In this document: in pieces, positions 1 through 64,000 of the stretch
How positions within the stretch are numbered: position 1 is the stretch's first letter
Layout of the letters: each line of letters opens with the position of its first letter
NCBI GenBank assembly: GCA_964576435.1
Contig: CAZNUP010000002.1
Location: 42,112-106,111, forward strand
Direction: 5' to 3'
Length of the DNA stretch: 64,000 nucleotides
Source: an uncultured Gammaproteobacteria bacterium
GTDB taxonomy: Bacteria; Patescibacteriota; Microgenomatia; JAMCZE01
Program-made: the position numbers and the translations under genes
Notes under the pieces: generated by a model
Seen by the model: only the letters and a program-made list of their open reading frames with translations
What the model was told of the DNA's origin: nothing
Database searches by the model: none

Positions 1-1834
<1,834 letters not shown>

Positions 1835-1838
1835 TAAT

Positions 1839-2105
1839 ATGAATCTTCTTGAGGTCCGTGTGATTAGTCCGAGTGGGGAACTTCATAAACTTAGTGCCCG
1901 GTCAGTGTCGTCAAATAATTCGGCAGGTAGATTTGATATTTTGCCGGGACATGCAAATTTTGTCACTTTTATTTCTGGAAAAACAATTGATGTGGTTTTG
2001 GAAGATAAGCAAAATTTTGAGCTCAAATATCCTGTAGCAATCATCGAAGTTAGTAAAGATAAAGTGACTATTTTTGTTGATGTAGAATCTATAAAATCTT
2101 TGTAA
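1839..2105 (+). CDS. atpC: F0F1 ATP synthase epsilon subunit
   Basis: An 88-aa protein with the N-terminal beta-sandwich pattern (LEVRVISPSGELHK...GHANFVTFI), located immediately after atpD. Confidence 0.75.
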   Translation: MNLLEVRVISPSGELHKLSARSVSSNNSAGRFDILPGHANFVTFISGKTIDVVLEDKQNFELKYPVAIIEVSKDKVTIFVDVESIKSL

Positions 2106-2251
2106 ATATTTTTTCTACCTTTTCTAACAATCTATTCTTCATTTTTTAAATTTTCCGCAACTGAAGTGTTAACTTTTTTGGAAAAAGTTTTTTTCAAAAT
2201 GGTTTGATAGTGGTTTTTGAAAAACTCCTTAATTAATATTGATTCTCTCTA

Positions 2252-2290
2252 TTGACACTCCTCCTACTATATTATTAATTATATATATGC
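2252..2290 (+). promoter_or_regulatory. Putative sigma70-like promoter upstream of the giant ORF (TTGACA -35, followed by an AT-rich tatattattaat -10 region)
   Basis: A TTGACA hexamer at 2252-2257 is followed by AT-rich TATATT/TATTAT-like elements. The spacing is ambiguous, so this is a weak call. Confidence 0.2.
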
Positions 2291-2368
2291 AAAATTCCCG
2301 TGACGAGAAATCAAGTTCAAATACTTACTGCAACCTTTATGTTTCACGCAGCCTGAGAGCCTGCATTC

Positions 2369-5300
2369 TTGAACGATAAACTAATTTCAGCTTCGGAATT
2401 AATTAGATTAGCTTCAGAAAGAGGCTTCAGCTTTGGTCGCGGGAACCCGATGAATCGCCTCAGATATTACACAAAGATTGGGCTCATTCCTCATGCTGTA
2501 AGGAAACAGGCTCTTCCTGGACAACCATACACGGTTGGTTATTATCCAGACTACACATTGGATTTGTTACTTAAGATTCAAGGACTTCGCAAGGGTGGGC
2601 AGGATGTCTCTCAGGTTAAAGAACATATGAAGGTTGAGCAGGTTAGAGCTCATGTCAGGTCACAGCTTCCAACAGCTCAAGTTGGTGAAGGCTTAAACTC
2701 AGACAACTTATTGCACGCTTCAGAATATTTGTCCAATAATACACAAAGTTCTAGATCGATATCAAATGATACAGTTTTGGAAACCCAAAATGAAATTACT
2801 GAACTTGGAAATGATTCTGAGAAAAAGAGTGAAAAGAAAATATGGAAGTACGCTATCCCTGTTATACTCCTCTTTTTATTACTTGGTGGATTGGTCATTA
2901 CTGCCTCGAATTCTTTGTGGGGTAAACAATCTTTTTTTCAGATTGCTTCATTGCTAAACAATTCTCACAAGGAAACTGTTGAACTGGCTCAATCTCAAGG
3001 TGAAGTACTTGCGGGCTTTGATGTTAATAAGTTCTTGCAGTTCAATTCGAGGGTGAGATTTCAAAACACGTTTTTGAATCTGTCTGGCGATGAAGTGTCG
3101 ATTGACCAAGATCTGTTGACCACAAGTGAACCAACTTTTGCCACCCTGAACCTAACTGCGGGGACAAATCAGATCGTGCTTGGTGGCAACGGCACATTGG
3201 CTTGGCCAACAATAACAGGTAATCAAACTATATCATTCCCTGATGCTTCTGGAACAGTTTTATTGGCGACGAGCTCAGCAATAACCATCAACACATCGGG
3301 AAATCTTAGTGGTGGAGGAAGTGTGTCGCTTGGGGGGTCAATCACACTCACAGGGAATTCCTCGGGAGTCACAGCCACAACTTCCGCCGGATATATTCCG
3401 ATGATGGAAGCTAATGGTCAATTTGGCAACTCGATGTTGGCACAAAGTGGCGGCAATTTGTATGTGAATGGAACACAAGGCGTGACTTTGCCCAGCGTCT
3501 CCTGTGTTATCACGGAAAACGGCATCGTCACTGGCAGTGCCACATGTCCAACTCTCGGAGTGTCAGGGACACCAAACAGTATTGTTAAGTTTGTGACGTC
3601 GAACACGGTTGGGGATTCGTCAATTTCGGACACAGGAAGTGCAGTGACCATTGCCAATCCATTAACAATTACAACTGGAGGAATCACACTGACTGGATCA
3701 CAAGCTATTGATTCATCCGGAGGAACTTTATCGATTGGAACTAGTGGCCAAACTTCATTGACTCTTGGTAGAAATGCGGCACCAACAATCATTAACGGAG
3801 CGACCATTACTGCGGGACCATTGGTGCTCAACACCACAACCAATGTCGCGACATTTTCGGGACAGGTTGGAGTTGGGGGAGATCTTGATGTGTCAGGTTT
3901 TTATAGAGCAAATGGAGTGCCTGGCGTGAGTTTGGCAACAGCGTCGTGTGTTATTACGACAAACGGAATTGTGACTTCGAGTGCTGCGTGTCCTGGGAGT
4001 GGTTCGGGAGGATCAAAATGGCAACTTAATTCTGGAGTGCTGGCGCCAAATGATGTGACGCAATCATTAGCACTTGGCGGAATTTCCACAGGTTCAGCAC
4101 AAGTTTATTTTAATGCAGTTTCTGGAGATGGGACTTTTGCGGGAGCATTGGCAGCGGCCACACTTAACACAGGGCAAGGAGCAAATGAGCTCTACGCTAT
4201 GAATCAGGATGTCAGAACAAGTGATGCTCCGACGTTTGGAGGTTTGACACTTAGCAATTTAACGACCAACAATGGACTTTTGTACACGAACGGATCGGGA
4301 GTGTTGGCGCAAACCACAGCTGGAACAAGTGGACAATGTTTGGTGGGCAACACTGGGAGTGCACCAAGTTGGAGTGATTGTGGAACAGCAAGTGGAGATG
4401 ATTGGCAAAGAAATGCCGGAGCAATTTCGCCACTTAATGTCACAGACTCTTTGATCATCGGAGGGACGGCAACGAGTTCTGGAAAGTTTCAAATATATGG
4501 AGTCAGTAGCTTGAATCCAGTAGCCAGCATCTCGGCATCTTCTTCAAAAGCCGCCTTTATTGTTGACAACACGGTTGGGGATTTGTTCACAGCTTCTTCA
4601 TCAGGGCTTTCAAGATTTGTGATTAAACAGAATGGTAATATTGGGATTGGGACTAGCAATCCTGGCGGTGCATTTCAGGTTGTTGGAGGAGGAACTTCAT
4701 TTACGTTGAATAGCTCTGGTGTACTTACTTCTCAGTTTAATGTGGCAAACGATATTGTTCCCACAACAGATGCATCTAGGTCTCTGGGTAATAGCAGTAA
4801 TGGTTGGTTTTCCTTATATACTAATCAAATTCATAGCACCAACAGTGAAGATTTGTCTTTAAATTCTTCTGGAACGCAGATTTATGTTTTGGACACGCTA
4901 AATTTTGGTTCTGTATCTACAGATATTATAACTGGTACAAATGAGGATTTGGTCATTACACCGGGAGGAACGGGTAATGTTGGAATAAACACTTCTACAC
5001 CGCAGGCAAAATTCCAAGTTTTTAACTCCTCCAATTCTCAGACCGCTTCAATCTCGGCCGCAAACGGCAAGTCAGCGTTGTTAGTTGATAATACTGTAGG
5101 AGATCTAATCACTGCTTCTTCATCAGGAATAAGTAGATTCACAGTCAAACAAAACGGGGATGTGATCATCAATACTCTTGCCGCGTCAAACGCGGTGACC
5201 TATGTTGACTCCACTGGAAAACTCAATGGAGTGACACCAAATGGATCTTCAATTATGTGTCTAACCCAAGCAACAAGCGGAGCTCCACAATGGAGTGATT

Positions 5301-8300
5301 GTAACTCAGGTGGAGGAATCAGTGGCTCTGGCACTTTGAACTACATTTCTAAATTCACACCTGATGGATCAACACTTGGGAACACTGGACTGTATGAAAC
5401 ATCAGGAGCTCTTGGATATGGAACCATAGCACCACTTGCAAAGCTTGATATTCAAGGTGGAGCAACCACATCTGCAATCGCTTCATTCTCTGGAGCAACT
5501 GGAAAAGCATCTTTGGTGGTGGATAACAGTGTTGGTGATTTGTTCACTGCAAGTTCATCTGGAATGACAAGATTTGTTATTAATCAGAATGGGAACGTCG
5601 GAATTGGAACCAGTAATGCGGCAAACGCACTCGATGTTAAAGGGAATGTTACCGTTCGCGGAAATTCCACAGGAACACCTGGTGGAAGCCAAGGATTGCT
5701 TTTGGGTTACTCCTCCACTGGAAATGTTGGAAGCATTACTTCTATTTATTCAGGGAATTATTTCACCACACTTTCTCTTGTTGCAGCAGAAATAACATTT
5801 AACACTGGAGCAAGTGGTACTGAGCAAATGCGTCTCACTCAGCAGGCAACTCTTGGACTTGGAACAACAGTGCCGCTTGGTAGGCTTGATGTTCGGGGAA
5901 ATTCAACCATTGCCAATTCTGGGACAAATTCAGTGGCGACATTTTCCGGAGCAACGTCGAAAGCAGTTCTTGTTGTTGACAACTCTGGGGTTGGTGACTT
6001 GATTACTGCGTCTTCTTCAGGCATGAGCAGATTCACAGTCAAACAAAATGGTGATGTGATCATTAACTCTCTTGCAGCAGCAAACGCGGTTACCTATGTT
6101 GATTCAACTGGAAAGTTGAATGGAATTACTCCAAATGGCACTGGAACTGCACTGTGTCTGACACAAACATCATCTGGAACTCCAACATGGGCATCGTGTA
6201 ATTCAGGTGGAGGAATTTCTGGTTCAGGAACATTGAATTATATCTCCAAATTCACACCCGATGGATCAACACTTGGGAATTCTTCCATTTTTGACAACGG
6301 GAGTGTGCAAATTGGTGGAGCAACTCCTGTTGCACTGTTCAACATTGGAGCTAACAGTGATGTCAGAATCAATGGAACTGGAGATATCACAGCCAGAACA
6401 TTCAATGGCAACACTATTGCAACTGGATCTGGAAACTTAACGATTTCTGGGACAGCAAATGTTGATCAAGATTTGAGAACCGTTTCTTCACCAACATTTG
6501 CAGGACTGACACTTAGTTCACTGACAACAAACAACGGTCTTTTGTACACCAATGGATCTGGTGTGATTGCTCAAAGCGCTGCTGGTGCAACAGGGGAATG
6601 TTTGATTGGTAACACAGGATCTGCTCCAACATGGAGTTCGTGTTCATCTGCAGCATCTGACGACTGGCAAAGAAACAGTGGGGTACTTTCACCAACAAAC
6701 ATCACTGATTCACTCATTATTGGTGGAACGTCCACTGCTTCTGGAAAGTTCCAGGTTTATGGACTCTCATCACTTAATCCTGTGGCAAGCATCTCAGGTT
6801 CATCAGCAGTCGCTGCTTTAGTTGTTGATAATTCTGCTGGAGATGTGTTCACCGCATCAACATCTGGATTAACTAGATTTGTGGTAAATAAAAATGGAAA
6901 TATTGGAATCGGTACTAGTAACCCAACACGGCCGTTCCATGTTGTGGATGGAAGTTCAGTGATTTACGCTAGCAATAATATTGGCACAACTTTGGCGTAT
7001 GGTACAAGCAGTCTTGATGCCAGGAATGGATTTGTCACTTTAGGAAATAATGCTGGGTCAATAACTTATAACGGCACTGAGTTTTATCCACAAGTTTCGA
7101 ACAATGTAAATATCGGGAGAGCAAGCCTAACTTATAAGAATTTGTATCTAAATAATCTCCAAGTCCTTAACTCAGGAACAACAGCAAATGCTTCTATATC
7201 CGGGTCAACAGCATTTGCTGGTCTTGTTGTTGACAACTCTGGTGTTGGTGACTTGATTACTGCATCTTCTTCAGGGGCCAGTAGATTCACAGTCAAACAA
7301 AATGGTGATGTGGTTATTAATTCTCTTGCAGCAGCAAATGCAGTGACCTATGTTGATTCAACTGGAAAGTTGAATGGAATTACTCCAAATGCAGGAGCCA
7401 TTCAATGTTTGACTCAAACATCTTCTGGAACACCAGTGTGGGCAGCGTGTTCATCTGGTGGAGGATTGTCTGGGTCTGGAACCTTAAACTATATCTCCAA
7501 ATTCACACCAGATGGATCAACACTTGGGAACACTGGGCTGTATGAAACATCAAATGCACTTGGCTATGGAACCATTGCACCTCTAGCTAAACTTGACATT
7601 CAAGGTGGGGCAACAACATCTGCAATTGCTTCGTTCTCTGGATCAACAGGAACAGCTGCTCTGGTTGTTGATAACTCAGTGGGAGATTTATTCACTGCAA
7701 GTTCATCTGGACTTTCTAGGTTTGTGATTAAGCAAAACGGAACTGTTGGGATTGGTTTGAGTGCACCAGGAAACTTACAAATTGGAGTTGATGGTGCCGG
7801 TGCCGCGAACAACTTTACAGCTTATGGAACTACATCTGGAGGAAGGATAGTGATGAATGGAAGCGGCTTATCCAATCCCAGAGGAACTAATAATCTTTGG
7901 CTTAGGGCATCTGATCTGGTCATATCAAACGGAACCATCACTACCGTAAATAGCGATTTAACACTTGCGCCAATGTCAACGTATAACACTGTGATAACTT
8001 CGGGTAATGTGGGCATTGGCAGTGCAACACCCGGAACAACACTCGATATCACTGGGACATTGAGAGCATCAGGAGTCACCACACTTTCCAACTACACCAC
8101 AAACAATGGTCTTTTGTACACCAATGGTTCTGGTGTTGTTGCACAAACTGCAGCGGGATCAACTGGAGAGTGTTTGATTGGCAACACAGGAAGTGCACCA
8201 TCATGGAGTTCGTGTTCATCAGCAGCATCTGATGATTGGCAGAGAAATGCTGGAGTTCTTTCTCCGACAAACATAACTGATTCACTCATTATTGGTGGAA

Positions 8301-11300
8301 CTGCAACGTCTTCTGGAAAGTTTCAAATATATGGAGTCAGTAGTCTGAATCCTGTAGCCAGCATTTCTGCTTCAAGTTCACAAGCTGCATTGGTTATTGA
8401 TAACACAGTCGGAGATTTGTTCACTGCATCTTCGTCTGGACTTACAAGGTTTGTGATTAACCAAAATGGGAACGTTGGAATTGGAACTTCCAACCCAAGT
8501 TATAAACTGGATGTGGTCGGAACGAATATGCAGTTTTGGAATGGTGGGACGGGGAATGGCTTTAATTTTACTACGGCCGCTTCGGGTGGCGATGTAACCT
8601 TAACCGCAACTGGTCCAACTTCAGCTGGAGATTTCATTATTAAACCAGTTAGTACTAGTGGGTCAGATCTGATATTAACTTCGCCAAATGGTATTACCAA
8701 AGTTCGTGGTGGAGACCCGCTCTTAAATATTGAAGAGTCAAATGGCACTTTGCGATATGCTTTCTCGAAAAATACCGCTACTTTTGATTGGGCTGACTAT
8801 CCAGGAGTTTTGACATTTGATACAAATGGAATATCTTACGCTGGGGCGGCTTTGAATTTGGGCACTTCAGATAGCAACTTGGTTGCGTTAAAAACAGGGG
8901 GATCCGAGAGAATGAGAGTTGATACTAATGGCAATATCGGTGTGGGAACTACTGCTCCAATTGGTTTATTAAATGTTTCAAACAAAGCAACCGGAAAGGC
9001 TTTAACTATCCTCAATGAAACTGGAGATCAAAACATTCTTGTTGGCTCAGCTTCAGGAACAACGGAATTTGTGTTTGATCGAACTGGTGGACTGACATTG
9101 ACTGGTCTTGCAGGAAGTGCAAACTCACTAGTGTATGTTGACGCCAATGGAAAACTGACAAACACTGCCGCTGGAACAAGTGGACAGTGTTTGGTGGGAA
9201 ACACAGGAGCACCAGCATCATGGAGTTCGTGCTCAGGAGCAGCTGGAGGACTATTTTGGCAGAGAAATTCTGGAGTGTTAGCACCACAAAACATTTCTGA
9301 ATCACTCGCTATTGGGGGAACTTCCACCAGTTCAGCTCTGGCATATTTTGATGGAGTTAATGGCAATGCACTGCTTCGTGGCGGTCTATCAGTTGCAAGT
9401 TCATCGGGAGCTGCAGCTCTCACAGTTAATCAATCGTCAACTGGAGATATTTTCACAGCAAGTGCAGCGGGAGTTTCAAAATTTGTTATCACAGCGGCTG
9501 GTAACGTCGGGATTGGAACTACAGTCCCTGGGGCAAGCTTGTCCATAAATAATAGCTCAGGAACTAGTGCAGATATTGTTCAACAAGGCACTTCTTTTTA
9601 CGGATTGTTGCGCGGAAATTTAATACGAGGAGGCACCAGCTCCAGTATTTATGGCCAAATCGATCTTTATAACGGCTCCACTGGGGATTTAAATATTATT
9701 CCAAGGGGTTCAAATAACTTTACTGTAGTCACTAATTCTATTGAGCGATTTAGGATTGATGGGAACGGAAATGTCGGAGTGGGAACAACAGTTCCATTGG
9801 CAACATTAAACGTCAAGACAGTTGGAAATACTCAAACAGCTTCTATCTCGGGGACAAGTGGCACAGCAGCACTTCTTGTTGACAATACTGTTGGTGATTT
9901 GTTCACGGCCTCTTCTTCAGGAGCTTCAAGATTCACAGTCAAACAAAATGGTGATGTGATCATTAACTCTCTTGCAGCAGCAAACGCAGTTACTTATGTT
10001 GACTCAACTGGAAAATTGAATGGAATTACTCCAAATGGAACTGGAACTGCACTGTGCCTCACTCAAACTTCAAGTGGAACACCAACATGGGCATCGTGTA
10101 ATTCAGGTGGAGGAATTTCGGGTTCAGGAACACTCAACTATATTTCCAAATTTACTCCAGATGGATCAACACTGGGGAATTCTGGACTGTTTGACACTGG
10201 ATCCGCTCTTTCTTATGGAACAACTAATGCCTTAGCAACTCTGGATATCCGGTCTCAATCAGGTATCACAGGTATTGCGAGTATCTCAGGTAGCACAGCA
10301 CATGCTGCACTGGTTGTCGATAATTCTGGAGTTGGAGATATCTTCACAGCATCCAGTTCTGGTTTGACACGTTTTGTTATACAGCAAAATGGCAATGTGG
10401 CAATTGGTGGGGCAGTGCGACTTGGACAAAATGGCGGAGCAAATGATGTGCTTAATACAGCAGCTGCGATCGGAGCTCCAAGTGGTCAACTCTATTGGGG
10501 TTCACGATATCTGTGCGATTCCACAAACAACTGCGTTGGTGGTGGAGGCGGAGGAGCAATTGGTGGAGGCGGAGTGGCCAACTATATTTCTAAATTTACA
10601 CCTGATGGAAACAATATTGGCAATTCACAACTGTATGACACCGGATCGGCAATTGCCATTGGCACAACATCACCCTTGGCAACTATTGATGTCAGATCTC
10701 AATCAGGTATCACAGGTATTGCGAGTATCTCAGGTAGCACAGCACACGCGGCACTGGTTGTCGATAATTCCGGGGTCGGTGACATTTTCACTGCTTCGTC
10801 AGCGGGACTGGCAAGATTTGTGATTAAGAATAGCGGGAATATTGGAATCGGAACCACAACGACAACTGCTAAATTAACTTTGTTAACTTCAGGTGTAGGT
10901 GATGGATTCACGGCAATTAATTCTTCAACTTTGGGAGCTAATTCTGGAGCCGGGATTGTTGGGAGAACGTCAAGTGATCCAACTGGTGCAGATCAGCGGC
11001 TTGGATTTTATGTATTTGGCAGCAATGGTTCGAACGCAGCTAATTCGGCGGGAATGCTTGGGTATGCTGGCGGAGCCTGGAGTGGCAGTTCAAAACCAGC
11101 ATATTTGACGTTTGAAACAACAGCGGTTGGGTCCACGTCACGGGCAGAACAAATGAGGATTGATGCCAACGGCAACGTTGGAATTAGTAGTTCTGTTCCA
11201 GGAGCGAAACTGGATGTTTTGACCAGCGCAGGAAGCGGACAGACCGCCCTTTTTAGTAATTACGGTACTGGAGTTCCGCTCACGCTAACCAATGGTAGTG

Positions 11301-14300
11301 GATCAACATCAAATGTGTTTTCTGCGACCCGTTTTGGTTCGCAGGTGTTCAGAGTTGGTGGTACCGGCGATTATGCTATGTATGCTTCCCATACGAGTGC
11401 AACCGTTCCTGTTGGATTTATTTATAATTCCGACGTTTCCGGTACTGGGCTAAATATCCTCGGAGCTAATGGGGCTACAGGTAAACTACTTTATGTACAA
11501 TCGTGGGGTTCCACCGATTTACTTACGGTCAAAGGTAATGGGGATGTAATTATGAATGGTGGTAACATTGGAATTGGTTCCGCTTCCCCAATTGGAAAAC
11601 TCAACGTTTCAGGAGCTGCAACTGGAAAAGCTCTCACAATCTTGAATGAAACTGGCGACCAAAACATCCTCGTTGGTTCTGCCTCTGGAGTGACTGAATT
11701 TGTGTTTGACAGATCTGGAGGACTGACTTTGACTGGTCTTTCCGGAAGTGCAAACTCACTTGTGTATGTTGATGCTAATGGGAAACTCACAAACACTGCT
11801 GCGGGAACAAGTGGACAGTGTTTGGTTGGGAACACTGGTTCTCCAGCATCGTGGAGTGATTGTGGAACTGCATCTGGAGATGATTGGCAAAGAAATGCTG
11901 GAGCGTTGTCACCAAAGAATATTTCTGACAGTTTGATCATTGGTGGAACTGCAACATCATCTGGAAAGTTCCAGGTTTATGGAGTCAGTAGTCTGAATCC
12001 TGTAGCCAGCATTTCAGCTTCAAGTTCACAAGCCGCATTGGTTATTGATAATACGGTCGGAGATTTGTTCACGGCAAGTTCGTCTGGACTAACAAGATTT
12101 GTGATCCAGCAGAATGGTAATGTTGGAATTGGATATTCCAATCCTTCAGGTGCAAAATTGGCAATCAATGGAGGGGTCGGAATTGGAACAACAACAGCAA
12201 GTTATGCGCTTGATGTCGAAGGAAATATCAGGTCTAGAAGCACAGGGTATATTGGAACAAATGCAGAAGATCTGGGACTATACTTGGGTCCAGACACTTC
12301 AAGATTTATCTTTGCTCGGTCTGGTGGAACTTTGTCAATTGGTGCAGGTTCTAATGACAGGATAACCCTTCTAAGTGGAGGCAATGTCGGTATCAATTCA
12401 ACAACACCTGGAGCAAATTTTGATGTTACAGGCACAGCACGCATTTCAGGAGTTACAACACTTTCCAACTACACCACAAACAATGGTTTGTTATACACAA
12501 ATGGTTCAGGTGTTATTGCTCAAACTGCTGCTGGTGCAACAGGGGAATGTTTGATTGGCAATACAGGAAGTGCACCATCATGGAGTTCATGTTCAGCAGC
12601 AGCTGGAGGACTATTCTGGCAGAGAAATTCTGGAGTGTTAGCACCACAAAACATTTCTGAATCACTCGCTATTGGGGGAACTTCCACCAGTTCAGCTTTG
12701 GCATATTTTGATGGAGTAAATGGCAATGCACTGCTTCGTGGTGGAGCTTACATTGCATCATCTTCTGGAAAAGCAGCACTTACTGTTAACCAATCATCAA
12801 CTGGAGATTTGTTCACTGCATCTGCAGCAGGCGCATCGAGATTTGTGATTAACAATGTGGGGAACGTTGGAGTGGGAACTAGTAATCCGACCAATAAGTT
12901 GTATGTGGCCGCTGGAGCAATCGCTGCAGGATCAAATGGTGTTTTATTCTCGGGTGATATTTCGGGGGGGAATATGTATTCAGCTCAACTCGGAGTCTTT
13001 AACTCTGGTTCTGCAAATGCTCCAACGAGATTGCAATTTGGAGATTTGACCGCTGGGGAAGGGACAGCTGTTATTGAATCAGCTCGTACCGGCTCACTTA
13101 CTGGCTATTTAGCTTTCCAAACTCGCAACACAAATTATGTTGAAGCAATGAGGATTAATTCTGATGGGAACGTTGGTATTAACACGACACTTCCTGTTAA
13201 TAAACTTGATGTGAGTGGTTCGGCAGCCTTTGGTTCGTATGCGGGAGCTAACTCTGCCCCATCAAATGGCCTAATTGTGAGCGGGAACGTCGGTGTGGGG
13301 ACGACGACACCAGGAGGAATTCTTGAAGTGTCTGGACACCTGACAGGTTGGAATCCGTTTGTATTGTTCGAAGACACAGGTGATCCGGGTGCTGGGGCAA
13401 CGACGCTTGAGATCAAAAATTCTCAGTCTGATTTAAAAATTCGCGCTTACGGTTCAACAGCTCCAAGTTATCTGGCCAATGCGGTTGGTTTGTGGTCCGA
13501 CGCAAACGACATGATTAACGGTGTTGGTTCAGGGAAGAAAATTTATTTGGCTTCAAATGATAATTATGCAAACCCTGAAGTTACAATTGCCGCCGGGAAT
13601 GTTGGAATTGGGAGTGTCACTCCAGGCTTTAAATTTGATGTTAATGGAAACACTAATTCAACGGCATATTATGTTGGTGGAGTGGCTGGTGCAGCAAGTG
13701 TCAGTAACTCATGTGTTAATGTCACAAACGGCATTGTTACATCAGCTGGAACATGCGCATTAGCAGGTAATCAGTGGCAACTCAATTCAGGTGTGATTGC
13801 ACCATATGATGTTACACAAAGTGTTGCTATTGGTGGGACAGCAACAAGTTCAGCACTTGTATATTTCAACGGAGTCAATGGCAATGCACTGCTTCGTGGT
13901 GGACTATCAGTTGCTTCATCATCTGGTGCAGCAGCTCTCACTGTTAACCAATCATCAACAGGGGATATCTTCACAGCTTCTGCTGCTGGAGCTTCAAAGT
14001 TTGTGATTACTGCAGCGGGGAACGTTGGGATTGGCAGCAGTGCTCCTGGCAATAAGTTTGTGGTAAATGGTGGAGCTTTGGTTGATGGGGGATCGGTTGG
14101 AGTTATTAAGGGAGATAATTCCACTGGCAGCTTTACTGCACATCTTAATCTCTTGAATAACGGGACAGCGGGAAATGTAGTTCGACTCGGCTTTGGGGAT
14201 GAAACTGCGGGAGAAGGCGTCGCGGCAATCGAGTCAGCAAGAACCGGGTCACAGCAAGGCTATCTGTCGTTCCGAACAAGAAACGCCACGATGAATGAAG

Positions 14301-17300
14301 TTGGGAGATTTGACCACACGGGCAATTTGGGGATTGGTTACAGCTCAAGTCTTAATGGCAAATTAGTGGTTAACGGCAACGTCGGAATTGGAACTTCAAC
14401 AGCCAATGCGGCACTGGAAGTTGTTGGGACGACTGGCATGCTCCTTAAAGCCAACAGTTCATCAGCCGGCTTCACAATTAAAGATCGGGCATCGGTGCCA
14501 GGAGATCAGTTGATTTTTGAAGGGAATACAGGAAATTACACTGTCTTTAATGTTGGCACCAATGGGGCAACTTCCGGAAGTCCAAAGCAATCTGGTTTTG
14601 CTTTGTGGACAGTTGACCCTGATAGCACTGACGATGCAACTCAGTTCCAAGTGCAGTCTAATCCCACATATGGTGGTGTGGTGTTCACCCAAAAGTTTGG
14701 TTCGGGAGCACAAGGTGACTATCCAATTTCGTTGCAGTCAGTTTGGGATCAAGTCTCGACACCAAGTCAACTTGTGCTCGGAACTGGTGGCAATGTTGGG
14801 GTTGGCAGTTCAAGCCCAGGGAATAAGCTTGATGTCACTGGAACTTTGAGGGCGTCGGGCGTGACCACTTTGTCAAACTACACTACTAATAATGGACTGC
14901 TTTACACCAACGGTTCCGGGGTCATTGCTCAAACTGCCGCCGGCTCAACAGGGCAGTGTTTGGTGGGGGCAACAGGATCTGCACCTTCCTGGGCAGCGTG
15001 TGCAGCTGGATCTAGGTGGCAGTTAAACAGCGGAGTGCTTGCCCCAAATGATGTAACACAATCTTTGGCAATAGGGGGAACGGCAACGGGTTCAGCTCTG
15101 GCATATTTTGATGGAGTGAACGGAAATGCACTTCTTAGAGGTGGACTTTCAGTTGCATCATCTTCTGGAAAAGCAGCTCTCACAGTTAATCAGTCAAGCA
15201 CTGGGGATTTGTTCACAGCAAGTGCAGCAGGTGCATCGAGATTCGTGATTAATAATGCTGGCAACGTCGGAATTGGAACGAGCAACCCAACACAAAAATT
15301 AGTGGTTGGTGGTGCAACAAGTGAACTCGAGCTGTATTCGGATTCGGATTTGGGCACTATTGATTCACGAGCTTTGGGTGGGTCATCGTCAAGATGGCTC
15401 GTTATTAATCCAAGCGGTGGCAACGTCGGCATCGGAACGACGGGAGTTAGCAATTCTAAATTCTTGGTGTATGGCGATAGTGGGGCATCGGCGACAAATA
15501 GTTTGGCCATTTTTGGCGATAACCTTGGCATGAGCACCGATGTTAATCGAGCCAAAGTAACCATTGGCAACACTGATGGAATTTCTGAACTCCTATTAGG
15601 GCAAGACAGCACTCACGGGCTGCTGTTTAATTGGAACTATAACGCAACGGCTGGAAACGCGTATGGCGTTTTGGAAACATATGGTGGCAATAATCCGCTA
15701 GCTTTGCAAACAGCTGGTGGTAATGTTGGCATTGGCAGCATCACGCCGGGCTATAAACTCGATGTGAATGGCAACACCAATTCAACTGGGTATTATGTTG
15801 GTGGAGTGGCTGGAGCATCCGTCACAGGACAGTGTGTCACAACAACAAACGGAATTGTTACAGCCAGTGCAACATGTCCAGCAACTGGCGGATCAAAGTG
15901 GCAGCTTAATTCGGGAGTCCTTGCTCCAAATGATGTGACACAAAGTTTGGCAATTGGTGGAACAGCAACTTCAAGCGCACTCGTTTATTTTGACGGAGTC
16001 AATGGCAATGCACTTCTTCGAGGTGGTCTTTCAGTGGCATCATCATCTGGAAAAGCAGCTTTGACAGTTAATCAATCAAGTACTGGAGATATTTTCACAG
16101 CAAGTGCAGCAGGAGCTTCAAAGTTTGTTATTACTTCAGCTGGGAATGTTGGAGTAAATACTACAAACCCCGCAGCATTGTTGGAGATCCATAGCTCGAA
16201 TAATTATTCTAACAGTGGACTAGTATTGACTAATAATGTGGGAGTAGTTAGTGGAGGGTTATCCCTGGGTGGCAGTGGAGAAGTGATATTTAGTTCATCA
16301 AATCTAAATTATTTGTCTATTCAAGCAGGGGGTTTTGGAATTGCTAACAGTATTAATGATTCTTATAGCGGTTTGCTTCAAGTCCCAAATGGTTTGCAGG
16401 TTAATCCCGCTTCGGCTAGTTCTATCGGACTTTCTGTGTTTGGAGAAAGTGGACAAACAGCTAATTTGTCAAACTGGTATGACTCCTCCAGTAATTTGCT
16501 GTTTTCTGTTAATAATCGTGGGTATATTGCTAATGAAGGCAACATAACTGGGCTAAATAATATTCCTGGTTCATTGTCTGTGAATGACATTTTATCTGTG
16601 GCTGCAACATCCTCTGCTTATCCGGCATTTAGACTTAATGCTACAACGGGGCAAGCAGCGATGGTTATTAATCAAGATGATCCGGGTGGAGATTTGTTCA
16701 CTGCCTCGGCAGCTGGTTCACCAAAAGTGGTCATTAGTAATGTTGGGTTCTTGGGAGTTGGCACTACGACACCAGGTGGAATTGGACATTTTAGACAGGA
16801 TGCTAATGGTGGAGTTAGAGTTTATGTTGACAATGCAAGCAATGGTTCGTCGGCTTCAGTCGGGATCGCGCTTCGTGCAACACTCTTGACTGGTGATGGA
16901 ACATTTAACATCGCTAAATATGGATCAGGCTACAGTGATAACCCAAATTGGACAAATGCAGGAGTTATATCCGCCTGGAACGATGTAGCAGGAATAAGAA
17001 TAAGTTCATTTAATGGCCTGGCTTTTGAGACCGGAAATAATGCAGTGAGAGGTTCTTGGACTAATACTGGAAATTTGGGCATAAACACAACCGCACCTCT
17101 TTCTCTTTTTGATGTGCGCGGGGTGAACGGGACAAATGCATATTCTGGTATTTCCTCGGTGGCAACAATTTCTGGCCAAACTTCATTTGCAACTTTGGTT
17201 GTTGATAATTCTGGGGTGGGAGATTTGTTTACAGCTTCTTCCTCTGGCCTTACAAGATTTGTAATTAATCAGAACGGAAATATTGGTATTGGCACAACAT

Positions 17301-20300
17301 ATCCGACTGCAAAATTAGCTTTTGGAGCAGCAACGACGGCGGCGGGGGGAATTGATTTTGGAGGAGATGTGAGTTTGTATCGTTCAGCTGCCGATATATT
17401 AAAGACCGGAGATACATTTTCAATTAGATCTACGATTGGAATCACTGCAACTGGTCCAGCTCTTATTGTCGGCGGCGACGGATTGTCAGATGGTGTCGGA
17501 AATGTTGGCATTAACAAAGGAAGTATTGAGTATTACAGTAGTGGTTATGGACTTAACCTTGGTAGGCCGAATATTGGACCGATTGAATCTATAATTAGCC
17601 GTTCAACTGATGGTTCAACTGGTTACATTGATATCGGAAATAATACTGGTTGGACCGCAACAACACTGCAAGCTTCTGGTGGCAACGTTGGAATCGGCAC
17701 GACCGTGCCCATGGCAACACTGGATGTCCGAAGAAGCAATGGCACAATTGCGACGGCATCAATTTCCGGAGCAACGAGCTTTGCAGGCCTGGTTGTTGAT
17801 AATTCTGGGGTGGGAGATTTGTTTACAGCTTCTTCATCTGGCCTTACAAGATTTGTAATTAATAATGTTGGAGATGTGTTGCCTGGGACTGATGACGCTC
17901 AAGATCTGGGATCCAACGCACTCAGGTGGAGAGATTTGTATCTCGGATCAGACACGTTGCATATTGGCACGTCAACCTCAGATGAATATACGTTAAGCTA
18001 TAACACTGCATCAAACTATCTTGGGTTTAATGTCAATGGCAGTGGGAATTCGGAAGTGGTTTTTGATGCAAATGGGAATGTTGGAATTGGCAGCATCACA
18101 CCTGGATCAAAACTTGATGTTGCCGGAAGTATATCGATGTCTGGGTCACAAACGTTGACGTCAACAGGGACACTTGGAATTGGAACAGCCAATCAAACAG
18201 CCCTCACACTCGGTCGACCAGGAGCACCAACTGTGATTGATGGGTCGACGATCACAATTAATGGAGCACTTATTAATGGAGGAGGAAGTGCAACAATTTC
18301 AGGGACATTGGGGCTTGGTGGAGATGCTTCGTTCTCAGCAAAACTGACATTGGACTCAACAACACCTCAGATTAATGCAACAAACAACAGACCGCTGCAA
18401 CTTGGATTTATGAATACAGGGTCGGTTCAGTTTATGAATGCTTCTAATTACGTTGATGCAAACAACAATCTTTATATTAATGGTGTATTAATTTCTGGAT
18501 CCGCAGTCCAGGGTCATTGGCAGAGGAATAGTGGGGCTGTGGCACCAACTAATATCACTGACTCGCTGCTTGTTGGTGGGACGTCAACAGCGTCTGCTAA
18601 GTTCCAAGTTTATGGTTTGTCTGCATTGAATCCAGTGGCGTCAATTTCGGGTTCAAGTTCCAAGGCAGCACTTATTGTGGATAATACAGTCGGTGATTTA
18701 TTTGCTGCGAGTTCATCAGGATTGTCAAGGTTTGTCATTAATCAAAATGGCAACGTCGGAATTGGAACGACAAATCCCGCAGCACTTTTTGCAGCTGGGC
18801 AGTCGAATCAGTTTAGAGTTAATTCAGCTGGAACCGCATATATAACAAATGCAGCAGGGTCTATATCGTTAGCATCCTATATCGATGATGAGTGGGGAAC
18901 TTTTATTACGACTATTGGTGGAAGTGGGCAAAATTGGAAAATTTCTCCTAATCCAGGAAATAGAACAGCGATTGCATATAGAAATTTCCAGATCGCAGAT
19001 TCGTATAATCCATTCCAGTTTACTTTTAGAACAACGGTGGAGGATGGCAGCGGTGCAAATAACTTAACATTGTCAAGCTATTTCGAACCGTGGCAAACAA
19101 ATCGAGGTAATATGGCGGCATTATATGTTCCATACACTGTTGACGCAGCTGCCTCGCAAAATGGCATTGTTAGAGGGATTTATGTTGACTCAACTGAAAC
19201 CAGCCTGAACGGGTTTACAAATAATTTGATTGATCTACGCGTTGGTGGGGTGCCAAAGTTTGTTGTTGGAGCATCTGGCACTTCGACTACGGCCACGGTG
19301 TCTGGAACAACCAGTTCTGCAGCACTTGTGGTTGATAACTCGGGAGTTGGGGATGTGTTTAGTGCCAGCGCGGCTGGGGTGTCGAGGTTTGTTGTTACAA
19401 GTGGTGGAAATATTGGAATTGGCACCAACATCCCTGGATATAAACTGCAAGTTGCAAGTGGGCAAATTGCTGTTGCTGATGGGTCTGCTGGAACTCCTTC
19501 ATATAGTTTCTTTAATGATCCTGACAATGGCATGTTTAGACCTGGACCAAACACAATTGGCTTAAGTGCTGGGGGATCACAGGTTTTTTATGGAACGTTG
19601 GGGGGATCAGTGGTTTCAGGCTATATGGTTGGGGATGCAAGCCCGCTAACCCTTGGAAACAATAATGATTGGGGAGTGGGTGAGCAAATGCAGTTTGATT
19701 ATGCTGATGATAGCACTGTGGTTTCTCGAATTGGCTCGAATCAACATGCATCGGGAGATTATAGTTTGGATTTTTACACTACAACTGATGGTGGGTCAAG
19801 TTTGCCAGCGAGACTGCGAATTGGCCATGATGGAAACATTGGCATAAACACAACTGCACCTCTGTCACTATTGGATGTTCGAGGAATAAGTGGAACGAAT
19901 GCTTATTCAGGCATATCCTCGGTGGCAACAGTTTCTGGAAAAACATCGTTTGCAGCAATGGTTGTTGACAACTCAGGAGTAGGAGACCTGTTTACTGCCT
20001 CATCATCAGGCCTGTCTAGGTTTGTGATCTCACAAAATGGGAATATTGGGATTGGGACAACAGTTCCTGATGCTAAGGTTACAATTCTTGGAGGAAATGA
20101 CATTAAATTTACCGGAGTGTCTGCTCAAAATCAGGCATCGTTCATTGGTAGTAATGCCACGGATGATTTCAGTATTTTGGCTGGAATTGGGAACGGCAAG
20201 ACATTGACCATTGGAGCAAACGGCAGTTTGACTTCATTGAATAGAATAATTTTGTCGTCCACGGCGCTGCAAATTTTGCCTGGAAACACCAATGTTGGTA

Positions 20301-21763
20301 TTAACACTTCTGCGCCCGCCGCGGTTGTGGATATCAGAGGTTCTCAAGGATCAAACACCATGTCTGGAATAATTCCTGTGGCATCAATTTCAGGTCAAAC
20401 ATCGTTTGCAGCACTTGTTGTGAACAACAATTTCAGCACTGGAGATATTTTTACGGCATCAGCATCGGGACTTAATAGGTTTGTGATCAAAAATAATGGC
20501 TGGGTGGGGATTGGAACTGCGAACCCGTCAGCGACGTTGGATCTTGTCGGGAACGCAAGCATTTCTGGGCAGCTAGTTTTCCCTGGGTCAACAAACATAA
20601 ATGGAAGCTGGATTCGTGGAGATGGGGGAAATAGTCATTTGGAAATCGGAACTGGTACCATTCAAGATGCAAATGCCCGGCTTTATATTACTTCGGCTGG
20701 AAATATTGGCGTCAATACAACAAATCCAGGTCAGACATTTGATATAAATGGATCACTGAGGGTGAGAACATCGGTTGCTGGGACGGATACAAGGACACTT
20801 TGTGTGCCTGACACAACGGGAGTTGTTGAATTTGTGAACGGAGCTTGTGGAACTTCATCTCTTAGATATAAAGAAAATGTCAAAGATATTGGATATGGTT
20901 TGGATCAAATCAAGCAACTAAAACCAGTCTTCTTCAACTATATTCGAGATTCGGAGGTACCAAATGACTTGGATTTGAAAGACGATAGAACAAAGAGACG
21001 AATCGGTTTTATTGCTGAAGAAATGCAGCAAGTAGTTCCTGAGGTTGTTATTTGGCAAAATGGACAAATTGAGAGCATTGACTATTCCTACTTAACAGCT
21101 CTCTTAACCAAGGGTGTGCAAGACCTGGCAGGCGAGGTTGACGCTTTGAAGGTGGATGTGTCAAACATCGCTCCTGATATTTCCAATCAGTTGTCAGAGA
21201 TTCCGCAAATTAAAGCTGATTTGGCTCAAACTCAGTCAGAAATGGCATCGGTGTCAGCACAACTGGCTGATGTGTCGACAAGACAGGCTTCTGATTCAGC
21301 AAAACTCGCAGAACTTTTGGAGAAGGGGATGGCGACAAACTCTGGAAACATTAATGGAGCGACGGTTTCTGGAGACCTTAAAGTTCTCGGTATTACTGAG
21401 CTTGCTAAGACGGTTATTGGTGGCAAATTGTCAGTTGGACTTGTGATGATCGATGACATTAAAGCGGAGATTTCAAGTTTGACGGGACTTGTCAAAATTG
21501 ATGGCATCTTGTCGATCTTAAAGCTTCGAGTTGATACAGGTGATGTGGCAGCAGCTTCGGCCGGGAAAGCCACGATTTTGTCAGGCGAATCTGAAATTGA
21601 AATCACAACAACAGCGCTGACACCTGATTCGATGATCTTTGCTACACCAGAGGATGTGCCAGTGGCTGTGTCGACGACTAAGACTGGGGGAAATAAATTC
21701 AAGATTAAGCTTGCTAGCCCTGCAGTTTCAGATATTAAGATTAGTTGGTGGATTGTAAATTAG
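2369..21763 (+). CDS. Giant (6464-aa) membrane-anchored repetitive fibre-like protein with an N-terminal MerR-type HTH domain, one TM helix, tandem Gly/Ser/Thr-rich repeat modules and a C-terminal peptidase S74 (intramolecular chaperone auto-processing) domain
   Basis: A single uninterrupted ORF of 19.4 kb. The start is TTG at 2369; an alternative ATG is at 2450. The N-terminus LISASELIRLASERGFS...NRLRYYTKIGLIP...YTLDLLLKIQGLRKGGQDVSQVKEHM fits the MerR HTH pattern. A hydrophobic helix IWKYAIPVILLFLLLGGLVITA lies about 160 aa in. There are more than 15 copies of modules such as ...ALVVDNSGVGDLFTASSSGLTRFVINQNGNVGIGT..., CL(V/I)GNTGSAPSWSxC...WQRN and WQLNSGVLAPNDVTQSLAIGG.... The C-terminus has GTSSLRYKENV...LDQIKQLKPVFFNY...RIGFIAEEMQQVVPEVV...IDYSYLTALLTKGVQDL, which is the S74 ICA-domain signature. 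Confidence 0.85.
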   Translation: MNDKLISASELIRLASERGFSFGRGNPMNRLRYYTKIGLIPHAVRKQALPGQPYTVGYYPDYTLDLLLKIQGLRKGGQDVSQVKEHMKVEQVRAHVRSQLPTAQVGEGLNSDNLLHASEYLSNNTQSSRSISNDTVLETQNEITELGNDSEKKSEKKIWKYAIPVILLFLLLGGLVITASNSLWGKQSFFQIASLLNNSHKETVELAQSQGEVLAGFDVNKFLQFNSRVRFQNTFLNLSGDEVSIDQDLLTTSEPTFATLNLTAGTNQIVLGGNGTLAWPTITGNQTISFPDASGTVLLATSSAITINTSGNLSGGGSVSLGGSITLTGNSSGVTATTSAGYIPMMEANGQFGNSMLAQSGGNLYVNGTQGVTLPSVSCVITENGIVTGSATCPTLGVSGTPNSIVKFVTSNTVGDSSISDTGSAVTIANPLTITTGGITLTGSQAIDSSGGTLSIGTSGQTSLTLGRNAAPTIINGATITAGPLVLNTTTNVATFSGQVGVGGDLDVSGFYRANGVPGVSLATASCVITTNGIVTSSAACPGSGSGGSKWQLNSGVLAPNDVTQSLALGGISTGSAQVYFNAVSGDGTFAGALAAATLNTGQGANELYAMNQDVRTSDAPTFGGLTLSNLTTNNGLLYTNGSGVLAQTTAGTSGQCLVGNTGSAPSWSDCGTASGDDWQRNAGAISPLNVTDSLIIGGTATSSGKFQIYGVSSLNPVASISASSSKAAFIVDNTVGDLFTASSSGLSRFVIKQNGNIGIGTSNPGGAFQVVGGGTSFTLNSSGVLTSQFNVANDIVPTTDASRSLGNSSNGWFSLYTNQIHSTNSEDLSLNSSGTQIYVLDTLNFGSVSTDIITGTNEDLVITPGGTGNVGINTSTPQAKFQVFNSSNSQTASISAANGKSALLVDNTVGDLITASSSGISRFTVKQNGDVIINTLAASNAVTYVDSTGKLNGVTPNGSSIMCLTQATSGAPQWSDCNSGGGISGSGTLNYISKFTPDGSTLGNTGLYETSGALGYGTIAPLAKLDIQGGATTSAIASFSGATGKASLVVDNSVGDLFTASSSGMTRFVINQNGNVGIGTSNAANALDVKGNVTVRGNSTGTPGGSQGLLLGYSSTGNVGSITSIYSGNYFTTLSLVAAEITFNTGASGTEQMRLTQQATLGLGTTVPLGRLDVRGNSTIANSGTNSVATFSGATSKAVLVVDNSGVGDLITASSSGMSRFTVKQNGDVIINSLAAANAVTYVDSTGKLNGITPNGTGTALCLTQTSSGTPTWASCNSGGGISGSGTLNYISKFTPDGSTLGNSSIFDNGSVQIGGATPVALFNIGANSDVRINGTGDITARTFNGNTIATGSGNLTISGTANVDQDLRTVSSPTFAGLTLSSLTTNNGLLYTNGSGVIAQSAAGATGECLIGNTGSAPTWSSCSSAASDDWQRNSGVLSPTNITDSLIIGGTSTASGKFQVYGLSSLNPVASISGSSAVAALVVDNSAGDVFTASTSGLTRFVVNKNGNIGIGTSNPTRPFHVVDGSSVIYASNNIGTTLAYGTSSLDARNGFVTLGNNAGSITYNGTEFYPQVSNNVNIGRASLTYKNLYLNNLQVLNSGTTANASISGSTAFAGLVVDNSGVGDLITASSSGASRFTVKQNGDVVINSLAAANAVTYVDSTGKLNGITPNAGAIQCLTQTSSGTPVWAACSSGGGLSGSGTLNYISKFTPDGSTLGNTGLYETSNALGYGTIAPLAKLDIQGGATTSAIASFSGSTGTAALVVDNSVGDLFTASSSGLSRFVIKQNGTVGIGLSAPGNLQIGVDGAGAANNFTAYGTTSGGRIVMNGSGLSNPRGTNNLWLRASDLVISNGTITTVNSDLTLAPMSTYNTVITSGNVGIGSATPGTTLDITGTLRASGVTTLSNYTTNNGLLYTNGSGVVAQTAAGSTGECLIGNTGSAPSWSSCSSAASDDWQRNAGVLSPTNITDSLIIGGTATSSGKFQIYGVSSLNPVASISASSSQAALVIDNTVGDLFTASSSGLTRFVINQNGNVGIGTSNPSYKLDVVGTNMQFWNGGTGNGFNFTTAASGGDVTLTATGPTSAGDFIIKPVSTSGSDLILTSPNGITKVRGGDPLLNIEESNGTLRYAFSKNTATFDWADYPGVLTFDTNGISYAGAALNLGTSDSNLVALKTGGSERMRVDTNGNIGVGTTAPIGLLNVSNKATGKALTILNETGDQNILVGSASGTTEFVFDRTGGLTLTGLAGSANSLVYVDANGKLTNTAAGTSGQCLVGNTGAPASWSSCSGAAGGLFWQRNSGVLAPQNISESLAIGGTSTSSALAYFDGVNGNALLRGGLSVASSSGAAALTVNQSSTGDIFTASAAGVSKFVITAAGNVGIGTTVPGASLSINNSSGTSADIVQQGTSFYGLLRGNLIRGGTSSSIYGQIDLYNGSTGDLNIIPRGSNNFTVVTNSIERFRIDGNGNVGVGTTVPLATLNVKTVGNTQTASISGTSGTAALLVDNTVGDLFTASSSGASRFTVKQNGDVIINSLAAANAVTYVDSTGKLNGITPNGTGTALCLTQTSSGTPTWASCNSGGGISGSGTLNYISKFTPDGSTLGNSGLFDTGSALSYGTTNALATLDIRSQSGITGIASISGSTAHAALVVDNSGVGDIFTASSSGLTRFVIQQNGNVAIGGAVRLGQNGGANDVLNTAAAIGAPSGQLYWGSRYLCDSTNNCVGGGGGGAIGGGGVANYISKFTPDGNNIGNSQLYDTGSAIAIGTTSPLATIDVRSQSGITGIASISGSTAHAALVVDNSGVGDIFTASSAGLARFVIKNSGNIGIGTTTTTAKLTLLTSGVGDGFTAINSSTLGANSGAGIVGRTSSDPTGADQRLGFYVFGSNGSNAANSAGMLGYAGGAWSGSSKPAYLTFETTAVGSTSRAEQMRIDANGNVGISSSVPGAKLDVLTSAGSGQTALFSNYGTGVPLTLTNGSGSTSNVFSATRFGSQVFRVGGTGDYAMYASHTSATVPVGFIYNSDVSGTGLNILGANGATGKLLYVQSWGSTDLLTVKGNGDVIMNGGNIGIGSASPIGKLNVSGAATGKALTILNETGDQNILVGSASGVTEFVFDRSGGLTLTGLSGSANSLVYVDANGKLTNTAAGTSGQCLVGNTGSPASWSDCGTASGDDWQRNAGALSPKNISDSLIIGGTATSSGKFQVYGVSSLNPVASISASSSQAALVIDNTVGDLFTASSSGLTRFVIQQNGNVGIGYSNPSGAKLAINGGVGIGTTTASYALDVEGNIRSRSTGYIGTNAEDLGLYLGPDTSRFIFARSGGTLSIGAGSNDRITLLSGGNVGINSTTPGANFDVTGTARISGVTTLSNYTTNNGLLYTNGSGVIAQTAAGATGECLIGNTGSAPSWSSCSAAAGGLFWQRNSGVLAPQNISESLAIGGTSTSSALAYFDGVNGNALLRGGAYIASSSGKAALTVNQSSTGDLFTASAAGASRFVINNVGNVGVGTSNPTNKLYVAAGAIAAGSNGVLFSGDISGGNMYSAQLGVFNSGSANAPTRLQFGDLTAGEGTAVIESARTGSLTGYLAFQTRNTNYVEAMRINSDGNVGINTTLPVNKLDVSGSAAFGSYAGANSAPSNGLIVSGNVGVGTTTPGGILEVSGHLTGWNPFVLFEDTGDPGAGATTLEIKNSQSDLKIRAYGSTAPSYLANAVGLWSDANDMINGVGSGKKIYLASNDNYANPEVTIAAGNVGIGSVTPGFKFDVNGNTNSTAYYVGGVAGAASVSNSCVNVTNGIVTSAGTCALAGNQWQLNSGVIAPYDVTQSVAIGGTATSSALVYFNGVNGNALLRGGLSVASSSGAAALTVNQSSTGDIFTASAAGASKFVITAAGNVGIGSSAPGNKFVVNGGALVDGGSVGVIKGDNSTGSFTAHLNLLNNGTAGNVVRLGFGDETAGEGVAAIESARTGSQQGYLSFRTRNATMNEVGRFDHTGNLGIGYSSSLNGKLVVNGNVGIGTSTANAALEVVGTTGMLLKANSSSAGFTIKDRASVPGDQLIFEGNTGNYTVFNVGTNGATSGSPKQSGFALWTVDPDSTDDATQFQVQSNPTYGGVVFTQKFGSGAQGDYPISLQSVWDQVSTPSQLVLGTGGNVGVGSSSPGNKLDVTGTLRASGVTTLSNYTTNNGLLYTNGSGVIAQTAAGSTGQCLVGATGSAPSWAACAAGSRWQLNSGVLAPNDVTQSLAIGGTATGSALAYFDGVNGNALLRGGLSVASSSGKAALTVNQSSTGDLFTASAAGASRFVINNAGNVGIGTSNPTQKLVVGGATSELELYSDSDLGTIDSRALGGSSSRWLVINPSGGNVGIGTTGVSNSKFLVYGDSGASATNSLAIFGDNLGMSTDVNRAKVTIGNTDGISELLLGQDSTHGLLFNWNYNATAGNAYGVLETYGGNNPLALQTAGGNVGIGSITPGYKLDVNGNTNSTGYYVGGVAGASVTGQCVTTTNGIVTASATCPATGGSKWQLNSGVLAPNDVTQSLAIGGTATSSALVYFDGVNGNALLRGGLSVASSSGKAALTVNQSSTGDIFTASAAGASKFVITSAGNVGVNTTNPAALLEIHSSNNYSNSGLVLTNNVGVVSGGLSLGGSGEVIFSSSNLNYLSIQAGGFGIANSINDSYSGLLQVPNGLQVNPASASSIGLSVFGESGQTANLSNWYDSSSNLLFSVNNRGYIANEGNITGLNNIPGSLSVNDILSVAATSSAYPAFRLNATTGQAAMVINQDDPGGDLFTASAAGSPKVVISNVGFLGVGTTTPGGIGHFRQDANGGVRVYVDNASNGSSASVGIALRATLLTGDGTFNIAKYGSGYSDNPNWTNAGVISAWNDVAGIRISSFNGLAFETGNNAVRGSWTNTGNLGINTTAPLSLFDVRGVNGTNAYSGISSVATISGQTSFATLVVDNSGVGDLFTASSSGLTRFVINQNGNIGIGTTYPTAKLAFGAATTAAGGIDFGGDVSLYRSAADILKTGDTFSIRSTIGITATGPALIVGGDGLSDGVGNVGINKGSIEYYSSGYGLNLGRPNIGPIESIISRSTDGSTGYIDIGNNTGWTATTLQASGGNVGIGTTVPMATLDVRRSNGTIATASISGATSFAGLVVDNSGVGDLFTASSSGLTRFVINNVGDVLPGTDDAQDLGSNALRWRDLYLGSDTLHIGTSTSDEYTLSYNTASNYLGFNVNGSGNSEVVFDANGNVGIGSITPGSKLDVAGSISMSGSQTLTSTGTLGIGTANQTALTLGRPGAPTVIDGSTITINGALINGGGSATISGTLGLGGDASFSAKLTLDSTTPQINATNNRPLQLGFMNTGSVQFMNASNYVDANNNLYINGVLISGSAVQGHWQRNSGAVAPTNITDSLLVGGTSTASAKFQVYGLSALNPVASISGSSSKAALIVDNTVGDLFAASSSGLSRFVINQNGNVGIGTTNPAALFAAGQSNQFRVNSAGTAYITNAAGSISLASYIDDEWGTFITTIGGSGQNWKISPNPGNRTAIAYRNFQIADSYNPFQFTFRTTVEDGSGANNLTLSSYFEPWQTNRGNMAALYVPYTVDAAASQNGIVRGIYVDSTETSLNGFTNNLIDLRVGGVPKFVVGASGTSTTATVSGTTSSAALVVDNSGVGDVFSASAAGVSRFVVTSGGNIGIGTNIPGYKLQVASGQIAVADGSAGTPSYSFFNDPDNGMFRPGPNTIGLSAGGSQVFYGTLGGSVVSGYMVGDASPLTLGNNNDWGVGEQMQFDYADDSTVVSRIGSNQHASGDYSLDFYTTTDGGSSLPARLRIGHDGNIGINTTAPLSLLDVRGISGTNAYSGISSVATVSGKTSFAAMVVDNSGVGDLFTASSSGLSRFVISQNGNIGIGTTVPDAKVTILGGNDIKFTGVSAQNQASFIGSNATDDFSILAGIGNGKTLTIGANGSLTSLNRIILSSTALQILPGNTNVGINTSAPAAVVDIRGSQGSNTMSGIIPVASISGQTSFAALVVNNNFSTGDIFTASASGLNRFVIKNNGWVGIGTANPSATLDLVGNASISGQLVFPGSTNINGSWIRGDGGNSHLEIGTGTIQDANARLYITSAGNIGVNTTNPGQTFDINGSLRVRTSVAGTDTRTLCVPDTTGVVEFVNGACGTSSLRYKENVKDIGYGLDQIKQLKPVFFNYIRDSEVPNDLDLKDDRTKRRIGFIAEEMQQVVPEVVIWQNGQIESIDYSYLTALLTKGVQDLAGEVDALKVDVSNIAPDISNQLSEIPQIKADLAQTQSEMASVSAQLADVSTRQASDSAKLAELLEKGMATNSGNINGATVSGDLKVLGITELAKTVIGGKLSVGLVMIDDIKAEISSLTGLVKIDGILSILKLRVDTGDVAAASAGKATILSGESEIEITTTALTPDSMIFATPEDVPVAVSTTKTGGNKFKIKLASPAVSDIKISWWIVN
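5981..6300 (+). repeat. Intragenic DNA repeat unit of about 320 bp inside the giant ORF; a copy at about 92% identity lies at 9899-10218 and diverged copies near 5100 and 7200
   Basis: Direct comparison of the 5981-6300 and 9899-10218 segments shows long identical runs, for example ggtgatgtgatcattaactctcttgcagcagcaaacgc. Confidence 0.8.
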
Positions 21764-21995
21764 CTTAATATCTGGGCTTGAAGTATTAATTAATCAGGTT
21801 TGGAAATAATAGATAATGTTTTTGTAAACGTCTAAGACCTTTAAGTATGAGCTGTGGCTCCTTAATGGGAGGGGTAACGAGCGTTTAAATTAAACTTCAT
21901 GTGGATGTTGCATGGTGATTGGCTCAGATTTAAATAAGGATGATGTCAGTTAAACACTTGGTCTGGGGTTAAAATAGAAGTTGTTGGGGAAATTT

Positions 21996-23750
21996 TTAGA
22001 ACTCGATGATGAGAGGAACTTCTGATATAGGCACCGTTGTTAGACCATCTTTTGTTTCTGCTTGATATTGTTTTCCAGATATTTCAGTTAGTGTAACCGG
22101 CCCTCTAAATTGCAAAACAGACTGTTTTTCGGGTGCGTTTTTATCACGTTTATTAGTCCAGACAATCTCTTTTCTTTTTTGGTTGGGTGCAATAAAAATA
22201 TAACCTTCTATGTATTCAGGATCTGAGGTTTCTATTGATAAGAACTTAGATCCACCAAAGATTTTCTGCATGGTTTTGAAGACGTTGTAGACTGGCAATT
22301 TTTCACCAGTGTTTTCTTTTATGAGGCCGCAATATTCTGAGGTTGCACCGGGTCTTCCGAAAAGAGTGAAATAATTTATGTCCCTAACTGAGTCTTTAGA
22401 GGCTACTTGGGCGAGGGTTTTTGCAACTCGAGTTGGCTGTTCATTCATGGTTGTTGGCCCTGCGCAGTACCCAATTTCACTAAAGACAATAGGTTTGACT
22501 CCGCCATACTGACGCATCAAATCTTCTGTCCATTTTATTTTCCCCCTAACACTTCCACCAGAATAGGGGTCGTTTTGAATCCACACGGGCATTGTTTTTT
22601 GGTCGTCATAATAGTGGATATCCATATAATCGAAGAATGGTTGATTGGCAGACGCTTGCATAACTCTTGTTAAGAAATCAAGTGACTTTGGGCCATAGAG
22701 AGCAAATCTAGATGTCCCCAATTTTACTTCAGGGTTTGTGGTTTTTAGCTTGTCATAGACGATCCTCATCATGGTCACATAGTCAGTGCTATCGATTTGT
22801 TTGTTATTATTTAAATCTTCGTCTGTCCAATAGATGGGGGAGCCACATGCTGGTTTGGCTCCTGGTTTCCTTGTATTTTGTTGATAGTCAATTTCATTAA
22901 AAAGGGTAACATATGCTGCTTTTGGGGCTCCGTTTTTACCGTTATAACGGTTGGCAATTAGATTTACAAAATTTGCTAAGTTGCTGTATTGACTAGGGTC
23001 AATTGGATAAGGGTAATCGTTGTTACAAGTTAGGGGAATTTTTGAAAGTCCTCCTTTAACGGCATAATCTGGAACCCCGCCAATAAAGATCCCGCAGTCG
23101 AGATTTTTATCTCTACATTCAGCCATGTTAGCATCTAAATATCTTCCGACATTGGCAATTATTTGTGAGTCTGACATTTTTTCTTGAGGTTGGGCGGCTG
23201 ACCAGTAAATACCTGGTTGCATAGATTTGACTCCTAGATCGGCTCTTTCAGTTGGTCCTTGCCCACTTCCTAAACCTCCGATACCATAGTTTGTTGGATA
23301 GTTAAATTCTTCTGGGACTGTTAAAGTCTTGACGTTGTAGTAGTTTCTTTCACTGGTTGGATTTTTGGGGTCGGAAATTTGGTTGGCGGTAATTTTAACT
23401 CTTTGACCAACTAATGGCTCAAAGAATTTAGAAGGATCAGTTGGTAGGGTGTATTGCTTTTTTACTCCTTCACTTGGCTTTATCCAAAAATTTTGCCCTT
23501 CTTGGTTGTAGAGTTTGTAACAATAGTTGTAACCGTTAGCTTCATTGCATTTATTGATGCTGCCGCCTGGTTGGATTATGCCGTAAATTTCTATATTTTT
23601 ATTGGGGTTAAGTTCTGCAATTGCTAGAGCTTGTCCTGATATCTGTTTTGAGGACTCTATGAAGAGGATTATAAGCAGGGGAATGGTGACAGATATGATG
23701 AGCGCTAAAAGAAGGGTGATTCTGACTGATCCAATATTTTGTTTTTTCAC
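21996..23750 (-). CDS. Membrane-anchored putative glycoside hydrolase (GH-A clan (beta/alpha)8-like)
   Basis: It has an N-terminal TM anchor. There is an NE motif (VTLFNEID) and a second Glu motif (IVFSEIGY) in the positions expected for the clan GH-A acid/base and nucleophile. The family cannot be assigned. Confidence 0.4.
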   Translation of the reverse strand: MKKQNIGSVRITLLLALIISVTIPLLIILFIESSKQISGQALAIAELNPNKNIEIYGIIQPGGSINKCNEANGYNYCYKLYNQEGQNFWIKPSEGVKKQYTLPTDPSKFFEPLVGQRVKITANQISDPKNPTSERNYYNVKTLTVPEEFNYPTNYGIGGLGSGQGPTERADLGVKSMQPGIYWSAAQPQEKMSDSQIIANVGRYLDANMAECRDKNLDCGIFIGGVPDYAVKGGLSKIPLTCNNDYPYPIDPSQYSNLANFVNLIANRYNGKNGAPKAAYVTLFNEIDYQQNTRKPGAKPACGSPIYWTDEDLNNNKQIDSTDYVTMMRIVYDKLKTTNPEVKLGTSRFALYGPKSLDFLTRVMQASANQPFFDYMDIHYYDDQKTMPVWIQNDPYSGGSVRGKIKWTEDLMRQYGGVKPIVFSEIGYCAGPTTMNEQPTRVAKTLAQVASKDSVRDINYFTLFGRPGATSEYCGLIKENTGEKLPVYNVFKTMQKIFGGSKFLSIETSDPEYIEGYIFIAPNQKRKEIVWTNKRDKNAPEKQSVLQFRGPVTLTEISGKQYQAETKDGLTTVPISEVPLIIEF

Positions 23751-23832
23751 GAATATGTTTTTATCTTAAAGTATTAGATATAAAATTGATATCTATCACT
23801 TTTACACTGTACTAGTAGTTAATATCATTTTA

Positions 23833-23861
23833 TTGCTCTTTGTCAATCCTGACTGTATAAT
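23833..23861 (+). promoter_or_regulatory. Sigma70-type promoter with an extended -10 (TTGCTC N17 TGTATAAT) upstream of the leuS leader
   Basis: TGTATAAT lies at 23854-23861, with TTGCTC 17 nt upstream. Confidence 0.45.
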
Positions 23862-24017
23862 AGTTTATATAAGTTATGATCCCGACTATCTCACCGGGGG
23901 AATTTATCGAAAAGCTTGCGAAAGTAGCTTAGAAATTAAGAAGCAAACAAGGTGGTACCACGGAAGTTTCCGTCCTTGTATACTAAATATTAGTAGTATA
24001 TAGAGGGCGGCTTTTTT
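23862..24017 (+). promoter_or_regulatory. T-box-like leader RNA for leuS (candidate Leu CUC specifier, T-box motif, terminator/sequestrator helix and U-run)
   Basis: AACAAGGUGGUACCACGG at 23946-23963 matches the T-box consensus AGGGUGGNACCGCGG (UGGU would pair with the ACCA end of tRNA-Leu). A long hairpin CCGUCC...GGGCGG at 23970-24010 is followed by UUUUUU directly before the ATG. A candidate specifier CUC-A is at 23890-23893 in a hairpin loop. AGAGGG inside the 3' arm may be a sequestered SD. Confidence 0.5.
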
Positions 24018-26375
24018 ATGGACAAGAAATATAATCCAGCAGAAATTGAGCCTAAATGGCAGGAAGTCTGGGAGAGGGAAAAGCTTTACCAAACCCCAGA
24101 TAGACCTGAAAAGAAAAAATATGTTCTTGATATGTTTCCTTATCCATCAGGGGCAGGACTCCACGTGGGACATATTGAAGGATACACAGGGACTGATATC
24201 ATCTCCAGGTTTTTACGTATGAACGGGCATGGAGTTTTACATCCCATGGGGTGGGATGCGTTTGGGCTGCCTGCTGAAAACTATGCTATTAAGAAGGGAA
24301 TCGAGCCAAATAAGTCGACTCATGACAATATAGCTAACTTTAAGGAGCAAATTAATAGAGCTGGTTTATCTTATGATTGGGACCGGGAAATAGATTCAAG
24401 TAGCCCTAACTACTATAAATATACACAGTGGATCTTTATTCAGCTATTTAAGAATGGTTTAGCTTATAAAAAGAAGGCGCCGGCTAATTGGTGCCCTAAA
24501 GACGAAACTGTGCTTGCCAACGAACAGGTGATTGATGGGAAGTGTGAGAGATGTGGAAGTGAAGTTATTCAGAAAGATTTGGAACAGTGGTTTTTTAAGA
24601 TAACTGACTATGCTGATAGGTTAATAGATGGTTTGATGTATATCGACTGGCCTAAATCAACCAAAATGCAGCAGGAAAACTGGATTGGAAGAAAAGAAGG
24701 GGCAAATATAAAGTTTGGAGATATTAGTGTTTTTACAACTAGACCAGATACAATTTTTGGAGCGACGGCTTTGGTGCTTGCGCCTGAGCATGAAGTGTCT
24801 AAAAAGTTAGCATTGGAGAATAAAAAAGTTTCTGATTATATTTCTTCAGTTAAAAACGAGACACAAATTCAGAGGGAATCGTTGAATAAGGAGAAGACTG
24901 GAATTGATACCGGACTTAAAGTCGTCAATCCGGCAAATGGGGAGGAGATTGCTGTTTGGATTTCTGACTATGTTTTATCTGGAACTGGAACTGGAGCTAT
25001 TATGGCGGTTCCATATCTTGATGAACGAGATAGACAGTTTGCTTTGAAGTTTAATTTGCCAATTAAAGAAATTGAAGTTGACCCTTCGATATTTGGGAAA
25101 CTAGTTGAAAAGGGAGTAGCTTCAAAGCAAGTGAATTATCATCTTAGAGATTGGTTAGTTTCAAGACAAAGGTATTGGGGGGCACCTATTCCAATGATTG
25201 TTTGCGAAAAATGTGGGTGGCAGCCAGTTCCCGAGGAAAATTTACCGGTACTTTTGCCAACAGATGTTGATTTTCAGCCACACGGGGAGTCACCAATTGC
25301 AAGATCAGAGAGCTTTCAAAAAGATGTGGTTTGCCCAAAATGTGGAGGTAGTGCCAAACGAGAAGTAGACACAATGGATACCTTTGTTGATTCCTCGTGG
25401 TATTTTTGGGCATTTACGTTTGCAAATAAAGAACTGATGAGAGATTCTAAATTGGAGAAAAAAGGTGCTGAGAATGTATTTAGTGAGTTTAGAGAAGAAA
25501 TTAAAACTTGGACTCCTGTGGACTTTTATGTAGGTGGAGCTGAGCATACGGTTTTGCATCTTATGTACTCGAGATTCTTCTGGAAAGCATTTATGGATTT
25601 TGGTTTTTTTGATAAATCCTTAGGTGAAGAACCGTTTTTGAAGCTTAGACATCCTGGAACAGTTCTTGGGGAAGATTCACGCAAGATGTCTAAGAGGTGG
25701 GGAAATGTAATTAACCCAACAGATGTAGCTAATCAATATGGGGCTGACACTTTAAGGGTTTATGAGATGTTCATGGGACCATTTGATGCCACTAAACCTT
25801 GGAATACCAAAAGTGTTGCCGGGGTTCACAGGTTTTTGACAAAGATTTTTAAGCTTTTTAATGAAAGCGATATGGAAGTTCCCGCGACTGAAGAGTCAAA
25901 TAGAGCCTTGAATAAGCTTATTTCTAAAGTAACCGCTGATATTTCAGAACTTCACTTTAATACGTGTGTTTCTTCGATGATGGAATTTATGAATTTTGTC
26001 CAAGAAGAGAAAAATATTGGAAAAGATGTCTGGATGAAGTTTTTACTTGTTCTGGCGCCTTTTGCACCATATTTGACTGAAGAACTATATCAAACAATGT
26101 CTGAAAAAAGTCGAGGCAAAAACGAAAAATTTGAGTCAATTCATAAGCAGTCATGGCCTGTGATTGATAACAAATATTTAGTTGATTCTAAAGCCAAAGT
26201 AGCTGTTTCAATAAACGGCAAAACCAGGGGAGTTTTGGAAATTGAGGGCGGAATATCTCAAGAGAAAATTGTTGAAAAGGCAAAGTTAGACGAAAAGATA
26301 TGTAAATATTTGGATAATACCGAAATTAAGAAAGTGGTGTATGTCCCTGGGAAGATTTTGAATTTCGTGGTTTAG
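24018..26375 (+). CDS. leuS: Leucine--tRNA ligase
   Basis: A 785-aa protein with a HIGH motif (PYPSGAGLHVGH), KMSKS (KMSKRWGN) and LeuRS-specific editing/insertion domains. Confidence 0.92.
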   Translation: MDKKYNPAEIEPKWQEVWEREKLYQTPDRPEKKKYVLDMFPYPSGAGLHVGHIEGYTGTDIISRFLRMNGHGVLHPMGWDAFGLPAENYAIKKGIEPNKSTHDNIANFKEQINRAGLSYDWDREIDSSSPNYYKYTQWIFIQLFKNGLAYKKKAPANWCPKDETVLANEQVIDGKCERCGSEVIQKDLEQWFFKITDYADRLIDGLMYIDWPKSTKMQQENWIGRKEGANIKFGDISVFTTRPDTIFGATALVLAPEHEVSKKLALENKKVSDYISSVKNETQIQRESLNKEKTGIDTGLKVVNPANGEEIAVWISDYVLSGTGTGAIMAVPYLDERDRQFALKFNLPIKEIEVDPSIFGKLVEKGVASKQVNYHLRDWLVSRQRYWGAPIPMIVCEKCGWQPVPEENLPVLLPTDVDFQPHGESPIARSESFQKDVVCPKCGGSAKREVDTMDTFVDSSWYFWAFTFANKELMRDSKLEKKGAENVFSEFREEIKTWTPVDFYVGGAEHTVLHLMYSRFFWKAFMDFGFFDKSLGEEPFLKLRHPGTVLGEDSRKMSKRWGNVINPTDVANQYGADTLRVYEMFMGPFDATKPWNTKSVAGVHRFLTKIFKLFNESDMEVPATEESNRALNKLISKVTADISELHFNTCVSSMMEFMNFVQEEKNIGKDVWMKFLLVLAPFAPYLTEELYQTMSEKSRGKNEKFESIHKQSWPVIDNKYLVDSKAKVAVSINGKTRGVLEIEGGISQEKIVEKAKLDEKICKYLDNTEIKKVVYVPGKILNFVV

Positions 26376-26604
26376 GTTTCCCGAAAAATTGTTCTTCCCG
26401 TCTTCGTGATAGCCAGCCTTCTAATTCTTTTCGATCCTTTCTCGATGAAGTGAGGATTTGCCTTTGCACTGCTTTTCCAAGGAGCCGTCGATTTATTGTA
26501 ACCCCTTTTTCCCTTCCCATCTCTAATTCATTTTCAGTTTCTCCTGTGCTCATAGTTCTAGGGTTTATTTTAGCATATCCTATAAATATATTATAGTTTA
26601 ATTC

Positions 26605-26632
26605 TTGACAAAGATTTTTAAAGTGTAAACAT
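26605..26632 (+). promoter_or_regulatory. Putative promoter (TTGACA ... TGTAAACAT) giving a very short or leaderless comEA transcript
   Basis: TTGACA is at 26605-26610, with a TG-TAAACA element 15 nt downstream and the ATG at 26639. Confidence 0.25.
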
Positions 26633-26638
26633 AAAAAT

Positions 26639-27286
26639 ATGAGTTATCCACAGGATGTTGATAAAAATAATGACCTTCAATTTGCGACGCCATGGCGTCG
26701 TTTTTTACCATTCATTGTGGGTGGAGTGGGTGTGGTTTTGATTGGTGCAGGAATATTTGTAAATATGTGGAAACAGCAAGAAAGTGAAAGTGTGGAAACA
26801 AGTGAAGATGTTTCACCACAAGCTACTGAATTTGTGAAAGGCGTGAATAATGTGAAGATTATTAAAGTTGATATTTCTGGCGCCGTCATAAAACCTGGAC
26901 TCGTTGAAATACCAGCTGATTCCCGCGTTCAAGATGTGCTCATTTCCGCAGGTGGGATTGATGCGAAAGCTGACCGAAACTATATATCAAGATCTATCAA
27001 TCTCGCTCAGCCAGTTCAAGATGGAATGAAAATATATATTCCATTTGAAGGTGAGTCTGTTAGTGCCAATACAGAGTCAGGTGGAGGTGCGGGAGGACAG
27101 AGTAGTAGTTTTAATATTAATAGTGCGTCACAGGCTAAGCTTGAAGAACTTCCTGGTGTTGGACCTGTTACAGCTAAGAAGATTATCGATGGACGGCCCT
27201 ATGGTGACGTATCTGAACTTAGTACTAAGAAGGTTGTGTCGAAGGCGGTGTTTGACAAAATTAAAGACCAAGTGGCTACATATTAA
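26639..27286 (+). CDS. comEA: Competence protein ComEA (helix-hairpin-helix DNA-binding/uptake protein)
   Basis: It has an N-terminal TM helix and a C-terminal LEELPGVGPVTAKKIIDGRPYGDVSEL HhH motif. Confidence 0.75.
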   Translation: MSYPQDVDKNNDLQFATPWRRFLPFIVGGVGVVLIGAGIFVNMWKQQESESVETSEDVSPQATEFVKGVNNVKIIKVDISGAVIKPGLVEIPADSRVQDVLISAGGIDAKADRNYISRSINLAQPVQDGMKIYIPFEGESVSANTESGGGAGGQSSSFNINSASQAKLEELPGVGPVTAKKIIDGRPYGDVSELSTKKVVSKAVFDKIKDQVATY

Positions 27287-28459
27287 ATGCTCAAAATATA
27301 TCTGATCCTCTTATGCTTACTCTTAATTCGAGTTTATACCTTTAATAACTTTAACTTCAGTAATAGCGACACTCAGGATATTAGGGGCAGGTTGACCTCT
27401 GAACCCACCGTTTATAAGGGTAACTATATATTAGATGTCGAAGGCAAGAGAGTTTATGTGACTATTAATAATATATATCACTATGGTGACTATGTAGTCA
27501 TAAGAGATCATGAAGCGACCAAAATTCGAACTGGCCAACCTCAAAGTAATATTTTTCTAACATTCAGACAATCTGTGCAAAAGGTTTATAAAACAATTCT
27601 TCGACCTAGAGAGGCAGACATAATTTCTGGAATGGTTCTTGGAGCTGATGATATGGGAGACAAGTTAAAAAATGAGATGGCAAATGCTGGTTTGATACAT
27701 TTAGTAGTAGCATCAGGTATGAACCTTACTTTGGTAGGTGGATTTGTATTTGCTCTTTTCACTGGCCTTCACTTACATCGACGCTCGGTTGTACTGATAG
27801 CTAGTGGTGCGGTAATTTGTTACGCTGCAGTAGCTGGATTTAACCCACCTATTGTCCGGGCCTTGATCATGTTTGAAGCAGTCATGCTGGGAGGACTGGT
27901 GGGTCGAAAGAGTGGTGGCCTATTTGCATTAATAGCAGCAGGATATTTAATGTTATGGGTTAATCCATCACTTACGACAAGCTATTCATTTTTATTGTCT
28001 TTTGCTTCTATGATGGGGCAGATTTTCCTTAGCACTATCAAACTTTCTTTGCCAGCAGTCATTGAAGCCTGTGTCCTTGTAGTTTTACAGAATTTATTGG
28101 CTTTAGTGTTTACAGCACCCATTATTTTGATTGGATTCAGTCGTTTTTCACCGATTTCCATAATTTCTAACCTCTTTATCACTTGGATGGTTGAGCCTCT
28201 AATGATAGTAGGGGGCTTTGCGGGAATTATTGGACTTGGATCGATGGAACTTGCTAGATTCCTACTTATACCAGTCAGTTTATTATTAGAATTTTTCCTT
28301 TTTATTGTTGATGTGTTTGGGGGGAGTGAAAAATATGTCGTCCATGTTGAGGGATTTAATATCTTTATAGCAATTGGTTACTATTTGCTTCTTGGGGCAT
28401 CAATATATAAAATACGGCATCATGGCGAAGAAAACAGTTCAAACACAAATGCCAATTAA
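27287..28459 (+). CDS. comEC: ComEC/Rec2-family competence channel protein (short form, no beta-lactamase domain)
   Basis: Polytopic membrane protein that follows comEA. It has the ComEC DUF4131 / competence-domain-like hydrophobic profile. Confidence 0.55.
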   Translation: MLKIYLILLCLLLIRVYTFNNFNFSNSDTQDIRGRLTSEPTVYKGNYILDVEGKRVYVTINNIYHYGDYVVIRDHEATKIRTGQPQSNIFLTFRQSVQKVYKTILRPREADIISGMVLGADDMGDKLKNEMANAGLIHLVVASGMNLTLVGGFVFALFTGLHLHRRSVVLIASGAVICYAAVAGFNPPIVRALIMFEAVMLGGLVGRKSGGLFALIAAGYLMLWVNPSLTTSYSFLLSFASMMGQIFLSTIKLSLPAVIEACVLVVLQNLLALVFTAPIILIGFSRFSPISIISNLFITWMVEPLMIVGGFAGIIGLGSMELARFLLIPVSLLLEFFLFIVDVFGGSEKYVVHVEGFNIFIAIGYYLLLGASIYKIRHHGEENSSNTNAN

Positions 28460-29504
28460 GGATATTTTAGTAATGGCTGCGGCTGGGCTAATTGTTATTC
28501 TAGGGCTTAGATATATTGCTGCTGATTTGGTAGCACCACTTTTGGTTGCTTTCTTTTTGACGGCAATTTTTAGGCCCTTTTTTAATTTTTTCAGGAATAA
28601 AGGGTTGGGTCGGGGGTTGTCTATGTTTTTAATGGTTGGATCGGTCGCACTTGGGTGTATAGCCACCTTTCTTTTAATTACATGGTCTGTAGACGTTCTC
28701 AGACAGTCATTGTCTCAATATACGGCTGGATTTAATCAGGCTCTTTCTGAGATGAAAGCGGGATCAGAGTTTTCTAGCTTTAACCCTCAGGTGACATTTG
28801 GTTTTCTTCTTGCAATTCTTAGTAATATTGGATATTTAGTGTTGTACTTCTTTATTGTGCCGCTTCTTGCCATCCTGGTTCTTTTACAGCTTGATTCGAT
28901 GCCAAAGGAGACACTTAATCAAATTGTTGCTAACTCTGGAATTGCAGCTCGAATGAGTCGGGTTTCTGAGGCTATGGTTCGCTATGTTGGAGGAAGACTT
29001 AAGGTAAATATAATTTGCGCCTCTCTTTATACGGTTGTGTTTATATTTTTTGGAGTAGATTTTGCATTCCTGTGGGGATTTATGGCAATTATCTTAGGGT
29101 TTGTACCTTATATTGGATTCTTCCTTAGTGGACTTTTCCCAACTCTTATGGCATTTTCCCAGTATGGCCCAGTGGTAGCTTTGATGGTTTTAGGTTCAAT
29201 TCTTTTAATCGCATTCTTTGGAGAAAATGTTATTGATCCTAAAGTTCAAGGACAAAGGAATAAGATTTCGACTGCATCTATGGTGGTCGCTTTAGTATTT
29301 TGGACATGGCTTCTTGGAGCAGTTGGAGCCATTTTGTCGGCTCCCTTAACATTTCTAATTAAGACTATCCTTGCTGATTACCCTGAAACTAGATGGGTGA
29401 GCCAGTTTATGGAAGGTGACTACGCGGCATCTAAGAAAGCAATGAAGAAGTCGAACATTGGAACTAAGCTTAAATCATTTATTCCTTTTAAGAAAAAAGC
29501 TTAA
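28422..29504 (+). CDS. AI-2E family transporter (UPF0118 / PerM-like permease)
   Basis: Polytopic membrane protein whose length and hydrophobic pattern are typical of the AI-2E family. The ATG at 28422 overlaps the comEC end; the ORF track's alternative start is 28374. Confidence 0.55.
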   Translation: MAKKTVQTQMPIKDILVMAAAGLIVILGLRYIAADLVAPLLVAFFLTAIFRPFFNFFRNKGLGRGLSMFLMVGSVALGCIATFLLITWSVDVLRQSLSQYTAGFNQALSEMKAGSEFSSFNPQVTFGFLLAILSNIGYLVLYFFIVPLLAILVLLQLDSMPKETLNQIVANSGIAARMSRVSEAMVRYVGGRLKVNIICASLYTVVFIFFGVDFAFLWGFMAIILGFVPYIGFFLSGLFPTLMAFSQYGPVVALMVLGSILLIAFFGENVIDPKVQGQRNKISTASMVVALVFWTWLLGAVGAILSAPLTFLIKTILADYPETRWVSQFMEGDYAASKKAMKKSNIGTKLKSFIPFKKKA

Positions 29505-29825
29505 GCAGGCGCTAACAATTGAAAGGACAACTGCTCCAAGAACGGCTGGTATAAAACCATCCACTGTGAATCCTGGGACAAACCAAGCGGCTAGAAGAAG
29601 CATAAGGCCGTTTACAATTAAGGCAAAGATACCAAAGGTGATAATTGAAATTGGAAGAGCAATTAGTTGGACAATGGGTCTTATGAGAGCGTTAACTAGG
29701 CCGACCACAATCGCAGCAATTGCTAGGGTTTGAAAATTGTCCACAGAAATACCTGGGATGATCATGGTGATTAGCCAGAGGGCGACCGCATTAATTAAGA
29801 AGGAAACAAGCAGTGAAACAATCAT
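29475..29825 (-). CDS. Phage holin family 4 / DUF360 small membrane protein
   Basis: A 116-aa protein with 3-4 TM segments. LINAVALWLITMIIPGISVDNF...LVNALIRPIV...FVPGFTVDGF matches the Phage_holin_4_2 (YvlD-like) pattern. Confidence 0.65.
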   Translation of the reverse strand: MIVSLLVSFLINAVALWLITMIIPGISVDNFQTLAIAAIVVGLVNALIRPIVQLIALPISIITFGIFALIVNGLMLLLAAWFVPGFTVDGFIPAVLGAVVLSIVSACLSFFLKRNK

Positions 29826-30355
29826 TATTTGTCGAGATATTCCTTGTACTTTAGTGAATAGACCATTTCAGAAAGACCAGTAATTACGATAAAGAGACCG
29901 AACATAATGACTACTAGGCTGACTGTGAACTGTGGAAAAGATAGAAGTGCAAAGCCAACTAAGATTTTGAAGAGACTACTAAAGAGTGTTGAATGGTTGA
30001 CATCGTGATCGTGTTTCGAGAAAACAACCTTTACAACTCCAATTATACCTACTGCAATTGCCCAAATGGCAAACAGTAGGAAGATAACTTCTAACGTTAC
30101 TTGTGGCCAAGACATGATTAAGATTGATGCAACTAAGCCAATGATACCTTCAAAGACTAGAATTCCTGTAGTGCCGTTTTTATCACCTGGCCAGAAGGCG
30201 GCAATAATTAAGAGAACCGATTCAAATAAAAGAAAAGCTCCAACAAACCAAGTCAAAAGCACTAGGGTTTTACCTGGAAGAAGAATGGCAACAAGGCCAA
30301 GAGCAAGTGCAATTAAACCTTGAAGAAAAACTAAGAGCCAGTAGTGTTTTTTCAT
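29825..30355 (-). CDS. HdeD-family (DUF308) membrane protein
   Basis: Repeated GxxxIxxGxxxL hydrophobic helical hairpins. It is a tandem paralogue of the next gene. Confidence 0.55.
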   Translation of the reverse strand: MKKHYWLLVFLQGLIALALGLVAILLPGKTLVLLTWFVGAFLLFESVLLIIAAFWPGDKNGTTGILVFEGIIGLVASILIMSWPQVTLEVIFLLFAIWAIAVGIIGVVKVVFSKHDHDVNHSTLFSSLFKILVGFALLSFPQFTVSLVVIMFGLFIVITGLSEMVYSLKYKEYLDK

Positions 30356-30900
30356 TTAGAATCTTTAAGAGCAAATGAAGCGATGATTGCAGAGATTCCA
30401 CCAATCATTGCTACAAAGGCGAGCACCCAGATTAGTGCGGCGGCATCGGCAATCATTGGTCCACCAAGAAGCATTAGACCTAATATGACGTAGAAGATTC
30501 CAAGAATTAGACCACCCCATGTCCATTTGTGGTCTTTTCCTAGGAAAATGTGAGTAAATCCACTAAAGATAAAGGCGAATGCTACAAAATAGACTAAGAA
30601 TGTAACTGTAAAGACTGTTGAGACTACTGGATTATTGATGATAACTAAACCAGCAATGATTCCAATAACACCACTTGCCAGTTCCCAACCTCTACTTTTT
30701 TCGCCAGTCTTATTAAAGATAGCAAGAATTACGTCAACACTCCCGGCTATTAACCAATAGAGTCCAAGTAGAGTTACTAATGCGAGCGTTGTTAGAGCTG
30801 GAGTAGTTAAAAGGTACCAACCAATAAAGATAAGAAGAACGCCTTGGATAATACCTAGCCACCAATATGGATTTCCCGATTCAACTTTATTTTCAGCCAT
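30352..30900 (-). CDS. HdeD-family (DUF308) membrane protein
   Basis: Same architecture as the adjacent gene, with a 4-nt overlap. Confidence 0.55.
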   Translation of the reverse strand: MAENKVESGNPYWWLGIIQGVLLIFIGWYLLTTPALTTLALVTLLGLYWLIAGSVDVILAIFNKTGEKSRGWELASGVIGIIAGLVIINNPVVSTVFTVTFLVYFVAFAFIFSGFTHIFLGKDHKWTWGGLILGIFYVILGLMLLGGPMIADAAALIWVLAFVAMIGGISAIIASFALKDSK

Positions 30901-30986
30901 GATCTAGATTTATCACCCAGTAAATTTGATGTCAAGGGGTAAATTGGTCCATTTACAATTTTCTTACTTACTGATAAAACTGAAAT

Positions 30987-31865
30987 ATGGCTAAGAGTTC
31001 TGAAAAAGAAGTGAAGACAACACAAACAGTAAGTCCCCAGGGTAATTCTATGGTCGGACCATTATTGCTTTTGTTGGTAGCGGTAGTTTTTGCTTGGTTT
31101 AGTATTACTTCTGCTTGGATTACAAGGACAATTTTCAACCAACAAGTTTTTGTATCAACTGTAACGGCAGCTTTGCAAACTCCAGAATCACGACAAGCAA
31201 TTTCCGAATCAGTTGTTAATAGAGTGCTTGCTGATTACCCAATAATTAGAAGAGCAGTTGGTCCAACGCTTGTTAATACGGTGTCTGGAGTTTTAGCTTC
31301 TCCTCAATTCCAACCAGTTTATGAGAAAGCAGCACAACAAGTGTTCATTCAAATGACAACTGCAAATCCACAAGAAGTATCACTCGATATTAAATCAGCA
31401 ACAGATTTTGCAGCCCCTATTATTGATAGGCTTGATCCACAACTTGGAGCAAGACTTGCCAATGTTCCAGATAAGATTGTGATTATCGGAAAGGGTGAAA
31501 TTCCATCAATTTATGATTTTGGAGCAAAAATTTCTTTCTGGGGACCAGTTCTTGGTTTAGTATCGATTATCATTTTTGGGTTCCTTATGTGGAAAGCTAA
31601 AGGAATGGAAATGAGAGTTAAGCTGGTTGTTTGGACAGCAGTATATTTTGCAGCAATTGCATTCCTTATCTATTTCCTAATTCCATCTCTTGAGATGAGA
31701 GTGATGGCACAGATTAGTAATCAAGCGGCTGTAACAGTTATTAGTCAGCTCTTTGAAACAATGACCGCAAGCTTTATTCAGATGGTGATGTGGATTTTCT
31801 ATGTAAGCATTGCAATAATAATTGGTGGCTTTGCTTTCCTTAAACTTGCTCCAAGAAGAGGATAA
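30987..31865 (+). CDS. Hypothetical membrane protein
   Basis: One N-terminal TM helix plus three C-terminal TM helices; no recognisable motif. Confidence 0.5.
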   Translation: MAKSSEKEVKTTQTVSPQGNSMVGPLLLLLVAVVFAWFSITSAWITRTIFNQQVFVSTVTAALQTPESRQAISESVVNRVLADYPIIRRAVGPTLVNTVSGVLASPQFQPVYEKAAQQVFIQMTTANPQEVSLDIKSATDFAAPIIDRLDPQLGARLANVPDKIVIIGKGEIPSIYDFGAKISFWGPVLGLVSIIIFGFLMWKAKGMEMRVKLVVWTAVYFAAIAFLIYFLIPSLEMRVMAQISNQAAVTVISQLFETMTASFIQMVMWIFYVSIAIIIGGFAFLKLAPRRG

Positions 31866-31900
31866 AATGACAAAATATTTATCTCATAGTATAATGTACT

Positions 31901-33085
31901 ATGGGAAAAAAGAAGGAACAACCTCGTAAGAAAAATACAGCAGCGGAAAGATTTCGTCAGATATTAATTGGAGCGGGAATCGCCATTGGCCTTTTAGGTA
32001 TTGGGGCGGCGGCCCATTTTTCTATAAACAACTCCAAGGCCAATAACATTCCAGAATTCGTAGACGGTGAAGGAAAAACTGAACAGCTTTTAAATGGCCG
32101 TAGATTGAGTTTCGGAAAGATTTTATCGGATCAAGATTTAGTTCTTCAAATCGATAAGTCAGCTGAAGATGGATTATTAGATCAATCTGAAGCCGACCAG
32201 ATTGTTCGCACGGCTATTTATAATTCAATTATTTATTACAGTGGCGATAAATCTATTGCTGACAAACGTCTTGGAAATTTAGCATGGACAGATGATATAG
32301 AATCTGCCTGTATGGGTAGGCCTCTAGCTTGTGTTGTTAATACTAAACAAGGCCTTAGTATCCAAGTTGATCAAAAGTACTACGAACAATATAAACATGA
32401 TCCTAAATGGCTCGCAATTACTCTAGCTAATGCAGCTAGTCATGAGGCGTTTCATGACTTGCCACCTGTTTTAGTGGGCCAGATGGAAGAAGATTATGGG
32501 GTTTTGGGCAGATGTAAAAGGGAGGGGTTTTTCAAAGGTTTTTGGTCAGAGTTTGATGATTGTTCAGGTTTGGCGGCTGATTTAATGCATAAGACTATTG
32601 TGGATAATGGTAGGTTTGGGGTTGTGATTACAGTAGAGGAATTCGTGGCAGAAGCTGGCAGATTTAGTTATATGCTTCATTTGGCCAAAGGGAATACTCA
32701 ATCCGAACTAATAGCTCGCTCCGGATACTATATGGATCAATCTCTTGTCAATACTTTCTATCCAAATCAATCGGCAGATTCAGATTGGAAAAATTTTTGG
32801 AATGAAAAACTAGAAATTGATTCAATAACGAAATATTATTTGAGTTCATACCAAAGGGCTGACTTTTTTGTTGGCTTAGGGCATGCGATTGCCTCGAAGA
32901 ACCAATATCCTACCAACCTATCTGAAGAAAATTATGCAGCCTTGGGACTTGTAGGAGGTACTAGTTATTTCGACTATGAACTTGATCAATATGCTACTTT
33001 AACTAGATTGACTTCCGAACCAATTACACCTGATCTCATTAGTCAGATTGCCCAAGGGCTTAAACTTAGGAAACAAGGCAACTAA
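31901..33085 (+). CDS. Hypothetical membrane-anchored protein with an HExxH motif
   Basis: Lys-rich N-terminus, one TM helix (ILIGAGIAIGLLGIGAAAHF), then an exposed domain containing ANAASHEAFHDL (HExxH). Confidence 0.5.
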   Translation: MGKKKEQPRKKNTAAERFRQILIGAGIAIGLLGIGAAAHFSINNSKANNIPEFVDGEGKTEQLLNGRRLSFGKILSDQDLVLQIDKSAEDGLLDQSEADQIVRTAIYNSIIYYSGDKSIADKRLGNLAWTDDIESACMGRPLACVVNTKQGLSIQVDQKYYEQYKHDPKWLAITLANAASHEAFHDLPPVLVGQMEEDYGVLGRCKREGFFKGFWSEFDDCSGLAADLMHKTIVDNGRFGVVITVEEFVAEAGRFSYMLHLAKGNTQSELIARSGYYMDQSLVNTFYPNQSADSDWKNFWNEKLEIDSITKYYLSSYQRADFFVGLGHAIASKNQYPTNLSEENYAALGLVGGTSYFDYELDQYATLTRLTSEPITPDLISQIAQGLKLRKQGN

Positions 33086-33100
33086 CCTTTGTTTCAAAGG

Positions 33101-33312
33101 CTTTGTGTTAAAATAAATTAGGTTAATTTCGCTGTGAGGTGTTAGAAACACTGAGCGAGTGGGAAGAAAGTAGAAATACAAGTACCACCAGGAAGAGAGA
33201 CTTCCAGAGATAAAAATAAGTGTGGCACCGTGGTTACTTTACACCACCACTTTATAAGATTATCCTTGATGTAGGATAACTTAATAAGTTGGTGGTTTTT
33301 TATTTTTAATTT
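33101..33312 (+). promoter_or_regulatory. Promoter (extended -10 TGTGTTAAAAT) plus T-box-like leader for argS, ending in a terminator hairpin and U-run
   Basis: AAAUAAGUGUGGCACCGUGG at 33214-33233 resembles the T-box motif. A hairpin CCACCACUU...AAGUUGGUGG at 33244-33295 is followed by UUUUUUAUUUUU immediately before the ATG. A GGAAG-AGAGA-CUUCC hairpin at 33191-33205 sits upstream. Confidence 0.4.
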
Positions 33313-35148
33313 ATGGAAAAAACGAATTCAAAAGTGAATATTTCTTATCACTTGAAAGAATTGATTGCTAAGGCTGTTTTGGAAAGCTTTGACAATCTAA
33401 ATTTAACAGCTGAGGCTGTTTCTATTGAACATCCTACGGTAGAAGACTATGGAGATTATTCGTCAAATGTGGCGTTGGTACTTTCCAAACAAATAGGAGG
33501 GAATCCGAGGAAAATAGCAGAGAAAATTGTTGCTGCTTTGGAACAGAATAGATCAGATAGTGCATCAAACAACATCATAGAAAAAATTTCGATCGCTGGG
33601 GCTGGATTTATCAACTTTGAGCTCAAAGAGGAGTTTTTGAAAAATCAGATAAAACAAATCAGTGAGCTTGGAGAAAAATTTGGGAACGGGGATTGGGGAG
33701 AAGGACAAAAAATCGCAATTGAAATTGTTAGTCCCAATATTAATAAACCGTTGCACATTGGCCACCTTAGGAATGCGGCACTTGGTATGAGTCTTTCAGA
33801 GCTTTACAAGGCTTCAGGTTGGCAAGTTGTTCGTGATGAAATTAATAATGATCGTGGACTTCATATTATGAAGGCTGCTTACGGATATTTAATTTTTGGA
33901 AGGAAAGAGAAGAGTAGTGAATATTCTTGGAAGAAGCTTCTTGACAATTGGATTTCAGATACAAGTTCTAATAAAAACTATTCTATACCAGGTCTGGAAA
34001 AAGGAGATGAATTTGTAGGTAAATTTTATGTTCTTGGAGAGAAGTTTTTAGAGGAAAACAAGGATATTGCTGAACCACAACTTACTAGCATGCTTCAAGC
34101 ATGGGAGGACGAAGACAAAGATGTTTGGGCTTTGTGGGAGACAATGAGTGAGTGGGTGCATTCTGGAATTGATCAGACATATAAAAGGATTGGCGTCTTA
34201 CATGACAAAAAATGGTATGAACATGAGCTTTATAAGGAAGGTAGAGATTATGTGTTGGAAGCAGTTAAGGAAGGAAAATTTGAAAAGTTGTCAGATGGTG
34301 CTATTCAGGCAAATTTAGAGTCTTATAAACTTCCAAATAAAATACTCATTAGAAACGATGGCACATCTATTTATGTGACTTTTGATATAGCTTTAACAAA
34401 ACACAAAGTAGAGGAATTTAAAGCTGACAAGTATGTTTGGGTTGTGGGATCAGATCAGGTAGACCATTTTAAAAGATTGTTTGCGATTTTTGAGATCTTG
34501 GGTTTTGGGAAAGTTGATAACTTTTACCATCTAGCTTATGGAATGGTCAGAATGCCTGGAGGAAAGATGAGCAGTAGACTTGGGAATGTAATTTTGGCTG
34601 ACGATCTTATTGACAAAATGGTCGAATCGGCAGGGAAATTGATGATGGATAGAAAGATTGGAATGGATTACTCTGATGAAGAAAAAGCAAAAATTAAAGA
34701 AGCGGTTGGAGTTGGGGCACTCAAATATGCAATGCTTAAGGTGAGTCCACTTTTAGATATAACTTTTGATTTAGACAAGTCAGTATCTCTGGAAGGAGAT
34801 TCAGGACCATATTTGCAATACACTTACGCAAGGGCTAAATCAGTTGTTCGAAAAGCAAGCGAAACAAATAATTCCGGGGACAAATTAGAAGATTCTTTAT
34901 CTCCAGAAGAACGGGCTCTTCTTAGGTGGATTTATAGATTCCCAGAAGTTGTAGAGCTTGCAAGCAAGAATTATGCACCAAACCTAATTGCTACATATTT
35001 ATTTGATTTAGCTAAGAGATTTAATAATTTTTATAATAATCAACAGATTGTAGGGAGCAAATCTAGATTAGACCTTACCAAGGCTACATCGGTCGTTTTA
35101 AAGAATGGTCTTACTTTGTTGGGGATTGAAGCTTTGGAAAGAATGTGA
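33313..35148 (+). CDS. argS: Arginine--tRNA ligase
   Basis: A 611-aa protein with HIGH (NINKPLHIGHLRNAALG), the ArgRS N-terminal Arg_tRNA_synt_N-like domain and a DALR-type anticodon-binding C-terminus. Confidence 0.9.
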   Translation: MEKTNSKVNISYHLKELIAKAVLESFDNLNLTAEAVSIEHPTVEDYGDYSSNVALVLSKQIGGNPRKIAEKIVAALEQNRSDSASNNIIEKISIAGAGFINFELKEEFLKNQIKQISELGEKFGNGDWGEGQKIAIEIVSPNINKPLHIGHLRNAALGMSLSELYKASGWQVVRDEINNDRGLHIMKAAYGYLIFGRKEKSSEYSWKKLLDNWISDTSSNKNYSIPGLEKGDEFVGKFYVLGEKFLEENKDIAEPQLTSMLQAWEDEDKDVWALWETMSEWVHSGIDQTYKRIGVLHDKKWYEHELYKEGRDYVLEAVKEGKFEKLSDGAIQANLESYKLPNKILIRNDGTSIYVTFDIALTKHKVEEFKADKYVWVVGSDQVDHFKRLFAIFEILGFGKVDNFYHLAYGMVRMPGGKMSSRLGNVILADDLIDKMVESAGKLMMDRKIGMDYSDEEKAKIKEAVGVGALKYAMLKVSPLLDITFDLDKSVSLEGDSGPYLQYTYARAKSVVRKASETNNSGDKLEDSLSPEERALLRWIYRFPEVVELASKNYAPNLIATYLFDLAKRFNNFYNNQQIVGSKSRLDLTKATSVVLKNGLTLLGIEALERM

Positions 35149-35176
35149 TGTTATAATTTTTGAGAGGTGAGAAGTT

Positions 35177-35374
35177 ATGGGAATAGACCTATCTGAATTT
35201 AGTACATTAACCCCTGAACAGCAAGACCAATTTTTAGCCGCGGAACGGGCCAAAAAGCAATCTCAAGTTAATAATGGCCAAGGTGAGGGATTTGGTATTA
35301 AAAAAGGCGAGAATCTTACCGAACGGGCAAAATCTGATGAAGAAACAAATCCTTCAAAACCTAATCAAGGTTAA
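35177..35374 (+). CDS. Small hypothetical hydrophilic protein (65 aa)
   Basis: A good SD (GAGAGGTGAGAAGTT) lies 5-8 nt upstream of the ATG. It sits between argS and the M16 gene. Confidence 0.4.
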   Translation: MGIDLSEFSTLTPEQQDQFLAAERAKKQSQVNNGQGEGFGIKKGENLTERAKSDEETNPSKPNQG

Positions 35375-35412
35375 TATGGGACGATTGAGGATTTTCGTGC
35401 TAAAATCTCTTC

Positions 35413-36669
35413 ATGTTTTCTAAGAGTGTACTTCCAAATGGCCTCAGGTATATTTTGGCGCCGATGCCACAAGTGAAATCTGCAACAGTTCTTGTGATGG
35501 TTGAAGCAGGGTCAAGATATGAAGATAAAACGAATAATGGAGTGTCTCATTTTTTGGAACACATGATGTTTAAAGGAACTAAAAAGAGACCTTCCAAAAT
35601 TGAAATATCCAAACTTCTTGATGGAATTGGTGCCTCATTTAATGCCTTTACCTCTAAAGAATATACAGGCTTTTATGTCAAAGCGGCCTCTGAGCACCTG
35701 GACCTTATAACAGATGTAGTATCTGATATGGTTTTGAATTCAACTTACCCTGAAGTTGAGGTTGAAAGAGAAAGAGGGGTCATCATTGAAGAAATTAACA
35801 TGGGTGAGGATGATCCTTCTGGGAAAGTTTTTGAAGTATTTGAAAAGATGATGTTTAAGGGGTCGCCACTTGCAATGACAATTGCCGGAGAAAAAGAAAT
35901 TATTGGCAAAATGAGCCAGAAACAAGTCAAAGATTATGTAGATAAGATGTACCACCCTGGTGCCATGGTTGTTACAATGGCCGGGCAAATTGGGCCGGAA
36001 AACCTTGTTGAGAAATATTTTGGCAAAAGCACTGGCAAATCAGAGAATAAATATCTTCCTGGAGTTGATTTACAAAAAGGCCCACAGGTTTCAGTTTATG
36101 ACAAAAAAACTGAACAAGCGCATTTTGTTCTTGGGGTTAGAGGATATGCACTATCTGATCCAAAAAGACACGCTGCTTCAATTCTTGGAAACATCTTAGG
36201 TGGAAACATGTCTTCAAGGCTATTTCAGGAAGTAAGGGAGAAAAGAGGGCTTGCTTATTATGTTTCAGCTGCAGCTGATGAATACTTAGACACTGGATTT
36301 CTTCTTGCGGGAGCTGGAGTCCGGATTAGTGATTCTGAAGAAGCGGTTAAAGTGGTTTTGGAACAGTTTAACTTAATTAGAGAAAAAGGGGTTACAGAAG
36401 AAGAGTTGGCAATGGCTAAACAATACGCTAAAGGGAAAATGATTCTAGCTTTAGAGGATCCATTTAGAGTGGCGTCATTTTTTGCTGCACAAGAACTTAT
36501 GGAGAAGAAAGTTCTTTTGCCAGATGAAGTTTTAGCAAGGCTTGATAGTGTGACAGCTGAGCAGGTTCAAGATGTTGCACAAGAATTATTCTTGACTGAT
36601 AGATTGAATCTTGCTGTAATTGGACCATTTTCAGATAAGGTAAAGTTTGATAAAATACTTAAATTATGA
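35413..36669 (+). CDS. M16 family zinc peptidase (pitrilysin-like)
   Basis: The HxxEH inverted zinc motif (HFLEHMMFKGT) is near the N-terminus, and the two-domain M16 layout is present. Confidence 0.75.
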   Translation: MFSKSVLPNGLRYILAPMPQVKSATVLVMVEAGSRYEDKTNNGVSHFLEHMMFKGTKKRPSKIEISKLLDGIGASFNAFTSKEYTGFYVKAASEHLDLITDVVSDMVLNSTYPEVEVERERGVIIEEINMGEDDPSGKVFEVFEKMMFKGSPLAMTIAGEKEIIGKMSQKQVKDYVDKMYHPGAMVVTMAGQIGPENLVEKYFGKSTGKSENKYLPGVDLQKGPQVSVYDKKTEQAHFVLGVRGYALSDPKRHAASILGNILGGNMSSRLFQEVREKRGLAYYVSAAADEYLDTGFLLAGAGVRISDSEEAVKVVLEQFNLIREKGVTEEELAMAKQYAKGKMILALEDPFRVASFFAAQELMEKKVLLPDEVLARLDSVTAEQVQDVAQELFLTDRLNLAVIGPFSDKVKFDKILKL

Positions 36670-37295
36670 GCGGGAAACAAAAATTTACAGAAAAAACTTT
36701 AGTAATTTTAAAGCCAGACACAGTTCAAAGAGGACTTATTGGGGAAATTATTACTAGATTTGAGAAAAAAGGTCTTAAGATTGTGGCCTTGAAGATGATT
36801 TGGCCAACTGAAGAGATGGCGAGAAAACATTACGATCAGCCGGAAGAAGCTGCAAGAGGGCTCGGAGAAAAGACAATTGCTACATACAAAGAAAAGAATG
36901 TGCCTCTTTGGACGGATGACCCTATGGAAATTGCTAAAGACATACAAAAAAAACTTGTGAGGTATATGTCTTCTGGTCCAGTAGTTGTGATGGTGGTTGA
37001 AGGAGCTCATGCTGTTGAGCACGTGAGGAAAATTAGAGGCAATACAAGCCCATCAAAAGCAGAAGTCGGGAGTATTACTGCTGATTATACAGTTGACTCC
37101 TACTTCATGTCAGACGAAGACTCAAGAGCACTTAGAAATTTGGTACATGCTTCAGGGACTGTTGAAGAAGCTAATACTGAAATTGATCTTTGGTTTAATG
37201 AAGATGAGATAAGTGATTACACTTTAGCCATTGAAGAAATTTTGTACGAAACAGATTGGGAGAATAAGCACAAGAGGTCTTCAAAGAAAAATTAA
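36666..37295 (+). CDS. ndk: Nucleoside diphosphate kinase (with internal insertions)
   Basis: It has LVILKPDTVQRGLIGEIITRFEKKGLKIVALK and NLVHASGTVEEANTEIDLWF (the catalytic His region). Its 209 aa compare with about 150 aa in typical NDKs. Confidence 0.8.
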   Translation: MSGKQKFTEKTLVILKPDTVQRGLIGEIITRFEKKGLKIVALKMIWPTEEMARKHYDQPEEAARGLGEKTIATYKEKNVPLWTDDPMEIAKDIQKKLVRYMSSGPVVVMVVEGAHAVEHVRKIRGNTSPSKAEVGSITADYTVDSYFMSDEDSRALRNLVHASGTVEEANTEIDLWFNEDEISDYTLAIEEILYETDWENKHKRSSKKN

Positions 37296-37316
37296 ATTTT
37301 CCCTCACTAAAAAATT

Positions 37317-37664
37317 ATGCCAGTTAATCTCAGTGGACGAGTTGAATGTGTTCTCAAAGGCATACGCAAGGGAAAAATACCTATAGATGAGAACCAGGAT
37401 AATGGTGGACATGTTGAGGGTTCTAACAATCTATGTTTTTTTTGTGGGAGGTGCTCTCGAGAGATTAGTGGTTCGCCTGGTGGTCGTGTTGATTTGGTCA
37501 AATTTACTGGCAGAGTATCTAGTGATTCTTGCTTGGAAGAGGATCCACTTGTGATGAAAGTTGATCTTAATCCAATCAAAAGAGGAAGAATTGTTACTGG
37601 ATTTTATTTTAACAATAAATATTTAATTCCAGGCCTTTTTCCGAAAAAACCAAAAAAGGGATGA
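37317..37664 (+). CDS. Questionable hypothetical ORF (115 aa) in the 375-nt gap between ndk and tRNA-Pro
   Basis: ORFs are open on both strands here. There is no SD and no recognisable motif; the region could instead hold an unrecognised ncRNA. Confidence 0.15.
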   Translation: MPVNLSGRVECVLKGIRKGKIPIDENQDNGGHVEGSNNLCFFCGRCSREISGSPGGRVDLVKFTGRVSSDSCLEEDPLVMKVDLNPIKRGRIVTGFYFNNKYLIPGLFPKKPKKG

Positions 37665-37671
37665 GTTTTTG

Positions 37672-37743
37672 TCGGGGTGCAGGGAATTGAACCCTGTGTC
37701 TCACGGTCCCGAACCGTGCGTGTTACCGATGCACCACACCCCG
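37672..37743 (-). tRNA. tRNA-Pro (anticodon CGG)
   Basis: Manual cloverleaf: acceptor CGGGGUG/CACCCCG with C1-G72 and A73 (typical of bacterial tRNA-Pro), anticodon arm CACGG-UUCGGGA-CCGUG, T-arm CAGGG-UUCAAUU-CCCUG. No encoded CCA. Confidence 0.7.
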
Positions 37744-37792
37744 AATAATTTTTTCCATTTTACTGTATTTACTGATAAAATTGGAATGTTTA

Positions 37793-37864
37793 GCCCTCGT
37801 AGCTCAACGGATAGAGCAATCCCGTCCTAAGGGAAAGATAACAGTTCAATTCTGTTCGAGGGTA
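37793..37864 (+). tRNA. tRNA-Arg (anticodon CCU)
   Basis: Manual cloverleaf: acceptor GCCCUCG/CGAGGGU, D-arm GCUC-AACGGAUA-GAGC, anticodon loop GUCCUAA, T-arm AACAG-UUCAAUU-CUGUU, discriminator A. Confidence 0.7.
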
Positions 37865-37868
37865 CTTA

Positions 37869-38516
37869 ATGAATAGGTCAGAATATATCAAAGTCTTTAC
37901 ACTCCGAGTCATCGGAAATTTTTTGTTGCTTTCAGCTTGTGCTGGGGTGTTTTTGACTTTTGCTCCTGCTATTCAAGCGGAAGCAAAGTTTAGATATGAC
38001 GAAATTTTGGGAGTTAAATATGTGGTATCTGATGACAAAGAGCAGGGAAGTTTTGGAAATATTTATCAAGGACTTGAACCAAAATCAAGAGATTTTGGTG
38101 TTGTGATAACTCGAATTGGTGCAAATGCTAATGTGATTCCTAATGTGGATCCCGGAAACGAAAGGGAATATATGGAAGCTTTGCAAGAAGGGGTGGCTCA
38201 CGCAGCAGGAAGCGTTATGCCAGGTGAAAAAGGTAACTCAGTACTGTTTGCTCATTCAGTGGGAAATTTTTGGGAAGTCAATCAGTGGAACGCAGTATTT
38301 TATTTACTTAAGGAACTCGAACCAGGGGACACAATAGATGTGTTTTATAAAGATAAGAGATATGTTTATGAAGTTTATGACAAAACAATTGTTGACCCTG
38401 ATCAGGTAGAATTTTTGAGACCAGAAGCTGATTTTCAGAAACTTACTTTAGAAACATGCTGGCCTCCAGGAACAACACTCAAGAGGCTGTTAGTTTTTGC
38501 AAAACTTAAGGACTAG
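37869..38516 (+). CDS. Sortase family transpeptidase
   Basis: N-terminal TM anchor, a TLxTC active-site motif (LTLETCWPP), a downstream Arg (LKRLLVF) and an upstream His (LFAHS). Confidence 0.6.
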   Translation: MNRSEYIKVFTLRVIGNFLLLSACAGVFLTFAPAIQAEAKFRYDEILGVKYVVSDDKEQGSFGNIYQGLEPKSRDFGVVITRIGANANVIPNVDPGNEREYMEALQEGVAHAAGSVMPGEKGNSVLFAHSVGNFWEVNQWNAVFYLLKELEPGDTIDVFYKDKRYVYEVYDKTIVDPDQVEFLRPEADFQKLTLETCWPPGTTLKRLLVFAKLKD

Positions 38517-39600
38517 ATTTAAGTGCTGTTTTTCTTGTTGCATTAAATTTCCCAATATTAATTCCATTTTTTGCCCATTCGTCGTTTAAGTTGTTTATTT
38601 TCAATATATATAATTCTCTGTTGTCTGGCGTAGAACAAATTAGACCTATTGCCACCTTTTCATTGCTGCCTTCCTCGTCTTCTAAACCAGGTCCTCCACT
38701 ACTGCCATGGTCTTGTGCCTGTTTAAGTATTAAGTAAATGTTTCTAGTTCTGTCGAAGTATATTTGAGGTCTATCGACAGTTTTTCCATAAAGACTTACG
38801 TCAAAATTTGAACCATTGTCTTTAACTGCTTGATAGGGTATCCCCATGTGTGTAATGGGGGAATCGACATTGATCTTGTCATTTTTCTTGAACTTATAGC
38901 CGGGCATATTATCAAATATCTTTTTTGTACCGTCGTTTTTAGGAATAAGTAAAATTACAGCATCGTTAATTCCATCTCTATAGACCCAATCTACAGGAAA
39001 AACTTTTTTTTCTGTTCCTAACCCAACTTGTGTCATTGAGAAATTAGAATTTTCCCAATTATTACCAAGCGAACCATGGTCGGTTGTTGCTACAAAATAA
39101 AACTCATCATCTTCATAATCCATTTTGAAACCTGTAGATCTTTCTTCTAGATTTTGGTTGTTTGGGTTGGTAAAAGTTAGGCTAAATATAGCCTGCTCAC
39201 TTTTCTTTTTTTCAAATTCTGAAAAATTGTTTGTAATGGGCAAAGAAATTTCTTCGTTATTTCCTTGAACGGTTGCATATTCTTGAGCTGTAACTGTTTT
39301 AAAAACAGTTGTGGGAACTTGTTCTGGTCCTTTTTGTGAGATATCTGCTAAGAATTTCGGTGAGGAATAATTCACCTCTGGATATTCTTTTCTGAACTGG
39401 GGAGAATTTGAAGAATAAGATGATATTTGATTCGGATTTGTGTTGATAGTTGAGATTTCAGTTCCTCCGCAAGCTAGGAGAAGTACTGCTGGGGCAACAA
39501 TAGGCAAAGCTTTTGCTAACCTAATTAGGTGTTTGTTAAAGCTTTGTTTGATTTTGTCTTTACTTTTGAGTTCGGGTTCACTTTTGGAATCTGGGTTCAT
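38506..39600 (-). CDS. Lipoprotein, putative trypsin-like (S1-type) serine protease
   Basis: Lipobox LLAC-G after the signal peptide; GSSGGP (a GDSGGP-like motif) in DHGSSGGPGL. Confidence 0.4.
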   Translation of the reverse strand: MNPDSKSEPELKSKDKIKQSFNKHLIRLAKALPIVAPAVLLLACGGTEISTINTNPNQISSYSSNSPQFRKEYPEVNYSSPKFLADISQKGPEQVPTTVFKTVTAQEYATVQGNNEEISLPITNNFSEFEKKKSEQAIFSLTFTNPNNQNLEERSTGFKMDYEDDEFYFVATTDHGSLGNNWENSNFSMTQVGLGTEKKVFPVDWVYRDGINDAVILLIPKNDGTKKIFDNMPGYKFKKNDKINVDSPITHMGIPYQAVKDNGSNFDVSLYGKTVDRPQIYFDRTRNIYLILKQAQDHGSSGGPGLEDEEGSNEKVAIGLICSTPDNRELYILKINNLNDEWAKNGINIGKFNATRKTALKSSP

Positions 39601-39603
39601 GGA

Positions 39604-40806
39604 CTACCTAAGGTTTATGGTGTAGAGATTTTCCCCGTTGCCAGGGCTTAGATTAAGACTAGTCAAAATTACGATTTTTGTCCAGTTGGGCCAGGGGAAA
39701 ATATAGCCGTTGGTGAAGGGACCTGCATAAACTACTGCTTTATTTGTGCCGTCAAAATCAGATACGGCGATTTCTTTATCAGTGTGAGTTAAGAGATGTC
39801 TTGAAGAGGGAAACCAAGAAACATTGGAGCCTTCAATTGGATAGTTTCTATCTTCTTTAATGTCGTAAACATAAAGTTTGCCAGCTTTGATGGTGCGTTC
39901 CTCTGGGGTGGGGTTAGTTCCTGGTAAAGGTGTTTTTAATTGACGTTCAAGAGTAGCTGCTTGAGTTGCTTGGTAAAGTACCTTGCTTTGATCTGGTGGA
40001 AATTCGATGCTAGTGGCATTTTCATTAAAGAATTTTCTTAAGCTAGCTGGAAGTCTACTCATTTGAGCTTTTTCTCTGTCAGCAATTTGTGAATTCCAAT
40101 CGGCAAGGATCTCTGGAAGAGTTGCTGTAACTACTGGTGGGTTTTGATTAATTTGACCTGTATTTAAGAGATAAGCAATCTGACCTGAGGGTGTGGATTC
40201 AAGAGTGAGAGGTTCTCCAAAGTAGGCAATAATTTCTCTGCCATCTGGGGACCATAGATAATTAGCTTCTGAAAAGGGTTCAGAACCTGAGTCAATTTGA
40301 ATTTGGCGAAACTCGGCACTGCCTCCAAGAGGGCCGGGAAGACTTCTTCCCATATCTGCTATCCAGACACCGCTTTTTTCCGCTGAAGCGGAAGAAACTC
40401 CATAAGCAATTCGGCTTTGGTCAAAAGAAAGACTAGGATTTTTAGCACCTGTTAGAGTTAAAGGCCTTAAATCAGGCACTCTTGGGAAAAGGAAAACATT
40501 AGTTTTGAAGACTTCTTCGGGTTTAATCTCTAGGGATTTTTCCCAAGGATAGAATCCATCTAACTGGATCTTAATATCATATTTGCCAGGAGTGAGGTTG
40601 ATAGTGTTGTTGGTGGCGGTTTTTAGTTCGCCATTGATCCAAACTTCGGCGCCATTGGGGTCACTAGTTGCAACTAGGATACCTGTTGGTTTGACTGCTT
40701 TTGTACTTAAATCCAAGGTGTAACCTTTGGCAGCTCCGATTGCAATTGCCGAACCTAGGATAATGATAAATAGGGCAGCTATTATCGCCACCAGGCCTCG
40801 ATTCAT
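39604..40806 (-). CDS. Membrane-anchored PEGA-domain / beta-propeller (TolB-like) protein
   Basis: N-terminal TM helix, then SDPNGAEVWINGELKTATNNTINLTPGKYDIKIQLDGFYPW (a PEGA-like domain), then a WD/TolB-like repeat region. Confidence 0.5.
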   Translation of the reverse strand: MNRGLVAIIAALFIIILGSAIAIGAAKGYTLDLSTKAVKPTGILVATSDPNGAEVWINGELKTATNNTINLTPGKYDIKIQLDGFYPWEKSLEIKPEEVFKTNVFLFPRVPDLRPLTLTGAKNPSLSFDQSRIAYGVSSASAEKSGVWIADMGRSLPGPLGGSAEFRQIQIDSGSEPFSEANYLWSPDGREIIAYFGEPLTLESTPSGQIAYLLNTGQINQNPPVVTATLPEILADWNSQIADREKAQMSRLPASLRKFFNENATSIEFPPDQSKVLYQATQAATLERQLKTPLPGTNPTPEERTIKAGKLYVYDIKEDRNYPIEGSNVSWFPSSRHLLTHTDKEIAVSDFDGTNKAVVYAGPFTNGYIFPWPNWTKIVILTSLNLSPGNGENLYTINLR

Positions 40807-40820
40807 GGTAGAATTTTAAC

Positions 40821-41828
40821 ATGTTTTCAATTGGGAAGCGACTTGGCATTGACCTCGGAACTGCAAACTCACTGGTCTATTTGGTCGGTCAGGGGTTGGT
40901 TTTAAATGAACCTACTGTCGTTGCTGTTGGAGTTGATGATGGGGCAGTGGTTGCTGTGGGAAATGAAGCTAAAGCGATGCTTGGGAGGACTCCGGGAAAC
41001 ATCACTGCTTCAAGACCAATGCGTGAAGGGGTTATCGCTGATTATGAGGTTACGGAAGCCATGCTTCGGTATTTTATTGACAAGGTTTGTGGCTCATCAA
41101 GGCTCTTTAAACCAGAAGTGATGATTTGTGTTCCGGCGGGAGTTACCCAAGTGGAGAGACGAGCGGTTCTTGATGCAACTTTGTCAGCGGGAGCAAAACT
41201 AGCCTATTTAATTGATGAACCACTGGCTGCTGCAATTGGAGCTAGAATTCCAATTGCAAATCCATCGGGGAACATGATTGTTGATATAGGTGGAGGATCG
41301 ACTGAAGCGGCGGTTATATCTTTAGGAGGAGTTGTAACTCATAGATCAGCAAGAGTGGCGGGAAACAAACTGGACGAGGCCATTCAATCTTATGTTAAGA
41401 AGAAGTTTAATCTTCTGATTGGGGAGAATACTGCTGAAGAGATTAAGATTCAAATAGGTTCCGCAGTTCTCTCTGAGAATAAAACAATGGAAGTCCGAGG
41501 AAGAGATGCAGCTACGGGTTTACCTCGGATGATTAATCTTACCTCGGCTGAAGTAGTTGAGGCCATCACACCAGTCTTAAATCAAATTGTCACTGCCCTT
41601 AAGGGAGTGCTAGAAGAAACACCTCCTGAGCTCGCTTCTGACATCATTGATCGAGGGATTGTGCTCAGTGGAGGAACTAGTCTCCTTCGGAATCTTGATA
41701 AGTTGTTCACCCAAACTTTGGGAGTGCCGGCACATGTTGCGGATGATCCACTATTTTGCGTTGTCAAAGGATGTGGGATTGCCATGGAGAACATTGATTT
41801 GTATCGAAAATCAGTTACTAGGAAATAG
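40821..41828 (+). CDS. mreB: Rod shape-determining protein MreB (actin homologue)
   Basis: IGIDLGTANSLVY phosphate-1 motif, MVDIGGGSTE and LSGGTSLLRNL actin-fold motifs; 335 aa. Confidence 0.88.
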   Translation: MFSIGKRLGIDLGTANSLVYLVGQGLVLNEPTVVAVGVDDGAVVAVGNEAKAMLGRTPGNITASRPMREGVIADYEVTEAMLRYFIDKVCGSSRLFKPEVMICVPAGVTQVERRAVLDATLSAGAKLAYLIDEPLAAAIGARIPIANPSGNMIVDIGGGSTEAAVISLGGVVTHRSARVAGNKLDEAIQSYVKKKFNLLIGENTAEEIKIQIGSAVLSENKTMEVRGRDAATGLPRMINLTSAEVVEAITPVLNQIVTALKGVLEETPPELASDIIDRGIVLSGGTSLLRNLDKLFTQTLGVPAHVADDPLFCVVKGCGIAMENIDLYRKSVTRK

Positions 41829-41938
41829 CCTATAAATTTAAAGTCTATTTTAAATAGTGACTCGTATAAAACTCATATTCGAACTGGAAAAATTGTGTTC
41901 AAAAGCAGGTATATAGAAAAATTAAGTATTTAAAATAT

Positions 41939-42643
41939 ATGACTCATAATGTACTTGGTGTAAGAATAGATGATATACCCGAAGGGGAGGTAATTTCAAA
42001 AATTAGTGAGGCTAAGAAAGATTTTTTAGTGTTTACGCCAGGACCTGAGTTTTTAGTGACTGCTTCAAAAGATTCAGAATTCACGAAAGTTCTTAATGAG
42101 TCTAATTTAAATATTCCAGATGGTGTGGGTTTAGGGCTTGCTGGCGTGCGAAATAGAATAACCGGTGTGGATTTGATGATTAAACTTCTTAATTTAGCTG
42201 CAGAAAAGGATTGGAGTGTAGGACTTATTGGAGGAGTTAATGGAGTGAGTGAGAAAGTAGCTAGGAAATTTCCAAAGACAAAGTTTAAATATACTTGGTC
42301 TGACGAAGAGGCAGATAAAATAATGAAGCATTACTTAATAGATAATACTATTAATATATCTTCTGATAATGTAGATCTACTTTTTGTTGGACTGGGGCAC
42401 CCAAAGCAAGAAAAGGTGCTTTTCAATATAGTCAAAGAAAAAAAAGGAATTAAATTTAAAGTTGGAATGGGGGTCGGTGGAAGTTTTGATTTAATTGCAG
42501 GGACAAAAAAGAGAGCACCTAAGTTTATACAGCAAATTGGAATGGAATGGCTTTGGAGGGGATTACAGGACCCCAAACATTTTGTCAGAATTTGGAGAGC
42601 AACGGGAGAATTTGTGTGGGTACTAATTTCTTCAAAAAACTAG
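41939..42643 (+). CDS. WecB/TagA/CpsF family (GT26) glycosyltransferase
   Basis: LLFVGLGHPKQEKVLFN and the C-terminal EWLWRGLQDPKHFVRIWRA are characteristic of the family. Confidence 0.7.
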   Translation: MTHNVLGVRIDDIPEGEVISKISEAKKDFLVFTPGPEFLVTASKDSEFTKVLNESNLNIPDGVGLGLAGVRNRITGVDLMIKLLNLAAEKDWSVGLIGGVNGVSEKVARKFPKTKFKYTWSDEEADKIMKHYLIDNTINISSDNVDLLFVGLGHPKQEKVLFNIVKEKKGIKFKVGMGVGGSFDLIAGTKKRAPKFIQQIGMEWLWRGLQDPKHFVRIWRATGEFVWVLISSKN

Positions 42644-42658
42644 AGGACTGTCTTGTAG

Positions 42659-43219
42659 TTATTTTTGTCGAAAATGTTCTCTAAAGACAACTTCGTATGG
42701 TGGCTCATACAAGTGATCTGGAACAATTTGTCTTTCTACATAGTCCTGGGGATTTAGCACTAGTTGCCTGAGACCTCTATTTCTTACGGTCTTTTCGTGA
42801 ATTAGTTTTAATTCGTCTAAAATTATATTCATTGGTGTACCGCTCACTTCATAATCTTCTTGAGCTAGAATAAAAGGTTTGTTTTCGTTAGCATCTGGAT
42901 AAACATTTATAATCAAATATTTATAGTGATCGTCAGGTTTAATTTTTAAAGCCCCTTTTCTTTGCAAAGCTTCAAAGTGGCTGATAATTTTTTTCTCATT
43001 TCCTGGTTCATAACCAAATATCCCGTAAGACAATAAACTAAATGCTCCTATATCTATTCGACCACTTCGATTAGCTACTCGTTCTGCTTGCCTTACTATT
43101 AAATCATCCAACTCTTGGGGAGGTATTTTTCTTGTATATTTATTTACGCCTAATTGGGCAATACCAATTGTCTTTAATGTATCTCTACAGAGAGAAACCC
43201 AATCAGGTGTCTTGACCAT
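42659..43219 (-). CDS. Hypothetical protein (186 aa), downstream partner of an HTH_17 gene
   Basis: No motif recognised. It begins 15 nt after the HTH gene's stop. Confidence 0.45.
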   Translation of the reverse strand: MVKTPDWVSLCRDTLKTIGIAQLGVNKYTRKIPPQELDDLIVRQAERVANRSGRIDIGAFSLLSYGIFGYEPGNEKKIISHFEALQRKGALKIKPDDHYKYLIINVYPDANENKPFILAQEDYEVSGTPMNIILDELKLIHEKTVRNRGLRQLVLNPQDYVERQIVPDHLYEPPYEVVFREHFRQK

Positions 43220-43233
43220 ATATTGAAGATTAA

Positions 43234-43443
43234 TTACGCGGTCTTTGTTTCAATTCCAAGAAGCCAAAGCACAGCCTCTTTTTTGTAACGTCTGTCGCCT
43301 CTGGAATTAATTCTTAGAGGAACTAACTTGCCGCGTTTACCCCAACGTTTAATTGTTAACACTGACACTCTGAAGATCTGGGCAACCTCTTTTACTGTAA
43401 GAAGATCTGGTAAGTTATCAAGTGATAGATTTTGATCTGCCAT
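43234..43443 (-). CDS. Excisionase-family HTH (HTH_17) DNA-binding protein
   Basis: LLTVKEVAQIFRVSVLTIKRWGKRGKLVPLRI matches the HTH_17 pattern. Confidence 0.6.
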   Translation of the reverse strand: MADQNLSLDNLPDLLTVKEVAQIFRVSVLTIKRWGKRGKLVPLRINSRGDRRYKKEAVLWLLGIETKTA

Positions 43444-43549
43444 ACGCTTGAAACTATGTTTATTTCGTTCTTTATATAACTGAGTATATCACTTGTCAAT
43501 AGATCAATATGAATTAAATTTATTTTTCTTTTATTTTTGGAGCTATATA

Positions 43550-43978
43550 TTAAATAAGCAGAGTGAAGGGGAGAATGCCGTAATAGAATTGAGAGTAGTC
43601 GAAGCTGGCTATTTGGGCAATTTGTTTTTTATCTGAAATTGAATTAACAAGTGCTTGCTCAAAAGTAATTGTTTGGGCAGAACTAGCATTTGCGAGAACC
43701 AATTTTAATGCATTCTTGGTTTCTGCTTCTTCGGGATAGAGAACATCAATGTTTCCAAGAAAAATTGTTCTTATAAAATCTTGAGCTGTACTGAAACCGA
43801 CATTTTTTTGAAGTTCCTCGTGGGTGCTTATAATTTCTGGAAGTGAAGTGAAGAGGTGCATACCTTCTTGGGCAAAGTATCTAAAGAAGGCTTCTGATTG
43901 AGCATGTCTTGGATTACTTCTGTCTATGAAGGCGTAAAAGACGGAACTAGTTACAAAAACTTTTTTACTTCTTGTCAT
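43550..43978 (-). CDS. Hypothetical protein (142 aa), possible PIN-like toxin partner of the upstream HTH_17 gene
   Basis: Size and position (4-nt overlap with the HTH gene) fit a toxin-antitoxin layout. The N-terminal KVFVTSSVF lacks the usual first PIN Asp, so PIN is uncertain. Confidence 0.4.
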   Translation of the reverse strand: MTRSKKVFVTSSVFYAFIDRSNPRHAQSEAFFRYFAQEGMHLFTSLPEIISTHEELQKNVGFSTAQDFIRTIFLGNIDVLYPEEAETKNALKLVLANASSAQTITFEQALVNSISDKKQIAQIASFDYSQFYYGILPFTLLI

Positions 43979-44265
43979 ATTGCTAAGCTCATACCAGAAC
44001 CGTTAAGTTTCCAAAACGGATCGTTAAAGGAAAATGGTTTTTCTGTTTGGGATTTGTTTTTTAGTGGATTGAAGTCTTTTGCGGAATATTCTTTTTGAAA
44101 CTTTAGAAAATCTTCTTCCTTAACACGTACTGCGCCACCAATTTTTACGGCAGAAAGTTTTTTTTCGCGCAAGTAACGCCTCACAGTTAGTGGGTGGACT
44201 TTTAAAATGAAAGCAATTTGTTTGACTGAAAAAAAGTTCTCCATATAGTATGCAAAAGTATACAT
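43975..44265 (-). CDS. Excisionase-family HTH (HTH_17) DNA-binding protein
   Basis: SVKQIAFILKVHPLTVRRYLREKKLSAVKIGGAVRVKEEDFLKF matches the HTH_17 pattern. Confidence 0.55.
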   Translation of the reverse strand: MYTFAYYMENFFSVKQIAFILKVHPLTVRRYLREKKLSAVKIGGAVRVKEEDFLKFQKEYSAKDFNPLKNKSQTEKPFSFNDPFWKLNGSGMSLAI

Positions 44266-44377
44266 CTATATATAAAAGTATGCAAGTCTTGGAAACATTT
44301 GACCCTTATATTTAGGGGTGCTCTAATAAAAACAGTTATTTTTTGATAGTTATTTTTTTGAAGGAGGTGACTCACAA

Positions 44378-44524
44378 ATGTTGTCAGGAATTGGCACACC
44401 CGAACTAGTAGTTGTCGGTATAGTTTTATTAGTTCTCTTTGGAGGTACAAAACTCCCAGAACTCGCAAGAGGTATTGGAGAAACTTTTAAGGAGTTTCGT
44501 AAGGCTGCTGGTGACACAGTTTAA
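44378..44524 (+). CDS. tatA: Sec-independent translocase protein TatA/E (48 aa)
   Basis: Not in the ORF track because it is under 60 aa. There is a strong SD (AAGGAGGTGA) 8 nt upstream. The sequence MLSGIGTPELVVVGIVLLVLFGGTKLPELARGIGETFKEFRKAAG is a canonical TatA. Confidence 0.7.
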   Translation: MLSGIGTPELVVVGIVLLVLFGGTKLPELARGIGETFKEFRKAAGDTV

Positions 44525-44528
44525 ACAT

Positions 44529-46043
44529 ATGGAAAGATCTGCAAAATTTGCCAAAATAGCATTGTTAGCAGTTCTACTAAACGGGGCAGCCTTGGTGTTC
44601 CCTAAGGACACTTGGGCTGCTGATCGTTTAGATTTTCAAGTTGTGAGTCAAGTTTTAGACACGACGTGGAATTTTTCTGACAGGAGCCTAACAACATTTG
44701 GAAACCTTATTGTGAACCCTCAGGAGCCACCTGTCGTGGCACTTCTTCGACCAAAAGCACCAAAGCCTTCAACAATGGCAGTAGTTCTTGAAACCAAGCC
44801 TGAAGCTTCTACCGAAACTATTCCTACCTTAGATAGTAAGATTCTTCAAACTGAAGCAGTTGCTAAAGAACTTTTTGTTTCAACATCTTATGCAAAAAGT
44901 GAAGCAGGACTTTTGGGACTTAAATGGACAGATTATTCTGGACAAGACGCGGCTTCTAAATTTTATGAACTTCAAAAGAAGTTTGGTCAGGAAACAGATT
45001 CTTCCACAAGTGATTCAATTTTTGGACGCGCAAGCTATTTGAGTGGGTCATGGAATTGGAGTTCTACTACTTTAATAGCAGATAGAATGAAAACCATTGG
45101 CAAAATCTTGAATGATCCAGCGGGACTAACTTATGAGAATGTTCAAACGCTTAGCTCTTTGTTTAATGAACTAGATAGTTTAGTTGGGGACACCAGTGAT
45201 CCATCTGAAAAAGCTACACTTCATGGACAATTATCGCAAACCAAAAATTTAGCTTCCTTACTTTCTCAGCAGACTAGTGATTTAGGGATGCTTCTTTCTA
45301 AGTGGGATAGCTATTCACAGGGAGACAAAGAGCAAAAACTTAATGATATAGCTTTGGGAGTTAAGTCTATAAACCAAATTCCTGGACTTGATGATGTGTT
45401 GTCCGCAACACCATCAGGATCAGATAAAGATCTCAAGAATAAAAGTTATGCAGTACTTGGGGTTGCTAATGCAAATAAACAACTTTTGACAGATAAACCA
45501 GGACAACCTCTTAATAGTAGTTGGCTAGAACTCGGGAGTGTTGTCTTTAAAAACCTGATTTTTAATCCATCTAATACAAACACTCAAGAAATGACGGTTG
45601 ATTACTATTTGCCTCCAGAAGTAGTTAAACAGGAAGATGTTATTGAGATTGATCCAAGTCTGGTTGTTCTTTTTGATTCATCAAAAAAACAGTATCATGT
45701 GACAGGGAAGTTTGTTCTTAATCCACAAGAATCGAAGATTGTTTACGTCCGGGTAAATGATCTTTGGATAATTGACCAAAAAGAGATTTCTAAACTTTCA
45801 GAAGAGGCTAGTGAAGCTTATAAACCATTTTCTAAAGTAGCATTTTTACCATACTTTTCTGAAGGAACTGAAATAAAGAGACAGATTGACGAATCCTTAG
45901 ATAAGGCAATGAAATTTGCTAAAGAATCTGAAGGTTCACCTGAAGAAGAAATAAAATCATATAGACTTGCAAACGATGAGATTAGTAAAGCGTCTAATCT
46001 AATTGAGAAATTACAAGAAAAGGGGAAGATAATTCCATTTTAA
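44529..46043 (+). CDS. Secreted hypothetical protein (505 aa)
   Basis: The ATG at 44529 gives MERSAKFAKIALLAVLLNGAALVFPKDTWAADR, a signal peptide with an AxA site. The ORF track's longer version would read through tatA. Confidence 0.55.
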   Translation: MERSAKFAKIALLAVLLNGAALVFPKDTWAADRLDFQVVSQVLDTTWNFSDRSLTTFGNLIVNPQEPPVVALLRPKAPKPSTMAVVLETKPEASTETIPTLDSKILQTEAVAKELFVSTSYAKSEAGLLGLKWTDYSGQDAASKFYELQKKFGQETDSSTSDSIFGRASYLSGSWNWSSTTLIADRMKTIGKILNDPAGLTYENVQTLSSLFNELDSLVGDTSDPSEKATLHGQLSQTKNLASLLSQQTSDLGMLLSKWDSYSQGDKEQKLNDIALGVKSINQIPGLDDVLSATPSGSDKDLKNKSYAVLGVANANKQLLTDKPGQPLNSSWLELGSVVFKNLIFNPSNTNTQEMTVDYYLPPEVVKQEDVIEIDPSLVVLFDSSKKQYHVTGKFVLNPQESKIVYVRVNDLWIIDQKEISKLSEEASEAYKPFSKVAFLPYFSEGTEIKRQIDESLDKAMKFAKESEGSPEEEIKSYRLANDEISKASNLIEKLQEKGKIIPF

Positions 46044-46063
46044 AATAGATCTATATTTTTAGA

Positions 46064-46231
46064 CTATTTTTTATCTTCGTCGTCTTTAATTTGACCGCCT
46101 ATTCCTTCTTTGATGTTTTTAATAGCTTCGCCTAATCCTTTTGCTAGTTCAGGAAGTTTTTTGCCTCCAAAAAGAAGTAGCAAGACTACTGCGACTACGA
46201 TGATTTCAGTTGTTCCAATTTTGTTAAGCAT
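46064..46231 (-). CDS. tatA: Sec-independent translocase protein TatA (55 aa)
   Basis: Not in the ORF track. The sequence is MLNKIGTTEIIVVAVVLLLLFGGKKLPELAKGLGEAIKNIKEGIGG.... Confidence 0.65.
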   Translation of the reverse strand: MLNKIGTTEIIVVAVVLLLLFGGKKLPELAKGLGEAIKNIKEGIGGQIKDDEDKK

Positions 46232-46247
46232 TATTCTTCACCTTCCT

Positions 46248-46973
46248 TCACTTAGATTTAAAAACAAATCTATTTAATATTAAGGTCAATTCGAACAGGA
46301 ATACAAGTGGCAGAAGAAGAAGGGCGTCTGACAAAAGGTCGTTTAAGGGGAGAAGAACTACAAAAATTAAAGCAATAAAGTAAATGATTGCTCTTTGTTT
46401 TGATAGAAACTTGTGAGAAATTACCTTAAATCTGAGAAGGAGGGCAAGAATGATGGGGAACTGGAAGGCGACTCCTAAAAGAGTTGATGTTAGAAGCGTT
46501 TGAGAAAGAAATTGACTAATGTCCAAAAAATTTCCCACACCTAATCCGGTTGTTTGGACATAGAAAAGTTCAACTGTGTAGCGCATGATCAGGATTCCAT
46601 AGGTAAACCCAATCAAGAAAAGGACCAAGCTAACTGGTAGGAGAATTAAAAGTACCCTAAATTCTTTGGGTTTTAGAGCTGGCTTTAGAAAAGCTAGTAA
46701 CTGGAACATTAAAACTGGGAAAACTACCACAAATCCGACCAGAAGACTGGAATTAATTGCTAGGCCTATGAACTGAAATGGGGAAGTGAACACTAAGTTG
46801 ACGCCTTTAAACTCGAAAATACTTAGAACAAAGCTAACAATTTTTTCGTAATAGATAAAACCGATTATTCCTGCTATTAAAAACAGAGAAACTACAAAAA
46901 GAAGCCGCTTTCTAATCTCAATGACGAACGGAAGAAATCTACTGGTGTTGTCTAAAGCTAAATCTTCGAGCAT
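46248..46973 (-). CDS. tatC: Sec-independent translocase protein TatC
   Basis: A 241-aa protein with 6 TM segments in the TatC pattern (N-terminal ...RKRLLFVVSLFLIAGIIGF...). Confidence 0.75.
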   Translation of the reverse strand: MLEDLALDNTSRFLPFVIEIRKRLLFVVSLFLIAGIIGFIYYEKIVSFVLSIFEFKGVNLVFTSPFQFIGLAINSSLLVGFVVVFPVLMFQLLAFLKPALKPKEFRVLLILLPVSLVLFLIGFTYGILIMRYTVELFYVQTTGLGVGNFLDISQFLSQTLLTSTLLGVAFQFPIILALLLRFKVISHKFLSKQRAIIYFIALIFVVLLPLNDLLSDALLLLPLVFLFELTLILNRFVFKSK

Positions 46974-47122
46974 TATTTGTCGTCTTTAGCACCTTTTCTA
47001 AATTCTTTGATGGAATCTCCGAGTCCTTTAAAGAATTCGGGAATTTTCTTTGAACCAAAAAGAAGGATGACAACTGCGGCGATAATTATAATCTCTGTCA
47101 AACCAATATTGAGGCCAAACAT
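46973..47122 (-). CDS. tatA: Sec-independent translocase protein TatA (49 aa)
   Basis: Not in the ORF track. The sequence is [49 protein letters not shown]. Its stop overlaps the tatC start by 1 nt. Confidence 0.65.
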
Positions 47123-47344
47123 TTACGCCACCTCCTTCTCTTTTTCTGAAGTTGAGTCGGACGTAGTGGAATCATTTTCGTTTTCTAAGGCACTTGAAAA
47201 TTCTTTTTTGACCTTTTTAAGTTCTTTACCTGTTTCACCTAAACTTCTAGCCCATTCGGTCATTCTTTTCCCGCCAAAAATTACAAGAAGAACTACACCA
47301 ATGATTATTAATTCTGTTGTGCCAATATTATCTAAGAATGCCAT
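47123..47344 (-). CDS. TatA/TatB-family protein (73 aa, acidic C-terminal tail)
   Basis: MAFLDNIGTTELIIIGVVLLVIFGGKRMTEWARSLGETGKELKK... Its stop codon abuts the next tatA start. Confidence 0.6.
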   Translation of the reverse strand: MAFLDNIGTTELIIIGVVLLVIFGGKRMTEWARSLGETGKELKKVKKEFSSALENENDSTTSDSTSEKEKEVA

Positions 47345-47390
47345 ACAAAATTAATAATAGAAGTGAGTGTGTGAAAAATCAAGTAAGAGT

Positions 47391-47945
47391 TTAGTCAACC
47401 AGAGGGTCCATAGCAACTACATACCAAGCAATTCCGTCCCACATTTCTAGAGATTGGATTTCTGTATTAAAGCCAAGGGTGCCGACTTCTGGTTTTTTAG
47501 GTCTACCGTTTGTGTTCCAGGTGGCAATTCTTGGAAGACCAACCATCACTGACAATCCGCCACCAATTTCAATGTAGGTTGAGGAGTTTTTGGAAAGTTC
47601 TGGCTTGGCGTCGGGATTACTTGGCAGTCTGATATGACCTCCAAGAACAGTGCCTGATCCATCGTTTGCAAATGTTGCACCCAAAACACCCACACCAGTT
47701 GCTTGTTGGATGTCAGTTTCTGTAACTCCAACTCTTTTAAAGGAATCAGCACCATGAGCCGCAAGGGTTAGTTTAAATTTATTACTGCTTGTCCCATGAA
47801 TTAGGAGATTATTTGACCAAGTTCTGGCGTCAGTGCCATGGAAGATGATTGCCGACTTTGATTTAAAAGTGTCTGTCGCATGAAGAACGCCAGTGTCTCT
47901 GGATTTTATTGCGTCAGCGGTGTGAGTAATTAGAATGTTATCCAT
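47391..47945 (-). CDS. Hypothetical protein (184 aa) with N-terminal HxTD repeats and a C-terminal domain shared with the serine-rich repeat protein
   Basis: Repeats ITHTADA / VLHATDT / IFHGTDA / LIHGTSS / AAHGADS lie about 13 aa apart. The C-terminus RIATWNTNGRPKKPEVGTLGFNTEIQSLEMWDGIAWY aligns with [37 protein letters not shown] of the next gene. Confidence 0.55.
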   Translation of the reverse strand: MDNILITHTADAIKSRDTGVLHATDTFKSKSAIIFHGTDARTWSNNLLIHGTSSNKFKLTLAAHGADSFKRVGVTETDIQQATGVGVLGATFANDGSGTVLGGHIRLPSNPDAKPELSKNSSTYIEIGGGLSVMVGLPRIATWNTNGRPKKPEVGTLGFNTEIQSLEMWDGIAWYVVAMDPLVD

Positions 47946-47946
47946 A

Positions 47947-50900
47947 TTAATTTGAATTAGGATTTAAATTCATACGTAAAGTGTACCAGGATTGTCCACC
48001 CCAGAGTTCTAGATTTCCTGTATCTGTATTTAGACCTAGTGTTCCTGATTTTGGTTTCATTGGCCTCGTTGATGTTGTCCAGGTGGCCATTTTGGTTAGG
48101 CCAAGTAGGCCGGAACCTCTTGGGGTAACTTTACCCAGCATTGATGGTTGATACTTTGGAGCAGTTGGCCTATTAACCAACAGTTCTAACTCAGCTGGCG
48201 TTAAATTACCACCCCTTAAGAATGCATCAGTTGTGTTGGAGATTGTATATGAGGGGATTGACGATTCACTGGGACTGGCACTGCCAGTTGGGGAGAAGCT
48301 TAGTGAAATACTAATCGATTGGCTTATTGAACCTGTTGGACTTGCTGAAGCAGATTCAGATGATGATGGAGATGGGGAGAAGCTACTTGATGGTGAAGTA
48401 GATGAAGACTCCGAGAGTGATGAACTTTCAGAAATAGATGTTGAGAGTGAAGCTGATGGTGAAAGACTGGCACTTGGTGAGACTGAAGCAGATGTGCTAC
48501 TTGACTCTGAACCTGATAAAGATTCTGATGCACTTTCTGAAAGTGAGGACGATGGACTTTGGCTAGCACTTTGTGACAAAGAAGAACTTTGTGAGAGTGA
48601 TGAACTTTCAGAAAGAGAAGCGGATGGAGAAAGTGACGCCGAGGTACTTCCTGACGTGGAGCTACTTATAGAAGCTGAGGTGCTTTGGGAAACAGAAGAA
48701 GATTGTGAAATTGATGAGGACTCCGATAAACTACTTGACTGTGAGAGTGAAGATGATTCTGACAAACTAGCTGAAGGTGACAAGCTTGCACTTGGTGAAG
48801 TTGATGCAGAAATACTTGGAGAAATTGAAGAACTTATTGAAGCGGATGTACTTTCTGAAACAGAACTACTTGGAGAAAGTGAACTTGACTGGGAAATAGA
48901 AGCTGATGGTGATTGACTTGCTGATGGTGACAATGAGGATGATTCCGACAAACTTGCTGATGGGGAAATCGAGGCTGACGGAGAAAGAGACGACGATGTA
49001 CTTCTACTAGTTGAGGAACTTGTTGATGCAGAAATACTAGACGAGGTTGACGTGGATGGAGAAACTGATTGTGATTCTGACAAACTACTAGATGGTGAGA
49101 GTGATGAACTTGGTGACAAAGATGCTGATGGAGAAATAGAAGCACTGGGTGAGATTGATGCTGATGGAGATGTGGAAGCTGAAACACTAGCACTAGTTGA
49201 AGCTGAAACTGATGCGGAAGTACTTGCTGATGTTGAGGAACTTGGTGATAGGGATGCCGAACTACTTGCTGAAGCAGATCTTGATGCAGAGGATGAACTA
49301 CTTGCTGAAATTGAAGATGACGGGGAAAGACTTGCGCTTGGTGATATAGAAGATGATGGAGAAAGAGACGCTGATGGTGAAAGGGATGCTGATGGAGAAG
49401 TTGATGATGATGGTGAAAGAGATCTGGAAGCACTGGAACTTGTTGAAGATGAAACTGAAGCAGAAGTGCTTGCTGAAGTTGATGAGCTTGGCGAAATTGA
49501 GGCAGAAGGAGAAGTGGATGATGAAGGAGATAGAGATGACGAAGGTGAAAGGCTTGCACTTGGAGAAAGTGATGCTGACGGAGAAGTAGATGCCGATGGT
49601 GATAGGGAGCGCGATGCACTAGCTGATGTTGAAGCACTTTGTGAAGCCGATGTGCTTGCTGAAGTGGAACTACTTGGTGATTGCGATGCGGATGGTGAGA
49701 GTGATGCAGATGGAGAAGTTGATGATGATGGGGAAAGTGACGCAGATGGTGAGATTGATGCGCTTGGTGATGTTGATGAGCTTGGACTTTGAGATGCAGA
49801 CGCACTGGCACTAGTTGAGGCAGAGGTTGACGCTGAACTACTTGCTGAAACAGACGAACTTGGACTTTGAGAAGCAGATGGAGAAATGGATGATGAGGGT
49901 GAAACACTGGCGCTTGGTGAAAGCGATGCTGATGGTGAAACAGATGCCGATGGTGAGAGAGAGGAAGAAGCACTTGCGCTTGTTGAAGCTGAAACGGAGG
50001 CTGACGAACTTGCTGACACGGATGAACTTGGTGAGACTGAAGCTGACGGAGAAACAGATGATGAAGGTGATAATGACGAACTAGGTGATTGTGATGCTGA
50101 TGGGGAAAGGGATGCACTTGGTGACTGTGAGGCAGAAGGGGAAACTGATGCAGAGCTACTTGCTGATGTTGAAGATGAAACAGATGCAGAACTACTTGCG
50201 GAGGTTGATGATGAGGGTGAAATCGATGCCGATGGGGATAAACTAGAGCTTGGTGAAGTACTAGATGATGGACTTAATGAAGCTGATGGTGAAACTGACG
50301 CTGACGGGGAGACTGAGGCTGATGGTGAAAGAGAACTTGATGCACTAGCTGATGTCGACGCACTTGTTGATGCAGAACTACTGGCAGAAACGGAGGAACT
50401 TGGTGACTGAGAAGAAGAAGGTGAGACTGAAGCAGACGGAGATGTTGATGATGATGGGGAAAGTGATGCAGATGGTGAGATTGATGCACTTGGTGAAATT
50501 GAAGATGATGGCGAAAGGGAACTAGATGTACTGGCACTAGTTGAGGCAGAGGTTGACGCTGAACTACTTGCTGAAACAGACGAACTTGGACTTTGAGAAG
50601 CAGATGGAGAGGTGGAAGAACTTGGCGATGTTGAGGAGGATGGAGATAAACTTGCTGAAGGTGAAAGCGAAGCACTAGGAGAAGTGGATGCAGATGGTGA
50701 CAAAGATGATGATGCACTAGCTGATGTTGAAGCACTTACTGAAGCAGATGTACTTGCTGAAATAGAACTTGAGGGACTTAAACTTGCGGATGGTGAGACA
50801 CTCGAGCTTGGTGATAAAGATGCACTTGGTGACAAACTTGCTGATGGGGAGACACTTGAACTTGGAGATTGTGATGCTGATGCACTGGCACTAGTTGAAG

Positions 50901-51936
50901 CTGAAACTGAAGCTGAACTACTTGCTGAAACAGATGAACTTGGGCTTTGAGAAGCAGATGGGGAGATTGAAGCGGAAGGTGATGTTGAAGCAGATGGAGA
51001 AAGTGATGATGACGGTGACAAACTTGCAGATGGTGAAACAGAAGCTGAAGGTGAGAGTGAACTTGATGCACTGGCTGACATTGAGCTACTAGCTGATGCT
51101 GATGAACTTGCTGATGTTGAAGATGATGGACTTATACTCGCCGATGGTGATGTTGAAGCAGATGGAGAAAGACTTGATGATGGAGAAAGTGAAGCGGAAG
51201 GAGAAAGTGATGCGGAAGCTGATGCAGAAACTGATGATGATGCGGAAGCTGAACTACTTGCGGAGCTTGATGAACTTGGTGACTGCGATGCTGATGGAGA
51301 AGTAGATGACGAAGGTGAAGTTGACGCTGATGGTGAAAGACTGGAACTTGGTGATAACGATGCTGACGGTGAGACTGATGCTGATGGCGAAAGAGAACTT
51401 GATGCACTGGCACTAGTTGAAGCTGACACTGATGCGGAAGTACTTGCTGAAGTTGAAGATGAAGGGCTAGTACTTGCACTTGGTGAAAGACTGGAACTTG
51501 GCGATAGTGATGCTGAGGGTGATATTGATGCGCTTTGAGAAATAGAAGCGGATGGACTTTGAGAGGCTGACACACTTGAGGAAGTTGAAGCACTTACTGA
51601 AGCTGAGGCGCTTTGTGAGGCAGAGGCACTTGGAGAAAGTGATGCTGATGGACTAAGGGAAGCTGAAGTTGAAGCACTTGTTGATGCGGAGGTACTAGAA
51701 CTTGGACTTTGCGAGGCAGAGGTACTTGCTGATGTAGATGCTGATGCTGATTCTGATGGACTTAAGCTGGCACTGCTTGCTGAATAGACAGGATATGGTT
51801 GTCCTGGATAAGGTTGACCAAAATCTGTCGTACCAATACCAGAACCTCCTTGAGGAGATTGTTGTGGTGGGGTAGCATTTGGGTCGTCGTTACCTTGAGC
51901 GGGATATGGGTTACCAAAATAGTTAGAACCGAACAT
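47947..51936 (-). CDS. Serine-rich repeat protein (1329 aa), mucin/SRRP-like, with no signal peptide
   Basis: About 1,100 aa of SAS(T/V/L)S(A/P)S repeats (S[PATLVQ]S[AS]...). The N-terminus is [15 protein letters not shown]... with no hydrophobic segment. The unique C-terminal ~130 aa share a domain with the 47391-47945 protein. Confidence 0.7.
48120..51780 (-). repeat. Degenerate short-period coding repeat (6-12 nt periodicity) encoding the Ser-rich tract
   Basis: This low-complexity DNA produces spurious long ORFs in all other frames (D/E/G-rich on the plus strand, H/Q/L-rich on the minus strand). Confidence 0.8.
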
Positions 51937-52012
51937 AGGATTGAATTCCTTTTAAAAGGCATTGTATTGCCCATCAAATATTGTGCATCTTAAGAGGTGA
52001 AGTTACAAGAAG

Positions 52013-52570
52013 TTATTTTTTAATTAAGACTACTTGAATGTCCATTACAACATTTGTGTAATGCCTGAGTGCAAAGGCTTTGGCTTCTTCACTTCTCATT
52101 GCCCAATCTGGGGTGAAATCATATCCAAAAGAAAAATCAAAATCGCAATGTATTGGATAATGATCTAATTTGTTTTGTACTCTCCAATCTTTGTTGTAAT
52201 AGAGGAACGTGGCTTCGGAAATTACTCTTGTATGTGTGGGATCTTGCCAGGCGCGGACTGAGTTGTAATAGGGTGCACGAATTAAGGCTTTTGCCCCTGG
52301 CTTCATGATTCTATAAAGTTCCTCCATAAACTTTATGATGTCTTTTGTGTGCTCAATATAGTGACTGGAAAAAATTTCATCAACGCTATTGTCTGGAATT
52401 GGCCAGGGAAATTTCTCAAGGTCATAAACCATGTCAACTCCGTCTGACTTAGCAATATCGATGCCAAAGAAACCTGGGGCCTTGTTTTGCCCACAGCCAA
52501 TATCAAGCTTAAATGGTGAGGGAAAATTTAACGGGCTTTCTTTCTTTTTTGTTTTTATGTTTTTGGACAT
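52013..52570 (-). CDS. Class I SAM-dependent methyltransferase
   Basis: Motif I LDIGCGQNKAPG and motif II VDEIFSSHYIEH fit the Methyltransf_11/23-type fold. Confidence 0.65.
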   Translation of the reverse strand: MSKNIKTKKKESPLNFPSPFKLDIGCGQNKAPGFFGIDIAKSDGVDMVYDLEKFPWPIPDNSVDEIFSSHYIEHTKDIIKFMEELYRIMKPGAKALIRAPYYNSVRAWQDPTHTRVISEATFLYYNKDWRVQNKLDHYPIHCDFDFSFGYDFTPDWAMRSEEAKAFALRHYTNVVMDIQVVLIKK

Positions 52571-52582
52571 ATGCGAATTATA

Positions 52583-53299
52583 TTACCAGACTAAATCGTT
52601 TACTAGATCGTAGTTGCCAGCTTTAATTCTTGTATCGCAAGCAACTTTGTATCCAAGTTTTTGAATATTCTCGAAGAAAAAAAGATCAAGCATGTCATCT
52701 GGATTTTTGCCAGGGTGCCTTAAAAAAGGAGTTCTAAACCATGGTCTTGGAACTCTGGGGTCTCTGAAGATGTCCAATTTGAAAAGAGTGTAAGAGGTAG
52801 TTAAACCCAAGCATGGTTGGATGCCGTCAACAACAGAGGAAACGGTTTGAAATGATAAGGGAAAAGAATTTGGATGGCCAAAAATTTGTGGTTTACCTTC
52901 CTCTCCTTTTGACCAAATTAAACCGCCAACAACATCGTATTTGCCAATTGATTCAAAAAGACGAGGTAAGCCGTCCAAAGGTGGAAGGATGGTTTCTTCC
53001 AAAGTTAAAATATATTTAAAAGTACTAAGTCCGGGATTTGTTAGAATTTGTTCGATTGCAGCATTATAGGCAAAGTTTTTTTCAAGATTCATCATCATTA
53101 GGCGCATGAATTTTTGATTCATTTGGCTAATTTGATAGAGCCATCTTTCGGCAACTTTTGCGTGAATCGCTCCTGAGTTTGGGATGATGCAAATTGTTCC
53201 TAAGTCTTTATAGCTTTGGGAAGTATAAAGTCTATTTATAGAGGAATTTAAATCACTATTGTGTTTGCCTTGAAAATCGGGATAAGTCAGATCTACCAT
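52583..53299 (-). CDS. Putative GT-A-like glycosyltransferase (paralogue of the next gene)
   Basis: TICIIPNSG near the N-terminus; conserved DIFRDPRVPRPWF and KVACDTRIK..YD shared with the 53293 gene. Confidence 0.35.
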   Translation of the reverse strand: MVDLTYPDFQGKHNSDLNSSINRLYTSQSYKDLGTICIIPNSGAIHAKVAERWLYQISQMNQKFMRLMMMNLEKNFAYNAAIEQILTNPGLSTFKYILTLEETILPPLDGLPRLFESIGKYDVVGGLIWSKGEEGKPQIFGHPNSFPLSFQTVSSVVDGIQPCLGLTTSYTLFKLDIFRDPRVPRPWFRTPFLRHPGKNPDDMLDLFFFENIQKLGYKVACDTRIKAGNYDLVNDLVW

Positions 53300-54015
53300 A
53301 CAATGTCGTTTTCCGCATCATAGTGGCCGACTTTTATCCTTGTGTCACAAGCCACTTTATAATTAAGTTTTTTGATGTTTTCATAAAAATAGAGGTCTTG
53401 GCTATAGCCTCTAATGCCAACGTTTGGAGCAAATTCCTGGAGTGTTTTAAACCATGGTCTTGGAACTCTGGGGTCTCTGAAGATATCTTTTTTGAAAAGA
53501 TTGAATCCCATTCCTAGTCCATTGCATTCTTGAATGGTTTCCGGAATTGGAACTTGGGGAACAAAATTAATTTCCTCTCTTTTATGGTCGCCATAAATCA
53601 TTGGTTGGCCGGCGTCGCCTTTTGTCCAATATAGACCTCCCACAACATCAAATTTTTCCATACCTTCATAGAGCTTTAAGAGTCCGTCGGGAGGAGGCAT
53701 ATTGTCTTCTTCTAAAGTGAGGATATATTTCCAGGAACGAAGGATAGGATTTTCTAAAATTTGAGTGATTGCTTGAGTGTAGGCGGCGCCAACTTCCATG
53801 CCGATAACAAACATACGCATAAATTTTTGATTCATTGGCACCATTAAACCCCACCAGCTTTGCAAAACTTTGGCTGAAATCATGCCTCTCGTTGGGATAA
53901 TGCAGATGGTTGACAGATCTCTATAAAATTCATTGGTTGATAGTTTTTCAGATAAATCAACTGAAATTTGCGCAGGAGGGTCAAAATGGTCAATCACAAT
54001 TTGTGGTTTCGTCAT
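53293..54015 (-). CDS. Putative GT-A-like glycosyltransferase (paralogue of the previous gene)
   Basis: TICIIPTRG, ILTLEEDN (a DxD-like motif), DIFRDPRVPRPWF; overlaps its neighbour by 7 nt. Confidence 0.35.
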   Translation of the reverse strand: MTKPQIVIDHFDPPAQISVDLSEKLSTNEFYRDLSTICIIPTRGMISAKVLQSWWGLMVPMNQKFMRMFVIGMEVGAAYTQAITQILENPILRSWKYILTLEEDNMPPPDGLLKLYEGMEKFDVVGGLYWTKGDAGQPMIYGDHKREEINFVPQVPIPETIQECNGLGMGFNLFKKDIFRDPRVPRPWFKTLQEFAPNVGIRGYSQDLYFYENIKKLNYKVACDTRIKVGHYDAENDIVW

Positions 54016-54028
54016 AGCAGCGAGTTTA

Positions 54029-55171
54029 TCATGTGGAAACGAAAGTTACCGCTGGTAAAATGGTCGCTGTTGAGCCAGCACCACCTGTTGTTCCTAGTTC
54101 GCTTATGGTAATTGCAGTTGGAATGGCGGTTCCACCAAAACCTGCTCTTCCTGTGTTTGTTAGAAAGCCAACAATGTTTCTGCCCCACCAATTTGTGAAG
54201 GCAGAGTTGCTGGCACTCCAAGCCGTGGAGGCAACACCAATCGGCATCAACGAACCAGAGACCATATTTACCGGATTAATGGGTTGACCAATTATGCCTG
54301 CATTACTTAGGCCAAAGGTTGACCTGGTGTCGCCATTGCTTCTTAATTGCAGTAAGCCAATCCAATAAACACCACCTGTCAAGCTCGTCATATCGGCACC
54401 AAATTGTAAGCCAATAATTCTTGTTCCAGAGATGAATGATGACATAAGTCCTGTTGTTGTTAAGCCTGTGCTGCCATTAGTATTGAATGGTCCATACCCG
54501 TAGCCACTGGTCATGGTTGTCGTTGGAAAATTCCAAGTTACTGAGCGGCTATTTAAAGTTTGAGAAATGCCAAAAGAGTTACTGGTTATTAAACTTAGTG
54601 AGTTGTCATTTCTACTATAGAGTCCAAAATAGGAAAAGTGAGTGTGGCTAGCTGCTCCAATGGCGCTGGTTGCAAGGGACAATGAATTGCCAATTAGAAT
54701 TTGATTAAAGTTAAGGTTCGGGGGAATTGTTACTGGGAAAACAAAAAGCGAATTAGTTCCCGTGACTGAGGTGTAATTTGCAGCAATTGTTTGTAATCCA
54801 GTTTGGCCAGCTCCGGCAATGTGGACTGGAGCCCAGTAGGTGAGAGGGGCACTGGCATCGGTCATGGTTTTTTCGGTGATGGTGGCAGCGATTTGAAAGC
54901 CAACTTGAAAAGATTGGGAAGAAGAGCTTTCTTGGGTTCTTAAAATTGTAAAAGTGTCGACATCAATGTCTGTCACCCGGATAATTTCAGCATTGGTGGA
55001 AATTGGTTGGGTTCCCGATGGCCAGACAGTGGCATTAAAAGGAGGTGGGGGAAATTTTAATCCATCTCCAGCTTGCACTGTTAAAGTTGTTCCTGTCCCA
55101 GGATTTGTTGTGTCACCCTGGTTGGTTCCCCGAATTGTTGAATAGGCAAAGTTTCTATGTGCGTCAGCCAT
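54029..55171 (-). CDS. Tandem-paralogue hypothetical protein 3 of 3 (380 aa); candidate structural/glycan-acceptor protein
   Basis: Shares N-terminal ...FPPPPFNATVWPSGTQPISTNAEIIRVTD...DTFTILRTQE, a mid-region ...GYGYGPFNT... and C-terminal ATILPAVTFVST with the two upstream genes. It has no signal peptide or TM and is S/T/N/G-rich. Confidence 0.55.
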   Translation of the reverse strand: MADAHRNFAYSTIRGTNQGDTTNPGTGTTLTVQAGDGLKFPPPPFNATVWPSGTQPISTNAEIIRVTDIDVDTFTILRTQESSSSQSFQVGFQIAATITEKTMTDASAPLTYWAPVHIAGAGQTGLQTIAANYTSVTGTNSLFVFPVTIPPNLNFNQILIGNSLSLATSAIGAASHTHFSYFGLYSRNDNSLSLITSNSFGISQTLNSRSVTWNFPTTTMTSGYGYGPFNTNGSTGLTTTGLMSSFISGTRIIGLQFGADMTSLTGGVYWIGLLQLRSNGDTRSTFGLSNAGIIGQPINPVNMVSGSLMPIGVASTAWSASNSAFTNWWGRNIVGFLTNTGRAGFGGTAIPTAITISELGTTGGAGSTATILPAVTFVST

Positions 55172-55172
55172 C

Positions 55173-56291
55173 TTAAGTAGACATTACATTAGAATAAAAG
55201 GTAACAGTTGGCAAAATTGTGGCTGTTGAGTTGGCAGCTGAAGCACCAAGAGCTGATAAGTTAATGCTGTCTGGAACTGTGGTGCCACCAAAATTTCCAA
55301 GAGAAGTGGCAGTGACAAAAGCAACCATGTGTCGACCCCACCACTGGGTGCTGTTGCCAACATTTGTTCCGCCCCAAAGCGAAGCCACTGAACCTATGGG
55401 CAAAACACCGCTGACGCTGCCCGCAAGATGGGGAGGGTCAATTATTTGACCAATGACACCAGAGATAATTACTCCTGCTCCACTATTATTTGCTGTGCTT
55501 CTAAGTGACATGAGGCCAAGATAGTATATGCCGTTTGTTAGATGCATTTCACTGCCAAATTGCATCCCCACAGCTCTCGTTCCTGAGATGTAGTTAACAA
55601 TTTGAGCGGTGTTGCTCATTGCTAAAGTGTCATAACCATAACCGCTGGTGTTGGTTGTTGTTGGGAAACTCCAAGTTCGTGAGAGGCCGTTCATGCTTTC
55701 AGCGATTGAAAAAGACCCTGTGGCCATTAAAGACAATGCAGTGCTTGCGTTCATAGTATAGAGGCCAAAATAAGAATAGTATGAATTGCTGCCTTGGGCG
55801 TTACTTGTTGTATATGACATTGAGACTGGAAGAATGGCTTGGTTAAAATAGATATTGTTGTTGACAGTTACTGGAAAAACAAAAAGTGAGCCAGATGATG
55901 ATTGTCCTGAAGCAGAAGCTAAGGTTTGAAGTGAGGTAGCTGCAGCTGAAGAGTAAATAAATGGGGACCAAGTGGCAAATGAATTTTCAGCTTCGACTAA
56001 GGTTTGTGCTGTAATTGCTGCAGAAATTTGGTCACCAACAATAATGTTTTTGGCGTTAGTGTCCTCTTGCGCTCTTTCTACAGTAAATGTGTCAGTAGAT
56101 TTGGATACAACGAGCACTATTTCTGCATTTTCTGATGTGGGTTGTTCGCCTGTGGGCCAAATGGTAGCGTAAAAAGGAGTGTCTGGGAAAAGACTGCCAG
56201 TCCCTGCTGAAACTACTAATGAAGTGCCAGTATTGTTGGGTGTTGGGGCGGTGTCAATTGCTGATATGGCAAAATTATTGAAATTACTCAT
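55173..56291 (-). CDS. Tandem-paralogue hypothetical protein 2 of 3 (372 aa)
   Basis: ...SLFPDTPFYATIWPTGEQPTSENAEIVLVV...TFTVERAQE...; C-terminal TILPTVTFYSNVMST. Confidence 0.55.
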   Translation of the reverse strand: MSNFNNFAISAIDTAPTPNNTGTSLVVSAGTGSLFPDTPFYATIWPTGEQPTSENAEIVLVVSKSTDTFTVERAQEDTNAKNIIVGDQISAAITAQTLVEAENSFATWSPFIYSSAAATSLQTLASASGQSSSGSLFVFPVTVNNNIYFNQAILPVSMSYTTSNAQGSNSYYSYFGLYTMNASTALSLMATGSFSIAESMNGLSRTWSFPTTTNTSGYGYDTLAMSNTAQIVNYISGTRAVGMQFGSEMHLTNGIYYLGLMSLRSTANNSGAGVIISGVIGQIIDPPHLAGSVSGVLPIGSVASLWGGTNVGNSTQWWGRHMVAFVTATSLGNFGGTTVPDSINLSALGASAANSTATILPTVTFYSNVMST

Positions 56292-56295
56292 AATT

Positions 56296-57411
56296 TCATG
56301 TAGAAACCAAGCTTACTATTGGTAGGACCGTAGCAATAGTGTTTGCAGTTTGTAAGTTAGCAAGTTCGATTACGTTTGGTAACCTGGTGCCGCCAAATCC
56401 TTGCTGAGCGGTATTGGTGGCAAAGCCCATTATAAACCGACCATTCCAACCTGAGATTCGATTGTTGCTTTGAGCAAATTCTGCGGCTGCTTGACCTATT
56501 GGGTTCATGCCGCTAACTGAACCGGCCATGTTAATGGGATTTATTACTTGGCCGATAATTCCAGCATGGGAAAAACCTAGTGAAGAAACACTTCCGGCAG
56601 TACTTCTGTAGGTGAGAATTGCAAGCCAATAAATACCGCCTGTAATAGATAACTCAGTGTTAAATTGTAATTGCACTTTTCGGGCTCCTGATATAAGTGA
56701 AACCATTTGAGCTGTTGTGGAAATGTTACCAACTCCGGGAAAAGAAGTGCCATAAGCGTAGCCTGTTGTGGCGGTGCTTGTTGGATAGCTCCATGTTAGG
56801 CTGACACTGTTTAGAGTTTCAAGAATACTAAACGAATTAGAAGTGATGAGTTCCATAGTATTTGATGACATTGAATAGAGTCCAAAATTGGAAAAATAGG
56901 TGTTACTGACTCCGGCACTATTGGTGGTCATATACGACTGTGATTGGGCTATAACTATCTGATTAAAGCGCATGGGGAAGGGGAGAGTCATCGGGAAAAT
57001 AAAAATGGAACCGGTTCCTGTTGTAGAGGAATTTGCGGCAAGAGTCTGAACTCCGGTGCCTGCAGAGGCAGCGATTGTTGGAGCCCAGCTATTTATGTAG
57101 TAGTTTTCTAAATCAGTAAAGGTTTTGGCTGTTAAAGCGGCGGCAATTTGGTAACCTGATTGAAGGTTGATGCTTGCAGAGCCTTCCTGCTGACGGGTTA
57201 TTGTAAAGTTGTCTGATGCAATTCCTGTGACTCTAACTATTTCGGCATTAGTGCTAGTTGGTTGTGTGCCGCTTGGCCAAACAGTGGCATTGAAAGGCGG
57301 GGTTGGGAAAAGTGATCCCTGGCCAGTTTGAACATCTAAAGAAGTGCCACCAGTTCCTGGGGAATTGGCAAGAGTGGAATATGCGAAATTTGCGAATTGA
57401 TCGATTGCCAT
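56296..57411 (-). CDS. Tandem-paralogue hypothetical protein 1 of 3 (371 aa)
   Basis: ...SLFPTPPFNATVWPSGTQPTSTNAEIVRVTG...NFTITRQQE...; C-terminal TVLPIVSLVST. Confidence 0.55.
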   Translation of the reverse strand: MAIDQFANFAYSTLANSPGTGGTSLDVQTGQGSLFPTPPFNATVWPSGTQPTSTNAEIVRVTGIASDNFTITRQQEGSASINLQSGYQIAAALTAKTFTDLENYYINSWAPTIAASAGTGVQTLAANSSTTGTGSIFIFPMTLPFPMRFNQIVIAQSQSYMTTNSAGVSNTYFSNFGLYSMSSNTMELITSNSFSILETLNSVSLTWSYPTSTATTGYAYGTSFPGVGNISTTAQMVSLISGARKVQLQFNTELSITGGIYWLAILTYRSTAGSVSSLGFSHAGIIGQVINPINMAGSVSGMNPIGQAAAEFAQSNNRISGWNGRFIMGFATNTAQQGFGGTRLPNVIELANLQTANTIATVLPIVSLVST

Positions 57412-57421
57412 ATTTTAGAGA

Positions 57422-59167
57422 TTATTTTAGCATTTTTAAACGTCTTTGAGGTCTTGGAATTTCTAGTAATTCTCTTAAATTTTGCCAACCTTCTAGTGAA
57501 TCTATGTTTCCTTCTTGCCAGTTTATGAGGAGTTGTTGGTTTCTAAATTCTTCTTTTTGCCATCTGGCTTTGGTAGCATTTTCCCCGTGTTTGACGTCTA
57601 TATTTGGAAACTCTGATTTCCAGGTTTTTAAAGTGTAGATCGTTTGCCATTTAATTCTTTGGTGGGTCATAGGTTCAAAACCCATGTCAGCCGAGTAGCC
57701 TTGGCTTTTAATAAATGCTACGCGTTCTCTAAAATGAGTAATTAGTTCCTCCCGAAATCCACAAAGGCCCGATAATTGGTTTACATCATAGTGAAGTGTG
57801 TGACCATCGGATTTTCTTAGGAACCAAACATTTTGGTTATAGTAGAAAGAGTTTCTATCGTCTGGCGTAAAGTCAAAGTGGCTGGGATGGTAAAACACAT
57901 CATGTTCGCAAAAGAAAATGATGTCTGACTTGCTATTTTCTAACGCCCCAAGAATTTGAGTAAACATGGCTAAGGGACTTTTCTTAAGAGAGGGGAAACG
58001 AATGTTTTTAACTCCGAAATCCAGTTTTTTGAGAGTTGCGGAAACAATGGGGATGTTTTTTTCTGAACTAATTTTTTGCAATTGATCGCGAACGGGTTTG
58101 GCAATTTTTTCGTCTAGCTCGCTATCTGAATAGTAGATTATGCCTTTGGTTTTAGGGCTAGACATTGGTGATTCCTCAGTTGGTTCAATTTCAGCTGGTT
58201 TTGATTGATCGTTTGAATTCGAAAAGGTAAAAGTGTTGTTTTTTAGTTTTTCTAGATCCTCATTAGTCCAACCTTTAACTGGCCAAAACTTTTCAACAAG
58301 CCATGACAGGGGTTTTTTTTGGAGAGGCCATTTGTTATTAAAGAAAAGGTCTCTGGCATATTTTTTGGCGTATTCTTGATCTTTGCCTGAGATTGGATAG
58401 GGGAAACCAAAGTCACCACCTTGAGTTCTAAACATATGTGCATACCAAGTTTTTTTATTACAAAGAACACGACCACCTGAAAGCCAAGTTTTAACTGCAA
58501 CTTCAATTCCTTGTGAGCCCCAGCTACCAAAAGCTTCATCACAAATACCAAGTTCCCAATATTTTTCTCTAGTTAGCATCCAACAAGACCCTTGGAGAGA
58601 CATGGTTTCTGTTATTTCTCCTTGGCCTTCGGGACGTTTGCTGTAATCGCCGAAATATTGGAAGTGGGGTGTTGAGTCAAAACAATAGGAAATACTTTTT
58701 GGACTTTCTTTTGCTATCCAAACAACATCTCTTGTGGTTGGCTTTCCGCATTCCGTACAAGGACCTGATTTTCCTTGATATCTTCTATGGCCATTTTCGC
58801 AAATCCAATCAAAAGCGTGGAGATTTTTCATTAATGGAACCATAGTCCAATCAGATTGCATCTCACTAGTCATCTTTATATCAAACCCTTTGTCAAACGA
58901 ACAATGTGCATCACATTTCATTAAATATTTAGCTCGAGACAATTGAGCGGCTTCATTGGTTGCGGCTCTTTGACCAATGCTTTCATTGTGGTAAATAAGT
59001 GTCACTCGGTCGTCATCTTGGACCGGGGGATTGGCCCAAATACCATCTAAAACGGCGATTATTTCTGTGTTGCCTTCAATTTTTTCGAGAATATCCTGAA
59101 TTGTCCTTGCCAGGAACATTTCATTTCGGGCAGGGATGAGAATGGAAAGATCTGGGGTATTGGTCAT
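57422..59167 (-). CDS. Two-domain glycosyltransferase; the N-terminal GT-A domain has a D-x-H motif and a WGxxxxE...HMFR motif (GT27 polypeptide-GalNAc-transferase-like / GT2-like)
   Basis: LSILIPARNE, then YLMKCDAHCSFDKGFD (DxH), then WGSQGIEVAVKTWLSGGRVLCNKKTWYAHMFR (compare the ppGalNAc-T motif WGGENLEISFRIWQCGG...HVFR). It has no TM, so it is cytoplasmic. Confidence 0.55.
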   Translation of the reverse strand: MTNTPDLSILIPARNEMFLARTIQDILEKIEGNTEIIAVLDGIWANPPVQDDDRVTLIYHNESIGQRAATNEAAQLSRAKYLMKCDAHCSFDKGFDIKMTSEMQSDWTMVPLMKNLHAFDWICENGHRRYQGKSGPCTECGKPTTRDVVWIAKESPKSISYCFDSTPHFQYFGDYSKRPEGQGEITETMSLQGSCWMLTREKYWELGICDEAFGSWGSQGIEVAVKTWLSGGRVLCNKKTWYAHMFRTQGGDFGFPYPISGKDQEYAKKYARDLFFNNKWPLQKKPLSWLVEKFWPVKGWTNEDLEKLKNNTFTFSNSNDQSKPAEIEPTEESPMSSPKTKGIIYYSDSELDEKIAKPVRDQLQKISSEKNIPIVSATLKKLDFGVKNIRFPSLKKSPLAMFTQILGALENSKSDIIFFCEHDVFYHPSHFDFTPDDRNSFYYNQNVWFLRKSDGHTLHYDVNQLSGLCGFREELITHFRERVAFIKSQGYSADMGFEPMTHQRIKWQTIYTLKTWKSEFPNIDVKHGENATKARWQKEEFRNQQLLINWQEGNIDSLEGWQNLRELLEIPRPQRRLKMLK

Positions 59168-59173
59168 AGAGCT

Positions 59174-60088
59174 TTACCAAAGGAATGTCTTTTCAATTCC
59201 TTGATCTAGGGAAAGAGTTTTTCTCCCAGTTGCTTGGCGAAATTTTTGTGAATCTAGGACAGAATTTTTGAGCCTTAGATTGGATTCAATTGGGCCAAAA
59301 AACTGCTTTAGTGTTACAGGATTTACTTTGTTGGTTGGCACGTTTAGTTTTTTACAAACTTTTTGTGCTAGTTCGTAGGGACTTGCGATTTGACTTCCGG
59401 CAATATGATAAATTCCTTTTGCGCCGACATCCAAAAGTGCAATGGTTCCTTCTGTTAGATCATCAATATGGGTGAAAGCTATTTTTTGATCGGTGACAGC
59501 GTTTGTTTTTCCTTTATAGATAAGGTTGTTAACTATACCTTGAACCATGTTGCTGCCTAAACCTCCTTGGCCATAAGCAACAACGCCTCTAACTATTAGA
59601 AACCTCTTTAATCCTGAGTTTAAAACTAGGTCTTCAGCAATACTTTTTGTCTGGCCATACCAGTTTTTTGGTTCTTTGGTATCAGTTTCTTTGTAGCTAT
59701 CTTTTTCTCCTGAAAAAACGCATTCCGTTGAAAGTAGAACAAGTGTTTTACTATTTTCTTTGCAGTAGTTAATTATATTTTGGGTCCCTACAACATTTAC
59801 TTGCCAAGCCAGACTATCTTGACCTAAATTTTTTTCTAGTTCACATCTATCTATATGAGCATAGGCTGCAGCGTGAATTACTATGTTGGCGTCACTTTTA
59901 AGAGTCATAGGCTTAGTCAGGTCGCGCCTTACATATGTTGTTAATTTGGAAGAGTTTTTGGGTGGGGGAGTTTGGTGGTAAACGCCAAGGACTTTATTCT
60001 TGTCAAGATTATCTAAAAATCTTCTTCCTATAAAACCGGCAACGCCGGTTATTATGTAGCTATCTGATTTTTTGGTCTTTTTCTTCAT
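59174..60088 (-). CDS. NAD-dependent sugar epimerase/dehydratase (SDR family)
   Basis: Rossmann motif TGVAGFIG near the N-terminus; about 300 aa; it sits within the GT/MT cluster. Confidence 0.65.
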   Translation of the reverse strand: MKKKTKKSDSYIITGVAGFIGRRFLDNLDKNKVLGVYHQTPPPKNSSKLTTYVRRDLTKPMTLKSDANIVIHAAAYAHIDRCELEKNLGQDSLAWQVNVVGTQNIINYCKENSKTLVLLSTECVFSGEKDSYKETDTKEPKNWYGQTKSIAEDLVLNSGLKRFLIVRGVVAYGQGGLGSNMVQGIVNNLIYKGKTNAVTDQKIAFTHIDDLTEGTIALLDVGAKGIYHIAGSQIASPYELAQKVCKKLNVPTNKVNPVTLKQFFGPIESNLRLKNSVLDSQKFRQATGRKTLSLDQGIEKTFLW

Positions 60089-60930
60089 AGTGTTTCTTTA
60101 GGTAGGGGAGAGAATTTTTCTACTAACCAAGAAAAGTCGTGAACTCGTTCTTTCCATTTGTTATTTAGCCAGTAGTCAGCAGCAAACTCTCTGCCCTGTT
60201 TAATTCCCTCATTATATGCTCTTTGTTCCTGGTGGGTGAAGCCATAGCCTCTACTATCTCTATGCCAGTGGGCATACCAAGTTTTTTTGTTTACAACGAC
60301 CCTTCCTCCTGAAAGCCAAGCTTTATTGCCAATTTCTTGGGCCTCATTGGCAAAACTTCCGTAAGCTTGGTCATCCATGGGGCCAATTACATCCCAGAAG
60401 AAGTCTTTTTTTAAAAACCAACAGGAACCTTGAAAGGTCATGGTGTCATCGATTAGTATGTCTTTTCTTTCTTCTGCACGTTGTTTCCATTCGTTACCAT
60501 GAAGATAGCCGTCTTTGTTTTCTAGATACATGTAATCAATTGGTGGGCGTCCGTCTTTAATTATTTGCCAATTGTCGGCATCAAGCCTGTATCTTCTTGG
60601 AATTACAACCCAATTATCTGAAGAGTCGGCGATGAGTTTTTGGTCAAACCCTTCATCAAACATGCAATGTTCGTCTGTTTTCATTAGATAGGTTCCTTTA
60701 GCAATTGCCATGCCGGCATTTATGCCAGCGCGCATGCCTTTTCCCATCCCAGGTTTTCCTTGATGAATGACTTTTATTCTTGAATCCGTCCAGTTATATT
60801 CTTTGGGCCAATAGCCATCGAGGACGACAACCACTTCAACATTTCCTTTTGCTTTAGAAAGGATGTCGTCTATGGTTTTTTGCAAATAATCCTCAGTCCG
60901 ACTGGGGATAATAACAGAGAGATCTATCAT
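60085..60930 (-). CDS. GT-A glycosyltransferase with D-x-H and WGxxxxE motifs (GT27-like / GT2-like), paralogue of 57422 and 63293
   Basis: LSVIIPSRTE, YLMKTDEHCMFDEGFD, FANEAQEIGNKAWLSGGRVVVNKKTWYAHWHR. Confidence 0.55.
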   Translation of the reverse strand: MIDLSVIIPSRTEDYLQKTIDDILSKAKGNVEVVVVLDGYWPKEYNWTDSRIKVIHQGKPGMGKGMRAGINAGMAIAKGTYLMKTDEHCMFDEGFDQKLIADSSDNWVVIPRRYRLDADNWQIIKDGRPPIDYMYLENKDGYLHGNEWKQRAEERKDILIDDTMTFQGSCWFLKKDFFWDVIGPMDDQAYGSFANEAQEIGNKAWLSGGRVVVNKKTWYAHWHRDSRGYGFTHQEQRAYNEGIKQGREFAADYWLNNKWKERVHDFSWLVEKFSPLPKETL

Positions 60931-60956
60931 GTGGGTAAGTTTTTAGGGCAGAAGAA

Positions 60957-61481
60957 TTACGTGTTCCATTTTTTGACGAACCACCAGGTGACGTCTTCTT
61001 TTGGATGTGAGGTAACATTTAAACTTAGTGAATGGGATTTGACATAACCATCAACAGCTAAGATTACACTCGAATTATTAGCGGCATTATAGTTATTTCC
61101 AGCAATTATGCCACCCTTTTTTACTTTTTTTGACCAGGCTAGAAGATCTGTTATCACATAATCAAATTTTGGATTAGCATCAATATAGACGAAATCTAGT
61201 GCACCATCTGGAAAACTTCTTAGAGCGTCCATACTGGTTTTTCTGACAAGAGTCGCGTTATATGGGCGAAGTCTTTTTTTGGCAAAATCATATTTTCCAT
61301 ACATGACATGATTTTTTACATTGCCGTTTACCCAAGGATCAATGCCGTAGTATTTTAAACCAGGAATAGCTTTGCAAAGTGTTTCAGCAAAATCTCCTGC
61401 GTAGACACCAATTTCAGCACCAATTTTGAAGCCAAGTTTGTTGAAGTATTTAGCTAGATCGCCTCTGGATTTAACTTCCAT
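60957..61481 (-). CDS. Class I SAM-dependent O-methyltransferase (Methyltransf_24 / TylF-like)
   Basis: EIGVYAGDFAETL (motif I) and LDFVYIDANPKFDYVITDL...GGIIAGNNY. Confidence 0.55.
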   Translation of the reverse strand: MEVKSRGDLAKYFNKLGFKIGAEIGVYAGDFAETLCKAIPGLKYYGIDPWVNGNVKNHVMYGKYDFAKKRLRPYNATLVRKTSMDALRSFPDGALDFVYIDANPKFDYVITDLLAWSKKVKKGGIIAGNNYNAANNSSVILAVDGYVKSHSLSLNVTSHPKEDVTWWFVKKWNT

Positions 61482-61517
61482 ATGTTTCTTACATTTTATG
61501 TTATCACATTTATTTTT

Positions 61518-62165
61518 TTACGTGTTAACAAAAAACCAGGATCTAAATCTATCACGAAGCATTCCAGGTTTTATTTCTTTAGTGCCAACTATGAAGTAGG
61601 GGGTTATTCCATAAGCTCTTACATAAGCATCAAGAGCCCACCTAACATGATTTCTTTTCTTTTGTGGAAAAAAACAATAGTCGTGGCCTGCTACAATGCC
61701 ACCTGCTTTTACCTTTTTCTTCCAGGCGTGGATATCATCAGTTACATTTGGGAACTCGTGATTGCCGTCAATGTAGACAAAATCTAGTGATCCATCTTCA
61801 AAGTCTTTAACTGCTTCAAGAGATTGTTTTCTGATGATTTTAGAATTGTAGTTTGCTAGTCTTTTTGTTGCCTCGTCATAGATATCATCAAATTTTTTTT
61901 GCTCGGTATCGACTCCTGAAATTCCGGGTTCATAGGCAGAAGCTAGCCAAGGATCAATGGAGTAGAGGAGAAGACTCGGATTTTCTTTTAGAAGAACTTC
62001 CGAATAGATACCTCTTTCAACTCCAATTTCAGCACCGTTTGTAAATCCTAGTTCGGCAAAAAGTTTAGCTAAACTGTTTCTATCGATGTTTTCGATTTCA
62101 ATTGGTTGAGCGGATTTTAAATTCAGCTTGTATTTCTTGGAGATGAAATCCAATGTATTAGTCAT
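61518..62165 (-). CDS. Class I SAM-dependent O-methyltransferase (Methyltransf_24 / TylF-like), paralogue
   Basis: EIGVERGIYSEVL and LDFVYIDGNHEFPNVTDDIHAW...GGIVAGHDY. Confidence 0.55.
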   Translation of the reverse strand: MTNTLDFISKKYKLNLKSAQPIEIENIDRNSLAKLFAELGFTNGAEIGVERGIYSEVLLKENPSLLLYSIDPWLASAYEPGISGVDTEQKKFDDIYDEATKRLANYNSKIIRKQSLEAVKDFEDGSLDFVYIDGNHEFPNVTDDIHAWKKKVKAGGIVAGHDYCFFPQKKRNHVRWALDAYVRAYGITPYFIVGTKEIKPGMLRDRFRSWFFVNT

Positions 62166-62166
62166 T

Positions 62167-62808
62167 TTAAACCCAATCTTCTTTAGTTCTTATAAACATC
62201 CAGCCTGGATTATCTGGGCCAAAGGTGGGGTCTTTTATATCATTTGTTAGGACAAAAAGAGGTCTAACATTGTGGGCATAAACATATGCTTGAACGACGT
62301 CTTTTACATTGACAATATATTTTGTGTGGCTTCTTTTGTAGTCATGACCAAAGACAATTCCACCAGGACGGACTTTCTTGGCCCAATCGCAGATGTCGAT
62401 TGCGACGTTTTTAAAGTCATGAGCGGCATCAATGTAGACAAAATCTAGTGAGCCATCTTTGAAATCTTTAGCAGCGTCGCTGCTAAATTTCTTTACAATT
62501 TCGACGTTATAGGGAGCTAGTCGTTCTTTTGCCTGGTTAAAATAGTTGTTAATTCTATCTGTGTATTCGTTGTAGCCTTGATATGGTTCCCAAATATCGA
62601 CTGCAAATAATTTAACACCGGGGTTTTCTTTACAAATGGTTTCCGCGTGCCAACCTTGGGCGACACCGACTTCGGCACCTGTTTTGAATCCGAGTTCGCC
62701 AAGAGTTTTTGCCATTATGGTCCTATTTATTCCATGGATTTCTACTGGATTTTTAGGGTGAATCTCGAGATTAAATTTTTTAACTATGAAATCAAGTGTG
62801 TCTACCAT
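62167..62808 (-). CDS. Class I SAM-dependent O-methyltransferase (Methyltransf_24 / TylF-like), paralogue
   Basis: EVGVAQGWHAETI and LDFVYIDAAHDFKNVAIDICDW...GGIVFGHDY. Confidence 0.55.
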   Translation of the reverse strand: MVDTLDFIVKKFNLEIHPKNPVEIHGINRTIMAKTLGELGFKTGAEVGVAQGWHAETICKENPGVKLFAVDIWEPYQGYNEYTDRINNYFNQAKERLAPYNVEIVKKFSSDAAKDFKDGSLDFVYIDAAHDFKNVAIDICDWAKKVRPGGIVFGHDYKRSHTKYIVNVKDVVQAYVYAHNVRPLFVLTNDIKDPTFGPDNPGWMFIRTKEDWV

Positions 62809-63290
62809 AGATTTTCTAGATCAACTAAATTACTTAATACATCAGTTCTTCTGTTATCTTCTTTCCAAATTTTCCGGTATTTAAAGAGGGGATAGATCTC
62901 GTGGTAGCTATAAGTATGATAATAGGTTTTATTAGTGTCGTGAATCACAATATACTTTGCATAATTTGCTAAGCGTTTGATGTCGACTTTTCTTCTGAAA
63001 TCAGGGGAATGGTCAACAAGAACAACATCCCAGGGCCGTTCAATGTCCGCTTTATCCCAGTCATCAACATAATTTATTTCGTGATAGGGCCCTTTGTAAT
63101 AGTCAACCCAACCATTCCATTCAGCACTGTTGTCATAGGAAACTAATTTTCTTTTATTTAAGAGGCACCAATAGTGGAGGAAGGGAGTACTAAAAACTCC
63201 AGTGCCAAGTTCCAAAACGTCACCATTAGTTAGCGAAAGAGTTCTTATTAGGGCTGGCAGGTGGGTGCCATAATTAACGGAGACTCTCAT
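62802..63290 (-). CDS. Putative SAM-dependent methyltransferase-like protein
   Basis: VLELGTGVFSTPFL (a GxGxG-like motif I) and an acidic VVLVDHSPDF motif; the call is weak. Confidence 0.35.
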   Translation of the reverse strand: MRVSVNYGTHLPALIRTLSLTNGDVLELGTGVFSTPFLHYWCLLNKRKLVSYDNSAEWNGWVDYYKGPYHEINYVDDWDKADIERPWDVVLVDHSPDFRRKVDIKRLANYAKYIVIHDTNKTYYHTYSYHEIYPLFKYRKIWKEDNRRTDVLSNLVDLENLW

Positions 63291-63292
63291 GG

Positions 63293-64000
63293 TTATTTTT
63301 TGTAGCGGCCGTTATCAATTAGCCACTGTTTATAGATTTTTTTCCAATTATCTGGCCAAGTGGGCATGGGCATAAATCTGTCAATTAACCACGATAAGTC
63401 GTTTGACCTATCCTCCCAATGGTTGCCCATCCAAAATCTGGCACACCAGTTGTAGGACTTTTTAATTCGTTCATCGGTTAGTGGCCAACCTCTTGGTCTT
63501 TGACCGCCTTTATGCATGTGGGCATACCAAGTTTTTTTGTTGACCATAACTTTCCCTTTCCATGGGCCGAGCCAGGTTTTTAAACATAACTCGGGAGGTT
63601 CCATGGCATAATTGTCATAGCCTTCAGAACTCATGCCTTTTAGTGAATTCCAGAAATAGTCTTTTGTTACAAACCAACCGGAGCCGTGCATTTGAATGGT
63701 TTCATCAATTAAAAATTCTGGTTTCCCTTCCCTTTCTGCAGTTCGTTCTGGCCAATGGCCTCCTGCTTTAAAACGAAATCCGTGGCGATCTGTAAAGGGG
63801 CAAGAAAGATAGAAATAATCGTAGTGCCTCTCATCTTGCCATTTCCAATTTTCGGCATCTAAAACATAAAATCTTGGGGTGACTAACCAATTGTCTTCCA
63901 TATCTGCTTGAAGTATTTCATCAAAGCCTTCACCAAACATACAATGAGAGTCTGATTTGTAGAGGTATTTTCCGGTGGCCATTCCGGAAAGAAGATTGAC
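63293..64000 (-). CDS. GT-A glycosyltransferase with D-x-H motif (GT27-like / GT2-like), 5'-truncated by the window edge
   Basis: The frame stays open to nt 64000 (...VNLLSGMATGKYLYKSDSHCMFGEGFD). It has WLGPWKGKVMVNKKTWYAHMHK and is a paralogue of 57422 and 60085. Confidence 0.5.
   Translation of the reverse strand, partial: VNLLSGMATGKYLYKSDSHCMFGEGFDEILQADMEDNWLVTPRFYVLDAENWKWQDERHYDYFYLSCPFTDRHGFRFKAGGHWPERTAEREGKPEFLIDETIQMHGSGWFVTKDYFWNSLKGMSSEGYDNYAMEPPELCLKTWLGPWKGKVMVNKKTWYAHMHKGGQRPRGWPLTDERIKKSYNWCARFWMGNHWEDRSNDLSWLIDRFMPMPTWPDNWKKIYKQWLIDNGRYKK

Follow-up and report, generated by a model that had tools for sequence, protein, structure and literature searches.

Little is understood of how the Patescibacteria (CPR), most of them uncultured episymbionts, recognise their hosts and keep hold of them. 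Several adhesins, namely HMW1A, AIDA-I, TibA and the serine-rich repeat proteins, are encoded beside a soluble glycosyltransferase (HMW1C, Aah, TibC and GtfAB, respectively) that modifies them before export. In the Ralstonia podophage GP4, the "putative tail fiber protein" of PDB entry 8JOV, which holds 18 fibre chains, is encoded in the phage structural module and built into the tail. Bdellovibrio bacteriovorus carries surface adhesins, the mosaic adhesive trimer (MAT) fibres, that are phage-fibre-like, conserved at one end and diversified at the tips (PMC10769870). MAT proteins have a signal peptide, an N-terminal domain of their own (~130 aa) and long trimeric shafts (PMC10769870). Here we describe, in a 64-kb window (the whole stretch of DNA that was analysed), three paralogous genes lying beside a virus-type glycosyltransferase and methyltransferase that accompany their tip domain almost everywhere, and whose products are therefore probably sugar-modified adhesion fibres (Table 1). 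Our main reading, to which we give a probability of roughly 0.55, is that they are domesticated phage-type fibres, modified at the tip by the adjacent enzymes and serving in cell adhesion.

Table 1. Genes of the fibre locus and its surroundings, in window coordinates
Feature	Position	Strand	Details
Two genes without assignment	62802-63982	minus	soluble
Three Methyltransf_24 paralogues	60957-62808	minus	Pfam
GT2 glycosyltransferase	60085-60930	minus	Pfam
RmlD-like reductase/epimerase	59174-60088	minus	Pfam
GT2 glycosyltransferase, 581 aa	57422-59167	minus	Pfam E 2.4e-11; directly upstream of the trio
Par3, 371 aa	56296-57411	minus	transcribed first; N-domain aa 1-105 (nt 57097-57411), C-domain aa ~109-371 (nt 56299-57087)
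Par2, 372 aa	55173-56291	minus	second; two-domain architecture as Par3 (ORF, PHROG, MAFFT, HMM)
Par1, 380 aa	54029-55171	minus	third; two-domain architecture as Par3 (ORF, PHROG, MAFFT, HMM)
w240, STIV A197-like glycosyltransferase of GT-A fold (predicted), 240 aa	53293-54015	minus	LTLEED (DxD-like) motif; starts 13 nt after Par1
w238, w240 paralogue, 238 aa	52583-53299	minus	EET replaces EED; DxD-like motif without its third acidic residue
MT11, class I SAM methyltransferase (Methyltransf_11), 185 aa	52013-52570	minus	Pfam
Ser-rich repeat protein, 1329 aa	47947-51936	minus	conserved N-terminus and C-terminal motif
184-aa protein	47391-47945	minus	C-terminal GRP..P..GTLGFN.....LE.W.G..W
tatA	47123-47344	minus	starts 46 nt after the 184-aa gene; co-directional
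tatA	46973-47122	minus	co-directional
tatC	46248-46973	minus	co-directional
tatA	46064-46231	minus	co-directional

The first-pass annotation had described three tandem paralogues of 371-380 aa inside a glycosylation cluster, and this description holds: the ORF list gives each copy its own ATG and stop, with intergenic gaps of 4 nt and 1 nt, and the trio is flanked by the 581-aa GT2 and the 240-aa GT-A enzyme. MAFFT alignment, in which the two remaining copies show 46% and 55% identity to Par1 (46-55% within the trio), recovered the conserved blocks that had been read off the translations, at the N-terminus (GT(S/T)L.V..G.G..FP..PF.AT(V/I)WP.G.QP.S.NAEI), the centre (SGYGYG / TGYAYG) and the C-terminus (AT(I/V)LP.V(T/S)(F/L)..S), with FNATVWP identical in two of the three copies and FYATIWP in the other. 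Each copy contains a complete N- and C-domain by HMM and the trio recurs in other contigs, in agreement with the annotation's view that these are not one gene broken by frameshifts. Composition and hydrophobicity scans likewise bear out its picture of structural-looking, beta-rich proteins: Cys is absent from all three, and neither an N-terminal hydrophobic segment nor a signal peptide, class III signal, TM segment or twin-arginine motif was detected in any of them. Over 70 family members, Cys accounts for 0.1% of residues, S+T for 25% and D+E+K+R for just 7%. The abundance of N-x-S/T sequons, which had been taken as an argument for glycosylation, did not survive comparison with shuffled sequences (mean 6.27 per protein vs 5.96, i.e. 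no enrichment). The sole conserved sequon is N41-A-T, present in 68 of the 70 members and also common to the phage homologues. No Pfam family matched any trio protein at E <= 0.1, NCBIfam was likewise without a match, and neither collection revealed flagellin N/C domains, SLH or similar anchors in the trio.

The N-terminal third is where the family, unplaceable in the first-pass annotation, could be placed. Three PHROG tail-fibre families (phrog_8469, phrog_30299 and phrog_6427) match the trio over aa ~1-110 with E-values from 4.7e-13 to 3e-8, and a profile search of the PDB retrieved 8JOV (E 6.6e-10 over aa 3-134), with 40% identity to the solved domain. Structure comparison indicated that the trio N-domain shares the fold of the solved GP4 N-terminal domain, so that a tail-fibre fold, named at the outset as one of the things to look for, was indeed found. 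With tblastn, matches to annotated tail fibres of Ralstonia, Burkholderia and Agrobacterium phages were confined to aa 1-103. Among environmental viruses, the N-domain is present in 80 IMG/VR loci (kept out of 111 confirmed) at up to 62% identity, where 63 ORFs fuse it to distal parts in proteins of 78-1262 aa, and in three of these contigs a PHROG check placed portal, head-closure, major-head or tail genes next to that for the fibre; full-length relatives of the trio were found in none of the 80. By these sequence comparisons, the N-terminal ~105 aa of the trio are homologous to the virion-proximal end of phage tail fibres.

The remaining ~260 aa (residues ~109-371) form a predicted beta-sandwich, the C-domain, for which the initial verdict stands, as it has no Pfam entry and no significant solved structural relative. 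Because its composition is biased, it could be detected only with unfiltered and iterated HMM searches. These searches yielded 73 cluster representatives, fibre-like proteins of phages and Patescibacteria reaching 1334 aa, in nearly all of which the domain ends a few residues from the C-terminus, and it likewise occupies the extreme C-terminus of all three paralogues. The long carriers have repetitive N-terminal regions with shaft-like repeats, and HxH motifs occur in 2 of the 7 inspected. For instance, over 152 aligned positions the C-domain of Par2 shares 30% identity with the C-part of a 598-aa protein of phage MW202524. From this distal position in fibre-like proteins, the C-domain is probably receptor-binding, and by analogy the trio probably represents trimeric receptor-binding fibres. 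The predicted model of the trio protein contains two globular domains joined by a linker of ~15 aa, with no shaft between them. Taken as short phage-type fibre proteins made of two fibre modules, the three products are, in our estimation, very probably correctly described.

This two-module architecture weighs on another reading of the trio, as lattice or filament subunits of the cell envelope (S-layer, pilus-like or capsid-like) that would form a relativeless family and act as the main glycan acceptors. A high S/T/A/G/N content, very low charge, the absence of Cys and a place inside a glycosylation cluster would all suit such subunits, but we regard them as very improbable, given an N-terminal third that corresponds to a solved phage tail-fibre domain, a C-domain that ends long repetitive fibres, not lattice proteins, the lack of signal peptide, class III signal or Pfam match at the threshold above, and sequons that are not enriched.

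Downstream of Par1, w240 is by profile and fold a GT-A glycosyltransferase of predicted activity. Its profile retrieved STIV A197 from the PDB (E 0.0027), and its AF2 model (pLDDT 83) had A197 as best Foldseek match (E 4e-11, TM 0.70 on the target), with the EED/EHD motif aligned to the DED of A197. Below A197 in the ranking, protein glycosyltransferases predominate (collagen LH3 and ColGalT1, followed by POMGnT1 and SunS), interspersed with two polysaccharide enzymes, KfiA and SpsA. A197 (PDB 2C0N) resembles w240 in being a minimal GT-A enzyme of viral type that has a DxD-like motif, but it comes from an archaeal virus and is only 19% identical to w240, which goes together with a fibre-tip domain and a methyltransferase. 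The paralogue w238 is possibly a non-catalytic partner of w240, judging from its altered motif; a second w240-type copy also occurs in loci L012 and L019, and candidate counterparts of 255-257 aa occupy the w238 position in L114 and L198.

The window order Par1, w240, w238, MT11 matches a tip-GT-A-MT order found in phage and metagenome loci. Tip-bearing fibre, w240 and MT11 follow one another in L044, L046, L049 and L085, as well as in the complete genome of phage MW202524, in which the GT-A/MT pair comes after the 598-aa protein. The same succession is seen in a capsid-bearing contig of 146 kb and in the baseplate region of a myophage. Among the viral loci, the C-domain was detected only where the fibre gene lies upstream of w240; the loci that lack w240 showed none. 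Linkage was counted in a sample of 80 metagenome loci collected via w240: a C-domain ORF lies directly upstream in 30/53, the domain being undetectable in the other 23, and MT11 lies directly downstream in 47 of the 52 evaluable. Paceibacterota/Minisyncoccia chromosomes carry the module as well, there with an N-terminal membrane anchor, which speaks for a use of the tip at the cell surface. A tip-bearing fibre, an A197-like GT-A enzyme and a SAM methyltransferase form a conserved module that genuine phages share with Patescibacteria chromosomes. Recurring in more than 40 examined loci, phage and bacterial, this triad points to a step, as yet undescribed, in which enzymes mature a class of receptor-binding proteins or mask their ligand, relevant to phage host-range prediction and virion glycosylation.

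Upstream, related loci keep the 581-aa GT2 in its place, at 58-70% identity, and no phage homologue of it was found. Beyond it, all products of the sugar-modification block (59174-63982) are soluble by hydrophobicity scan, and over 47391-64000 a signal peptide or membrane segment was detected in 0/16 main ORFs. Since these ORFs are all soluble, and no flippase, polymerase or priming transferase was seen among the cluster genes, the locus fits protein acceptors over lipid-linked glycans. The earlier suggestion of glycan acceptors or lectin-like subunits is still tenable for the trio, strengthened by the soluble cluster and by the linkage of C-domain, GT-A and MT in dozens of independent loci, while its S-layer, pilus or capsid versions are weakened by the tail-fibre homology.

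Solubility also bears on a different role for the enzyme pair. If the fibres were lectins, the GT-A/MT pair could alter the producer's own surface glycan, their ligand, and so prevent self-binding or superinfection, as phage serotype-conversion genes do beside tailspike genes. The constant tip-GT-MT adjacency is equally expected of a binder and its masking enzyme, and conversion genes beside tail-fibre genes are a classical phage arrangement. This is nonetheless quite unlikely in our view: no lipid-carrier, flippase or membrane glycosyltransferase, normally needed for surface glycans, was seen among the all-soluble main ORFs, the folds nearest to that of w240 belong mostly to protein glycosyltransferases, and the pair also accompanies myophage baseplate genes and the 146-kb phage-like contig, where lysogenic conversion is less expected.

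On the other side of the triad, the Ser-rich protein has homologues of 1731-1962 aa at the same position in related loci. It ends in the same GRP..P..GTLGFN.....LE.W.G..W motif as the 184-aa protein, a motif that matches minor tail proteins of Streptomyces phages (PHROG; tblastn vs phages), and neither protein has a signal peptide, TM segment or twin-arginine motif. The Tat genes that follow are the sole export machinery at the locus. Elsewhere, the window also encodes a 6464-aa membrane-anchored protein with an S74 phage endosialidase-chaperone domain.

The window itself is bacterial chromosome (Patescibacteria), with genes for ATP synthase, LeuRS, ArgRS, ComEC, MreB and TatC, and its 64 kb showed no recognisable capsid, portal, terminase, tail or integrase gene. 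Tail fibres of the GP4 type belong to a virion module; housekeeping genes flank the present locus, and phage structural, adaptor and baseplate genes were found neither in the window nor, in related loci, within 10 kb of the trio. The whole locus recurs in related Microgenomates, where the order of the three copies is retained, and it holds the same chromosomal position beside Tat genes in five loci, the window included (the others being L015, L113, L114 and L198). Against Daviesbacteria orthologues, dN is 0.25-0.29 and dS is saturated, a pattern consistent with purifying selection, and the trio family resolves into copy-specific clades; as judged from these sequences, the triplication is old.

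Such fixation is set against two further explanations. The trio might be virion or particle components of a resident phage-like entity (prophage, gene-transfer-agent-like particle or tailocin) with head and tail genes elsewhere. Both domains are phage fibre modules, the fibre/GT/MT module also sits in phage structural regions, the Ser-rich and 184-aa proteins end in a minor-tail-protein motif, and release by lysis would explain the lack of signal peptides across the locus; moreover, gene-transfer agents such as RcGTA keep their fibre genes at separate loci. We consider this unlikely, given the absence of virion genes from the window and from within 10 kb in related loci, the fixed position beside Tat genes, ~7 kb of upstream soluble GT/MT genes that far exceed a fibre cassette, and the absence of full-length relatives from the 80 IMG/VR loci kept. 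Should the fibres belong to such a dispersed particle, the locus would mark phage-like particles in CPR genomes. Alternatively, the trio could be anti-phage decoys, host-made fibres that replace phage fibres in progeny virions and render them non-infectious; competition for the docking site is conceivable, as the N-domain is 50-62% identical to that of many environmental phage fibres. We find this extremely improbable, because no match to a known defence family was obtained, decoys would need neither three conserved paralogues nor a tip/GT/MT module and a large sugar cluster, and gene order is conserved over long divergence, with no sign that the locus turns over rapidly, as defence islands typically do.

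Under the reading of domesticated adhesion fibres, each fibre would combine a ~105-aa phage attachment domain with a ~260-aa distal tip and no shaft, and would assemble as trimers like its phage relatives, giving either three fibre types or one hetero-oligomer. Gene linkage suggests that the GT-A enzyme would glycosylate the tip in the cytoplasm and that the sugar or the protein would then be methylated, much as in adhesins with a dedicated cytoplasmic glycosyltransferase; the module is here extended by the further soluble GT/MT genes and the Ser-rich giant protein. The products may act as binding fibres of the cell, and a plausible role is attachment to a host cell. For the modification and cell-adhesion steps taken by themselves, our confidence falls just short of even odds. 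Considerably more doubtful is an extended version, in which the receptor-binding module (tip, obligatory A197-like GT and methyltransferase) would be permanently domesticated as a Patescibacteria attachment apparatus. In Microgenomates, where the fibres retain the tail-docking domain and lack a secretion signal, they would be folded, oligomerised and glycosylated with the mucin-like Ser-rich giant in the cytoplasm, and then leave the cell in folded complexes through the Tat system of the downstream tatA-tatA-tatC-tatA genes. If true, Tat would export signal-less glycoprotein fibres, and a phage-type receptor-binding tip would have its first dedicated pair of maturing enzymes.

Compared with the described systems, the 439-aa GP4 fibre matched the family profile over its N-terminal ~130 residues only, and in contrast to that tail component the trio is chromosomal and triplicated, with neither shaft nor nearby tail genes. 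The adhesins with dedicated glycosyltransferases follow the same gene-level logic, and the Ser-rich giant resembles serine-rich repeat glycoproteins in composition. They differ, however, in using GT41, heptosyltransferase or GT-B enzymes where this locus has a small A197-like GT-A and a methyltransferase, and in having Sec signals or secretion partners, which the trio lacks; modification of the trio is proposed from linkage. By the MAT description, with its signal peptide, MAT N-terminal domain and long trimeric beta-prism/beta-helix shaft bearing a variable tip, the trio is set apart: it has no signal peptide, only two globular domains in the model, a phage tail-attachment domain from residue ~3, and a GT/MT pair. 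What it has in common with MAT is a bacterium living on other bacteria with phage-fibre-like proteins, and the window's S74 giant matches the domain of one MAT subgroup. A conserved chromosomal set of phage-type fibres would provide concrete candidate attachment proteins in Patescibacteria, in parallel to the MAT fibres of Bdellovibrio.

The three tandem paralogues (Par3, transcribed first, then Par2 and Par1; see table) appear in the ORF listing as separate minus-strand genes, as first annotated, with intergenic spacings of 4 nt and 1 nt and, for the other two, identities of 46% and 55% to the 380-aa copy. The conserved blocks quoted in the first-pass annotation are present in their alignment, the three proteins lack Cys as reported there, and the S/T/N/G/A-rich composition extends to 70 family members (S 12.4%, T 12.7%, A 10%, G 9.8%, N 6.7%, with only 7% of charged residues). 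Each copy holds a complete N-terminal domain (aa ~1–105, hereafter N-domain) and a complete C-terminal domain (aa ~109–371, hereafter tip domain), which rejects a single gene split by frameshifts, in line with the earlier reading. A sequence scan detected neither a hydrophobic N-terminal segment nor a twin-arginine motif, in line with the lack of a signal peptide first noted. By contrast, the N-x-S/T sequons are no more frequent than by chance (6.27 per protein vs 5.96 in shuffled sequences), ruling out an enrichment in N-glycosylation sites.

Coordinates of the features discussed (window positions unless a related locus, designated by an L-number, is indicated)
Feature	Sequence	Position	Strand	Remark
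6464-aa ORF	window	2369-21763	plus	giant protein
ArgRS gene	window	33313-35148	plus	
TatA-like gene (fourth)	window	44378-44524	plus	
tatA, tatA, tatC, tatA	window	46064-47344	minus	directly after the 184-aa gene
184-aa protein	window	47391-47945	minus	ORF after the Ser-rich gene
Ser-rich protein, 1329 aa	window	47947-51936	minus	almost wholly repeats of one type
w238, second GT-A copy	window	52583-53299	minus	EET in place of the DxD-like EED
Par1, 380 aa	window	54029-55171	minus	ORF listing
Par2, 372 aa	window	55173-56291	minus	ORF listing
Par3, 371 aa	window	56296-57411	minus	ORF listing
Three tandem Methyltransf_24 paralogues (174, 215, 213 aa)	window	60957-62808	minus	
779-aa protein	L113	5815-8154		at the chromosomal position of the trio
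Inserts	L114	3962-4228; 8108-8672		inside the conserved locus
Inserts	L198	4115-4813; 9413-9974		inside the conserved locus
Insert	L004	13031-20039		inside the conserved locus
Insert	L196	10737-20159		inside the conserved locus

The family had been described as unrecognised, which stands for Pfam and NCBIfam, where the trio had zero matches, but not for the N-domain, which is a phage tail-fibre domain by sequence and fold. In PHROGs, aa ~1–110 match phrog_8469 and phrog_30299, both annotated as tail fibre proteins, and the unannotated phrog_6427. The tblastn matches against GenBank phages are confined to aa 1–103 and target annotated tail fibres of Ralstonia GP4-like, Burkholderia BcepIL02 and Agrobacterium Atu_ph08 phages, as well as an uncultured phage (55% identity). 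A tail-fibre fold was among those suggested in the first-pass annotation, and the 70-member family profile retrieved a single sequence from the PDB, the “putative tail fiber protein” of the GP4 portal-tail complex (8JOV, E 6.6e-10, aa 3–134). An AlphaFold2 model (mean pLDDT 81) comprises a beta-rich domain at aa 1–105 followed by a beta-sandwich at aa ~119–371. The N-domain was further retrieved from IMG/VR in 80 loci kept of 111 confirmed, with up to 62% identity and including the PFNATVW motif, and portal, head-closure, major-head or tail genes (PHROGs) lie beside the fibre gene in the three IMG/VR contigs checked. Phage receptor-binding proteins usually keep the virion-proximal end conserved and exchange the distal parts, and this is the design of the 63 ORFs recovered from these loci, where the N-domain is fused to varied distal parts for a total of 78–1262 aa. 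A neighbour-joining tree of the N-domains (~100 aa) gave no resolution on a single capture of the bacterial copies.

When searched in isolation against 1.84 billion representative proteins (E <= 1e-3), the C-terminal domain matched 73 clusters of proteins of 87–1334 aa, and nearly all of these matches stop no more than a few residues short of the C-terminus. It includes a nearly invariant PTT.T.GY.Y loop, a candidate modification site. The long proteins inspected carry repetitive N-terminal regions with SNSNGVSFG..GSTITAS-like units, and two of seven display HxH motifs of the phage-fibre type. The domain thus forms the tip of long repetitive fibres; the trio proteins, in turn, are fibres made of an anchor and a tip with no shaft between them. 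No significant relative of solved structure was found for this domain, which shows no more than a weak resemblance to carbohydrate-binding domains and other beta-sandwiches. With default filters, hmmsearch and jackhmmer missed every distant version of it, owing to their biased composition; only --max runs found them, and the E-values obtained call for caution.

The gene that follows the trio, w240 (240 aa), is a GT-A glycosyltransferase according to its predicted fold. Its profile matches A197 of the virus STIV (E 0.0027), with LTLEED aligned with the DED of A197, which is also the best Foldseek match of its AlphaFold2 model (pLDDT 83, E 4e-11), followed mostly by collagen hydroxylysine glycosyltransferases, then KfiA, SpsA, POMGnT1 and SunS. 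In bona fide phage contigs, a fibre gene immediately precedes a w240 homologue (42–56% identity) and then a homologue (38–44%) of the 185-aa Methyltransf_11 gene of the window. This module was seen in the loci L044, L046, L049 and L085, in the complete 42.6-kb phage genome MW202524, in a 146-kb contig with a capsid gene and in a myophage baseplate region. Iterated unfiltered HMM searches located the tip domain at the C-terminal end of the fibres preceding w240 in L044, L046, MW202524, L115 and L113, and detected none in viral loci lacking w240. Among the 80 metagenomic loci recovered with w240 as bait, a tip-domain ORF (169–1450 aa) lies directly upstream of w240 in 30 of 53 evaluable loci and the Methyltransf_11 gene directly downstream in 47 of 52, with the phage N-domain in only two. 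The constant unit is thus the tip domain, the GT-A enzyme and the methyltransferase, and what precedes the tip can be swapped.

Three N-terminal types were distinguished. The first is the phage N-domain of the trio, and the second consists of repeat shafts without it. The third, a membrane anchor, was met on chromosomes (as large as 881 kb) of Paceibacterota/Minisyncoccia and reads MSIS..GV, a K/R-rich stretch, a transmembrane helix with an invariant Glu and then LSYQGRLTD; such ORFs precede w240 in nine loci (L127, L129, L134, L141, L149, L151, L158, L164 and L178). The invariant Glu recalls pilin-type signals, but at a different distance. The first type also occurs in L113, where a single protein replaces the trio and combines the N-domain, a pectate-lyase-like beta-helix, i.e. 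a tailspike/depolymerase fold, and the tip, showing cassette exchange at this locus. The 238-aa paralogue of w240, w238, may be a conserved inactive partner, since EED has become EET, EEN and HEN in the copies aligned, those of the window, L012 and L019, respectively.

Upstream of the trio lie a 581-aa GT2 and, further, an RmlD-like enzyme, another GT2 and the Methyltransf_24 paralogues; downstream come w240 and w238, the Methyltransf_11 enzyme, the Ser-rich repeat protein and the 184-aa protein. All are co-directional and either closely spaced or overlapping; of the gaps checked, the longest (76 nt) precedes the Ser-rich gene, where GC skew reaches its window maximum (~0.40–0.41 at 48–52 kb). 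Promoter and terminator counts at 46–64 kb were no higher than in shuffles. The Ser-rich and 184-aa proteins share a C-terminal GRP..P..GT.GFN.....LE.W.G..W motif matching Streptomyces phage minor tail proteins, and tblastn against phages returned no match for the 581-aa GT2 or the Ser-rich N-terminus. Related loci carry up to six Methyltransf_24 copies and, in some (L006/L007), a radical SAM/SPASM gene; such enzymes imply sugars that are heavily methylated or unusual in some other way.

The window is part of a bacterial chromosome, with genes for ATP synthase beta, LeuRS, ArgRS, ComEA/ComEC, an M16 peptidase, NDK, a sortase, MreB, a TagA-like enzyme and TatC. A prophage was ruled out, with no integrase or structural genes seen and the two tRNA genes ~10 kb off, beyond housekeeping genes. 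Neither in the window nor, elsewhere, within 10 kb of the trio was any capsid, portal, terminase, tail or integrase gene recognised. The fibres could instead be parts of a phage-like particle whose other genes lie elsewhere, which would fit their lack of signals, but no other gene of such a particle was seen, and we consider it unlikely. The best “phage” matches of ArgRS fall in unannotated Listeria, Staphylococcus and Enterococcus phage records and faecal “Bacteriophage sp.” contigs, probably bacterial contamination or mis-binning in the phage collection.

Related contigs share the order GT2, three paralogues, w240, (w238), Methyltransf_11 and a Ser/Pro-rich giant protein (1731–1962 aa), and some Patescibacteria hold a single 307-aa copy. 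First copies from different genomes group in a single clade, and second and third copies sort largely by position, so the triplication is older than these lineages. Comparison with the Daviesbacteria orthologues (dN 0.25–0.29, dS saturated) is consistent with purifying selection. Some loci contain small mobile insertions leaving core genes undisrupted, and the inserts across these loci include a GIY-YIG endonuclease, a BrnT/CopG toxin–antitoxin pair and AbiEii. In L196, w240 is separated from Methyltransf_11 by a two-component sensor block that also contains a gene for bAvd (DGR accessory) and one for a Big_13/fn3 protein; a comparable block, with no bAvd match, follows the w240-like 242-aa gene of L004. 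Where homologues of the trio carry source names, these read Dojkabacteria or Patescibacteria; a Daviesbacteria MAG provides the closest genome locus (68% identity), and the partner enzyme is named from Woesebacteria. The organism thus most probably belongs to the Microgenomates, within the Patescibacteria (CPR). Given these labels and the same locus organisation, the “uncultured Gammaproteobacteria” label of several related MAG contigs was not trusted. Two loci of one MAG (L009 and L010; CAZGEA010000003.1 and CAZGEA010000005.1) have identical ORF maps, and duplicated assembly and unreliable taxonomy labels likely account for these anomalies.

Altogether, we interpret the trio as domesticated phage-type receptor-binding fibres with a dedicated modification pair, their function being predicted. 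They would form trimers, like their phage relatives, and serve the cell as binding fibres. Sugars would be put on proteins in the cytoplasm, with the tip domains and the Ser-rich protein as the obvious acceptors, as the enzymes are all soluble and no lipid-carrier, flippase or polymerase gene was seen; the 16 main ORFs at 47,391–64,000 lack secretion signals and membrane segments. Alternatively, the glycosyltransferase/methyltransferase pair could mask the producer's own ligand and leave the fibre unmodified, which appears quite improbable. An S-layer, pilus or capsid-like lattice seems very unlikely, and decoy defence extremely so; PADLOC matched no defence family. For the binding fibres, the membrane anchor of the third type implies a tip displayed outside the membrane in those cells. 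This, together with the 6464-aa protein of the window, indirectly supports a cell-surface location of the trio. That protein has an N-terminus weakly resembling MerR, a hydrophobic segment around aa 170–190, a huge G/S/T/N-rich body and, close to its C-terminus, a Peptidase_S74 “chaperone of endosialidase” domain (E 2.2e-12); it combines giant size and a membrane anchor with a module for the maturation of phage tailspikes and fibres. Tat genes also follow N-domain-type loci in L015, L113, L114 and L198, but a link to fibre export is only a lead, as no twin-arginine substrate was found among the cluster proteins.

The tip domain and its partnership with the GT-A and methyltransferase enzymes are absent from Pfam, NCBIfam and the PDB. 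A search of the literature aimed at fibre glycosylation and methylation gave no description of the partnership, and those on tail-fibre-like loci of CPR/Patescibacteria gave nothing relevant. This module is widespread and directly testable. Among known systems, w240 is closest to STIV A197 by fold and profile. The 6464-aa protein shares its S74-bearing architecture with MAT surface fibres of Bdellovibrio (PMC10769870), one subgroup of which typically has this domain. Finally, the trio belongs to the GP4-type phage fibre family by the sequence and fold of its N-domain, but departs from it in context, because its genes are not in a phage.
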